From Selaginella moellendorffii (lineage: Eukaryota > Plantae > Lycopodiophyta), in assembly GCF_000143415.4 (NCBI RefSeq), contig NW_003314313.1, positions 390,418 to 454,417 of the forward strand: a stretch of DNA of 64,000 nucleotides, read 5' to 3'. The notes below the pieces were generated by a model. It had not been told where the DNA came from. It searched no databases and saw nothing but the letters and a program-made list of their open reading frames with translations. Made by a program: the position numbers and the translations under genes. Of the stretch, positions 1 to 64,000 are shown in pieces; position 1 is the first letter of the stretch, and the number at the start of each line of letters is the position of its first letter.

Positions 1-9
1 CGAGCCACC

Positions 10-62
10 TGGGTACTCTCCTCACCTTCTGCCCTTGGGTGCTCTAGCCATGGGCTTAGAGC
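10..62 (+). repeat. ~53-bp dispersed direct repeat, second copy at ~1812-1863
   Basis: TGGGTACTCTCC...GGGTGCTCTAGCCATGGGCTTAGAG occurs at both positions with a few mismatches. Probably two decayed copies of one repeat family. Confidence 0.75.
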
Positions 63-387
63 GGGTTCCGTTGAGCCACACCAGGTATCCAAGTAGGTAG
101 TGCCACCCACACTTGGACTGGGAGCATCGGCCAGTCGATCTCCCGGGGGAACTAGAGCCGGCTCTTGAACACTTCACCAAGCTACCCCGCTTGTCGGTCT
201 GTGTTCACTCTAGTCTTGGACTTCCCAGTGGGCAGCTCATCACCCAACACTGGGTCCGGCCTTCCTGGGCCAAACTGGCCTTTCCTGGCCAAACTGGCTC
301 CACTGTAGTCCTCCCCCTACTATACTTTTGGGGCTCACCAAACCCCCCAGGGTCTGGGAGACGAACGCTTTGGGCTTTCACCCTCTC

Positions 388-487
388 AGGCTCCGGACTC
401 GGACTCGGACTCGGACTCGGACTCGGACTCAGACTCGGACTCGGATTCGGACTCGGGCTCGGGCTCGGGCTCGGTCTCGGCCTCGGC

Positions 488-518
<31 letters not shown>

Positions 519-822
519 CCGGTCTCGGTCCCGGTCTCGGTCTCGACTTCGGACTCCATCTCGGACTCCATCTCGGACTCCATCTCGGACTCCATCTCGG
601 GTCCATCTCGGGTCCATCTCGGACTCCATCTCGGACTCCATCTCGGACTCCATCTCGGACTCCATCTCGGGTCCATCTCAGACTCCATCTCGGACTCCAT
701 TTCGGGTCCATCTCGGGTCCACCTCGGACTCCATCTCGGACTCCATCTCGGACTCCATCTCGGGTCCATCTCGGGTCCACCTCAGACTCCATCTCGGACT
801 CCAACTCGAGTCCATCTCGGAC
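388..822. repeat. Compound GC-rich tandem array: (CTCGGA)n/(CTCGGG)n/(CTCGGT)n hexamers grading into 12-mer (GGACTCCATCTC)n
   Basis: Directly visible. It explains the low-complexity ORFs (GL, RT, ES, RP, EMES repeats) in several frames. Confidence 0.95.
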
Positions 823-1249
823 ACTCCCACGTGTCATGTGTTGGTCCTTTTGGGTCCCTTTTTGGAGCCTCTCCTTTTGCTCGCTTCGTGCTCATTCCTC
901 GAGCACTTCGTTGGGAGTTCCACTCCCGCTCTTGACTTTTCAAGTCGGAGCTTTTGGTCCAAACGTGTTACGCTCTTTTGGCTCTCGCTTCGGCCACTAC
1001 CATGTGGCGCCCTTCCGGCTCCACTTTGGGGCCTAGGGATTTTGTGTCTCACATATATGGCATCATAACCATACACTTGGACTTCACTCCTCTCCAAATA
1101 ATGGAAGGGTTTTTTTGTAAATGGACTAGGATTTGGAGGAATATTAAGAGGAGGCTGTAAGTGGCTAAATTCTCCATTTTATTTTAATCAGTTAACCATA
1201 CTTCCAACTATTTAAAGGAGTCTCCATAAGTTTTATTCTAAACTTAGGG

Positions 1250-1327
1250 CTTGCCAGCCTTGAGAATGGCATCCTTGCCAGCCCTGAGAATGGCATCCTT
1301 ACCAACCCTGAGAATGGCATTTTTGCC
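1250..1327 (+). repeat. 21-bp tandem repeat (~3.5 copies, TTGCCAGCCCTGAGAATGGCA-like)
   Basis: Unit repeated at ~1251, 1276, 1299 and 1322 with substitutions; unit length and phase approximate. Confidence 0.8.
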
Positions 1328-2139
1328 ACTCAACTTTTGCATTTGGTCTAAGTGTTTCACATGTTCAATCCTATGACCAACACCCAAAGGTACCACCAAT
1401 ATATCAACCCATTATGCTAAGGCCATGCCTTTTCATTTTTGCCACACTAGTGGTCCAAGACCACCTGCATCATAATCCTGTCTTTCAAAGATTGGGCCAT
1501 CTGTCTATGAGTGGTCATCCTAGATCCATTCATTAGCATCCTTAAGATGCCTGCAAATATAGGGAACAGCCTTCCCTAATATTTCTTTTTTCAATCCCCA
1601 CTAAGTCCCTCTTTGTTCATAGCTGTGTTCGCCAACACTGCCACTGGGTCAAGAGCCATAGACTCGACCACCAAGTCCCACTGTCCTCTGGGACTTCCTC
1701 ACCATATGATCATATCCTTGGTCACCACACCAAAGGACTACTCTTCTTCCTTTCCACAATCAAGGATTTTGGGACAACATTTCGGAACACTGTGGCCATT
1801 TGTAAGTCTCATGGGTACTCTCCCCACCTCTTGCCTTTGGGTGCTCTAGCCATGGGCTTAGAGTGAAGTTTTATATGCCCACTTAGAATAGGAGAATCAT
1901 GGTAAGCATGGAAAAACTATAGAATAAAGATTGAAGGCACCATTAGCCATAAATGATCATCAGGATCCATCCCCACAAAGTAAAGAAGGCCGTTTTCAAA
2001 GTGATATTGAGAATGTAAATACCAGAAGTGATACAAGATTCTCAAACCCATATCAAAGCCTTTCAATCCATGGCTCAATCTTTTGAGCCTTGTGAACCTC
2101 ATCAAGAGAAGGTAGATCTTGTTCTACATCTTATGGACA

Positions 2140-2920
2140 CTAAATGTCAAATACAACAACTGTTAATGACATAGAATCCTTATTTAAAAAATTCACAGAT
2201 GTTGAAACAATAGGCTCATCAGAAACTTGAGAAGATATTTGAAGCTTCAAAGCCCACCGAGCAGTATGACCAACCAGGTTCCTCCGCTTCAATAATGAAG
2301 TAACGGCAACATTATCACCTTTTAATAACGTTTGAGAACCATGTAGATATACATGAAGTTTTTTGAAACCCCAGACTGCTACTAAACACTCCTTCTCTGT
2401 CGTGGAGTAGTTCACTTCCACTAGTTGTAATATATAACTTATATATGCACAGTCTTAGAAATATCTTCGTGGCCATTGGTACTTGCCAATACCTAGAAGC
2501 AAGATCTAACTTGGTGAACTAACGATTTCTCCTTAAACAATCCAAGAGATCAGCAATGTGAGGAAGAAGGATACATCTAGGATCATCACTTTGTTTAACG
2601 AGTGATAGTTAATGCAAAAACAAATACTCCCATTAGATTTTGTCACGAAATGAAGTTCACATGCCTAAGGATTTTGTGACTTTTGAATAACATCATTTTT
2701 TAACATCTCCTTGAACGTAATTTCCTTGGGTGACCAACAACGAATAGAAACCTTGATTGGATGAGCATTCCCAGTTGAAATTATATGACATGTGGCAATC
2801 TTGGCCCCAGATGATAAGTCAAATTCAAAGAGATCAGCATACTCCTTCATGAGCTGATTAACCATTGCAACACAAAGACCGTATGAGGGATCAGAAAAGG
2901 GAAGAGCAAAACAAGACATT
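2140..2920 (-). mobile_element. Degenerate Ty3/gypsy LTR-retrotransposon pol remnant (RT N-terminus and RNase H)
   Basis: Minus-strand peptides: CHIISTGNAHPIKVS...EMLKNDVIQKSQNP (RT entry), ICFCINYHSLNKV (cf. RFCIDYRKLN) and NYSTTEKECLVAVWGFKKLHVYLHG...ARWALKLQ (gypsy RNase H). Broken by deletions and stops. Confidence 0.85.
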
Positions 2921-5087
2921 ATAAAATTATAAGTAAAATATAAACTTTAATAAACAAATCTGTATATTAAAATATATATGCTCTTCATTAGCTTTAGCAT
3001 TATGAAATTTAGCTTATGGATGTGTTGAGGAAGATATTGTGGGTTGTACCATGATTTCTTTTTTAGCATTAAAATTAATTTATGCGAAACTTGCGATCAT
3101 TATTAAGTGAGACTTGGCTATAAGCTTCTTTGAGCTTTTGGTTCTTTGAGTTTTATGCTCATTGTTCCATTTGTTAGAAGTTGTTAAGGAAGGCATTTTG
3201 GCTCTTAGCTTTGATGTTGAAATTAGTATTTGCATTTAGCAATCACTAGTGATGGTTGACTGTCATCTAGGATAGTTGATTATCCTTGTTAAATGATTTG
3301 CTTGATTATTATTGATATAGAATAATTTGTTGTTATTCGGGATGGTAGATTCTTTCTTTGACGATGATTATGCATCTCTTCATTGATGGGATGATTAATG
3401 ATCTTCATGATAGTTAGTTGTTCTCTTTAATGGCTTATGGCTTTTCGCAATACCACATGTTCTTTGTGGTTTGTTCTGGATTGGTCTCTTGGGATTGAAA
3501 CATCAGTAGGATATTGCTGATGCTTACTTGAGCAATTCTAGTTCCTTAGTATTGTCAACTGAGATCTATTTAGATTAGCTAGTGTGATAGTTGGCATGAA
3601 TGAATATTTGTTAATCTTACCACATTCCTCAGGGTGGTCACTCTTTATAAGTATTATATATCATCTACGTTCTGGAAGTTTATAATAGGGGGCCTAGTAT
3701 ACTTTTTTTGTTGTTCATAATTTGCCCCATACCCTTACATATACCCCAATTCTTATATATACGTGGAATATTCTGGTTATTTTTGCATAAAGCATATATA
3801 TATTTCCATTAATAAAAAATTTTATTTCACCCTTCTACGACAATTGATATTCCTGCTTTTATCTTTGATGAAATTATCAAAAACTTCCCTATCATGTTGT
3901 GGAAGCGAATATCTCTCGACTTCTTGATGATATGATAATGATGCCAAAACAATCAAACTTGTCAGTTCCACTAGCATATTATCAGGAGAACCTCATACTC
4001 AAACCCATCATCGAGCTGCACTGGTGGAGGCAGAGGAATGACCCAATTTGGAATAGGGCTGGGAATACAAATTAATTGCAACCCTTGAGTTGATTGTACT
4101 ACTCCAATCCACTTAAAGATCCCAACTTAAGACACACAAGTAGCTCTTATCACTGTTAAACACTTCAAACACTGGTAACAAACTCTGAGAGCTTCTTATA
4201 TTTTCAGCCATGTGGCCTCAACCCATTCAGGATGCATTCGGGAAACAGGCGATTCTGATCCGGCAAGTATTCCTTACGGATACGAGACTGCATCTTGGTC
4301 CAACTTCTAGTCTGCCCTTTTTTAGCACACACTTAGCGCCACCAAGTTTTGTGCCCAAGGACTCTATGACTTCTGAATAACACCCTATTTTAACATCTCC
4401 TTGATGTTTGCACATAAAATCTTGATCTCTTTGGGTGATTGATGACGAATAGAAAGGCCATTGGTATATTAACTCTATTTTTTGTGTTAGCTTTGGCATT
4501 GAGTGTTACTTTGTGATCTTCTTTTTTTGCTCATCAACTATATGCTCTAGCTTCAGAAGCATCACATTCCCTATAGTAGCATAGGTTAATTTAAAAATCA
4601 GTAGAATCAACTAAAAGATTGGTTAATTCAATCACTTCCCTTGTGTCCCTCTAGATATTGTTCACTTTTTTCCTCATGGAAAGAATTTGACCAACATACC
4701 AAACAAACTTCAAACAACTTCCTTCCTGTTCTTCAAACCACAATGCACAATCACTCCTAACACCAAGAGCTGTTTGTGCATTGAGATTTCTTCCTTGTTC
4801 ATAAACTGTCAAGTTATTCTTCACCCGTGTGAGCTAGTCTTTGGAGAGAAATGGATTTCCATTTAGCTGAGAAATGATGGTCGACTTGCAGATTTTCTTC
4901 CTGTCAACCAAAACTGTTGCTTCCACTTTTAATGACTGAGAATCTTCAATATGATCCAAAACAGCATCAAAAGTATGCCTCAGTTCACTTGCTGCTTCAG
5001 TAGCTTCCTTAGTAGCTTATTCTCCAGAAACTACCAACCAAGGAATGTCTCGTTCTATGATGACTACCCACCAGGACCCCGAACTAG

Positions 5088-5179
5088 TTTAGGGTTTAGG
5101 TTTAGAGTTTAAGGTTTTTAGGGTTTTTAGAGTTTTTAGTTTAGAGTTTATGGGTTTAGGGTTTAGGGTTTAGGGTTTT
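5088..5179 (+). repeat. Degenerate interstitial telomeric repeat (TTTAGGG)n
   Basis: About 12 perfect and degenerate TTTAGGG/TTTAGAG/TTTAAGG units. Confidence 0.9.
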
Positions 5180-6658
5180 GATATATGGTTGAAAATTAAA
5201 GTAAAGATACTACACTAAGGAGCAAGGCTTGTAACAGTCTAGGAACATAACGGATGCAAAAGAATATACACACACATGTCAAAGGGACAATTGGAGCAAA
5301 TTTGATTTATTTTAAGAGCAAAAACAAGGAGGCTTACACCAAAGATCAACAATACTATTGGAATTACAACCGATCACTATTTTTCGGCCAATAATACAAG
5401 AGAGAGATGGATTGAAAGAAAAACACAAGAGCTACAATCATATTGACATTTTAGAACCTACTTTGAATATAACAAAATAATACCATACAATTGGTAGTAC
5501 ATAGAATCATTATTGGTGCCACAAGGTGCAGCAAGCCTCACTATCATGCTGATACAGAGTACCAACAGTCTATGTATAGTGGAAATTGAAGGCACTAACA
5601 TTCAGTGTGGAGCATGACAACAACACTGAATACACATGGAATTATTGATATATACATATTTATAACTCACTCAAAGAATTGGGCATCACAAAGAGAATTA
5701 TTATTAATTGTATCGAAAAAGTAGCTACAAGAATTACAACAAAAAGGAGGAAGAATAATAAAAGATATGAAAAACACAAAATAATTTATTTTTTACTTTC
5801 TTAAAACACAGTATTTGAGAAGACCACTAGAATACATAATATTTTACACACAAATACAATCAATAATCAAAAGACAAATAACCATAATACACTAAAGAGA
5901 AGCACATGTATTAACGTCAACTAGATCCAAAAAAGAAGATTAAAATAGACAAGAAAAGAATGAGAAAAAAAAGAGAGAGAAAAAAGTTTGCATGAAAAGA
6001 GAGGAGAGATTACCTCCATTATGTAAAATAGTGCCCTGTTATTCAAACATGTCAAATTATAATTCTTAAGTAACCTAGTTTGATTTTTTCAGTGTAATCA
6101 TTTCATGGAAACACTACAGTTAATACAATTTTATGTTAGAATTTCAAACATGACTTTGGGCTACTCTCTAACTACTAGGTAAAGCGGTCTTGTCAATTTG
6201 AATTCTATAAAACTGAATATCCCAAAACAGGTGGATTGTTGAATATTCATGATAATAGATAATTTGTGAGTTGGTATTTGATTGTTGTTAGGCCATTTAG
6301 CTTGGGTTTCTCTCTTTATCTGGTTACAAAAGTATCTACCTTGTTAAAAAGTTATTTATCCCTACAAACATAACTTTTTAAATTAAAATGCATTAGCAGC
6401 ATTACTAGTCAAAAGAGTACATAATAGAAAGATATTCTTTTTATTGCCTAGGAGCTAGTTCTAGCATACGCAGAAGAGTCAAATAGTATACAAGGGAGTG
6501 CATACAGAAAAGAGAATTACAAGAGTATCAAATACAAGTAACTGAGCAACAGGAACATATAGGTGGGATAAATAGTCCAGGCATTCATGCAACAGAGTGA
6601 GTCCACTCCAAGTATAGTTTTCTTTTAATTTTGAGTCATAAGAGTTTCCCTGTATGCA

Positions 6659-7480
6659 TTCATCTTTATTCTATCTATGTGTTCATCACCCTGGACTGAA
6701 TAGTTGAATATATTTGTTTAGAGCTGATGAACGACCATCTTACCCATGCTCTTCAATGATGAGGTTGTGTCAACTCAAATCTAGGACATAAAGAGGTCCT
6801 GCGGCTAATAAGGCATATCAAACACATACAAAGTTTTACCACCATCTTTCCATCTTCATTTCATCTATCACCTTCTGAAGAGGTATGTGACCATGACAAC
6901 TCTACATCCTCCATCCACCATATTCATTGTCTGTACTCATAGGGAAATTATGTAAGAGTGTCCATCCATGGACCACTGGGGATGGTCGAAGTTCTTGGGA
7001 ACAAAGAAAGAACAATAGCAAGCAACATTTTACACGTTATGGTGACTTAGCTTCAAAACCTTCACCGCCTTGAACACCTGTGATCACTCAAGCACTATTT
7101 ATGCGCTCTAAACGTGGCTGGAGTTGTACCAGAGGCAGAGAACTGTAGTCAGAAAAGGTAAAGAGTGCATTATTAGGGAGTGAGGGTGGAAAATCATTCT
7201 CGCATTCATTTCTCAATCCTTCTTGAGTAAAACCATTGAGCGTGGTGGATGGATAATGTAGAGTTATCGAAGTTGCCAGTGAATATACCCCTCCACGAGG
7301 TAAGATGAATTATGGATGGAATGCTGGTGGTGGAACTTCGTATGTGCTCAGTCAGAACAACGCAGTGTCCTAGATCAAACTTTGTCACTGTAAGAGTATG
7401 GGTAAGATGGTCGTTTATTAGCTCTTTGTAGAAGGTAACAAACTAACCCCTCAGTACAAGGTGATGGGAATAAAGATGGA
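6659..7480. repeat. Long imperfect inverted repeat (arms ~6659-6939 and ~7224-7480, loop ~285 nt)
   Basis: Colinear reverse-complement blocks. AGAGCTGATGAACGACCATCTTACCCATGCTCTT (6720) matches RC of 7391-7425. CACATACAAAGTTTTACCACCA (6823) matches RC of ~7325-7346. AACTCTACATCCTCCATCCACCA (6898) matches RC of 7243-7265. Confidence 0.85.
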
Positions 7481-8099
7481 TCTGACGGCACTGGTACTTG
7501 GTTGCCTGTACCTGGTCAGACTGGCAACTAGATCAAACTTGTTGTTTTGCAACATAAAGATGGATCTGATCGTGCCGTCATAGACATAGACAGCTTATGT
7601 CTAACAACAGCTGATTTTGCAATTCTAATTTTATAGATTTTCCATATATGCAAAATTCTATAGCCAATAACCCATCTTTTAAGGATCTTCAAGTGAATGT
7701 GGGTGCTGATGTTCACTGTAGCAGCAAAATCAAGAAGACACCTCATCAAAGTAATTATAAGTATTTATATCTATGATGAAGTATATATCATTCTACCTTT
7801 GTGATTGTCGACTTGTAGTACCATGTAACTTCTTTTCCAGATTAACTCAAATACTTTATGTGGTTTACTGAGCGTAATGTGGTGCTGTTGAGATGGTTGC
7901 TACAAGGCCAAAGACATTGTTCCCTGACAACCAACGGACAGAAATGTAGAAGACGAACAGGTAAACAATTTGAGAGATAGTAAGAACTCAAACGATTTCA
8001 ACAAATGAACTACATGCAAACAAGCATCGATTGCTTTTATTAAAAAATTAAAAAACAGTTTTCAAGGCTTTAAGTTTTTGAAACAATTATATGCACCCA

Positions 8100-8218
8100 T
8101 GACGTGCTTTTGTTTTTAAGTGACGTAGCCACTGTAGAGCTGACTTTGCGTGTTTGTTTTTTAAGTGTCGTAACCACTCTAGAGCTGACTTTGTACATTA
8201 TACAGCCTATATATATAA
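8100..8218 (+). promoter_or_regulatory. Putative promoter of the knottin gene: TATA box, TGACG motifs and a ~42-bp tandem duplication
   Basis: TATATATATAA at 8208-8218, ~55 bp before the ATG. TGACGT at 8100 and 8121. Near-identical units at 8108-8148 and 8153-8193. Confidence 0.55.
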
Positions 8219-8271
8219 TTGTGTAAAGTGACTTCAAATCAAGTGTTGGAGCCTCTAGACTCTAGAGGGGA

Positions 8272-8568
8272 ATGGGAAATCTTCAGAAGCTGAGTGCAAT
8301 ATTGTTCATAATTGTCAGCATTTTACTTCTGTTCATGACAATAAGCTCTTCGGCAGCCATGCTGAACCAAGGTAATGATGAGAGCCCAGGTTTTGATGTT
8401 GAATCTGATTGTTTGCCAATTTCAGCTGGGGGTCGCAAACTGCTACAGGATGATTGTGATGTATATCGTCCAACATGTGTTTATGAGGGTGGAGAGAAGT
8501 GTTGTGAAGGATGGAGTTGCATACTCCAAGGAGGAGGAGCGTATGGTCTTTGTGTCCCTCCTGAATGA
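8272..8568 (+). CDS. Secreted cysteine-rich knottin (inhibitor cystine knot)-like prepropeptide
   Basis: Hydrophobic signal peptide, acidic prodomain, RKLL processing-type motif, then C-x6-C-x7-CC-x4-C-x10-C. Intronless intact ORF with an upstream TATA box. Confidence 0.85.
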   Translation: MGNLQKLSAILFIIVSILLLFMTISSSAAMLNQGNDESPGFDVESDCLPISAGGRKLLQDDCDVYRPTCVYEGGEKCCEGWSCILQGGGAYGLCVPPE

Positions 8569-9210
8569 AGATCCTAGAAATCTGCGGGAAATCTGCAGAT
8601 ATAAGAAGGCTCCAGTCTCCTACCTGTGATGCCGGTTTGTGGATTTGTATGCTGTTTTAATCTTCAAAATACTCTATTGGTCTGGATTTGTGACAACACG
8701 GTCCAAACACACATAAGCCACTGCTGTCAGCTCCGAGATTAAGCTTATGCCCAATCCCTGCCTTTTCAATCGCTTGCTCCGAACTAAAGACCAAATCTAC
8801 GAGGGCCCAATGCTGCTGGTAACTGGTTTACCTCTACCGCACATGATCCAGACACTGATTCGAGAGATTGATGTCTGCATGAGCAATTCCATAATTCTGG
8901 ATACGTGTGTGTGTACACAATGTCAGCAAGACAAGAAAGTATGGAGACCTATAGACTTGCTATAGCGCAAGATAACAATCACAAACCGAAAATCGAGCGT
9001 TGCTTTGCGGAAAGCTTATCTCCTCAATTGGATTGATCAACAGCGACAGACCGGACGCCTTTTGGGGTTCATTCCGTGCTTAAAGGCAGCAGCATCTTCT
9101 GCTTATGCTCCACTACCGCCAGGAATCTTCCCCTCGCATGATCGCATCAATTTGCAAAACCATAAAACACATGCGTATTCAATGCAAAGAAATGTCCGAC
9201 TTTTCCAAGG

Positions 9211-9305
9211 TAGTCATAGTTATAGTTACAATTGAGAGTCTAGTCATAGTTATAGTTACAATTGAGAGGCTAGTCATAGAGGCTAGTCATAGTTACAATT
9301 GAGAG
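9211..9305 (+). repeat. ~30-bp tandem repeat (TAGTCATAGTTATAGTTACAATTGAGAG), ~3 copies
   Basis: Directly visible; third copy partly rearranged. Confidence 0.85.
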
Positions 9306-10950
9306 CTGTACTAGGGGCGCCTACTGATTTTGTGGTCAAAGTAGAATTGTTCTCTGCTTGATTGTTGCTAACATACAACTCATCAATTTCACCTAGAAGA
9401 CGTATTGGCATCTGTCTGCAGATGTCATCGGGAGTTGATTGGCCCCGGAACATGTGGATCTGGCTGATCTGGCCTTACTACCAAATGAAGATGGTAGCGA
9501 CCACGGTAAGCGCATGCTATGCTTGTTGTACACTTCTGCTGTTGGGATGTACTTGTAGATGGAATCCAATGCACCCAAGCAATTATTCCAGATGTGCAGC
9601 CCTCCTTAAGCTTGCTGCATGATCAGTCATCCGGGAGTCAACTATTGACACGGACAACAAGCGATGGAGTGTTCATAGTGAGAGAAAAGAAAACTTTGCT
9701 AACCTGAATGGCCTATCAACTTGCATGACGTCCCTAAGACTTACATCAAGAAGTACACAACTGTGTGCCACCTCCCTTTGCTAGAATATACGTGAGAATG
9801 GATATGCTTGGATTGTTCTTTCAGGACGTTGGGACACGCATATTCCAAAACTGTCAAACCGTGGGTCGCAGTTGGGAGCACGTTGACATATTGGTTCCGA
9901 ACTAGTATTTTGTTGTTAGTTCCAGAATCATCAATTTACTTGTAGAGACTCTTCATATCTTCAATGAATTTATCAAACTTCTCATCCTCATTCCATTTCA
10001 AACTAATCACCTTGGTGTAGAGGTGGCCAATTTGGATACACTGTGTGATAAGTTTCTTAAGAATTGAAGAAACAATAGCAAGGCCTATGGTGGCAAAAGT
10101 TTATCTTTTTCTTGATAGAAAGCACTAGGATTAGGAGGATTTTCAGTGCCACTAACACATCTCCACACTCCTTCAGCCTTCAAGATAAATTCCATATCTG
10201 TGAAACTTAAACCATAAAATACTTTAATGATTGTGTTCATGGTAAATAAAAAAAACAAAGGAAAGACAGAACATGAGCTCCCAATACCATGTCAAAGACC
10301 AAGAAGCAAGACTTGGAACACACAAGAGAATTCAATCCGGTTGTTTTCTTTGCTTGGTCTTCCTTTGTTCTTCGTTTCGCATCTAACGCGTTTAATTCCA
10401 TTGCTTTTTTGACTCTTGGAGACGAACGTGGTTGGAACACGACCAGCACAAGCGAGGTTTATGGAGAAGCATCCTCAGAAGGAAGATTTGGGAAATGTGA
10501 AGCCAATCGCTATGGTCTTTGCTCTTTCCTATCGCAGCACTGTGATCTGGTTTAGGTGTGAGAAGTTGCTATGACAAGGGTAAGAGGACTGCAGAGACTC
10601 ACAATGGATTATCACAGAGGCGCAAACGTGTCGTTAAGTACTTGGAAAAACTTTGCTTGAAAGCCTAGCAAAGGTTGATAGTGATAACAAATGTTCCATC
10701 CTCGTATTTTAAACATATATAGTCCTGGACAATGGCCGAGTTGTCAGCAACTTCGTTGTCCAAAGAATCTGTTGAAAGGCTTTGCTACTCGTTTTCATTC
10801 TTTTGCCTTCTCGCAGGCCTTTGACAGTCTATGCTTCCAGTTCAGGTAAACGTTCAAGTCAGGTGAAATTGTCGTCTTCTAGCGCGTACTACCACGTCTA
10901 CAATTGGCCACCGGGAATAAGATGAGTCTTCAAATTTTCCTACTCCAAAA

Positions 10951-11050
10951 GTGGTCCAGCTCCCTGATTCCCTGGCCAAGCTCGCGGTGCTGGAGACGCT
11001 GGATCTATCCGAGAATTCCATCTCAGGCCCCATCCCGGATGTCTCTGGAT
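10951..11050 (+). pseudogene. Isolated plant-type extracellular LRR fragment (LRR-RLK/RLP derived)
   Basis: QLPDSLAKLAVLETLDLSENSISGPIPD matches LxxLxxLxxLDLSxNxxSGxIP. No flanking intact gene. Confidence 0.75.
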
Positions 11051-11589
11051 TTTCCCTGCAACTTCTGCCCAGAAAATTGAATCGATCTTCTCTTTCCACG
11101 TCTCTCCAAGTGTCTTCTCGCACAATGATAACATCAGAACATACTCCACTCGTGTCTTTTGACGATGTCAACACGCCCTCGCCATGAACCTCTGCTCCAT
11201 CAGCTTTCAGTCTGTCTTTGATCTCCCTCGAGGTGTTCGTCTTCTCGTTCCTCCAGGTCTTCAACCTCTGCTCCATCAGCTTCCAGTCCTTCTTCCAGCC
11301 CTTGATCGCCCTCAAGTTGTTCTTCTTCTCGTTGCTCCAGGCCTTCAACCTGTTCTTCCGGTTGCTACCCTGTTCCTCTAATCCCTGGTGCTCCGGGCTC
11401 TGATAGTGGGGGAAGAAAACTACAGCAAGCTAATGTCTTACCTCTTATAGCCCTCCACAAAGTGGAACGATGCATCTCTCTCGCTCCAAATCCAAGGAAA
11501 TTCATTTTGTTTTCTTGTGAGTAATGGTGGTAACTAGCTGTTTTGATTATGTATGTATGAACTCCAAGTTTGTGTGTGTTTGCAGCTCC

Positions 11590-11825
11590 TATGTGTCCGA
11601 CCATCCTTGGTTATCAAAGCGAGTCCTTGAGCGAGTTCAAAAAAGTCTCTGAGAACTCCCAGACCCTGATTTTGGCATCCCACTTGAAAGACATACATGG
11701 ACTTTGTTTTGCAGGCAGCAGCCTGCATCTCCGGCTGGAGCCTGCAAGCAACAGCCAGCTTGAACCGAAAGGCGGGGAGAAAATCACTCAAACTATAAGA
11801 CTCGAGAACAGCATGCTTGGACAGG
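11590..11825 (+). pseudogene. Fragment of AP-1 gamma-adaptin ear domain
   Basis: PTILGYQSESL...; shifted frame YMDFVLQAA; LHLRLEPASNSQLEPKGGEKITQTIRLENSMLGQ resembles plant gamma-adaptin C-terminus (DFIFQAAVPKFLQLHLDPAS...ITQxLRVTNSQHG). Frameshifted. Confidence 0.65.
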
Positions 11826-11927
11826 TTTTCTCAATAGTCTTTGACAGAAACGAGAATATGAATCAGCTACAAAGTGCTGGTTTTATAAGTACCTTTCACT
11901 TTTTGTTCCTTTATTTGATGTTTTTTG

Positions 11928-12825
11928 TCAGAGTTTTAAGTCGTGCTCGTGGAGAAACTTGGTTGCCAACCATTTTTCTCCTTTGACAACAGGGCAGCCT
12001 CCTGTTTGAACAAAGAGAAAGAAAAATGTTTGAGCTTGTAATGTTAACACAAACCATGAAAGCTGAATGGATCGATTTCTCCTGATGGTCTGGTGATCCA
12101 GAAAAGAAGACCATCACCTCTCCTTGGCCGGATGACGATCCCCTTTTTAGTGCACTCGGAGGTGTTTGTTGAATAGTCATTTGTGACATTTGCCAATGCT
12201 CGCGGGAAAACAGTCTCCCCGCCATTTTCAACGTTTGTCCTACATAAGAATGTCAGCTGAAACCAATCCTTCAGTGTCTAAATTTTACACTTACAAATAA
12301 AGAAGTAATGTTCCAATCCGGTGTCCTCCATTATTGTTATTCTCAGTGAGCTTGTAATAATCTTGGTGTGGCTCAAACTTTTGCCCGGTTTTATAACGCA
12401 CCACCTGCAAACTTTCACCATATTCTACACAGAAATTTGAATGATTCTTGTTCAAGAAGATTTTGTGGGAATTCTAAACCTTTGGGAATGAATGTGATGC
12501 TTGAGATTCTATCTTCAATCCCAGAAACTATGTTGTCGTGATCACGCCTGAGGAATGCTCCCCAACTAGTTCTATTTCTTCTGTCCTTTTTTTGTCAATC
12601 ACTGAAGACCGTCTTAAGCGTGGTAGTGCGAGACCAATTAAATGGTCGCACTGGTCATCGCACTAAGAAGTCATGGAAAAGAAACACACGAGGATTGAAC
12701 GATGAGATGACTTCCATACTACTCCCGAACGTGTTACCACCATGTTTAGCTATGTTACAAACCAGAAATAACAATTGCAAAATCCAAAAGATCAAGAAGA
12801 GAACCACAATTCTCATCTTCGCCAT
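11928..12825 (-). pseudogene. P4H: Prolyl 4-hydroxylase (2OG-Fe(II) dioxygenase), frameshifted in its 5' part
   Basis: Signal anchor MAKMRIVVLFLIFW, then PRVFLFHDFL, CDHLIGLALPRLRRSSVID, RTSWGAFL, YGESLQVVRYKTGQKFEPHQDY (HxD), NVENGGETVFP, SFHGGCPVVKGEKWLATKF. 3' exons 12424-12295, 12239-12055 and 12001-11928 are intact with GT-AG introns. In-frame TGA at 12655 and a second frameshift at ~12590. Confidence 0.85.
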
Positions 12826-13642
12826 AGCCAACCCGGCCCAAGAGGGCAGAATAGAGAATACAGCAACACTATCCCTATCTAATAGTCTCAGGTGGTCTTC
12901 TAAAGGTACATTCATGCTCTTTCTCTCAAAATCATGTGTGGTTGGTGAGCACACAAATTTGTTTTGAGTGTGAGTATATATGTAAACATAATGGGAAGAT
13001 AGGGGCAATTCACAAGCTCTTTTTTCCACTCTTGCTCCTGCTCACTCTCTTTTCTCTCAGCAATGGCGACGGCAGCGAAGGAAGCAACATGGATGTGAAT
13101 GCGGAACACTGGAGATCGACACTATCAAGGACATGAGCAAGAAGTGCAACACTAGCTTCTGCACCTAAAACCACTCATTTGTAACGCTAAGATCTATGTT
13201 ACCCCTTAACACAAAATATTAATAAACATCCGGCCGGCTTCCCATTTTTCTGGTTAGATTAAGATCACAGGTGTTTCACGCCACGATTTCGCACCATGAA
13301 GCTCCTAAGAGCTCTGCCCAAACGTTCGGCAAGGTCAAGCAACTGGCGCCTGGAATGCTGTCAACGCTCTTCACGCCAAAGTCGCTCCAGCTCAGGGTGG
13401 TTGGGTTATTTTGCTCAAGCTTTCGCCACGCTTTTAGCCACTGACATCTCGATTGGGAATTCCAGGTATTTCTTGAGTTTTCCAGGTTATCGGTGCCTCC
13501 TGATTTCTTGAATCTCTCTCTCCACTCTTCTAGCCACTCATCTCTTTTAAAAGCCCTTCTCCAAAATGGAGTGCCGTGACCCATTCGAGGCATGAGTAAA
13601 AAGTTCCTTAAGTTGTCGTCTTTTTAGTTTAGACGAGAAAAG

Positions 13643-16519
13643 ATGGAATTCGTGCGCGTTCCTGGATCGAAGCTGCCACGCTTTGACATAGAGCTTGAGC
13701 GAATAATTCCTATATTTCCACAACTATTCCAGCAATTGGTATGCAATTTCTTTTTCTTTTCACTTAGGCATCTAAGATCTAATTAACTGCTAGGAAGAAG
13801 AGCTAGTAGCTCTAGAAGCATGCAACGAGCATTCATGGGAGTCTCTAGCTATTCCTTTGGAGTGGATTATGGATACACTGATTGTTAGCTGCAGCGTTGT
13901 GAACCATCTTCAACATATGAAGGATTCGAAAAACCTTCGAGGTGCAATACAAGAAATTGAGGTATCTACTTTCAGGCACAAAAAATTGTTAATAATGGTT
14001 TCTTATAGGCTCGAAGGAAAGATTTTGATCTCAAACTTGCCCAGAGCAAACCTCTCTTCGATAGCTTCAAGGCACTTCAGGAAGACCCGAACTTCCAAAA
14101 TTCGAGCGATGCTCAGAAAAGGACTGTGGAAAGCTACATGAAAAAGGTAATTATAAGTGGTGTTCATTTGGAAGATGGACAAAAGAAGCTCTTCAACCAG
14201 TATGAGAAGGTATTCTTTGCATTTGTTATGTATTTGTATAATACTTTTTCCAGGAACTAGTGGAGCTGACTAGAAAATTCAGTGACAATATCCTCGATTC
14301 CATTAGAAAATATGGCAAACTAGTTACTAGTGTGGAAGAAGTTGAGGGATTGTCGGCAACATCTCTGGCACTTGCAGCAAAAGCAGCAGCTTCAGAGGTA
14401 ATTGAAGCTATGATAATAATCACACAATTCTTTCATAATTGATCATTTTCAGGGCTATGAAGTTGCATCACCCGAGCTTGGGCCTTGGCTATTTAAGATC
14501 GATAAATCTAGTTATTTTCGAGTGATGAAACATCTGAAGAACAGGAAAGCCCGAGAGGAGTTATATGTGGCTTATAGAAACAAAGCTTCTACTGGGGAGT
14601 TCAACAACACTCCTGTCTTGACACGAATCTTAGAACTCCGAAATTTGAAAGCCAAACTTCTTGGTTACAAGAACTATGCCGAGGTGGTATAAGTGTTTCT
14701 TTGATATTTTATTAGTCTTATGATTATTCCTCTTCTAGATTAGTATGCTTTTGAAAATGGCAACACTTGATAAAGCCAACGAGTTGCTAGAAAAACTTCG
14801 AAGCGGGGCATGGGATGGTGCTTTGCGAGGTAAAAGTTTTGAAAACCTCTAGTTTCTTTCGGATGGTATAAAATCTTACTCCATTATTGTTTCAGAACTA
14901 GAGGCTTTGAAGGCTCTAGCAGCGTCCAATGGTGAGAATTATGAGCTCATGCCTTGGGATCTTCCATACTGGATGGAAAGGCGACGAGAAGCCAGGCTTG
15001 ACATGAGCGAGGTGATGAAAACCTCTACCAAGTCTACTTTTAACTTTTCGAATTTGCAGGAAGAGTTCAGGCCATTCTTTGCATTCCCTCATGTGTTGGA
15101 AGGCTTGTTTTTGCTGGCAAAAAGACTCTTTTCAATAGAGATTGATGCTGCAGACAACCTCGTGGCAACATCCGTAAGTGTTTAGCTTTCGTGCACTTGA
15201 ACGTCTTGAATGAGTTGTATGTTTTCTTCGTAGATTTGGCACGGTGACGTGAGGTTTTTCAGAGTGAAAGATATGGATACCAAGGAAACGCTTGCCTACT
15301 TTTACATAGATCCATACTCAAGGCCTCTGGAAAAGAGAGGAGGTGCTTTTGTTAGCAGCTTTGTGGCAAAGAGAAGCCGAGCTCTTGCACCAGAGGGTTG
15401 TGACATCCGACTCCCAGCTTGTATCATCGTTTGCAATCAGACGCCGCCTCTCGGAGACAACCCAAGCTTGATGACATTTGACGAGGTATATATTACATTT
15501 TATAGCCATTGATATTTGATTTCATGGTTGTGTGTCTAGTTGAAAACACTGTTTCACGAGTTTGGCCACGCTTTGCAACACATGCTTACGACACAAGAGG
15601 TCATATTCGTTTCAGGTATGCAAAATGTAGAACAAGATGCTGTAGAGCTCCCCTCGCAATTCATGGAGAACTGGTGCTACGATAAGTAAGAATAGTATAT
15701 GTTAACCAATTTAGAAGGATTATATAATAAATTTCCATTGCAGGGACACACTGTCAAGCTTTGCCAAGCATTACAAAACAGGCGAGCTACTTCCAGAATC
15801 GCTGTTTGAAAAGATCAAATCATCTAGAACACTGAGAGCTATAGACATGTTAAACCAGGTATGCTTGCTTTACATTTTTCCTTTTTCTGATGTTTCATTG
15901 TTGAGGTGTACCAGGTCTTACTTGCCGCAGTGGATCTAGAGCTCCACTCCAACTTTGAGCCTAATGGTTTGACAACGAAAATTCACGAAGTGTATAGCGA
16001 ACTATCACAAAAAACTCAGATTCCACCGTGCATGCCTGGAGAACAATACCTTTGCAGCTTCTCACATATTTCTACTGGTATGTATATCGGCAATGCCTTC
16101 TGAAGATATATAACTTTTCACTTGAAGCTGATGCTTCTATTTCTTTCATAGGTAATTATGCAGCTGGATACTATGGTTATAAGGTGGCTCTAAAATATTT
16201 CAGAAAAAAAAACATGGTCTTTCTTAATGTTTTTCTATCTTGCAGTGGGCTGAAGTCTTGTCTGCCGATGTTTTCAATGGATTTGAAGAAGCTATGCTCA
16301 AAGATGAAAAGGTACCAAAGAAGAAACTATACCGTATAGTTTTGAAGATTTGGTTCTGACATTTAATTCTTGTAGGCTGTGAAGGAGGTCGGGATGCGTT
16401 TCCGCAATACAATCTTGGCACTCGGAGGTGGAATGGCGGCTCTAGATGTTTTCAAAGCATTCCGGGGCAGAGAACCATCTGTTGATCCTTTACTTCGGCA
16501 ATATGGACTTACGAAATAG
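13643..16519 (+). CDS. Oligopeptidase A (peptidase family M3A), multi-exon, probably cytosolic
   Basis: [22 protein letters not shown]...[19 protein letters not shown] (HExxH at 15555-15569), [47 protein letters not shown]. No obvious transit peptide. Confidence 0.92.
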
Positions 16520-16539
16520 TGACGAGTCTATAGACAATA

Positions 16540-18178
16540 TTACAAGCTATTGAGAAGTTCCTGGAGGTTACGAAGGCCTTCGTTGGAAATAGTTCTCACG
16601 GGAGGCTTGATGATCCGAAGGCTGGGTGGCGGATCCCTGCGGAAGCACACGGTCACCACCGTGAGATTGTCCGAGGTGTCCCGCTTGAGAGCCTCGACGA
16701 TCAAGTCCTTGGAGCACTTCTCCGGATCGTTGTGCTGCTGGAGCCTCCTGCGGGCAAAGGTGACGGCGTCCTGGCTCGAGAATGCGTCCCAGAGACCATC
16801 ACAGCCGATGATGAGAAACTCGTCGTCCTCGGTGAGCTCGGCCTGCCGCATCTCTGGCTCGCCGCTCAGAGGCCCGCTGGAGGAGCCACCATCGTCGTCG
16901 TCGGCTTTGAGCCCTTCGAGGTGCCAGTCGCCCAGAGCTCTGGCCACTGAGAGCTGTCCATTGAGGTAGCCATCGTCGACGAAGCCTCCCAGTGACTCAA
17001 TGCGAGATTTTTCCTCCACACACGACGGCTTGTGGTCTCTTGACATTGGCACAGCTCTGCCGCGTCTACAGAGAACTGCACGACAATCTCCTACATTAGC
17101 CACTAACAAGGTCCTGCAAATAGTGTAGAAAACACAAACACGACGTCACTGGAAGAGCTCCAAGGAGAAGATGGTAAAAAAGAATATAAAAAACAAGCAG
17201 GCAGAGCAGGATATGTTTTAAATGAATTTTAGAATACCTCCCAAAGATGAGCACGGTGAGAGCAGTGGTCCCGGATGCAAGCTCGCTATCAATCTGGCAG
17301 GCCTGAGCGAAAGCTCTGTCGGTCCGCAAAAATGCTCGCTTCACTGCCTCCTCCAGTGCCGCGGGAAACGCCGTGTCTTCCACGATGAACTTGAGAAGGT
17401 TTTCTCTCACGAACTGCGCGGCATCTTTTCCAAGATGGCCATCAAACACCTGCAAGTAGACTTCTTTCTCGCTTTGCAGAATATAAAAGAGAGAGACAAA
17501 ACGCTTAGAAGAGAGCGTACCCCGTAGAAGGAACCAGTGCTCTCGCCAATGACAAGCTCACCGAGATGCTTGACAAGATCGTCGATTCGGACGTGGGCAT
17601 CTTCCATGTGATTGCGGAGCCCAATGTCGGCCCAGCCACCCGAGCGAATAAACGGGAGGAATTCCTCCACAAGAGCTTCGGTGATCTTCTCGTCCACCTA
17701 AAAAGAGTGGAAGAAAAAACACACATCACCAAACAAGTAGCGAAAACCACTGACTACCTACACGCAAAAAAGTAGACTAACACGCACGGACAGACGAAAA
17801 GCTCCACCCGGGACCAAAAAAATCTAGGCACGAATGGGAAGAAAGCAAAGCAATCGTACACACAAAAAAAAAGAAGAAAATTTCACAAAGCAGGCAAAGC
17901 AAATCGTACACAAAAAAGAAAAATCCAATCACAGCTTTACCAGCGAGAAAGAAGAGAACCATCCAAGATAGAAAAAATTTCTAGCGAGACAAGAGACGTA
18001 CCAGGGAAGGAGTGGAGGAGCCTGGATTGGAAACAACCTCTTCTTGGTCAGGAGAGGCAACAACGCCGGCATCATCCACCGAGAGAGTGCTTCCATTGGA
18101 AATCGACTTGGAGGTCGAAGTGCCAGCCCTGCATTCTCCATCTAAAACTCCGACCGTGGGTGAGATACCAGCTGCCAT
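16540..18178 (-). CDS. PP2C: Protein phosphatase 2C (PPM family), 4 exons
   Basis: [54 protein letters not shown]. Exons approx 18178-18002, 17697-17522, 17449-17238, 17113-16540. Confidence 0.93.
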
Positions 18179-18251
18179 CGCTGCCGCTGCTGCTTGGCAT
18201 GTAGCTGTGCTGCGCGGGACCAAATACCTCGTCGGGAGGGGGGAGATTCCG

Positions 18252-18253
<2 letters not shown>

Positions 18254-18283
<30 letters not shown>

Positions 18284-18293
18284 TGCTGCTGCT
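18254..18293. repeat. (GCC)n(GCT)n microsatellite in the probable PP2C 5' leader
   Basis: Directly visible, ~75 bp upstream of the PP2C ATG. Confidence 0.85.
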
Positions 18294-19013
18294 GTGGCGA
18301 GCGATCGATCGATGCGCGTGGCCGCGAGGATTGCCAGAGGGAAACCGAGGCGGCGTGAGCAATCGTACCTGGAAATGCCGCGCGCCACACAAAAAGAAAA
18401 GAAAAAAGAGGAGAAAGAGAAAGGACTAGCCCTAAAGTGTCGGGGATCCAACGGCCAGGATCTAGGCAAGCATATGCTGAAAAAGATTCGCATCTTTTGA
18501 ATGGACACGTTTTTCAAATTTGATGGACGATGTCCTCCACTGGATGGAAGCTTCTTCGTAAAATCAATCTTTTTTGCGTGGCGGCCACTGTGATATTTTT
18601 AAAGCTCCAGAGGTTGGAAAAGTTGAATCGAGTCTCTACGCTAACATAGGCACACCACTGGGGGATAATCCACAACCATACCTTATCTTCCAAAAACAAA
18701 GATACTTTATAGTATAAAAATAAAAAAGGAATATTTTAGTAATAAAAATGTCCACGATTTTTTTGGTGAGTGGGCGACCACATGTGCTACTATTATACGT
18801 GCAGCAGCTTTTCGGCTATGGCCGCCGGCAAGAGTTTCCTTGCTAGCTTCGTTGCCTGGTCAAAACATCACGCGAGACGCGATTTCCATTTACTCCAGCG
18901 CGGCCCAAGGTCGCGGCCCAAGGTCTATCGCCATATAACAAATGCGTCACAGAGTGGCACGCTAGCTCGATCTAGAGAGCAGAGAAGGAAGAGCGAGCAG
19001 CATCCATCCCTCG

Positions 19014-22000
19014 ATGGTGAAAGAGGATCACATAACGGTCGAGATGAGGAACTTGTCTGGCGCTGGCGCCAGATCCAGGGGCACGTCGCGAACCAGCTCC
19101 GCAAACACGGGCACCGGCGGCGAGGTTCTCGTGGAGCTCCAGATCGGGAGGGCCGACAGCGACGACTCGCTGCTAGAGATCAACAGCCTAAACAGCAGCT
19201 CCGACCATAGCGCCAAGAGGATCACGTCCTCCAAGTGGAAGCAATTCTCCCAGGAGCTCAAGAAGCTCTCGTTGAGCCGGAGTGGTACCAACAAGGGGGG
19301 GGCGGGGGCGGCGGCGGCGGCGGGCGGGGCTAGGCTCCCGCGCACCAAATCCTCCGCCGAGACCGCCATCAAGGGGCTTCGATTCATCAGCAAGGCCACC
19401 GAGAAGGCCGACCGGGAGCAGCTATGGCAGGATGTGGCGACGCGGTTCGACTCCCTGGCCGTGGATGGATTCCTCTCGCGCGCCGATTTTGGAGCTTGCA
19501 TTGGTGAGTTTTCTTGTTCTTGGCCTCGTTTGAATCTTGTTGGGTTTGGATCGCTCCTTCTCTCGATCCGAGGCCTGGGCTGGCGATCGGATCATGTGGG
19601 TCGGGTGATCCCGACACGATCTGTCGTGGGTTCCACCCCTCTCGTGCTCGTTTTGCTCGAGCCCCTCGATCCCCTGGCTTGCCGCTGCGATTTCTCGCTG
19701 CTGGGGACGTGGGTCTCGCTGGCTCGTGATCCCCAGGGGATTGCTCTGGTGACTCCGTGATGGGTCCGCCGCATTTCTCGATCTTGGAATGGTTTCTCGC
19801 TCCTATCATTGTCCGCATTGGTTGCGATGCCAGTGCATGTGATGACTGTTGAAAGTCTGCAGCACTACAGTGGCCGCATTGTGTGCTTTTTTGCTCGACC
19901 TTTTCTCACGATCGATCTGTCGGAATCAAATCTCAGCCTCTTTTGTCTTGGATCTACAGGTATGAAAGATTCAAAGGAGTTTGCGGGACAGTTGTTCGAT
20001 TGTCTAGCCCGCAAAATGGACGTGAACCAGCTCAAAATCGATAAAGACCAGGCTCGCGAGTTTTGGTTCTGGATCTCCGACCCGAGCTTCGACTCCAGGC
20101 TCGAAATCTTCTTCGACATGTACGTAAAAATCTGAATTTTCCTCTTCTTTCAACTCAACCGGTTTTGCACAGGTGCGACAAAAATTCCGACGGAAGGATT
20201 ACGGAAGAAGAAGTGAAAGAGGCAAGCTTTCTTCCATTCTTTTTGTTCCATTACTGCTTGCTACGACGACGCTGACTAACGAAAAAAATTCTATTCTTTT
20301 GTTCCACTATTGCTTGCTACGACGACGCTGACTAACGATCGCGAAAAATTTCTTTGTCCAGGTCATTAAAATAAGCGCGAGTGAGAACAAGCTCTCGAAA
20401 CTCAAGGAGCAAGCCGACGAGTACGCGGCGCTGATCATGGAAGAATTAGACCCGGACAATCTGGGTTATGTCGAGGTTTGCCATCCATCTTTGACTCTCG
20501 TTAAGCTCACGACCAAATCACTCGCTCACTCTAGACTTTGTGTCACTTTCTTGCAGCTATGGCAACTTGAAACTCTCCTACGTGGTGAGATTGTCGGTGC
20601 CTCGCAGCGATACTCCACACAAAACGTAAGCCAGATGCTAAGTCAAGCACTGGTTCCACCACACAGACGGGGCCACTTGCACGAGATCAAGTCCAAGACC
20701 AAGTATTTCCTGGCCGAGAACTGGAAGAGGATTTGGGTGCTGGCGCTGTGGATCGCTGCGTGCGTCGGGCTTTTCACCTGGAAGTTCGTCCAGTACCGGA
20801 ACAAGGCCGCGTTTGATGTCATGGGATATTGTCTCTGCATCGCCAAAGGTGCGGCCGAGACTCTCAAGCTCAACATGGCTTTGATCTTGTTTCCAATGTG
20901 TCGGAACTTTCTCACGTACTTGAGATCGACTTGGCTCAACCAGGTCGTGCCTTTCAACGACAATATCAACTTTCACAAGGTAAAGTTCTAGCTAGCTCTT
21001 TTCCTGATGTTTAAACGTTTTCTCCCTTCGAGCAGACTATAGCGGCTGGAATCGTCGTGGGTGTTCTTCTCCACGGAGGAATGCATATAACTTGCGATAT
21101 CCCGAGGCTTGTGAGCTACGACGAGGAGGAATTCATCGCGAAGATCGGGCGTGGATTCAACTATAGGCAGCCAACTTACTGGGAGGTTGTCAAGGGCGTG
21201 GAGGGAGTGACGGGGATTGTCATGGTGGTTCTCATGGCGATAGCTTTCACACTCGCAACTCACAAGTTTCGGCGAAATCTCGTCAAGTTCCCGTGGCCTT
21301 TCCACCGGATGACGGGATTCAACACGTTTTGGTACACACATCACCTCTTCATCATCGTCTACGTGCTTCTCATCATCCACGGCATCTTCCTCTACCTGAC
21401 TTACAAATGGCAGCAAAAAACTGTAAGATCATCTTGCTCCAAATTCACGTTCTTACTTTTTCCTTTCAAACGCAGACTTGGATGTATGTTGCGATCCCTG
21501 TCCTTCTCTACGCGTTTGAAAGGATTCGCAGGGTTTTCAAGTCTACTGTTTATCCGGTGAAAGTCGTAAAGGTAGGACTTCACCACCGTTGTTTGCATGG
21601 AGATTGAAAAATCTGGGTTCCTTTTTGTCAAACTTTTCAGGTGGCTATCTACACTGGCAACGTCATGGCTTTGTACATGACCAAGCCTCCAAACTTCCGG
21701 TACAAGAGTGGAATGTACATGGTCTTGAACTGTCCAGCAGTCTCTCCATTTGAGTGGTGAGTTTCTTTCACATTTTTTTCCCATTTTTTTTATAATGATT
21801 CTCAAGAACTTGTCTATGTGATCGTGTTACAGGCATCCATTCTCAATCACTTCCGCTCCAGGCGACGAGTATCTCAGCGTTCACATCAGAACTCTCGGTG
21901 ACTGGACGGCAGAACTTAAGAACGTGTTCTCGCAAATTTGCGAACCATCCGCTGGTGGCAAGAGTGGATTGCTGCGTGCCGAGGCATGGAACTCCGGGGA

Positions 22001-22894
22001 CAGCTCAAAGTAAGCCATCTTTACTTTTCCTCGAGAGAGAGCCGCAAGAACTAATCTATGATCCAATCCTTCGCAGCTTTCCAAAGCTCTTCATCGATGG
22101 GCCTTACGGAGCTCCATCGCAGGACTACACCTCCTACGACATTCTCCTTCTCGTCGGCCTGGGCATTGGAGCCACTCCCTTCATCAGTGTTCTCAAAGAC
22201 ATGCTCAACAACATGAAGAAGAACGAGACGAGCGCCGACGTGAGGATCCCAATGCCCAGCCCTAGAAGAAGTCCAGGGAACTCCACGGTCCCCGGCTGGA
22301 CTCCCACGAACGCTTACTTCTACTGGGTTACACGAGAGCAAGGATCTTTCGACTGGTTCAAAGGTGTCATGAACGAAGTTGCCGAGATTGACTCCAAGGT
22401 TGGAAGTTTTCGTATGATGTTTCCATTCTTACACGTTCTTACGATGTTTTGTCAGGCTGTTATCGAGCTACATAACTATTTGACGAGTGTTTACGAAGAG
22501 GGCGATGTTCGATCGGCCCTGATTACGATGGTGCAAAGTCTACAGCATGCACGGAATGGGGTCGATATTATTTCGGGAACTCGGGTACTTTTCTAGCCTC
22601 TTTCCTTGAATTTCTTCGTGTTTCTAGTTCTCTTATATGTGTTCTTCATCTTTGGCCAGGTTAAGACTCACTTTGCCCGTCCAAACTGGAGAAAGGTTCT
22701 GTCGAGGCTGGAGAAGCTTCACAGAGGCGCGAGAATTGGTATGTTTGTGAGCTTTTCTTTGCTAAAACGTGACAAAATTTTCAGGTGTGTTTTACTGTGG
22801 AGCCCCGGCTCTTGGCAAGGAATTGGATGCGTTGTGCAAGGAATACAGCCACCATAACATCACCAAGTTTGACTTTCAAAAGGAAAACTTTTAG
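19014..22894 (+). CDS. RBOH: Respiratory burst oxidase homolog (NADPH oxidase)
   Basis: [18 protein letters not shown]-hand [93 protein letters not shown]-terminal FQKENF. Confidence 0.97.
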
Positions 22895-23418
22895 AACGTA
22901 AAGGAAACCGAGGTTCTATTGGTCGCAAGTGTATATAAAGCATACCAGATTCTTTTTTGTACCGATGCCAATCCGAGTACATAATTTACGAGATTTAAAG
23001 AGCTCATGCATGCGTGACAAGCTTGTATATGTTGTTCCAAGTTTGCCTTCAATTTTAGTCGGGCCAGGTGGTTTTGTTTCTTTGTTTTTGCCTTGATAGG
23101 CATTTACAAGCTCGGAATTTCTCCAGATCAGATCTTTCATAGCTTAATGACATATTGCATATACGTGTAAGTTTTATGTGCTCGTTTTTAAGTCAACAAG
23201 TTTCTACATCCCTTGATCTCACCTCAGAAATGTCAACTTTGCCACACCTTTTACTCGACCAGATTGCTTAGTAATGTACCTTTTTCTTTAGTTATTCCTT
23301 TTCAGAATTATGTTGGGGATTTATTAAACCAAACTTTACTGGACCTTTTTATTTTTCATATAAAAGCCCTAGAGATCTTGAAGGATTTTCATCAAAGCTC
23401 CTCTCCCTTTGTTGGATA

Positions 23419-24663
23419 ATGGCTGTGGTTTCTACAACACCACAAGAGTTACGCATAGACATCAACGATCAAAGGAGTATGAATAACGATAATTCTTCTC
23501 TACAAAATTGTGCTGGAAAGTTGAGGCTCTATCTCTCACTTGGCGCAACACAAGCTCTCTTTGCTGGATTCGAAGTTTTGAGCCGAGTAGCTCTCGACCA
23601 AGGCGTGGGAAAGACGGCGTTCACGTTTTATAGGAATTGTCTCGCCACCATCGTGTTGGGAATCTTTGGAATCATCTTCGAGCGCAAGAACTGGAGGAAG
23701 CTCACTTCCAAGGAGGTTTTCTACTTCTTTTTCCTAGGGTTCTTGGGGGTGACGATGAACCAGCTTTGCTACCTGGTCGGCCTGGGTTTGACGTCGGTCA
23801 TGGTTACATCTGCCATCCGCAACTGCATCCCTATAATGACGTTTGTTCTTGCGTGTTTCTTCAAGCTGGAAAAGGTTGACTTGAGACAAAGGCATGGCAT
23901 CGCCAAGCTCTCGGGAGCGCTGATCGGTCTTGTTGGTTCAATCATCTTGTCGATCTACAAAGGTCCCGTGGTTCTTGAGGGCAAATTCGCAGTCTTCCGC
24001 ACCAAGGATGATCAAGGCTCGTCGGCGATCGTCTCCAACATTGTGGAGCGCCATGTACTCTACTTCTTCACTGGCGAGCTCCACTATAAGATGGTTTCAT
24101 GGCATCTGGGAGCAATCTTTCTCCTCCTATCGGGCCTCTCTTTTGCGCTCTTTCTCATCCTCCAGGCTCCAGTACTCAAATCTTTCCCAGCTCCAGTAAC
24201 TTTCGCTTCCATGTCGTGCCTCTCGAGTGTGATCCAGCTCCCGGTTGTTGGAGCGGCGTTTGAGCCACAGTGGAGCTTGTGGACGAACATCAAACTCGGG
24301 GAAGCTCTGAGCATCGTCTACGCGGGAGTAATTGGATCGGGGATTGTATCAGGGATTCAATCGTGGGCGGTGAAAGAAGGAGGCCCGGTGGTAGTGGCAG
24401 CGTATCAACCACTGGAAACTATTATCACGGCGTGTCTAAGCTATTTCTTCTTGAAGGAAAGCTTGCGATTGGGAACTCTGGTGGGAGGGCTCACGATTAT
24501 CTTCGGCTTATACTTGCTCATATGGGGGCAGAGAAAGGAACGCGAGGCAAATGAGGAGGTTACGAGGAAAGCCACAGAGATTACTCTAGTTCTACAGCCT
24601 AGTCGGCGAGCTAGCTTTATCAAACCAGTTCAGGTATTTGATGTTGAGCAACGAGGCATTTAA
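23419..24663 (+). CDS. WAT1-related/UMAMIT (MtN21/EamA) transporter, intronless
   Basis: 414-aa ORF with ~10 hydrophobic segments; FYRNCLA, LEKVDL, GPVVVAAYQPL, LGTLVGGLTIIFGLYLLIWG are typical of UMAMITs. Confidence 0.93.
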   Translation: MAVVSTTPQELRIDINDQRSMNNDNSSLQNCAGKLRLYLSLGATQALFAGFEVLSRVALDQGVGKTAFTFYRNCLATIVLGIFGIIFERKNWRKLTSKEVFYFFFLGFLGVTMNQLCYLVGLGLTSVMVTSAIRNCIPIMTFVLACFFKLEKVDLRQRHGIAKLSGALIGLVGSIILSIYKGPVVLEGKFAVFRTKDDQGSSAIVSNIVERHVLYFFTGELHYKMVSWHLGAIFLLLSGLSFALFLILQAPVLKSFPAPVTFASMSCLSSVIQLPVVGAAFEPQWSLWTNIKLGEALSIVYAGVIGSGIVSGIQSWAVKEGGPVVVAAYQPLETIITACLSYFFLKESLRLGTLVGGLTIIFGLYLLIWGQRKEREANEEVTRKATEITLVLQPSRRASFIKPVQVFDVEQRGI

Positions 24664-25899
24664 AGCTGAATGAAAGAGCTTTATTGTTGTAAACTAAGTA
24701 TAATGCAAAGAAAACTAGGAACTTCTCTCAGTGTTCATTTGTTTTTCTTCTAAGGACGTTTGTCAAATTTGCTTAGCTGGACTTGTCTGGGAGAAAAGTC
24801 TAGTGAAGAACGAAATATCGGGGTTTTGTTTCTAACCTCTTGCCGGGCAACTGGAAGATCGCGTGGTCAGAGATTTAGATTCATATCACAGCTCTCTTTC
24901 ACATTGTCCCTTTTAAATTATGCTTCAAAGAATGATCATACTGTGTTGGTTGACCCACTTAAACAAGCTTGCCAAAGAAACTGGGCATGGGGTATTGGAG
25001 GAGCAGCTATTTCAGACTTAGTAATAGGATTATAAGCTTCGCTTTGTCCCACATAAAAGCAATGACTCTTTCAAATAGAGTGCTAAGTGAGTTCACAATC
25101 CCAGAACTGATCACTCCAGCATGCTATTAAACTTCCATGTTCCCCACGGCAGAAAATTAATGGAAGTCTTGAGATCTGAAGCCTAGAGTGAAAGAGATGA
25201 ACTAAAGCAACGAAGAAGAAGTATTGCCTTATCCAACCCCAAGACTTTGTTTGATCCGGTCAATGATGTTTGCTTTCTTTGGAATAAAGAATCCACGTTG
25301 GGCAGTGTATAAAGAGAGGCAGTTGCAGGGGTGAGACTCGTGGCGCGAGTTAAATGTGCTCGTGAGCCCCGGGTACCTCCCAATGGGCCGCTGGCCTCTA
25401 CCGCGGGCGTCCGTTAAGTTTCATACCTTGGCAGCGATGAAACATTCTCGAGATGAATCCAGTAGCGATGATGATCTTTGCTTGCAATATATCTGGCACA
25501 CTTTTTGGGAAGAAAAGATCGGCCTTGATGAACACAAGTAGAAATCGCAGTTTCACACAATAAATGCATCTGTTTTCGTCGAGAGCAGTAGCCTAAACGA
25601 ACACATAGAAGCTCAGTTTTCTCTTTGTGCTTGCTGTTTGGATGGCAAACGAGAGCACTTTCTCTAGGAGAGGCCAGGAGAATCACCTAGATCGAGAAAG
25701 CGATCAGCCGTCGCGAGAGAAAAAAGAAATCCAAGCTTGTGCGGGATCTAACTTTAAATTTTGATAGTTTACTTTTAAAGTTCCAAAGGGCCACGGCATT
25801 CAAGCACTCTGCACAGCGATTTGTTTCCCCACGGATATACATCAGCCGCTATTTGCATGAGGGGATTTTAAAATTGGCGCGAAATGGTTTGTGAACAAC

Positions 25900-26130
25900 G
25901 AGGACGTGGGGGATCCAAATGATGGCGGCCCACGCAAGGTGGCGGAGGCGAGCGAGATCTTCAACTGGATGGCGGAGCTTGATGTTCATGACGAGGCCAA
26001 TGAGATGCTCCAGAGCTCACAGTGCTAGCGCCTTTGCTCAGGAAAAGAGCTGTTCGATTCCATGCCCGGCAAGCATATGCGAGGGCCGCCAACTGACGAG
26101 ACGTGGGTGGCAATGATCAGGGGATCTGGA
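25900..26130 (+). pseudogene. Degenerate PPR gene fragment (second copy ~34090-34190)
   Basis: Broken peptides MMAAHA / AEA(S/R)EIFNWMAELD / SAFAQ..ELFDSMP resemble PLS-class PPR motifs. Confidence 0.45.
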
Positions 26131-27494
26131 CTAGCCCGCGGCCCGGTCATGCCCTGTTGACTCTTTGGCTGCACCGATTCTTTGCCCTATCCCACATGCC
26201 GGAGCGTGGAATGAGGCCACAAACGCAGTGTACTGGACGTTGTAATTTGTGGCAGTAGGGCTCACGTACGCGCAACTAATTTAAGATGGACTGGTCATGG
26301 GTATGGCAATAGATCATGTCGATCGGAAAACAATCCCAAGAAATCATACATATCGATCGCTCGACTGAAAACAAATTCCAAGAAGTCAGACGGAAGCTTT
26401 CTCATACTCCGCTCGGCCCTCTCAATGTTAAGACGCCATCACTCTTGATCAATTATCTATGAATGCTTTAGAAGGTCCCTGTTTTTCGCTTGGATACCAT
26501 GGGAAGAACCTCTGATCGATCACTGATGCAATGAGGAAACAAAAGCAGTGCAAGACAGTGTACTTCAATTGACGATGATTTACCAGGTAAGCTTTTGTGG
26601 GAGAAGCTCAAATTCGGCTGCTTGATTGGAAGCTCAGTTCATGCAGTTTGGATTCATTGCGACCCGATACACTTGGTGTGGGAGAAATGGTTGGGAATCC
26701 ATGAATCACGCTACTGCTTATCTCCTTGTCATGGATGCCTCTTGCCTCATGATCTGTTTATTTGCAATTATGGTTCCGTATGTCGGCCCCATACATTCCG
26801 GGTTGGGAGTATGTTCACCACTGTATTTACTGTATGCACTGCTCATAGAGAACTTCATCGTCTCAAATTGTAACTTCCTTCACTTCTATAAGTTGACTTT
26901 GTTCAAAGAATGCCACCCTTGTGGAGGCTTGGAGTTTATTGCCTGAATCTGGGTGTCTGTTGTAGGTGTTGCTTTATGGTTGGTGGTCAGGCATCACAAA
27001 CCTCTTCCAGAAAATCGTTAGGTCTGGTGTTTCTCCAAAGTGCTCTAAATGCCATTACATACTTGATTTTCTTAGATTTTAATAACGAAAAATTATATCG
27101 TCTAACGTGATTAATCATTTACAAATATCTCTTTGTGGCATGGATTTATATTCTCAATTGATCACGTAGAAGCAAGTCTCGTTGAAATTTTCAATGGAGA
27201 TGTGAGAACTGATCATGTTAATGTCAGGAGTGACAAGTTACGAACAAGCAGAATAGATACTGTTCTGTATGCCCGTCAGGACAAGTCCAAACCACAAGTG
27301 GATTTCCTTATGATCCTATGAAAGATTGACCTTGTGTAGGCCTAGAGAGCCCCCCTTTTTGTTCTAGCAAATCCACCACCTACACCAGATGCCGCAACTG
27401 GGCTTTCACCGTAAATGCTAGACCTGATTCATTTCTCTATCATGTGAAGGCATTTTGGCCAGGATCTAAGTGAGCGTTTTGACATACATATATC

Positions 27495-27497
<3 letters not shown>

Positions 27498-27527
<30 letters not shown>
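27498..27527. repeat. (ATT)10 microsatellite in the ARD 3' region
   Basis: Directly visible; not expanded at the homologous site of the duplicate (~35507). Confidence 0.9.
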
Positions 27528-27583
27528 TAATAAGCAATACAAAGCCAAGTAGAAATGCACGTAGTCATTGATTTATAAGCACT

Positions 27584-28459
27584 TCACTGTGGTGCAAACA
27601 AGCTAATGTATTGTTTCCTGGCACCAGCAAACGGCCTTTAGATAACGGAGTATGATACGAATATGTTACCTGACTGGGTGCTCGTCCTGTGGCCTGTTGT
27701 AAGGCGTCCAAACTGGTTCTCCCACAAAGAGACGCATTGCCTGCTCGAAACCGAAGCATCAGAAGATAAATTCGTGTGCGATCTCAATACCACCTTGATG
27801 TAATTGTTGTTATCCAGAGTGAAGCGATGGTAGCTTCCAGCAGGAAGCACGATCATGTCTCCCTTCTTCACCCAAATACGAATCCACCGATCGCCCAAGT
27901 CTCTCACATCGAAGTAGCCTGCGTTTGCCAAACGTTACTTACATCAAGCTGTTCTTCTCACTTACTACTATCGCTTTTGGTCTAAAATGGAAAACCGAGT
28001 TTGCTAGTTACCGCTTCCATCGAGGCAGTAGCGGATCTCCTCGTCCAGATGGATGTGCTCCTCGAAGAAGCTCCTGATCTTGTGCTCGTAGTTTGGCAGC
28101 TTCTCCGGACTCACGGTGATGATATCCTGTGTGAAACAAAGAAATCAACATAAGCTTTTTTTGCAAATTACTGCAGCTTTGCTCGTCTTTTCCGATCCAA
28201 GAGCTACCTGATATGAGTATCCTCGCTTCTTTCGTATCTCCTGTAGCTTTGAATCGGTCTCGTACCGATCTGCGTCGAGATTCCAGTGCAAAACACCCAG
28301 AGCTGCAAGGCACCAAAACGTTTCCAAGGTGAGAAGCAGAAAAACAAAGAAATCTCACAGAAAACCTGCGAGCTTCTCGTGCGAAACGAGCTGGACTGGG
28401 TTGAGGTGATGCGGCTGCCGCTGATCTTCACTCGAGTCGTCCATATACCAAGCCTCCAT
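27584..28459 (-). CDS. ARD: Acireductone dioxygenase (methionine salvage)
   Basis: [80 protein letters not shown], last exon [11 protein letters not shown]. Metal ligands H,H,E,H present. Confidence 0.93.
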
Positions 28460-29405
28460 CTTGTCTCAGCTCTCCTGCTGCAAAAAACGAACGAGAAAAG
28501 AGAAAACTACAGGTTCTCTCTCGTCTCGTTTTCCGAGAGCGAGAGATTCTCGGGGCCGCGAGCACTTCTTGAGATTTATTCTCGTTCTTCAGCTCGATGG
28601 ATAGATGAAAGGACGAAGCAAGTAGGATCTTCGGAGCGGAGCTGAAGAACAAGTCAATGAGTGAGAGGAAGAAAACTGAAGAACCAGACGGTCGCTCGAT
28701 GGTTGATTATAAAAGAGTTGATCCTTTCTTTAAATAAGACCCGCCATCCATCGGATGGAACAAGTGTTTATAAGAACGGTTTGGTTTTGTAGAGCCACTG
28801 TTTCGTATACAGGCTGGAGAAGACTTTTGCGAGCGATTGCGTGGGCAAATACCAGCAGCGTTTATCTGAAAATTTAACGCAGCGCTCGACATTGGAGTCC
28901 GCACCCGGGGAATGTATGTGACATATGCCACTACGGAATCTCTCGTCGGCTTGTTTGCATATGCGCAAGTCTTTTTCTTCTTTGTCAAGAAAAAAATAAA
29001 CTTCCTGCAAGTTGCAAGTGTTTCTGTCAGTGGATCAAATGGGCCAATTTGATAGCGGCGGGTATTGTTTACTACTTGCCTGGGGTCCAATGCACTGCAC
29101 TCGGCAAAAGGATGGAACAGTACCCCGCTGGAAGCTTGTGCACCTTTGGCCGCATAGATTAGATGCATGAATCTGTTGACAAGCGAGAAGAGAGTCAGAA
29201 GCGATGGAGCTTTCAAGTTAAATTCGATGCCACTCACCTCGCCGATCGTCGATCCACAAGGCCATGGCTGTAGTCTCAATCATCCCTGTCTGACAAACAC
29301 AAACCAAGCGCAAGTAACTTTATGCACAAATCAGTCTGTCTATATCAAGCACCTGGAGTTCAGAGCTATGTTACACGAGCGTAATTTACAAATAATGGCA
29401 GAAAG

Positions 29406-30555
29406 TTACCCATCGTGGTGTGAAGACGAAGGCATTCCACCGCGCCAATACCCAGACCGAGACAGTCCACTGTCTGCAAGGAACTGCATGTACGTTGCCT
29501 CGAGTTCAGCGTAAGACTTGCGTAATTCTTCCTCTTCTCGTGCTTTCCTCTGCTCTTCTGTCTCACTCTCAGCTCCCTCCTGAAAAAGACATGGCATTCA
29601 GTCTCACGTCAAGGCTTGCGTGTAAGAGGATTATACCAGCCGCTGTCCATCACCCGGAACAGCCACTTCGGATTCTCTATCGCCGTCGAGGATCCTTTGC
29701 CAGCGATGAAGTCGTGGACGGCGTTGTACATCCCACAGCTCTTTCTCAGCTTGCGTCCTAGAGACTTCTACTTTTATTCTGTTCTGCGCTTCTTGTAGGA
29801 GTTTTCGAAAGCCAAGAAGCACAACCGGAACCAGCAAGAGTAACGGAGCCGTGAAGCTTACCTGCATAAAACAACACGTTGATATGACGACTTAGTACAA
29901 AGAAAAGCTTACGAAGTTTGGAAATCCTGACACCATCCATGGAGGAACAGGTGACCGTGGTTGTGCAACAGTGCTGATAATTTCTTCCGAGGTCGATGGT
30001 GTGTCCTGGATGACCAAAGCAGCAACCTGAAGAAGGAAGCCATAGTTCGTGGTACGTGCGAAATGAAAGTTTGTTTACCTTTTGGAACACTCTCGGTTGG
30101 ACAGGCACTAGCAAGACGCGACCAGTTTGTAGCAAATCAATGTCGTCAATCTTATTTGCTAGAGCGATAGTTTGCACAGAAGTGCTGTATTGGCGGGCTA
30201 TGGAAGTTAACGTTTCACCCCTGAAGAAACAATGTTAGCACAAGAGAAGGAAATTAAGAGAGCAAAAAATCCCATACTCTTGAACGTTATGGCAAATGGA
30301 GAACGAGACAGGATGAGTGACGCTCCGATCGGTTGCTTCTCCGGCCTATTCGCAGAGAAAACACTCCATCACTAGCTATCTTGCTAGAAATTCCGCTCAT
30401 ACCTTGTCCGCCACGGCCGAAATCTTCCCTGCATTCTCCCGGCGCCTCCCGATCGGCACGGATATGGCCAGGGAAGGGAGCCTGGAGATCCCGCGGTCAA
30501 CCGCGGTGCTAGCGCCCGCCAAGCCAGCGCCGAGATGAGCAACCCTAGCCTGCAT
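29406..30555 (-). CDS. LysM-domain protein with one TM helix and a C-terminal GYWRGG motif, 6 exons
   Basis: Spliced HNVQE|GETLTSIARQYSTSVQTIALANKIDDIDLLQTGRVLLVP (LysM), hydrophobic FTAPLLLLVPVVLLGF, C-terminal YMQFLADSGLSRSGYWRGG. Ala/Ser/Arg-rich N-terminus resembles a transit peptide. Confidence 0.85.
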
Positions 30556-31189
30556 AGCGCGAGACCGAGCTAGGGCTTTGCGTAAAAGAATTTCATCTCA
30601 AACGGCTACGTTTTGACCAAATTTGACCATTTATCTTAATTAATAAAACTTTGTAGTCTTGTGAATGTTCCGTGTACCACCAAAACTTGCTCCCTACAAA
30701 GACTTCCATGAATATATACATACTTTTGAATGAGAAACATTGTCGTCTGTTTATAAAACTCGTGGATCCGACTCGTGGAAGCTAGCTCTTGTCCCTTCCA
30801 TGGGAATTTCGTTCCACGCTGTTGACTAGAAGTTTTGAAAATTTTCAACCTCGGCATAGAACTAGACCAGATTTGCTTTGACGGCCTTTCTTTCAAATCA
30901 GTCAAGGTATCAATAATCAAATACCGGGGCTTTACTTGAATAGTGGCCGTATTCAGTGATGGTTTCTCAGATAGTCAAGTTCACCTTTTTGACTACCTGC
31001 AAAGAAAATGCACTGTGTTTAACTCTCAACGACAAGATGTTTAAAACACTGGTTAAAAAGGTGGTCTTATGAGGCTGATTAAAGGTGGTCTTTTGTAACA
31101 AGTTACGTGTTGGACGTTCATGCATCCATAACATAAAAGCCCTAGAAATCTTGAAGGATTTTCATCAAGCTCCTCTCCCTTTGTTGGGT

Positions 31190-32550
31190 TAGTTACGCAT
31201 AGACATCAACGATCGAAGGAGTATGAATAACGATAATTCTTCTCTACAAAATTGTGCTGGAAAGTTGAGGCTCTATCTCTCACTTGGCGCAACACAAGCT
31301 CTCTTTGCTGGATTCGAAGTTTTGAGCCGAGTAGCTCTTGACCAAGGCGTGGGAAAGACGGCGTTCACGTTTTACAGGAATTGTCTCGCCACCATCGTGT
31401 TGGGAATCTCTGGAATCATCTTCGAGCGCAACAACTAGGAGGTTTTCTACTTCTTTTTCCTAGGGTTCTTGGGGGTGACGATGAACCAGCTTTGCTACCT
31501 GGTCGGCCTGGGTTTGATGTCGGTCATGGTTACATCGGCCATCCGCAACTGCATCCCTATAATGACGTTTGTTCTTGCGACGAGCCTTGATCATCCTTGG
31601 TGCGGAAGACTGCGAATTTGCCCTCAAGAACCACGGGACCTTTGTAGATTGACAAGATGATTGAACCAACAAGACCGATCAGCGCTCCCGAGAGCTTGGC
31701 GATGCCATGCCTTTGTCTCAAGTTAAATCTTTTCCAGCTTGAAGAAACAAAAGAGTTGTTGATGACTCTTTAGTTTTGGCATATCCTAACTACACATGAC
31801 CTTGCATTTTGTGCATAAATGATTATAATATTGTTTTGGAAATGTGTTGATGCCAAAGAGCTAAAATATGCCTAATCAACACCATTTCATTGTATATATA
31901 AGTTGTACTCGGCAATCGTCTCCAACATTATGGAGAGCCATATACTCCACTTCTTCACTCGCGAGCTCCACTATAAGATGGTTTCATGGCATCTGGGAGC
32001 AATCTTTCTCCTCCTATCGGGCCTCTCTTTTGCGCTCTTTCTCATCCTCCAGGCTCCAGTACTCAAATCTTTCCCAGCTCCAGTAACTTTCGCTTCCATG
32101 TCGTGCCTCTCGAGTGTGATCCAGCTCCCGATTGTTGGAGAGGCGTTTGAGCCACAGTGGAACTTGTGGACGAACATCAAACTCGGGGAAGCTCTGAGCA
32201 TCGTCTACGCAGGAGTAATTGGATCGGGGATTGTATCAGGGATTCAATCGTGGGCAGTGAAAGAAGGAGGCCCGGTGGTAGTGGCAGCGTATCAACCACT
32301 GGAAACTATTATCACGGCGTGTCTAAGCTATTTCTTCTTGAAGGAAAGCTTGCGATTGGGAACTCTGGTGGGAGGGCTCACGATTATCTCCGGCTTATAC
32401 TTGCTCATATGGGGGCAGAGAAAGGAACGCGAGGCAAATGAGGAGGTTACGAGGAAAGCCACAGAGATTACTCTAGTTCTACAGCCTAGTCGGCGAGCTA
32501 GCTTTATCAAACCAGTTCAGGTATTTAATGTTGAGCAACGAGGCATTTAA
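31190..32550 (+). pseudogene. UMAMIT duplicate, disrupted
   Basis: Start codon region deleted, small deletion giving a stop at 31436, internal segment inverted (31578-31749), ~160-bp filler. 3' half nearly identical to 24022-24663. Confidence 0.92.
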
Positions 32551-34619
32551 AGCTGAATGAAAGAGCTCTATTATGACTTGAATGAAATATCGGAGTTTTG
32601 TTTCTAACCTCTTGCCGGGCAGCCGGAATATCGCGTGGTCAGAGACTTAGATTGATATCACAGCTCTCTTTCACATTGTCCCTTTTAAATTATGCTTCAA
32701 AGAATGGTTATACTGTGTGGTTGACCCACTTAAGCTTGCCAAAGAAACTGGGCATGCGACTGGGTATTGGAAGAGATTATAAGCATCGCTTTGTCCCCAC
32801 ATAAAAGCAATGAGTCCTTCAAATAGAGTGTTAATTGGCCGGCCTCCATGATCACTCCAGCATGCTATTAAACTTCCATGTTCCCCACGGTAAAAAATTT
32901 ATGGAAGTCTTGAAATCTGAAGCCTGGAGTGCAAGAGATGAACTAAAGCAACGAAGAAGAGGTTTCATGATGATCTTTAACAAACATTCTCGGGATGAAT
33001 CCAGTAGCGATGATGATCTTTGGCTGCAATATATCTGGCACGCTTTTTGGGAAGAAAAGATCGGTCTTGATCAACACAAGTAGAAATTTGTTTGCGGTTT
33101 CACTCGATAAAAGCATTTGTTTGCGTCTCAAGAGAGCAGTAGCCTAAACGAACACATAGAAGCTCAGTTTCCCTGTTCTCCTTGTGCTTGCTGGTTGGAT
33201 GGCAAACGAGAGCACTTTCTTTAGGAGAGGCCAGGAGAATCATTATTTCGAAAGCGAGAGTCGAAGTGGGGACTTGGTAGAGTGTATTAGGGTCAGGGTC
33301 AACCCTCACATTGGATCCCTATGTGCATGGTCCACCATATAGGAATGGGGGCAGTAGGCAGGAATGGTCACAGAGTTAAAAGTTCCTCAAGAGGATCTCC
33401 CACTATTGAAGGGTCTCCCATAATGTTTGGACTAAGTAAGTTGCTTCATCATTGCTTTCTTTTGCTTGTCACTTCATTGGAGGAGACCATCAGATCCCTT
33501 GGGAGTAAATTTGTGATTTTTTCCTGTAGTTATTGCAACTTTTTTCCTGCCAACTTGTACTTCCAGAATGTCTTCATTGGCATTAGATCGAGAAAGCGAT
33601 CAGCTCACGACTCCATAGTCACGCGAGAAAAAAAAGAAATGGATCCTCCAATCGAGCATGATCTACATGCGGCAGCGATCCTCCTCTGTTTCAGAACTTT
33701 AAATTTTGATAGCTTTCTTTTAGACCAAGATGGCACCAGTGAAAGTGAGTTCCAAAGGGCCAGGGAAATGGCACTAGGGCGTGCTCATCCAAGCAGCATG
33801 GCGATTTGTTTCGCCGCGGATATACATCAGTTTTGCCGCTATAGTTTTTATGGAGATGCCTTGTGGAGAATTATGTGTTTGTTCTTAAAAAGGACTAGCA
33901 AGTCGTGGTAGACAATTGTGTTCCTAGTGAGTCTCTATAATCTGATTGTCGATATAAGCACATTCTTGTGAATTTAAACAAGACAGGCATCTTCAATATA
34001 TAATCTTGTGGTCGTGGGTTCGAACCACGGCGCATGAGGTGATTTTAAAATTGGCGCGAATCTTGTGAACAACGGGCATTTGGAGGACGAAGTTGTGATG
34101 GCGGCCTAAGCAAGGTGGCGGAGGCGAGGGAGATCTTCAACTGGATGGCAGAGCTTGATGCTCATTACGAGGCCAAGGAGATGCTAGCCTCGGATGGAAT
34201 GAGGCCACAAACGCAGTGTGATTCCCGCACTGGACGTTGTAATTTGTGGAAGTTGAGGGCTCGCGTACGCGCAACTAATTTTAAGATGGACTGGTCATGG
34301 GTATGGCAAAATATCATGTCGATCGGCGCTGGACTGAAAACAATCCCAAGAAATCAGACATGTCGATCGGTGCTCGACTGAAAACAATCCCAAGGAATCA
34401 GACGGAAGCTTTCTCATACTCCGGGGACTCGGCCCTCTCAATGTTAAGACGCCACCGCTCATGATCAATTCTCTATGAATGCTTTAGAAGGTTCCTGTTT
34501 TTCACTTGGATACCATGGTAAGAACCTCTGATCATGACAGTGAAATCACTGATGCAATGAGGAAACCAAAGCAGTTCAAGACAGTCTACTTCAATTGTTC
34601 TGATGATGATTTACCAGTG

Positions 34620-35341
34620 NNNNNNNNNNNNNNNNNNNNNNNNNNNNNNNNNNNNNNNNNNNNNNNNNNNNNNNNNNNNNNNNNNNNNNNNNNNNNNNNN
34701 NNNNNNNNNNNNNNNNNNNNNNNNNNNNNNNNNNNNNNNNNNNNNNNNNNNNNNNNNNNNNNNNNNNNNNNNNNNNNNNNNNNNNNNNNNNNNNNNNNNN
34801 NNNNNNNNNNNNNNNNNNNNNNNNNNNNNNNNNNNNNNNNNNNNNNNNNNNNNNNNNNNNNNNNNNNNNNNNNNNNNNNNNNNNNNNNNNNNNNNNNNNN
34901 NNNNNNNNNNNNNNNNNNNNNNNNNNNNNNNNNNNNNNNNNNNNNNNNNNNNNNNNNNNNNNNNNNNNNNNNNNNNNNNNNNNNNNNNNNNNNNNNNNNN
35001 NNNNNNNNNNNNNNNNNNNNNNNNNNNNNNNNNNNNNNNNNNNNNNNNNNNNNNNNNNNNNNNNNNNNNNNNNNNNNNNNNNNNNNNNNNNNNNNNNNNN
35101 NNNNNNNNNNNNNNNNNNNNNNNNNNNNNNNNNNNNNNNNNNNNNNNNNNNNNNNNNNNNNNNNNNNNNNNNNNNNNNNNNNNNNNNNNNNNNNNNNNNN
35201 NNNNNNNNNNNNNNNNNNNNNNNNNNNNNNNNNNNNNNNNNNNNNNNNNNNNNNNNNNNNNNNNNNNNNNNNNNNNNNNNNNNNNNNNNNNNNNNNNNNN
35301 NNNNNNNNNNNNNNNNNNNNNNNNNNNNNNNNNNNNNNNNN
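34620..35341. other. Assembly gap (722 N)
   Basis: Run of N. Confidence 1.
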
Positions 35342-35557
35342 CCTTTTCTAGCAAACCCACCACCTACACCAGATGCCGCAACTGGGCTTTCACCGTAAAT
35401 GCCAGACCTGATTCATTTCTCTATCGTATGAAGGCATTTTGGCCAGGATCGGAGTGACAAGTTCTGGACAAGCAGAATAGATACTCGTCAGGACAATACA
35501 TATATCTTTATTATAATTACTATTTAATAATCAATACAAAGCCAAGTAGTCAATGCT

Positions 35558-36300
35558 TCATTTAGGTGCATACAAGCTGATGTATTGTTTCCTGGCACCA
35601 GCAAACGGCCTTGAGATACGGAGTATGATACGAATATGTTACCTGACGCGGTGCTCGTCCTGTGGCCTGTTGTAAGGCGTCCAAACTGGTTTTCCCACAA
35701 AGAAACGCATAGCCTGAAGCATCAGGAGATAAATTCGTGTGTGATCTCAATACCACCTTGACGTAATTGTTGTTATCCAGAGTGAAGCGAGGGTAGCTTC
35801 CAGCAGGAAGTACGATCATGTCTCCCTTCTTCGCCCAAGTCTCTCACATCGAAGTAGCCTGCGTTTGTCAAACGATACTTACATCAAGCTGTTCTTCTCA
35901 ATTACTACTATCGCTTTTGGTCTAAATTGGAAGCCGAGTTTGCTAGTTACCGCTTCCATCGAGGCAGTAGCGGATCTCCTCGTCCAGATGGATGTGCTCC
36001 TCGAAGAAGCTCTGATCTTGTGCTCGCAGTTTGGCAGCTTCTCCGGACTCACGGTGATGATATCCTGTGTGAAACAAAGAAATCAACATAAGCTTTTTTT
36101 GCAAATTACTGTAGCTTTGCTCGTCTCTTCCGATCCAAGAGCTACCTGGAGTATCCTCGCTTCTTTCGTATCTCCTGTAGCTTTGAGTCGGTCTCGTACT
36201 GATCTGCGTCAAGATCGCAGTGCAAAACACCCAGGGCACCAAAGCGTTTCCAAGGTGAGAAGCAGCAGAACAAAGAAATCTCACAGAAAACCTGCGAGCT
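35558..36300 (-). pseudogene. ARD duplicate, disrupted
   Basis: Most of first coding exon missing, several small deletions and a frameshift near 36012, metal-ligand His replaced (YHRF to YPRF). Confidence 0.9.
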
Positions 36301-36366
36301 TAAACGAGCTGACTGGGCCGGTCTCTGCTCGCCCTAGCGCCTTGCTCAGCTCGCTAGTGCCGTTAT

Positions 36367-36771
36367 CTGTAGCAAATCAATGTCGTCAATCTTATTTGCT
36401 AGAGCGATAGTTTGCACAGAAGTGCTGTATTGGCGGGCTATGGAAGTTAAACGTTTCACCCCTGAAGAAACAATGTTAGCACAAGAGAAGAAAAGGAAAA
36501 AATCCCATACTCTTGAGAACGAGACAGGATGAGTGACGCTCCGATCCGTTGCTTCTCCGGCCTATTTGCAGAGAAAACACTCCATCACTAGCTATCTTGC
36601 TAGAAATTCCGCTCATACCTTGTCCGCCATGGCCGAAATCTTCCCTGCATTCTCCCGACGCCTCCCGATCGGCACGGATTTGGCCAGGGAAGGGAGCCTA
36701 GAGATCCCGCGGTCGATCGCAGTGCTAGCGCCCGCCAAGCCAGCGGCAAGATGAGCAACCCTAGCCTGCAT
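36367..36771 (-). pseudogene. 5' part of LysM gene duplicate, truncated
   Basis: Matches 30128-30555. Deletion in exon 2, +1 insertion at ~36450, 3' exons lost. Confidence 0.9.
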
Positions 36772-37653
36772 AGCGCGAGAACGAGCTAGGGCTTTGAGCA
36801 AAAGAATCTCAAACGGCTAAGTTTTGACCAAAGTTGACTGTTTATCTTAATTAATAGAACTTTGGTAGTCTTGTGAATGTTCCACCCCCTTTCATGAACA
36901 TAGAGCCAGCCTTACAAACCTTTGAATGAGAATGTTTGTTCCAAAGTGTTCCATGTTTATAAGACTGGTGGATCCGACCTGGACGCTAGTTCGTTCCACA
37001 AATTTCTTTTCAAGCTTTTGTGCCTTCCACGAGAATTTCGTTCCACGCTATTGACGCCCGCTATTTGGTCTGAGAAAGAAAGACCCGAAAGTAAAGCAAA
37101 TCTGGTTTAGTTTTATGCCCTGCTTGAAAATTTTCATGACTTGGGCGTGACTTGAATAGTGGCCAGGTCTGCAAGGGAAGGATGCAGTGATGGTTTCTCA
37201 AGAAGCCAAATTTCTTCCTATTCATAACATGCCCCGTGTTGACGAAGTGAAAATTTTGATGCTGATAGCAAAGAAAATGCACTGTTTAACTCAAAAGGTA
37301 CTGTTTTCGAGTTTTTCTCAACCATAACTAACTCTGAAATAGTATAGCGCTACCAAGTAAACGAATACTCTTCCAATACTGAATCCAGCTCAGATGTTTA
37401 AAACACTGGTCAAAAAGAAGATAATTCATACTTATCTGTACACACGTCTTTGACCAGTGTTGGTTTGCTGGTCTTTGAGGCAGCCTGTAACAACACAAAA
37501 GACCATGAAATTCCGCGTTATGGATACAGCATGAGCGTCCGACACGTAATGGCACTTGAAACTTGTCGATTTATGGCACGGTCCGAGTCCTGAGCTAGTC
37601 GCTTAAGCCCCTCGATTGATTTAACAGGATCAGTAAAAAAAAAATGTGATGAC

Positions 37654-37661
37654 TATATAAG
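37654..37661 (+). promoter_or_regulatory. Putative TATA box of GMC-hydrolase gene 1
   Basis: TATATAAG ~80 bp upstream of ATG 37740. Similar TATA-like motifs at ~47599 (gene 3) and ~51903 (gene 4). Confidence 0.5.
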
Positions 37662-37739
37662 CAATCCAGCTGCGTACTCTGATCCTCCAGTCCAGTCTTC
37701 TCATTCGAAAGCCTGTAAGCACAGTAAGGTGTGAGAGGA

Positions 37740-40700
37740 ATGTCTCAAACACAAGCTGAGTGTACCATCAAAGTCGGATACGATGCTGTTGTTGTTGGAT
37801 CGGGCTACGGAGGATCAATTGCTGCCTATCGACTCGCAAAAGCGGGACTCCGTGTGTGTGTTCTAGAAAAGGGAAGACGATGGGATCCTCACGAGTTTCC
37901 AGCAACGCCATGGCAGCTGATTTCCAATATGCGATTTTTCACTCCGTTTGGAAGAATAGGAAGGAGGAATGCTCTTTATGAGGTAAGTCTGTACCGCATT
38001 GTGTTCAAACACATGACACAGTTGGTCCATTTTTGAAGGTGCACAGCAACGGAGACTCGATCGCACTAGTTGGCTCAGGACTGGGAGGAGGCTCACTAGT
38101 GAATGCTGGCATTATAATGCCCACACCGAAAAGAGCACGAAAGCATCCAAAATGGCCAAGCGAGTGGGAGGAAGACTGGGAGAAATACGAAGCACAATCC
38201 CACAGCATTCTGGAGCCGGAATATACTCAGAATGAGCCACCAAAGTCCAAAGTGCTAGACCAAATTGCAAACGAGATAGAGGACGCAGCAAGAGATTCCA
38301 TGAAGTTGACAATAAGTTTCAATCAGAAGAAGAATGCTGCTGGAGTTACACAAAAGGAATGTATTTCATGCGGTAACTGTCTATCAGGATGCAGGTACAA
38401 TGCAAAGAGCTCAACAGACAAAAATTACCTCGAACTAGCCGCACAGGTACTTTTCCAGCCAAAACTGAAGGCACATCTTCTTACGGAAATCGTATGTGCA
38501 GGCCGGAGCCAGAATTTGCACGCAGACGGAAGTGATGTTCATCTTGGATACCTCTAGCCACGGAGAAGAATTTAATTGTCAACCCTGCAATCACGAAGCA
38601 AATTGCAAATCAGTAGCTACTAGAAGGTGGCGTGTGTACCTGAATGAAGTCAATTATATTTCAGCAGACTACGTCATTCTAGCTGGTACCACCCTGTAAA
38701 CGCTTTGACCTTTTATCGCTAACATCCCTTTTCTACTTCAGCTGGTGTTCTTGGCACGAACGAGATCCTCCTGAGATCAAAAGAGCGAGGCCTACAACTG
38801 TCCGAACAGTTGGGGCACGGAGTTAGCTCCAATGGAAATAATATCGCTTACATAACAGGCACAGCTGCACAAACTCAAGCTCGAGGACTAAGAGAAAATG
38901 AGTTCTCAAGGACTCCCATGCAGCTACGTCCTGGACCAGTCATATCAAGTTCACACACATCATCACTTGGTTTCACCATACAGGTAATATTACCTTGAAA
39001 ACACTTAAGTTAAACACTCTTACAGGGATCCTCTATTCCTCGAGCAACTCCCGAGACTTTACTGAGGGGAGTGATTACTTATGGCCAGCATGACTACGGA
39101 TTCCTTGTTGGTATATGGGAACGCATCAAGCATTGGACAGGAATGAAAAACAGCCAAGCTCTAGTATTGAATATGATGGGATATGACGCTGCTGACGGGC
39201 AAATCAAGCTAGACAAGGCAACAGGAAGACTGGAATACAGTGCAGCGAAGGACTTACTTTTTCACCAGAAGCTTCGGACCGCTGAAAGATTGGCAGCCCG
39301 CCTTCGTGGGAAGCTATACATGAGTCGCTTCAGAAGTGTTACAGTTCATCTTTTGGGAGGTTGCAACGCAGCACCAGACTCATCCACTGGCGTGACAAAC
39401 GCAAGCGGCCAGGTTTTCTTCCCTAAGAAGAACAAATATCAGTTGAATCAGCCAACGAAAGTTCATTCTGGCCTCTACGTGTGCGATGCCTCTTTGATTC
39501 CATGCTCCGTTGGATTGAATCCGGTCAGCACCATCTCTATAGTTGCAGAGAGAGTTGCGAATGGAATTGTCAACGACGCACACAACTACCTGTCAAAAAA
39601 TATTCAGCACGAGGTATTGACTGGCGATCTCAGTGATTTCAAGTCAAGGACATACCTCAACTCGCGGCTTTCTTGCGAAATGGAGAGCAGCCACGTCATT
39701 ATCCACGAAAAACTGGCAGGAAATATTGGAGGAGCTCCTTGCACGCTGCGATTGGTGATGCATATGGGACAAGACAAGGATAGGGCTGCAAGTAATCTCA
39801 CATTTGGAGATAGTCACCCTCTGCTGCGTGGATATGTTGGAGGCGATGTTCTTATTCCTTCGCTGGAACCAAGTCCACTTTATGTGGTTGACGGATACGT
39901 AGATATGTGCCATGTCGATGAAAGAACTCCTTTCACTCAATATATGCACTATCACCTGGTTCTGTCAACAAACACAGGCACCAGGTAAGTTATCCTATCT
40001 TCTGTCAATCTGATCTCATTGAAAACTATGGTTTCTGAAGGTATACTTTGGACGGAAGGAAAGAGATGCGACCATTCATGAGCGGCCTAATGTGTTACTC
40101 TGATGCAACCACACTACATATCGTTGTTCGAGCTCAGCAGGACTCACCAAAACCGGTTGCCTTGAAAGGAAAAGTGCGGGTAACTCTTCCCGAGTTACTT
40201 AAGTCCCTAATATTGTTACGAGGGCCAAGGAAGCGGGAGTTTGTAGGAAGACTCCTGGAAACACTTGCTAGGACGTACTTGATGAGAACACCGAGAGCGA
40301 CAAGCCGGGAAATGGCAAAACCAGAAGACTCGACCGAAAACTATCCAAGCTATGTACTTCATGAGATTGCCACAGGTAAAAACAGACTTGACTCTTTTAT
40401 ACAGGCAGTGACAGATTGCTTGTGCAGGAGATGGTGCCCGCATTACCTGCAAGCAATGGTGCTCGAAGGGTGCTGCTCAGGATGAGAACGTCAAAATTGT
40501 TTTGCTTCTCAATGGTTATGCCACAGAGAGTTTCTGTGTCCCTACGGAAAACCACGACATCGTAAGAACACTTCTAGAGAACGACTATGAACCTTGGCTC
40601 TTGCAAACACGTTTCCATCCGTCGCATCCGACTCCAACTTCTTTCACTTTCGATGACGTCGCTCGGTTCGACATTCCAGCCGGTATGTGCACTCTGTCAA

Positions 40701-41708
40701 AAACCGAAAAAGTTTAATGCTGGAAATTTTTACAGCATTTGCAAAGATGAGCCACGTCAAGAGAAAGTCGGTAACAGCACACGTTATTGCTCATTGCATA
40801 GGAGGAGTCTCAATTCACATGAGCTTGATGGGTGGATACATACCTCCATCGTCGATAGCATCACTGATTTGCACAAACTCGTCCATGTTCTTCAACTTCG
40901 TTCCATCAGCGCTCGTCAAGTTGACTCTGCCTCTCATTCCTGTAAGTAGTTTTTGCGTTAGCCATAAAAAAAAGGAGACTTACGTCTTGTTGTTTATCTA
41001 CTACAGATTTCTATGACAATCCTGGGAAAGAAGCTCGTCATACCAATAAGTCCTCCGCAAGAAGAACCGATGTCGTGGCGACACAAGCTACTCCGCGCAA
41101 TTGCTCGAGCGATACCACGCACGGAGCGCTGCCACTGTGACGAATGCAACGTTTTCTCAGGAATTTTCGGCAACACATTCTGGCACGAGAAAGTCAGACT
41201 GGAAACGCACAACTGGTTGACCAAGCAGGCAGTGCAAACTCTATCAATGGCAGCATTGCCACACGCACGTAAAATCGTTCTCGCGGGACACGTAGTAGAC
41301 AACGAGGGGAAAAACGAGACTTACATGGCTCATCCGGAGAGGCTAGCAGTCCACACCACGTATATCTCCGGCGGCCGCCCCATTCTCGTCACTCCAGAGA
41401 CCTCTCTCCGCGCGCACGGATTCATGAAGCGGCATCACCCTGGATTCAGCCACGCTCGAATCGTGATTCAAGACTACGGACACTCCGACCTGTGGATCGG
41501 AGAGCATTCGCACGGGGACGTGTTCCCGCTGGTGCTGGAGCGCCTCAAATCCGCCGGGAGAAGCCATCCGAGCGATAACCTCCAGAAGAATGCGATACTG
41601 CCGTGGGAGGAGTCGCTGATCGCTGGTAGGAATGGCGCGTGCGGCGGCGTTGTCTTCATCCTGATGGCGCTGCTCGCGATCGCCTTGCTCTGCTTGGTAA
41701 ACCATTGA
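37740..41708 (+). CDS. Cholesterol-oxidase-like GMC oxidoreductase / alpha-beta hydrolase fusion protein, copy 1 (9 exons)
   Basis: YDAVVVGSGYGG..VLEKG (FAD Rossmann), GLGGGSLVNAG, CISCGNCLSGC (38360-38392), VHLLGG and GLNP (GMC His/Asn), LLLNGY, AHCIGG (40789-40806), YGHSDLWIGE, hydrophobic C-tail. Canonical introns. Confidence 0.9.
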
Positions 41709-42586
41709 ATCTGCCAGTACAATGGTGATCACAACTTGTGATTTGATGCAAACAAATCAGGGAGAATGCACTGCTCCCGTGACAGCAAGCCCCATCATCT
41801 GAAACTATTACATTGTTAGCTAAGAAAGAGCATCCTTTAAACCCTTTTGTGTGCTTCCAATTCCATGCTATTTGGGAACTTATGACCACTATATGGCTGC
41901 ATCAAGTGGTGGTGCTTGTCAAACCAATCCAATGTTTCCATACCTCAATTAGAACAAGAGAGAGCATGTTAGACTTATCATTAGCTGCACTTGCCAGTTA
42001 GTGCTGGAGTTTGTCGCCACTGGAGTATAGTGAGTTTTTCTAGCTCATTTTTTTGACTCGGATGATAGCAATCCATGTTGACTAGTAGTTTACCAATTAA
42101 GAATTTTTATTTTACTATTGTTGTTGAGGAGTTTTTTTTTTTCCTTCATGAATGAACAGTCTTAAAAGTCCACTTATCTTCCCATAGTTTAGTATCAACA
42201 AGGTTTAACCAATCTCTTAAATTTTTGCCAAAGTATTTTATAAGCCTTAGGATTTTTGTATTTTTTTATAACAAAAAGCTTGAGCAATTTTTTTTCTTAT
42301 TTCCTTTTAACAATTGCTAAATTTTTTTTTTCTCTTCCACTTTATTTCTTCTTTAATTTTTTCACTTTCTCCTCAAATTTAATTTTTTTTCTTTAAAGGA
42401 GTGGGTATGCATAGAAGTCCGATCCTAACAAATTCAACAAATTCAAAGTCAAAATTTGTATGCGTGTTGTGCTGACGGATGGTACCTTGATAGGCAGTTT
42501 TCCATTCTAGTTCTTTGTCCCTAGAACATCTCGACGAGGGTGAATTTCTGTAAGAAAGAGGGGAGAACAAAAGTGAGACGACTTTT

Positions 42587-45500
42587 ATGTCTCAAACGCA
42601 AGTGGAACGTACCATCCAAGTCGGGTACGACGCGGTTGTTGTTGGATCTGGCTATGGAGGATCGATTGCTGCATATCGACTCGCAGAAGCAGGAATCCGT
42701 GTGTGCGTTCTCGAGAAAGGAAGACGATGGGAGCCTCACCAGTTTCCAGCAACGCCCTGGAAATTGCTTTCCAGCACGCGTTTTCTTACTCCATTCGGAA
42801 GCATTGGGAAGAAGGATGCTCTCTATGAGGTGAGTTACTGAATAGCATTGTACTTCTCCTGTTAAAACATATATACACACAGTTAGTCCATGTTTACAGG
42901 TGCACAGCCATGGAGACTCTGTCGCTCTAGTTGGGTCAGGACTGGGAGGAGGCTCGCTAGTGAATGCTGGAATCATCATGCCCACACCGAAAAGAGCACG
43001 AAGGCATCCAAACTGGCCAAAAGAGTGGGAGGAAGACTGGGATCTATACGAAGCAAAATCTCACAGCATTCTGGAGCCTGAAGAAATCCTGCACGAGGCT
43101 CCAAAATCAAAAGTGCTAGACAAAATTGCAAACGAGATAGAGGACGCAGCAAGAGATTCGATGAAGTTGACAATAAGTTTCAATCAGAAGAAGAATGCTG
43201 CTGGAGTTACACAAAACGAATGCATTTCATGCGGTAACTGTCTATCAGGATGCAGGTACAACGCAAAGAGCTCAACAGACAAAAATTACCTTGAACTAGC
43301 CGCACAGGTACTTGTCCAGCCAAAACTGAAGGCACATCTTCTTACGGAAACCGAATGTGCAGGCCGGAGCCAGAATTTGCACGCAGACGGAAGTGATGTT
43401 CATCAGCGAGAACTCCAGCCATGAAAAGGAAACTTGTTGTCAACCCTGCAATCATGGAGCAAATTGCAAATCAGTAGCTAAAAGAAGATGGCGCGTGCAC
43501 CTGAATGAAGCGGATTATATTTCAGCAGACTACGTCATTGTAGCCGGTACTATCGTGTAAAAGCTGGAAACCTTGGTCGCTGATATTTGCTGACCTTTCT
43601 TTCTTCAGCTGGTGTTCTTGGCACGAACGAGATCCTCCTGAGATCAAGAGAGCGAGGCCTACAACTGTCCCAACAGTTGGGGCACGGAGTTAGCTCCAAT
43701 GGAAATAATATCGCTTACATAACAGGCACAGCTGCACAAACTCAAGCTCGAGGACTAAGAGAAAATGAGTTCTCAAGGACTCCCATGCAGCTACGTCCTG
43801 GACCAGTCATATCAAGGTCACACACATCATCACTTGGTTTTACCATACAGGTAATATTACCTTGAAAACACTTAAGTTAAACACTCTTACAGGGATCCTC
43901 TATTCCTCGAGCAACTCCCGAGACTTTACTGAGGGGAGTGTTTACTTATGGCCAGCATGACTACGGATTCCTTGTTGGTATATGGGAACACATCAAGCAA
44001 TGGACAGGAATGCAAAACAGCCAAGCTCTAGTCCTGAATATGATGGGATATGACGCTGCTGACGGGCAAATCAAGCTAGACAAGGTAACAGGAAGACTGG
44101 AATACAATGCAGCGAAGGACTTACTTTTTCACCATAAGCTTCGAACCGCTGAAAGGTTGGCAGCCCGCCTTCGTGGGAAGCTATACATGAGTCGCTTCAG
44201 AAGTGTTACAGTTCATCTTTTGGGAGGTTGCAACGCAGCACCAGACTCATCCACAGGCGTGACAAACGCTAGCGGTCAGCTGTTCTTCCCTGATACAAGC
44301 AACGTTCAGTTCACGAAGACAACAAAAGTTCACGCAGGCCTGTACATTTGCGATGCCTCTTTGATTCCATGCTCTGTTGGATTGAATCCTGTCAGCACGA
44401 TCTCTATAGTTGCAGAGAGAGTTGCGAATGGAATTGTCAACGACGCACACAACTATCTGTTAAAAAAGTTCCAGCACGAAGGCGATCATAGTAATTTCAA
44501 AACAAGAACGTACCTCAACTCGCGGCTTGCTTGCGAAATGAAGAGCAGCCGCGTCATTATCCACGAGAAAATGAGAGGAAATATTGGAGGAGCTCCTTGC
44601 ACACTGCGATTAGTGATGCATATGGGACAAAACAAGGATACGGCTGCAAGTAATTGCGCGTTTGGAGATTGTCATCCTCTACTGCGTGGATATGTTGGAG
44701 GCGATGCTCTTATTCCTTCTCTGGAACCAGGTCCTTTATATGTGATTGATGGATACGTGGATATGTGCCATGTCGATGAAAGAACTCCTTTCACTCAGTA
44801 TATGCACTATCACCTGCTTTTGTCAACAAACACGGGAACCAGGTAAGTTATCCTATCTTCTGTCAATCTGATCTCATTGAAAACTATGGTTTCTGAAGGT
44901 ATACTTTGGACGGAAGGAAAGAGATGCGACCATTCATGAGCGGCCTGATGTGTTACTCTGATGCAACCACGCTACATATCGTTGTTCGAGCTCAGCAGGA
45001 CTCACCAAAACCGATTGCCTTGAAAGGAAAAGTGCGGGTAACTCTTCCCGAGTTACTCAAGTCCCTAATATTCTTACGAGGGCCAAGGAAGCGGGAGTTC
45101 ATAAGACGGCTCCTGGAGACACTTGCTAGGACGTACTTGATGAGAATACCTAGGACTCGAAGAGAAAAGGTGACCAGGACACAACACTTGACAGACAACT
45201 ATCCAAACTACGTTCTTCATGAACTCGTGACAGGTATTAAAAAGAATTTTTAACAGGCAGTCATTCTGACGCTGGTCTAGGGGATGGTGTGCACATTACC
45301 TGCAAGCAATGGTGCTCACAAGATTCTGCGGACAACCAAAACTCTAGAGTAGTTTTGTTGCTCAATGGTTATTCCACAGAGAGCTTCTGGCTTCCTACAG
45401 AAAGTAATGACATCATACGAACGCTGATACAGAATGATTACGAACCTTGGCTGCTGCAAACACGCTTGCATCCATTGCATCCAACAAAAAGTTCTTTTAC

Positions 45501-46566
45501 TTTCGACGATATTGCTCGCTTCGACATTCCATCTGGTATGGTCCTGTTTTAAGGAGGAAAATGGTTAACGTTAAAGCTCTGCAGCGTTTGCGAAGATAAA
45601 CCAAGTCAAGAAAAAGCAGGTAGCTGCACACGTTATTGCTCACTGCATAGGGGGACTCTCAATTCACATGAGCTTGATGGGTGGATACATACCTCCATCT
45701 TCGATAGCATCACTAGTTTGCACAAACTCGTCCATGTTCTTCCACTTGGTTCCATCAGCGCTCGTGAAGCTGACTCTACCTCTCATTCCTGTAAGTATTT
45801 TTTGCGTTAGCCATCTACAAGCCCATGCTTACATGTTTTTCTACAGATTTCTATGAAAATCCTGGGAAAGCACACCATCATGCCGATCAGTGCTCCAAAA
45901 GAACCAATGTCGTGGCGGCACAGACTACTGCGCTCAATCGCTCGAGCTATACCACGTACTGAGAGCTGCCCATGCGATGAATGCAATGTTTCCTCAGGAA
46001 TTTTCGGCAGCGCATTCTGGCACCAAAACGTTCGGCTAGAAATGCACGACTGGCTGAATAAGCAGGCAATGCCAGTTCTTCCAATGGCAGGATTTCCACA
46101 TTTGCGATTAATCGCTCTAGCGGGACACATAGTCGACAGTAAAGGAGACAAGGAGACTTACATGGCTCATCCGGAGAGGCTAGCGGTGCATACGACTTAT
46201 ATTTCCGGCGGCCGCCCCATTCTCGTCACTCCAGAGACCTCTCTCCGCGCGCACGGATTCGTGAAGCGGCATCACCCTGGATTCAGCCACGCTCGAATCG
46301 TGATTCCAGATTACGGACATTCTGACCTGTGGATCGGAGAGCGTTCGCCAGAGGACGTGTTCCCGCTGGTGCTGGAACGCCTCAAATCCGCCGAGAGAAG
46401 CGACCCGACCGATAATCTCCAGAAGAACGCGATACTGCCGTGGGAGGAGCCGCTGATCGCTGGCAGGAATGGCGCCAGCGGCAGCGTCGTCTCCATCCTG
46501 ATGGCGCTGCTCGCGATCACCTTGCTCTGCCTGCTAGCTCAGATAAACCCTAGCCCTAGAATTTGA
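42587..46566 (+). CDS. GMC oxidoreductase / alpha-beta hydrolase fusion protein, copy 2
   Basis: Same motifs and exon structure as copy 1. No disablement noticed. Confidence 0.9.
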
Positions 46567-47732
46567 ACTTCCCGCCAAAAGAAAGAAATCTACACCTAAT
46601 TTATTGGATAGCGTGTTCTTGGCTATTCGTCTCCTTCTCGTTATGCTCGAGGCCCAATCTGTGAGAAACACTGGTATCGATTCTCACAAACTTACCATCT
46701 GGAAGCACTCCACAAAGACTTTCGTCCAAAGCTTTTCCTGTCTAAGCCTCCATGGGAACTGGGAAAGCGCTTCAAAGTTTGCATGACTTGTTTGTCTACA
46801 GGCGGAGAGAAAAGCATCATTTGCTTGGCAGCCTTTTTCAAGTTTAATGCTACGTACCTTGGATGAGATTTTTGTTCGCGACTTTCAGCCAGTAGGTGAT
46901 TTGCGCTGAAAGGAAAACTTCTAGTGTTGATATAAAACTAAGAGCTGGAAACTTTGACTTGATCTACCTGTGTTTGTAACGCCTGTTGCTAGAATGCACG
47001 TCTGAAGCACGGGGTCAGAATGAGAAAAAAAAGAGAGTAAAACCCACCATGTCTGTAACGTCGATCGCAAAAGATACAGTAGGCAGCACTTCGTTTTCCC
47101 GGTTTTGCGGAAACACTTGCAACTTGGGCCGGGACAGTGAATCGAATCCAGTTTCTCCTTGAAAGTTTTGTATCTTCGGGTTTCGCAAGTTGACCCTTTG
47201 GCAGCATCCAAGAAAGTCCAAAGCCTCACCTCCACAGTGTATTGACTTTGAGCACGTCTTGACCGCAATCGAATCAATTTCTTGGCTGCTGTTCCAGCGA
47301 GTGTGTCAACTGTTGGCTTCTTCTAGTCGCTCAAGGCTGGCCCTGACAGGAACACCAACAGTTGTTAAAGCCTCTACCAACACAAGAGAAAAATAAAAAG
47401 TGAAGGAAACAAATTCAACGTCAAGGACAGTACGCACAGCACATACTGGCCCTTGATGCACTGATTATGTGTCTGACCTTTGGATTTGTATATGCATTTT
47501 GTGCACGCACCCCTCCGTGTGCTGAGTTCACTTCCTTAAGGCCTGTTTACATAGTACACGGTCAGTAAAATTTTATAAAAAAATGTCGAAGCGGCGAGTA
47601 TATAAGCGATGCATGCTGTTACCTTGATCAGAAGTCTTCGGCTCGCTCTAGAACAGCTCGACGAGCGAGGTGATAACGTTGTCAAGGAAGGAGTGAATTT
47701 CTGTAAGAGTGAGAACAAAAGTGAGACGAATT

Positions 47733-50700
47733 ATGTCTCAGACACAAGTCGAACGTACCATCAAAGTCGGGTACGATGCGGTTGTTGTTGGATCTGGCTA
47801 TGGAGGATCGATTGCTGCATATCGACTCGCAGAAGCAGGGATCCGTGTGTGCGTTCTGGAAAAAGGCAGACGATGGGAGCCCCACGAGTTTCCAACAACG
47901 CCCTGGAAATTGCTTCCCAGCATGCGCTTTCTTACGCCATTCGGAAGCTTTGGGAAGAAGGATGCTCTCTATGAGGTGAGTTTCTGGATCGCATTGTACT
48001 TCTCCTGTTAAAACATATATTCACACAGTTAGTCCATGTTTACAGGTGCACAGCCACGGAGACTCTGTCGCTCTAGTTGGGTCAGGACTGGGAGGAGGCT
48101 CACTAGTGAATGCTGGAATCATCATGCCCACACCGAAAAGAGCACGAAGGCATCCAAACTGGCCAAAAGAGTGGGAGGAAGACTGGGAGAAACACGAAGC
48201 AAAATCCCACAGCATTCTGGAGCCTGAATATGCTCAGAATGAGCCACCAAAGTCCAAAGTGCTAGACCAAATTGCAAACGAGATCGAGGATGCAGCAAAA
48301 GATTCCATGAAGTTGACCATAAGTTTCAAACAGAAGAAGAATGCTGCTGGAGTTACCCAAAACGAATGCATTTCGTGCGGTAACTGTCTATCAGGATGCA
48401 AGTACAACGCAAAGAGCTCAACAGACAAAAATTACCTCGAACTAGCCGCACAGGTACTTTATCGCTGTATTGAAGGCATATCTTCTTACGGAAATCGAAT
48501 GCGCAGGCAGGAGCCAGAATTTGCACGCAGACGGAAGTGATGTTCATCAGCGAGAACTCAGAAGAATTCTGTTGTCAAAACTGCAATGATGGAGCAAATT
48601 GCAAATCAGTAGCTACAAGAAGATGGCGTGTGCACCTGAATGAAGTGGATTATATTTCGGCAGACTACGTCATCGTAGCCGGTACTATCTTGTAAAAGCT
48701 CGAAACTTTCGTTGCTAATATTTGCTGCCCCTTCTTTCTTCAGCTGGTGTTCTTGGCACGAATGGGATCCTCTTGCGATCAAAAGAGCGAGGCCTACAAC
48801 TGTCCCAACAGTTGGGATACGGAGTTAGCTGCAATGGAAATAATATAGCTTACATAACAGGCACAGCCGCACAGACTCAAGCTCAAGGACTTCGAGAAGA
48901 AGATTTCTCAAGGACTCCCATGCAGCTACGTCCTGGTCCAGTCATATCAAGTTCACATACATCATCACTTGGCTTTACAATACAGGTAATATGAGTGAAA
49001 TAAGCTTATATCAAGCTAAACACCTCTTTCAGGGCTCTTGTATTCCTCAAGCTGCTCCAGAATTTCTACTAAGGGGAGTCATTACTTATGGCCTAGGGGA
49101 CTACGGGTTTCTCACTGGTATCTGGGAACAAGTCAAACAATGGACAGGAACGCAGAACAGCCAAGCTCTGGTATTGAATATGATGGGATATGACGCTGCT
49201 GACGGGCAAATCAAGATAGACAAGCTAACAGGAAGAGTGGCATACAGTGCAGCGAAGGACTTACTTTTTCATCATAAGCTTCGGACCGCTGAAAAGTTGG
49301 CAGCTCGCCTTCGTGGGAAGCTGTACATGAGTCGCTTCAGAAGTGCTGCCGTTCATCTTTTGGGAGGTTGCAACGCAGCAACAGACTCATCCACCGGCGT
49401 GGCAAACGCAAACGGCCAGATTTTCTTCCCTGAGACGAGCAACGGTCAGTTCAGGAAGACAACAAAAGTTCACGCAGGCCTGTACGTTTGCGACGCCTCT
49501 TTGATTCCATGCTCAGTTGGACTGAATCCGGTCAGCACGATCTCAATAGTGGCAGAGAGAGTTGCGAATGGCATTGTCAACGATGCGCAGAACTACCTGT
49601 CACAAAAGTTTCAGCACGAAGTATTTACTGGCGATCTTAGTAATTTAAAATCAAGAACATACCTCAACTCGCGACTTGCTTCCGAAATGCAGTGCAGCTA
49701 TGTCATTATCCACGAAAAATTGAAAGGAAATATTGGAGGAGCTCCTTGCACACTGCGACTGGTGATGCATATGGGACAAGACAAGGATACGCCTGCAAGC
49801 AATCGTTTGTTTGGAGATAGTCATCCTCTCCTGCGTGGATATGTTGGAGGCGATGTTCTTATTCCTTCGCTGGAACCAGGTCCTCTATATGTGGTTGACG
49901 GATACGTAAATATGTGCCATGTCGATGAAAAAACTCCTTTCACTCAGTATATGCATTATCACCTGCTTCTGTCAACAAACACGGGCACCAGGTAAGTTTT
50001 CCTTCCTCCTCTAAATCTGGTCTGGTCTCATGCAAAACATGCTATGGTTTGTGAAGGTATACTTTGGACGGACGGAAAGAGATGCGACCATTCATGAGCG
50101 GCTTAAAGTGCTTCTATGAGTCGACCACGCTACATGTCGTTGTTCGAACTCAGCAGGAGTCATCAAAACCGGTTGTCCTGAAAGGAAAGTTGCGAGTAAC
50201 TCTTCCCGAGTTACTTAAGTCGCTAATATCGTTGCGAGGACCAAGGAAGCGGGAGTTTGTAGGACGGCTGATGGAAACACTTGCTAGGACGTACTTGATG
50301 AGAACACCAAGGACTCCAACAGAGAAGGTGACCAGGACACAAAACTTGACGAACAACTATTCAAACTACGTGCTTCATGAACTCGTGACAGGTACGAAAC
50401 AAATTTCTTAACAGGCAGTCATTCTGACACGAGCATGATGGATGGCTGTAGAGGACGGTGTACACATTACCTGCAAGCAATGGTGCTCAAAAGATGCTGC
50501 GGAGGACCAAAACTCCAGAGTCGTTTTGTTGCTCAATGGTTATTCCACAGAGAGCTTCTGGCTTCCTACAGAAAGTAATGACATCATACGAACGCTGATA
50601 CAGAATGATTACGAACCTTGGCTGCTGCAAACACGCTTGCATCCATTGCATCCAACAAAATATTCCTTCACTTTCGACGATATTGCTCACTTCGACATTC

Positions 50701-51748
50701 CATCTGGTATGTTCCTGTTTTTTCAAGGAGGAAAATTTTAATCGCTAAAATTTGCAGCGTTTGCGAAGATAAACCAAGTCAAGAAAAAGCAGATAGCGGC
50801 ACACGTTATTGCTCACTGCATAGGAGGACTATCAATTCACATGAGCTTGATGGGTGGACACATACCTCCATCGTCGATCGCATCGCTAGTTTGCACAAAC
50901 TCGTCCATGTTCTTCAACTTGGTTCCATCAGCGCTCGTGAAGTTGACTCTGCCTCTCATCCCTGTAAGTGGTTTTTGCGTTAGCCATCTACGAACTGAGA
51001 ATTACATCTTTACGTTTTTCTACAGATTTCTATGAAAATCCTGGGAAAGAACACCATCGTGCCGATAAGTCCTCCTAAAGAAGAATCAATGCCCTGGCGA
51101 CACAGACTACTGCGCTCAATCGCTCGAGCGATACCACGCACTGAAAGCTGTCCCTGCGATGAATGCAATGTTTTCTCAGGAATTTTCGGCAGCACATTCT
51201 GGCACCAAAACGTCGGGCTAGAAATGCACGACTGGCTGAACAAGAAGGCAGTGCCAGTTCTTCCAATGGCAGGATTTCCACATTTGCGATCAATCGCTCT
51301 AGCGGGACACATAGTCAACAGTGAAGGAGAAGAGGAGACTTACATGGCTCATCCGGAGAGGCTAGCAGTTCACACCACGTATATCTCCGGCGGCCGCCCC
51401 ATTCTCGTCACTCCAGAGACCTCTCTCCGCGCGCACGGATTCATGAAGCGGCATCAGCCTGGATTCAGCCACGCTCGAATCGTGATTCCAGATTATGGAC
51501 ACTCTGACCTGTGGATCGGAGAGCATTCGCACGAGGACGTGTTCCCGCTGGTGCTGGAACGCCTAAAATCCGCCGAGCGGAGCGATCCGAGCGATAATCT
51601 GCAGAAGAACGCGATATTGCCGTGGGAGGAGCCACTGGCCGGCCACAAGAAAGCCGCTGGGAGGAGCGCCGTGGCCATCCTGATGGCGCTGCTCGCGATC
51701 GCCATGCTGTGCTTGCTTGCCCTGATAAACCCTAGCTCTAGAATTTGA
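47733..51748 (+). CDS. GMC oxidoreductase / alpha-beta hydrolase fusion protein, copy 3
   Basis: Same motifs and exon structure. No disablement noticed. Confidence 0.9.
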
Positions 51749-51950
51749 AATTCCCGCCAAAACTGCTTGAGAAAAGAGAAAAAGAAAATTCCTTGTGAAC
51801 AGGACCAGGATTGAATATTCACGTTTGTTCTTTTCACAAAGACAAGAATGATTGAAACAGGGTCGTTTGTTCTTCTCATAAACTCCAACATGCGAGAGCT
51901 CCTATAAAATAGCTTCCAAGCAAATGAGAAGAAAGCGGTATCGTTTTGAG

Positions 51951-54900
51951 ATGGCTTCTCCGCCTCGCACCTTCGATGTTGTAGTGGTGGGCTCTGGCTA
52001 TGGCGGAGCCATCGCTGCGTGCCGGCTCGCTCAAGCTGGTTTGAGCGTCTGCGTTTTGGAGAAAGGCAAGCGATGGGAGCCTCGGGATTTTCCAACGAAT
52101 GTGTGGCAGCTTCTTTCCACCATGCGCTTCCACACTGGATTCGGCAGCTTTGGAAGGAAGAACTCGTTATACGAGGCGAGCAAAGCTTGAAAGTAAAAAG
52201 ACCTCTCACTCACCTTTGATGTTGTTAATGTTCTCAGGTGTATGTTGATGGCGATTCACTCGCCGTGACAGCGTCTGGGCTTGGAGGCGGATCTCTGGTG
52301 AACGCTGGGGTGATCATGCCGACGCCTCGAAGAGCTCGCAGTGATCCGCGCTGGCCGGAAGAGTGGGACAGAGACTGGGACGAGTTTGAGGCGAAGGCAC
52401 AAGAGATCTTGCAGCCCGAGAGTGTGCCACACGACTTTCCTAAGACACAGATCATGGATAAGCTTGTAGAAGATATCGAAGACATGTCTAGAGTTCCAGT
52501 GAAGCTTACCATGACATTCTCGAGTAAGAAAAGTGTCGCTGGAGCAGCACAGGATGCCTGCGTTGCCTGTGGGAACTGTTTAACAGGATGCTCTTACAAC
52601 GCCAAGAGCTCCACTGACAAGAATTATATCCAGCTCGCTGCACAGGTATGTCGAAGCCAAAAAGTTTAGTTTTTGGTTGAGCAAAAAACAAAACTTTTGC
52701 AGGCAGGAGCTCAAATCTACACCGAGAGAGAAGTCCTGTTTGTAAGCCAAAGTCCAAAAGCTACAAGCAGCCACTTTCAGGCTCCCTTTGGCAAGGCTCG
52801 AAGCAGGAGATGGCGAGTTCATGAAAACTCAGTGGACTACATCTCAGCAGATTACGTCGTGTTATCCGGTAAGAAAAACTTGACACTCTAGAGGTTGCTG
52901 ACTTTCATCTGCCTTCTTCTCTCTCAGCTGGTGTTTTAGGAACGACTGGGATCTTGCTCAGATCAAAAGAGCGAGGCTTGCAACTTTCAGAAAAGCTGGG
53001 GAGTGGAGTCAGTTGCAATGGAAACAACATTGCATTCGTAACAGAAGCCTCTGCACAAACTCAAGTACGCGGACTAGGAAAGGAAAAGTTTCCAAGCACG
53101 CCGCTCCCACTAAGACCAGGCCCATCTATTTCCAGCTCGCACACCTCTTCTCTCGGCTTCACCATTCAGGTAACATTTCGCAATGCATCAAAGCTCTAAC
53201 TTCTACGACCATAGGCTTCAGCAATCCCGAAAGCAAGTTCCTACGTAATCTTGAAAGGAATCCTCATAAACAGGTGGCCAGTCAGCTGGGGAATCATTCA
53301 TGCTCTTTGGGACCAGTTCATGCAGTGGATAACTAGACAGAACATTCAGGAACTTCAACTTAATTTGATAAGCTATGACTCCGGGGATGGACACGTTACC
53401 TTGAACGAGAAATCTGGAAAAATCACGTACCAGGCATCCAGTGACTTGCTCTTCTGCAAAAAACTCGAACGAGTTAAGAAGATTGCTTCTAAACTTGACG
53501 GGAAGCTCTTTCTACCTCGCTTCCGGAGCAACTCGGTGCATCTCCTAGGAGGCTGCAATGTTTCGACGAGCATCACTTCCGGGGTCACGAGTCCGAGTGG
53601 ACAGGTTTACGCTCCACCTGCAAGTAATCAAGCCAACGCTCATAACAGTGAGGAAAGGAGCAACAAGAATGTCCATGCAGGCTTATACATCTGTGATGCA
53701 TCGGTAATTCCCTGTTCGATAGGCGTCAATCCAGTAGGCACTATAGCAATTGTGGCAGAAAAGGTATCAAGCTGCATAGCAAAGGATGCAAAATATTACC
53801 TTTTCTCGCGAAGGCAAAGCTTGAGTTCCTTGGAACATCCTGTCCAGGACGAGCCACTGAAAACCAGCAAAGTTACTGTTGTCAATGAGACACTCGACGG
53901 AAGTTTCGATGGCATACCTTGCACGTTGAAGCTAACAATGCATATAGTTCCGAAAACGACGAACTGCACAACCATTCTCCATGGCCAAGTAGGAGGAAAG
54001 CTGCTCATCCCGTTGCTAGAAAAGGACCCCTTGCATGTCTTGGACGGATACGTCAACCTGTGTTCGCTGAGCGAGAAGTCTCCCTTCACTCAGTTTATGC
54101 GTTACCATCTGCTTCTATCCACGTCTTCAGGCCGCCGGTAAGTGAAGTCCTTCTAGAAATCCAGAAAGTTACGAGCAGACTGGCAGGTTCTTGTTGATGG
54201 CAAAAAAAGAGATGAGGCCCTTCCTCTGCGGTCTCTGGATCTATAAGGAATCGACCACACTTAACGCACAGCTCGTCGATCTTTCAGGCAAGGAGAGTGC
54301 CAACCCTTCAGTACTCCAGGGAACTTTGCACGTCAGTGTCTTCAATCTTCTGAGGTCGTTGATAAGCTTGAAAGGACCAGGGAAATTTTCGTTTCTTAAG
54401 CAGTTGCTATCGAGTCTGCTGCAAACATACTTTTCTGGACGTCCCCGGCGAATTGATCAACCTTCCGAAGTAAATGTCAGATCGGAAGACGAAGTACTCG
54501 ACTATCCTAGTTATGTTCATCATGAGATGCAAACCAGTAAGTGCAAAAAACAGGTGACGCTACTTCAAGCGGTCCTAATGCACAGTACGATGTTGCTTGC
54601 AGAAGATGGAGCAAAAGTTACCTGTAAACAATGGCCACTTTCCATGGACCAGAAGAAAGGACTGGTGCTGCTTTTGAATGGCTACTCCACTGAAAGCTTC
54701 TGCCTACCAACCGAGCCACAAGATATGGTCCGATCGCTTCTGCAAAATGGATATGAGGTATGGCTGTTGCAGACAAGAGTTCACCCATCTCACCCCGGCC
54801 AAGAAAAGTTTGATCTTGATGACATTGCGAAGTTTGACATTCCAGCAGGTAAGCTGCATCACATACACGCAAAGTAGAGTCAGCTAACGAGTTTTGCAGC

Positions 54901-55849
54901 GTTTGAAAGAATGGAACAATCAAAAAATGGCCCAGCTTGTGCTCACGTCATTGCGCATTGCATCGGCGGACTACTGATTCATATGGCCATAATGGGAGGA
55001 CACTTACCTGTCTCTCGTGTTGCTTCACTGGTCTGCACAAACTCGTCAATGTTTTTCAGCCTGGTTCCATCGGCATTGGTGAAAATGGCACTTCCTCTGA
55101 TACCTGTAAGTTTTAAGAATCAGTGCACGAGCTAACAAAGATTTGCGCAGATATCTATGAAAATTCTGGGAGATCATAAAACACTTCCAATCACCAATCA
55201 GAAGCGTGAACAAAAACTACCAACAAGACACAAACTTATCCGAGCAATAGCTCGAGCGATACCACGAACGGAGTGCTGCGTGAGCGACGAATGCAGCATT
55301 TTCTCAGGCATATTTGGCAACACATTCTGGCACGAGAACGTAAGAAAAGAAATGCACGACTGGCTTGTGAGCCAAGCGGTACCAGTTCTACCACTGCAAG
55401 CTTTCCCACATCTAAGAAAGATCGCGAGAGCTGGCCATATAGTAGATGCCAGGGGACAAGAAACTTACATGACAAAACCGGAGAGGCTCGCGCTTCCCAC
55501 GACTTACATCTCCGGCGGCAAACCAATCCTGGGAACACCACAAATGTCTGAGCAAGCGCACGAATTCATGAAGAAACACCATCCCACCTTCGATCACGCT
55601 CGCTTCGTGATCACGAGCTATGGCCATTCGGATCTATGGATCGGGGAGAGCAGCCACACCGACATTTTCCCGCTGATCATCGAGCGCCTTCGATCCGTGG
55701 AGAAAGATCCAGCTCCGGAGCGGCGGGAAGCAAACAGGAGGAGAAATCTACCTCTGCCATGGGCGATCGCTCCAGCCCGTGCGAGAATACTTCCTGTGGG
55801 AGTGGCATTAGGGTTTCTCATGTTATGCTTTGCTTTTAAAAGTTTCTAG
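51951..55849 (+). CDS. GMC oxidoreductase / alpha-beta hydrolase fusion protein, copy 4 (most divergent)
   Basis: FDVVVVGSGYGG, CVACGNCLTGC, SVHLLGG, GVNP, AHCIGG, YGHSDLWIGE, hydrophobic C-tail. Intron 1 needs a GC donor at 52176. Alternative upstream ATG at 51924. Confidence 0.88.
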
Positions 55850-55931
55850 TTTCCCTCCCCGCCATAGCGTAGGGTTTCTCTCTTGGCGCCAATCGTCCAG
55901 CTTCAATCGGCTCCAACCGATCGAAATTTCA

Positions 55932-58900
55932 ATGGCCGAGCTCGCAGAACGGCGATTGTGCGAGGAGCCGAATCCGCGCAGGTAACGAAGATGGATTTCC
56001 CATCAATGCAGCTGAAAAATCTTGTTTCTTAGCTATCAAACATTTCTATTCGAGAAAACGCTGGCAATGAACACGATCGTGTGCCTGGAAACTGGGTGTG
56101 GCAAAACGATGATCGCCGTGCTTCTCATTCGCTCGCTTTCTCACTTATTTCGCAAGCCAGAGAAAGGGATTTGCGTGTTTTTGGCCCCAACAGTGAGCCT
56201 TTGCGAGCAGGTTAGCATCTTGCTTGCTATCGTGCTAGTATTTTGGACTTTTTATATGGTTGGCAGCAAGCCGAGGTCATTGAGCGCTACACTGACCTTT
56301 ACGTTGGTACTTACGTCGGTGGAACTTCCACCATGGATGTTCATTGGTGGACAACGCATCTTCAAAAGCAAGAGGTTCTTTCTTTCTATTAACTTTGGCT
56401 TTACTCTTCTTGCGTGGAACCTACAGGTTTTTGTCATGACTCCTGCGATTCTGCTGGACAACCTTCGCCATCGATTTTTTAATCCGGATCATGTTGAGCT
56501 GCTAATTTTTGACGAATGTCATCACTGTGCCAAGGGGCATCCTTATGCGAATATCATGAGCGTAAGTGCTTTCTTTTGCTTCGTTTTCTGATAGTGTTAC
56601 TGCATTCACAGGAGTTTTATCACAAGCCTGAAGCTAAGTGTCCGAGAATATTGGGCATGACGGCGTCACCCATTGTTGGAAAAGGTATGAGGATGTTGTG
56701 TGCATGAACCTCACCTGCATTTACAGGCAAGACGTGGAGCGGTCCACAAGCTTTCAAAGAAAGTTTTGATTGCCTTGAAACTATGCTACGCTCAAAGGTT
56801 GTTGTCTATCTAAAGTCTCATTTGATGGACCCGCTGGTCTTTTGTCACAGATTATCACTTTCGCAGATAAAGAGCTAACTAGCTTTTTACCGTCATCTGA
56901 TATGAAAATCAAGGAGCACTTGCCAGACACGAAAGGCAAGCATCGTACAACGGACATCGACAATCGTTTCGAGGTCAACTGAAAGAATTAGCTTGTTATT
57001 GTTTAACACATGTTGCACATTTCAGAACTTAACCAGAGAATTTCGACTTCCAGAAGAAAGGCAAGCTGTAAATAAGATATACAACACTCTGAACTACTGT
57101 CTCTTTGAGTTGGGCCTCTTCTCTGCAAGAAAGGTTGGGCTAAACAATTTGGGAACCTACGAAATCTCGTATTACAGGCGGCAGAGATTATGCTCGCTGG
57201 CTGTGACGGAAAAGGACGTGATGCGGAAGCCGCATTCTTGAGGCGTGTGCTAAACATTCTGGAAGAGAAAGCGATTTTGGACGGTAACATATAGTAAGTT
57301 TTAACTGACAAGTGCGTTCTTGGACAGGTACTGCAGATGATCAAATCCGTGCCATTTCTTCTAAAGTCCAACTTTTACTGGATGTGCTTGATGAGTACAA
57401 GTGAGACATAATTTTCCCCAATCACACTACTAACTGTTACGGCTTTGTTATGCAGGTCTGCCCAAGATCTTCGTTGTATTGTGTTTGTTGAGAGAGTGAT
57501 TGCAGCCAAGGTTTTGACTCTGCTTTTGAACTCTCGTCCCTACGTTAGAGCACAGTGTGTAGCAAGTCACAGAAATAAGTTGAAGGGCTTAACTCTGGCA
57601 ACTCAGAGAAACTCATTGGAAGACTTTCGTGCTGGAAAGGTGAAAATCGAGTTTGTCTGATTTCTCTGATTTCTCTTATGCAACAATGCTATATAACTGT
57701 TCATTACAGGCTAATGTCATTGTGGCGACTAATGTTGCTGAAGAAGGCCTTGATATTCAAAGCTGTTCTCTTGTTATACGATTCAACATGCCTAAAACCG
57801 AGCGTAGCAGTATTCAGTCAAGGGGCCGTGCACGTAAACAAGGATCTGACTACGTTATTCTGATGGAATCGTGAGCCTACTTTCTTTCAATTCCGGTTAT
57901 CTCACCTGTTTTCCTCCAGTGGGAACCTCAACGAGGAAAAACTCTTACATGCAATACTAGAAGGGGAAAAGTTGATGCATGAGCAGCTACATACTGTTCA
58001 GGATACCTATGACCATCAACTTTTTTATCGCCAGAAAGATGCCTATCATGTTGAGTCCACGGGTGCGGTCGTGAACATCGATTCAAGTGTTTCGTTACTC
58101 CACCAATACTGCTCGACACTTGGGTAACTCTTTTATATACCGTTTCATTCTCGTTTAAGTGTAGCATTTATAGGAATGACGCACATCCGAATTTTCAGTT
58201 CTACAAGGGTGAAGACGGGGGAACAACTTGTAACGTGACACTTCCTGATATCTGCACCGTCAAATACATCAAAGGCAAAAGATGTGCAACGGAGGAAATC
58301 GCAAGAAAGGCTGCATGCCTGGAAGCCTGTCGAAAGCTACACATGGCTGGGGCACTATCGGATAATTTGCGTCCAGTTCGGGCTACTAATATCTCCAAAA
58401 GTGTCTCAATTACCTCAGGTGTGTTCAATCTCCTATCATTTTCTTAATGTAATCACGTTATATCACATTCAGATGACATGGATATGTACGAGACGATCAT
58501 ACCTGATGTTTTACAAGGAAAGTTGGGTGTGTTTTCTGAGAATCTGACCTTCCACACCTACGTGCTTTCCTTTAGCTCCAGTGACGACAGGTTATCCTAT
58601 CGTAATTTTGCACTGTTCTTGTCATCAAAGCTAGATGCCAGCGTCGAAGTTGAACGCTTCGAACTGAATTTGGGACGTGGAAGAAATGTTGTGGTTCAGC
58701 TAGGCTCCGTGCAAAATATCATCTTAGACAGTGACAACGTAAGTTTTGTCGCTTCTGTGTATTATGTTTTGACTTATGCTCCGATTTTCAAGATTGCTGC
58801 CGTAAATCGGTTCTACGAAATAGTTTTTCCTATCCTATGGCAACGACGACTACCTCCAATCCATCTCCAGCAATACTTACTTCTGCCACTGCTTCCTGGC

Positions 58901-61676
58901 AAGATAGATGTAGACTGGAAATGCGTTCAGTCTCTCACACCTCCATCAATAGTCTCAGACAACGATGACAAAAGTGTTTTACATTTTGCAAACTATTCGC
59001 TGCGAGCTACAGATATCAAAGGAGGACTGATTCTTACAAAGCATACCAATGAACCAGTTTTTTATTCTCTTTTGGGTGTTCTTAAGGAAACAACCGCGCA
59101 AAGCCCGTTTTCCAATCCCAAATATATTACTTATTCCGACTACTTCTTGAAAAGGTAAGATTTGTGAGTTCCTTCTTCGTTTCTGATTGTGAGGAGCGAC
59201 ATACAGGCATAATATGAAACTGCAATATCCAGCCCAACCCCTTCTGAAAGTGAAGATGCTTGGCGATGTGCAAAACTATTTACTGCCACGTTCAACAGAC
59301 ATGCCTGGCAGGTCGCATAGGAAATCGACTATTGAGCTGCCGCCCGAGCTTTGCATTCTCTTAGAACCAGAACTTGACTACTCCGTTGTGGCGTCCGTAA
59401 TGGTGCTTCCTTCCGTTATCTACCGGCTAGAATGTCTAAGTTCTGCTGCACAGCTGACGAAACTCGTGGGCATTCACATGTCTACAACCATGGTAAAATG
59501 CTGTTCGCGTTCATATTTTTATTGTGTTCATTTTTCTTTTTCCCCTGCAGATGTTGATGGCACTGACTTCTGCAAGCTGTAATGAAGGCTTTTCTCTCGA
59601 GAGACTCGAGTTTTTAGGCGATTCATTCCTCAAATTTGCACTGAGCTTGCACTTGGTCTCTGAATATCCGGAACAACAAGAAGGCTTTCTTTCACAAAAG
59701 CGTCAAGAGCAGATCTCTAACAGCAATTTGCACAGGCTTGGTGTACAAAGAGGATTGGTGGTAAGCATGCAATAATATGTTTCTAGTCTCTTAAACAGAA
59801 CTTACAGACGTACATGAGAGACGGGCAGTTTGAGCCGAAGGATTGGATTGCACCGGTCCCTTGCTCTTCTTTGGCCAGTCACGAAAAGCTTTTAGGACGG
59901 AAGTTATGTGACAAAGGTCATCGTTGGCTGCGAAGAAAATCGGTTGCAGATGTAATGGAGGCCATCATCGGTGCATACATTACTGAAAACTCCGCTGATG
60001 CTGCCTATCACTTCATGACCTGGGCAGGATTTAAGCTGGTTGACAGGTGTTTAGTACCTGTGTTCTCATGCCAAGCTTCTGAAGTTGACGATATCTGCAA
60101 TCTGGAAAAGATAATCGGCTATACCTTTCGGAACAAATGCTTCCTTGTTGAAGCGTTCACTCATGCTTCTTCCAGCGTTCGATCGTATCAGGTAAACAAG
60201 TAACTTTTGGAGCTGGACTAACACTGCTTAGTTGTCAGCGGCTGGAGTATTTAGGCGATGCTGTCCTGGATTACCTCATTGTTCTTCATCTTTATGCGAG
60301 CTATCCCAGCTTGCAACCGGGACTTCTCAATGATCTCAAGGTTGCTACAGTGAACAATGTTTGGTTCGCTTTCGTTGCTGTGCGCCACAACTTTCACAAG
60401 TATCTGCGTCACAAGCTTAAAGAGATTGACGAGTATCTTCTGAACAAAAATGTGCAATGTTTCGAGGATTGGCAGCTTGAGCAACCGCCAAAGGTCAGTC
60501 TCTGAGCTTTAAAAGTTTGTCCTCCTCTTGACGCTTGTCTCTTTTTCTTTTGCAGTGTCTCAGTGATTTAGTGGAATCTCTCGCGGGAGCTTTGTTATTT
60601 GATACGGGTGGTAATCTGGAACTAGTGTGGAGCGTATTGGAGCCCCTTCTGCGCCCGGTTGCCAGTCCCGAGACCTTGGCACTTCACCCAGTCCGAGAGC
60701 TTCAGGAGCTATGCCAGCTGAAAGAAATTTCAGCTCCAAGCTACAACGTTGGAACTTGCTCGGTGACATTGGCAGACGGAGGCATAGTCACAGGACAAGG
60801 CTCCGGAGGAGCAAACAAAAAGCTTCTCAAGAACCAGTCTTCTGCCGATGCCTTGGGAAAACTGAAGGTAATAACAAGTTATGCTCCGAAAACGTTACAG
60901 TTTTTTGTTTATATTCAGGCTTTGGGATTTCAACACCCACGGCACGAACTCCTTCATGCTATTCGGGCCGAGACACACATAGAGGCCTCAACGGTCATCA
61001 TAAACAACGGTTTGAACTTCAGTGTCCCCGTCGTTACACAGTGCATGGAATCGGAGCTTGCATCCTTCGTACCACCAATGTCGAGCTCGAGTTCTTCTAC
61101 AGAATCGGATCTATTTCGGCAGCAAAGTCTTCCAGACCATGACTTGCCTTCCGATTTAGAACTTGTCGACACTGAACACGAGTCAGATGTTCTAGCAGCA
61201 TCACTTGCGGAAGAGTTTGGTCTCGACGATGATCTCCTCGAGAAGCTTTGCAGTGCTACAGCTTCGTCTACTGTTCCTCCTAGACACGGTAAAAGCTATT
61301 TCATGTTTCTATCCTTACGATTTGTGTTTTCTTTCCAGAAGGTGGTGGCAGTGATTCTTTTGTTGCTGGAGCTCCACGAGCAGAGCTTCAAATTCTCTGC
61401 CAAAAGAGACGGTGGTCGGATCCCGAGTACATTATTTGCGAGGAGAGTGGTCCTCCGCACAAGAAACAGTAAGAAAAGAAAAGAAAAGAATGAAACTCCT
61501 AATCCTGCTGATTGTTGTTTTTTTTTTCATCTTGTAGCTTTGCTTTGGCTGTGACAATCAGTCTTCCAATCGATGGACCCGTGACATTTTATGGAGAGCC
61601 CCAGCGAGACATGAAGCGGGCCAAAGACTCGGCAGCCAACGCCGCCATCGCTTATTTGAAAAAGCTCCTTTCATGA
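55932..61676 (+). CDS. DCL: Dicer-like endoribonuclease (helicase, DUF283, PAZ, 2x RNase III, 2x dsRBD), DCL2/DCL4-like
   Basis: LETGCGKT, IFDECHH, LGMTASP, VAEEGLDI, QSRGRAR, STGAVVNIDSSVSLLHQYC (DUF283), IELPPELC (PAZ), ERLEFLGDSFLK, QRLEYLGDAVLD, DLVESLAGA, HPVRELQELCQ, and a second dsRBD PRAELQILCQ...ESGPPHKK...AKDSAANAAIAYL. Confidence 0.95.
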
Positions 61677-63491
61677 TTTCTTGCGGCATCATCCAGTGGC
61701 TACAAGGTGAGACGAAAATACTTCTAGATGACTATATGGCTGATTTTCTCTTCTTCTTTCTCCCTTGGAGTTGGATGTGGCCTCGTTTGATACAATCTAG
61801 TGATCACGTCCTCCGGTAAGCTAATCTTTCATCGCAATGAGTTTAATGAGTTACGTTCTTGCAAAGACGAAGGCGCCACTGCTGTTGCTACAAATCTTCT
61901 TCCCCTGCCTCCGGAGTTCTTGGATTTTCTTCTCGGGCAGATTGTGGATCCGCGCGTCTACCACGCGGCTCAAACGCTGCGTTACTTCAGGTACTAGAAC
62001 TCGGGATTCCTTTTCTTTGTTTAATTGGATTGCCAGAGTAAAGCCGCGGGGAGTTAGCGAAAGAACTTGGGATCAAAATCGAGCCTGTTTCTTGGCTATG
62101 TTTCCAGTGTTTTCACTGGCATCGTCCAGGGCCTACAAGTCTGGAAAGGTGAGAAAATATGAAAAATAAAATAAAAAAATCGAGAACTCTTGTTTGTTTC
62201 ATTTTCGACAGATTTACGGTATGGATGCGGCCTCCGGGGCTGCTGTTGCAGCACCTGATATACAATCCGGTGATCACGTGCGCAGCTCCTGGTAAGCGAA
62301 GCTTTCATTGCAGTTTATGGGAGTTCTTTCAACTTGAGGTTTTGGTGTGGGGGCTGGAATACTAACAGGAGTTGATATTTCTCGCCATCGCCTAGCAGCC
62401 TGTCGGACCATGCTCCAAAAGTATGAGTTCGGTAGCCGAGCGAGGCTTTTCCTTTTCCGACGGGACGACGTTCTCCATCCTGCCAGCAAAAAAAGCACTG
62501 CAATCCAGTGTCCTTGAGAGACAACCACGTACGTATTCGCTCCTGTTCTTTCTTACAAGTGAAACTTTGTGCTTGCGTCTTCAGATCAGTCCTGTTCTTA
62601 TCTCTTGAAGGGAGATTGGAGACCGCCTAAAGCTGTCTCTCAAGAAAAGGCGAAGGCGGCAGTGGCTCTGGGATTGTAGGAAGAGAATTGCGGAGTTTCC
62701 TTGCACCAGGCACGGCCGATGCCGCTCTTGTCGATGGCTACAGGTGAGTTCTTAAGCAGTTTCTTCTTGCAACGCATCCTTCCTGATGCGGGTTAAGCTA
62801 CACACTTCTTTTGTTTCGTTTCTCTTGTGATTTGAGGGCTATATGTTGCAGAGGTGAGACAGATCAAATCTGCCATGTCCTGGCCATGCACAATGACCGG
62901 CTTGCTTGCGCGTTTCCAACACCAAACGCCAGTTTGTCGCTAAAATCACCAAGGAACGAATGCCATACGAGCAAATCTTTATGATCAGAATCTCGCACTT
63001 CTCTACCTTCGCGAGTGTACAGTGCCCCTATGTCCAAAATGGACAGTAAAGCCCGAGCACACTCTTCAAGAAAGACGAAAATTACGCGTATGGTTGTAAG
63101 ATCCGCTGCTAATACTAAGGTCAGCTTTGATAATTGTCGTTTCACAATGTCAGGGTGGTGTCGTGTGTTCTCGTCGTTTGCATTTTCACGAGCTTTCCGG
63201 TCGATCTAGGAGACACCTTACAGCGCTCTACATTCCCAACCATAGGCGGGACAAGTTTTAGGAGCCTTGATCGTCCTCGACACATACGAACCCACTATCT
63301 GATTCGGCAATCTCGAGCCCATTGTGATCACTGCTGAGGGACTAACCATCAAAGCGCGTACCTGTGACGAGTTGACGAGCTTATCTCTTGGATAGATGCT
63401 CTCTCATGAATTTAATAAGGAAAAGATGATAACGGTATCATGGATGTTTCATACGCAGCTTCGATCTGTCAGAATCTACGACATTAGGGTC

Positions 63492-64000
63492 CTAGGGTTT
63501 CACTGTTTCGTCCAGCTTCAATCGGCTCAGATCAATCGACTCAAGCTCCAAACGTAGCCGAATCTGCGCAGGTAACGAAGATCGATTTTCTATCATTAAT
63601 GTAGCTGGAAAATCTTAGCTATCAGACATTTCTATTCGAGAAAATTGTGTGACTGGAAGCTTGTCGAAAGCTACACACGACTGGGTTTCTATCAGATAAA
63701 TTACATCCAGTTCCTCCTACTAGGATCTCCAATACTGCCTCAATGACTTCAGGTGTGTTGAATCCACTAACGTTTTCTTGAAGTAATCACACTATATTAG
63801 ATTCAGATGACATGGATATGTATGAGACGATCATACCTGATGTTTTCCAAGGACAGTTGGGTGTGTTTTCTGAAAATCTGACCTTCCACACCTACGTGCT
63901 TTCCTTTAGCTCCAGTGACGACAGGTTCTCCTATCGTAACTTTGCGCTGTTCTTGTCATCAAAGCTGGATGCCTCCCTCGAAAATGAAACCTTCGAACTG
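63492..64000 (+). pseudogene. Second Dicer-like copy with the helicase region deleted; continues beyond the window
   Basis: 63492-63645 matches 55870-56058 (original ATG lost), then jumps to sequence homologous to 58316 onward (MDMYETIIPDVFQGQLGVFSENLTFHTY...). Confidence 0.85.

Follow-up and report, generated by a model that had tools for sequence, protein, structure and literature searches.

What kind of enzyme is encoded by four neighbouring genes of Selaginella moellendorffii, and where do its electrons go? The genes lie intact and head-to-tail at positions 37740-55849, on the forward strand, of the 64,000-nucleotide stretch that was analysed (the window). A repeat search detects them as four direct-repeat units 4.1-5.2 kb apart, and homology-guided spliced models give four coding sequences on the forward strand, all without internal stops:

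37740-41708, forward strand: copy 1 (c1), 9 exons, 1177 aa, spliced model without internal stop; exons 37740-37982, 38039-38446, 38502-38685, 38742-38983, 39026-39984, 40041-40375, 40428-40682, 40736-40941, 41007-41708
42587-46566, forward strand: copy 2 (c2), 9 exons, 1180 aa, spliced model; exons 42587-42829, 42900-43307, 43363-43546, 43609-43850, 43893-44842, 44899-45233, 45281-45535, 45585-45790, 45847-46566
47733-51748, forward strand: copy 3 (c3), 9 exons, 1181 aa, spliced model; exons 47733-47975, 48046-48453, 48507-48681, 48744-48985, 49033-49991, 50057-50391, 50452-50706, 50758-50963, 51026-51748
51924-55849, forward strand: copy 4 (c4), 9 exons, 1163 aa, spliced model; exons 51924-52175, 52238-52645, 52703-52868, 52928-53169, 53215-54137, 54187-54536, 54603-54848, 54900-55105, 55151-55849

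Each copy thus comprises 9 exons and 8 introns and encodes a protein of 1163-1181 aa. Introns measure 42-70 nt in all four copies and the splice sites are GT-AG throughout, with the sole exception of c4 intron 1, which is GC-AG. The product of c2 is 100% identical to the NCBI entry 'uncharacterized protein LOC112350638 [Selaginella moellendorffii]' (P0001), while c3 is 97% identical to LOC112345107 (P0151). Identity is 84% between c1 and c2 and falls to 54-56% between c4 and c1-c3, c4 being the oldest and most divergent copy. The motifs GSGYGG, CxxCGNCxxGC, HLLGG, G[LV]NP, AHCIGG and GHSD, together with some 20 hydrophobic C-terminal residues, are kept in four of four copies. The first-pass annotation had described four apparently intact tandem genes, each with a GMC domain bearing the His/Asn pair, a four-Cys motif, a beta-rich middle domain and an alpha/beta-hydrolase domain; the uninterrupted spliced models, whose outer coordinates coincide with its own, and the retention of every motif in c1-c4 bear it out on both counts.

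The boundary between the N-terminal GMC domain and the middle domain falls within exon 5. RNA evidence consists of contigs from runs listed as RNA, the kind of run being flagged as uncertain. In these contigs, all eight predicted splice joints of c2 are reproduced as GT..AG joints, the last exon of c1 is covered, 0.40-0.48 of the sampled c4 words are present, and the intergenic interval 41955-42527 has zero depth. Because the contigs confirm all eight c2 joints, the GMC and hydrolase halves belong to one gene and, as had been claimed, to one polypeptide. It is hardly credible that the long reading frames are an annotation artefact joining two separate genes. Such a reading can appeal to the fact that the whole gene is not spanned by any single RNA contig, but contigs bridge introns 5, 6 and 7, depth is unbroken along the gene, and independent predictions give this architecture in more than 100 plant genera as well as in intron-free bacterial genes. 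The four copies are maintained under purifying selection, with a dN/dS of 0.26-0.28 among c1-c3 and of 0.22-0.31 per catalytic domain.

The N-terminal domain is an FAD-binding GMC domain of cholesterol-oxidase-like type. Pfam FAD/NAD-binding families match it, and the GxGxxG motif takes the form GSGYGG, occupying residues 20-25 of c1-c3 and 23-28 of c4. GMC_oxred_N scores 53.1 bits on P0001 (cut-off 23). GMC_oxred_C reaches 30.1 bits for c1 exon 5 (cut-off 24.6) but 21.4 for the whole of P0001, and 27-50 bits in orthologues. Among solved folds, the best matches to the N-terminal 555 residues are cholesterol oxidases (TM by target 0.72-0.74), followed by a second tier of Fe-S GMC dehydrogenases, namely fructose dehydrogenase and BcGDH (TM 0.64-0.68). 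The catalytic pair is found at the following positions:

44214-44390, forward strand: GMC catalytic pair of c2, His467 (HLLGG, 44214-44228) and Asn524 (GLNP, 44379-44390)
39347-39361 and 39512-39523, forward strand: His and Asn segments of c1
49354-49368 and 49519-49530, forward strand: His and Asn segments of c3
53539-53553 and 53722-53733, forward strand: His and Asn segments of c4

Both residues are nearly invariant in the family alignment (A1). The Asn524 segment and the stretch around Asn485 in Streptomyces cholesterol oxidase align position by position; His467 was assigned by motif and fold match rather than by an explicit alignment.

The same domain carries a second signature, C-x2-C-x2-C-x3-C, encoded as follows:

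43221-43253, forward strand: four-Cys codons of c2 (Cys189/192/195/199)
38360-38392, forward strand: four-Cys codons of c1
48367-48399, forward strand: four-Cys codons of c3
52559-52591, forward strand: four-Cys codons of c4

All 25 diverse family members that were compared keep the four Cys, and among 82 related GMC proteins with a length of 450 aa or more, 65 have the motif. A profile of the motif segment, compared with the PDB, matches 4Fe-4S ferredoxins with E values from 7e-6 (1fdn) down to 7.5e-10. In AceDH, Cys187/190/193/197 (CxxCGxCxxGC) are reported to bind a [Cu-4Fe-4S] cluster, that is, a 4Fe-4S core plus copper, which lies 10.9 Å from the flavin, and electrons go to cytochrome c (preprint 10.64898/2026.06.11.731722). 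In BcGDH, Cys212/218/222 carry a 3Fe-4S cluster (PMC6719666). At the level of sequence, Cys189/192/195/199 are identical in spacing and position to the AceDH ligands, while the four-Cys motif is absent from the aligned loop of Streptomyces cholesterol oxidase. The motif is a ferredoxin-type [4Fe-4S] signature, and the flavin domain probably holds the predicted cluster.

Since the motif is ferredoxin-like, matches that of AceDH and is missing from the Streptomyces oxidase, a dehydrogenase with an electron relay appears more likely than an oxidase. The same invariant motif casts doubt on the earlier proposal that these enzymes make H2O2. That the GMC domain is nonetheless a true oxidase, reducing O2 to H2O2 with a structural or zinc-binding Cys motif and an unchanged hydrolase step, seems unlikely. 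The nearest solved structures are indeed H2O2-forming cholesterol oxidases, the His/Asn pair is retained, and a partner redox protein is not evident within the window. These points are set against an exact and invariant ferredoxin-type signature that solved oxidases lack, and against the binding of Fe-S at the same motif and place in AceDH and at a related Cys-rich loop in BcGDH.

The C-terminal half is an alpha/beta-hydrolase domain, with these landmarks:

45638-45655, forward strand: nucleophile elbow AHCIGG of c2, with Cys893, opposite the gastric lipase Ser elbow GHSQG in the alignment
40789-40806, forward strand: nucleophile elbow of c1
50811-50828, forward strand: nucleophile elbow of c3
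54953-54970, forward strand: nucleophile elbow of c4
46315-46326, forward strand: GHSD of c2, with His1099 and Asp1101
41478-41489, forward strand: GHSD of c1
51497-51508, forward strand: GHSD of c3
55622-55633, forward strand: GHSD of c4

By profile and predicted fold, its nearest relatives are acid lipases and sterol esterases, followed by PHA synthase. In a PDB profile search gastric lipase (1HLG) scores E = 5.5e-18 and lysosomal acid lipase/cholesteryl ester hydrolase 6.5e-12, with PHA synthases following at roughly 1e-6 to 3e-7. VIA-align yields Z 32.1 to dog gastric lipase (1K8Q), the next being PhaC at 26.1. Foldseek retrieves acid lipases and yeast sterol esterase 1, and the Swiss-Prot fold matches are acid lipases or sterol esterases only. 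Pfam does not assign PF04083 to the domain.

The residue at the nucleophile position is Cys in 113 of 113 plant and 32 of 35 non-plant members, Gly in three bacterial members and Ser in none. His1099 and Asp1101 are conserved; every one of the 113 plant proteins and the majority of the other members have both Cys893 and His1099. Opposite the catalytic Asp of lipases ('GGkD' in 1HLG), the plant members have Ser, Thr or Pro and the remainder usually Asn; the oxyanion segment reads 'NG' instead of the 'HG' of acid lipases, and the cap carries a second conserved set, C-x4-C...H-x7-H. Given the altered acid and oxyanion positions and the three Gly-bearing members, hydrolytic activity of this Cys-elbow domain is not assured. 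Could it be catalytically silent, serving in lipid binding, membrane docking or metal binding through its conserved Cys and His, with the chemistry left to the GMC domain? The missing canonical acid, the changed oxyanion motif, the Gly substitutions and the second Cys/His set would all fit, but the conservation of Cys893 and His1099 and a purifying selection equal to that on the GMC domain make this very improbable.

Another view of Cys893 is that it serves a PHA-synthase-like acyltransferase or ester synthase, passing a (hydroxy)acyl group to a hydroxyl, for instance that of the GMC substrate or product. The A-H-C-x-G-G elbow presumably resembles the PhaC lipase box, no member has Ser as nucleophile, and PHA synthases come next after acid lipases in PDB sequence matches, PhaC being the second-best fold. 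Acid lipases are clearly ahead in both sequence and fold, however, and the Pfam search found no PhaC_N match in the Selaginella protein, nor was any CoA-binding feature detected; an acyltransferase is thus a rather poor prospect. The lipase-like assignment is the one retained below.

Between the two catalytic domains lies a beta-rich middle domain, and a hydrophobic tail closes the protein:

44560-45120 (approximate), forward strand: beta-rich middle domain of c2, residues ~580-757, from the end of exon 5 to exon 6
46474-46563, forward strand: C-terminal tail of c2, a single hydrophobic helix (1150-1174 in the predicted model)
41616-41705, forward strand: C-terminal tail of c1
51656-51745, forward strand: C-terminal tail of c3
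55757-55846, forward strand: C-terminal tail of c4

The predicted model of P0001 is compact and multidomain (pTM 0.80). AlphaFold2 places strands across residues 580-722 (pLDDT 84.7, 89.8), and the middle domain has no Pfam match at E<=5. The FAD fold begins near residue 13, too close to the N-terminus for a signal peptide to precede it. In plant proteins the C-terminal helix is the sole TM-like hydropathy window, while bacterial homologues lack it. Sequence and model agree on one TM helix, lying in roughly the last 30 residues, with neither an N-terminal signal nor another TM segment, and the proteins are accordingly predicted to be tail-anchored at a membrane. The hydrophobic tail and the lack of a signal peptide, both remarked upon in the first-pass annotation, are seen in all four copies.

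How old is this fusion? The family spans liverworts to flowering plants and, judging from a gene tree that tracks the land-plant species tree, is vertically inherited across land plants. The same fusion occurs in unnamed, soluble proteins of bacteria, fungi and protists, in keeping with the first-pass remark on similar uncharacterised fusions in bacteria, fungi and plants. A characterised orthologue was looked for and none was found, nor did the literature turn up a functional study of the family. Genes next to the bacterial members have a lipid flavour (patatin, SDR, UbiA, YhhN), yet the neighbourhoods are not conserved. What is specific to Selaginella, as sequence comparison indicates, is the four-copy expansion only, which arose by tandem duplication within that lineage. 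The suggestion of a lineage-specific specialised or defence metabolism is weakened, because the gene tree of this land-plant-wide family follows that of the species and several further plant lineages have small tandem duplications of their own. Brassicaceae, Poaceae, Fabaceae and Solanaceae have no member among the 120 matches listed.

The proposal that would account for these features as a whole, and to which we give an even chance, is a tail-anchored, lipid-ester-processing fusion of a Cys-lipase-like domain with an Fe-S GMC dehydrogenase. The protein would be anchored in a membrane, probably that of the ER or one facing lipid droplets, its catalytic domains all lying on the cytosolic side. 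The lipase-like domain would take a lipid ester (candidates are steryl, triterpenyl, wax or hydroxy-acid esters) to an acyl-S-Cys intermediate, whose formation releases the lipid alcohol or is followed by transfer onto it. The GMC domain would oxidise the hydroxyl of the lipid to a ketone or aldehyde, and the flavin would be re-oxidised via a [4Fe-4S] or [3Fe-4S] cluster on Cys189/192/195/199, electrons passing to a protein or quinone acceptor and not to O2. A steryl or other lipid ester is a conjectural substrate, the sterol reading having no basis beyond what the closest characterised relatives of the two domains are called, and the order of the oxidation and hydrolytic steps is likewise conjectural. 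A bolder version, which we hold tentatively and consider rather doubtful, is that these are the first eukaryotic Fe-S GMC dehydrogenases: a land-plant-wide tail-anchored class combining Cys-acyl-enzyme ester processing with alcohol oxidation, in which electrons would leave via [4Fe-4S] to a cytosolic or ER chain (e.g. cytochrome b5 or quinone) rather than form H2O2, and the middle domain would pass a hydrophobic intermediate between the sites.

A plant enzyme of some 1170 aa that is conserved, transcribed and under purifying selection, and still without an assigned function, is a rare case. The database labels 'cholesterol oxidase' and 'long-chain-alcohol oxidase FAO4B' are probably misleading as to the electron acceptor and disregard the lipase-like half. 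Should the predicted cluster prove real, the flavin/Fe-S alcohol dehydrogenases, a type recognised in bacteria only recently, would include eukaryotic members, and plant lipid metabolism would have a hitherto unknown route for electrons. If the family has been lost from the four angiosperm families named above, this would account for the missing mutants and assays, and the practical organism for study would be Marchantia, which has one or two copies.

Four known systems invite comparison. Type-I cholesterol oxidases (Streptomyces, Brevibacterium; 1B4V, 1COY) share the GxGxxG FAD fold, the His of HxxGG and the 'GxNP' Asn segment, but are secreted, single-domain proteins of about 500 aa with O2 as acceptor and only 18-19% identity to the Selaginella proteins. 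The alpha subunits of AceDH (Methylacidiphilum) and BcGDH (6A2U) and the large subunit of fructose dehydrogenase (7W2J) have the GMC fold of the Selaginella proteins, and in these Fe-S GMC dehydrogenases a Cys-rich loop some 190-220 residues into the chain holds the 3Fe-4S or 4Fe-4S cluster that serves as electron exit. They are bacterial, periplasmic and about 530 aa long and, unlike the plant family, lack a lipase domain and tail anchor; they also work with a hitchhiker subunit with a Tat signal and a cytochrome c subunit, neither of which is evident here. The Selaginella proteins, with a predicted C-terminal tail anchor and no signal peptide, do not fit this periplasmic type, and their four genes adjoin one another directly.

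Acid lipases (gastric 1HLG/1K8Q, lysosomal 6V7N, yeast sterol esterases, Arabidopsis LIP1/LIP2) are the best match to residues ~780-1125 and share the 'DxPA' that precedes the elbow as well as the 'GG' and 'GH' (His) segments. They employ a Ser nucleophile (GxSxG) and an Asp acid, whereas the Selaginella domain has Cys and lacks the canonical acid; they are free, luminal or secreted enzymes, whereas the Selaginella domain is fused and predicted to be cytosolic. Class I PHA synthase PhaC (9KNJ, 5HZ2, 5T6O) has the alpha/beta fold and Cys nucleophile elbow of the Selaginella domain, but is a weaker match than the acid lipases and possesses an N-terminal domain for which Pfam shows no match here.

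The array consists of four direct-repeat units with a spacing of 4.1-5.2 kb. A bacterial-style ORF list shows every unit in fragments, the pattern that short introns in a eukaryotic gene would produce. With the NCBI proteins LOC112350638 (P0001) and LOC112345107 (P0151) as guides, the junctions of all exons were resolved and four of the four units proved to be intact genes:

Homology-guided spliced models of the four fusion genes (window positions)
37740-41708, + strand: c1, 1177 aa
42587-46566, + strand: c2, 1180 aa
47733-51748, + strand: c3, 1181 aa
51924-55849, + strand: c4, 1163 aa

Each gene has 9 exons and 8 introns, which are 42-70 nt long and conserved in position. Intron ends are GT-AG throughout, with the single exception of c4 intron 1 (GC-AG), whose predicted GC donor lies at 52176 (gagGCGAGC); GT stands there in the other copies. 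P0001 and the c2 protein are identical, and c3 shares 97% identity with P0151; P0001 and P0151 served as proxies in whole-protein database searches, while c1, c3 and c4 were handled via scripts. The intact models and these identities therefore bear out the first-pass annotation, which had placed and described four apparently intact head-to-tail genes here. Only 175 nt (51749-51923) separate the c3 stop from the c4 ATG, and the c4 stop is only ~83 nt (55850-55931) upstream of a candidate Dicer-like gene at 55932. Promoter and UTR space around c4 is unusually tight, so that read-through or shared transcripts are possible. Directly upstream of the array is an AT-rich stretch (34001-36000; GC 0.30 versus ~0.45 nearby).

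The flavin (GMC) and hydrolase halves belong to one gene, as had been proposed. Four runs listed as RNA (a kind flagged as uncertain) supplied contigs that were mapped onto 41000-46700, where they reproduce 8/8 predicted c2 joints with GT..AG ends. Contig depth is zero over the intergenic 41955-42527 and unbroken across c2. Individual contigs bridge introns 5, 6 and 7, which lead from the flavin half to the hydrolase half, exon 5 containing the boundary between the GMC and middle domains. The possibility that the fusion is an annotation artefact is rejected on these contigs, which join both halves of c2. The last exon of c1 is also covered, and 40-48% of sampled c4 words are present in RNA-run contigs. 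The contigs mapped onto 41000-46700 also carry joints of minus-strand sense within 41438-46161, with skipped ends CT..AC (GT..AG on the minus strand): 45542>45692 and 45787>46161, each in two runs, 42857>43289 and 41438>41489. Either a spliced antisense transcript over c2 or mis-assembly of paralogues could explain them.

Pfam recognizes GMC_oxred_N, GMC_oxred_C and a dinucleotide-binding motif in the flavin domain, and AlphaFold2 models P0001 with good confidence (pLDDT 84.7, pTM 0.80). The best solved fold matches are the cholesterol oxidases of Streptomyces and Brevibacterium (TM by target 0.72-0.74); a second tier is formed by Fe-S-bearing GMC dehydrogenases, namely fructose dehydrogenase and Burkholderia glucose dehydrogenase. 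The family keeps His467 and Asn524 almost without exception. The cholesterol-oxidase-type His/Asn pair noted in the first-pass annotation is thus present and, like the fold matches, would suit the rival reading of the domain as a true oxidase. The key difference between this family and the solved oxidases is a Cys motif. Cys189, 192, 195 and 199 (C-x2-C-G-x-C-x2-G-C) are invariant in 25/25 diverse members, whereas the aligned positions of the Streptomyces cholesterol oxidase lack cysteine. Searches of the PDB with single exon sequences gave weak cholesterol-oxidase and ferredoxin matches only, and nothing usable for the hydrolase exon; profiles were needed for the Cys-motif segment and the hydrolase domain. 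A profile of the 70-residue motif segment matched genuine 4Fe-4S ferredoxins and polyferredoxins (E = 7e-6 for a clostridial ferredoxin; lowest 7.5e-10). In AceDH, a GMC acetol dehydrogenase from Methylacidiphilum, the corresponding motif CDQCGFCFQGC (Cys187/190/193/197) is reported to ligate a [Cu-4Fe-4S] cluster, in which copper is added to a 4Fe-4S core; this cluster lies 10.9 A from the flavin and hands electrons to a cytochrome c (2026 preprint, 10.64898/2026.06.11.731722). In Burkholderia glucose dehydrogenase a related loop carries a 3Fe-4S cluster (PMC6719666). Since the motif is invariant, ferredoxin-like, absent from the Streptomyces oxidase and cluster-binding in AceDH, we think, on sequence grounds, that the GMC domain is a dehydrogenase with a predicted Fe-S electron exit, rather than an H2O2-forming oxidase. 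The four-Cys motif, found in 65/82 related proteins of at least 450 aa, is general to this wider cholesterol-oxidase-like clade.

The hydrolase domain resembles acid lipases. Modelled on their own, residues 572-1135 give a structure of very high confidence (pLDDT 89.8, pTM 0.89), and a profile of the domain matched human (5.5e-18) and dog (4.9e-16) gastric lipase and lysosomal acid lipase/cholesteryl ester hydrolase (6.5e-12) in the PDB. Foldseek against Swiss-Prot models returned acid lipases and sterol esterases only, among them Arabidopsis LIP1/LIP2 and yeast sterol esterase 1. A rival reading, that of a PHA synthase (PhaC)-like acyltransferase, draws on the next profile matches, PHA synthases at about 1e-6 to 3e-7, and on second place in VIA-align (Z 26.1), where gastric lipase is clearly ahead of the rest (Z 32.1). 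At the predicted catalytic positions the domain departs from lipases. Cys occupies the nucleophile position in 113/113 plant members and in 32/35 others, with Gly in the remaining 3 and Ser never. The catalytic Asp of acid lipases aligns with Ser, Thr or Pro in plant members, and 'NG' stands where lipases have 'HG'. Such departures could be read as a catalytically silent domain; His1099 and Asp1101 (GHSD) are conserved, as is the Cys nucleophile in nearly all members. The cap holds a second conserved set, C982-x4-C987 ... H1000-x7-H1008 (45967-46050 in c2), present in 110-113/113 plant members per position and in ~30/35 others; these residues may bind zinc or another metal.

Between the two catalytic domains, AlphaFold2 models show eight to ten long strands and then helices, the strands covering residues ~580-722. 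This middle domain has no Pfam match at E<=5, and fold searches with the two-domain model, dominated by the hydrolase domain, yielded no clear relatives for it; its protein-atlas feature scores (<= 0.69) are leads only. The last ~25 residues are the sole hydrophobic helix in P0001, and there is no signal or transit peptide because the FAD fold begins at residue ~13. This is the signature of a tail-anchored protein, whose catalytic domains would be cytosolic.

Most likely, the protein is a bifunctional enzyme, tail-anchored and facing the cytosol, that would act on a lipid ester of a membrane or lipid droplet. The acid-lipase-like domain would form an acyl-S-Cys intermediate, a lipid alcohol being released or acylated; the GMC domain would oxidize the hydroxyl group, and the Fe-S cluster would be the electron exit to a partner. 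A steryl or triterpenyl ester is an attractive guess for the substrate, since the nearest characterized relatives of the two halves are, by name, a 3-beta-hydroxysteroid oxidase and a cholesteryl/steryl ester hydrolase family. A fatty alcohol or hydroxy-acid ester is equally possible.

The largest exon, used as query in an exhaustive protein search, retrieved full-length relatives of ~1170 aa. The best named matches are 'uncharacterized protein LOC112350638' and 'LOC112345107', both from Selaginella moellendorffii, followed by >100 land-plant proteins that carry the label 'cholesterol oxidase' or 'uncharacterized', a few of them instead 'long-chain-alcohol oxidase'. In a maximum-likelihood tree the plant sequences mirror the species tree (liverworts, Selaginella, ferns, gymnosperms, angiosperms), and c1-c4 form one clade with full support. 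Horizontal transfer into Selaginella is rejected, since this clade nests within the plant sequences. The fusion family itself is ancient in land plants and has been passed on vertically there; only the expansion to four copies is lineage-specific, which weakens the first-pass suggestion of lineage-specific specialised or defence metabolism. Within the Selaginella clade, c4 branches first (54-56% identical to c1-c3, with saturated synonymous sites), while c1-c3 are recent copies, 81-88% identical to each other. Their dN/dS of 0.26-0.28, similar in each catalytic domain, indicates that c1-c3 are maintained, not decaying. Identity within the same copy pair is a mosaic, 96-98% in some 300-nt blocks and 72% in others (38727-39316 vs 43594-44183 against 37738-38037 vs 42585-42884), which suggests gene conversion among c1-c3.

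Marchantia, Adiantum, Persea and Ricinus have duplicates of independent origin, and same-contig accession pairs suggest further tandem copies in Taraxacum, Salvia, Coptis and Rosa. Among the 120 plant homologues listed, none is from Brassicaceae, Poaceae, Fabaceae or Solanaceae, although close relatives (Sapindales, Malvales, Typha, Quillaja, Ipomoea) are on the list; repeated loss in the main model families is one possible reason. Soluble proteins with the same three domains and no hydrophobic tail are found in bacteria (a Pseudomonadota MAG, several metagenomes) and the protist Diphylleia; accessions point to fungi and Leptospira as well. The tail is a plant-side addition, missing from the listed bacterial and Diphylleia homologues and present in P0023, a eukaryote transcript sister to land plants. 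Five bacterial loci reveal no conserved operon; the neighbours are lipid-flavoured (patatin, SDR, UbiA, YhhN), yet not conserved.

A literature search found no characterized plant or bacterial member and no study of the fusion; two candidate matches, papers on a spruce glycerol oxidase and a GDSL sterol esterase, proved unrelated. The genes are already public as uncharacterized proteins, and both domain families are known. As far as that search reaches, what is new is the combination of domains, together with three features: an acid-lipase-like domain with Cys for Ser, a eukaryotic GMC enzyme with a predicted Fe-S cluster, and a predicted tail anchor on the fusion.
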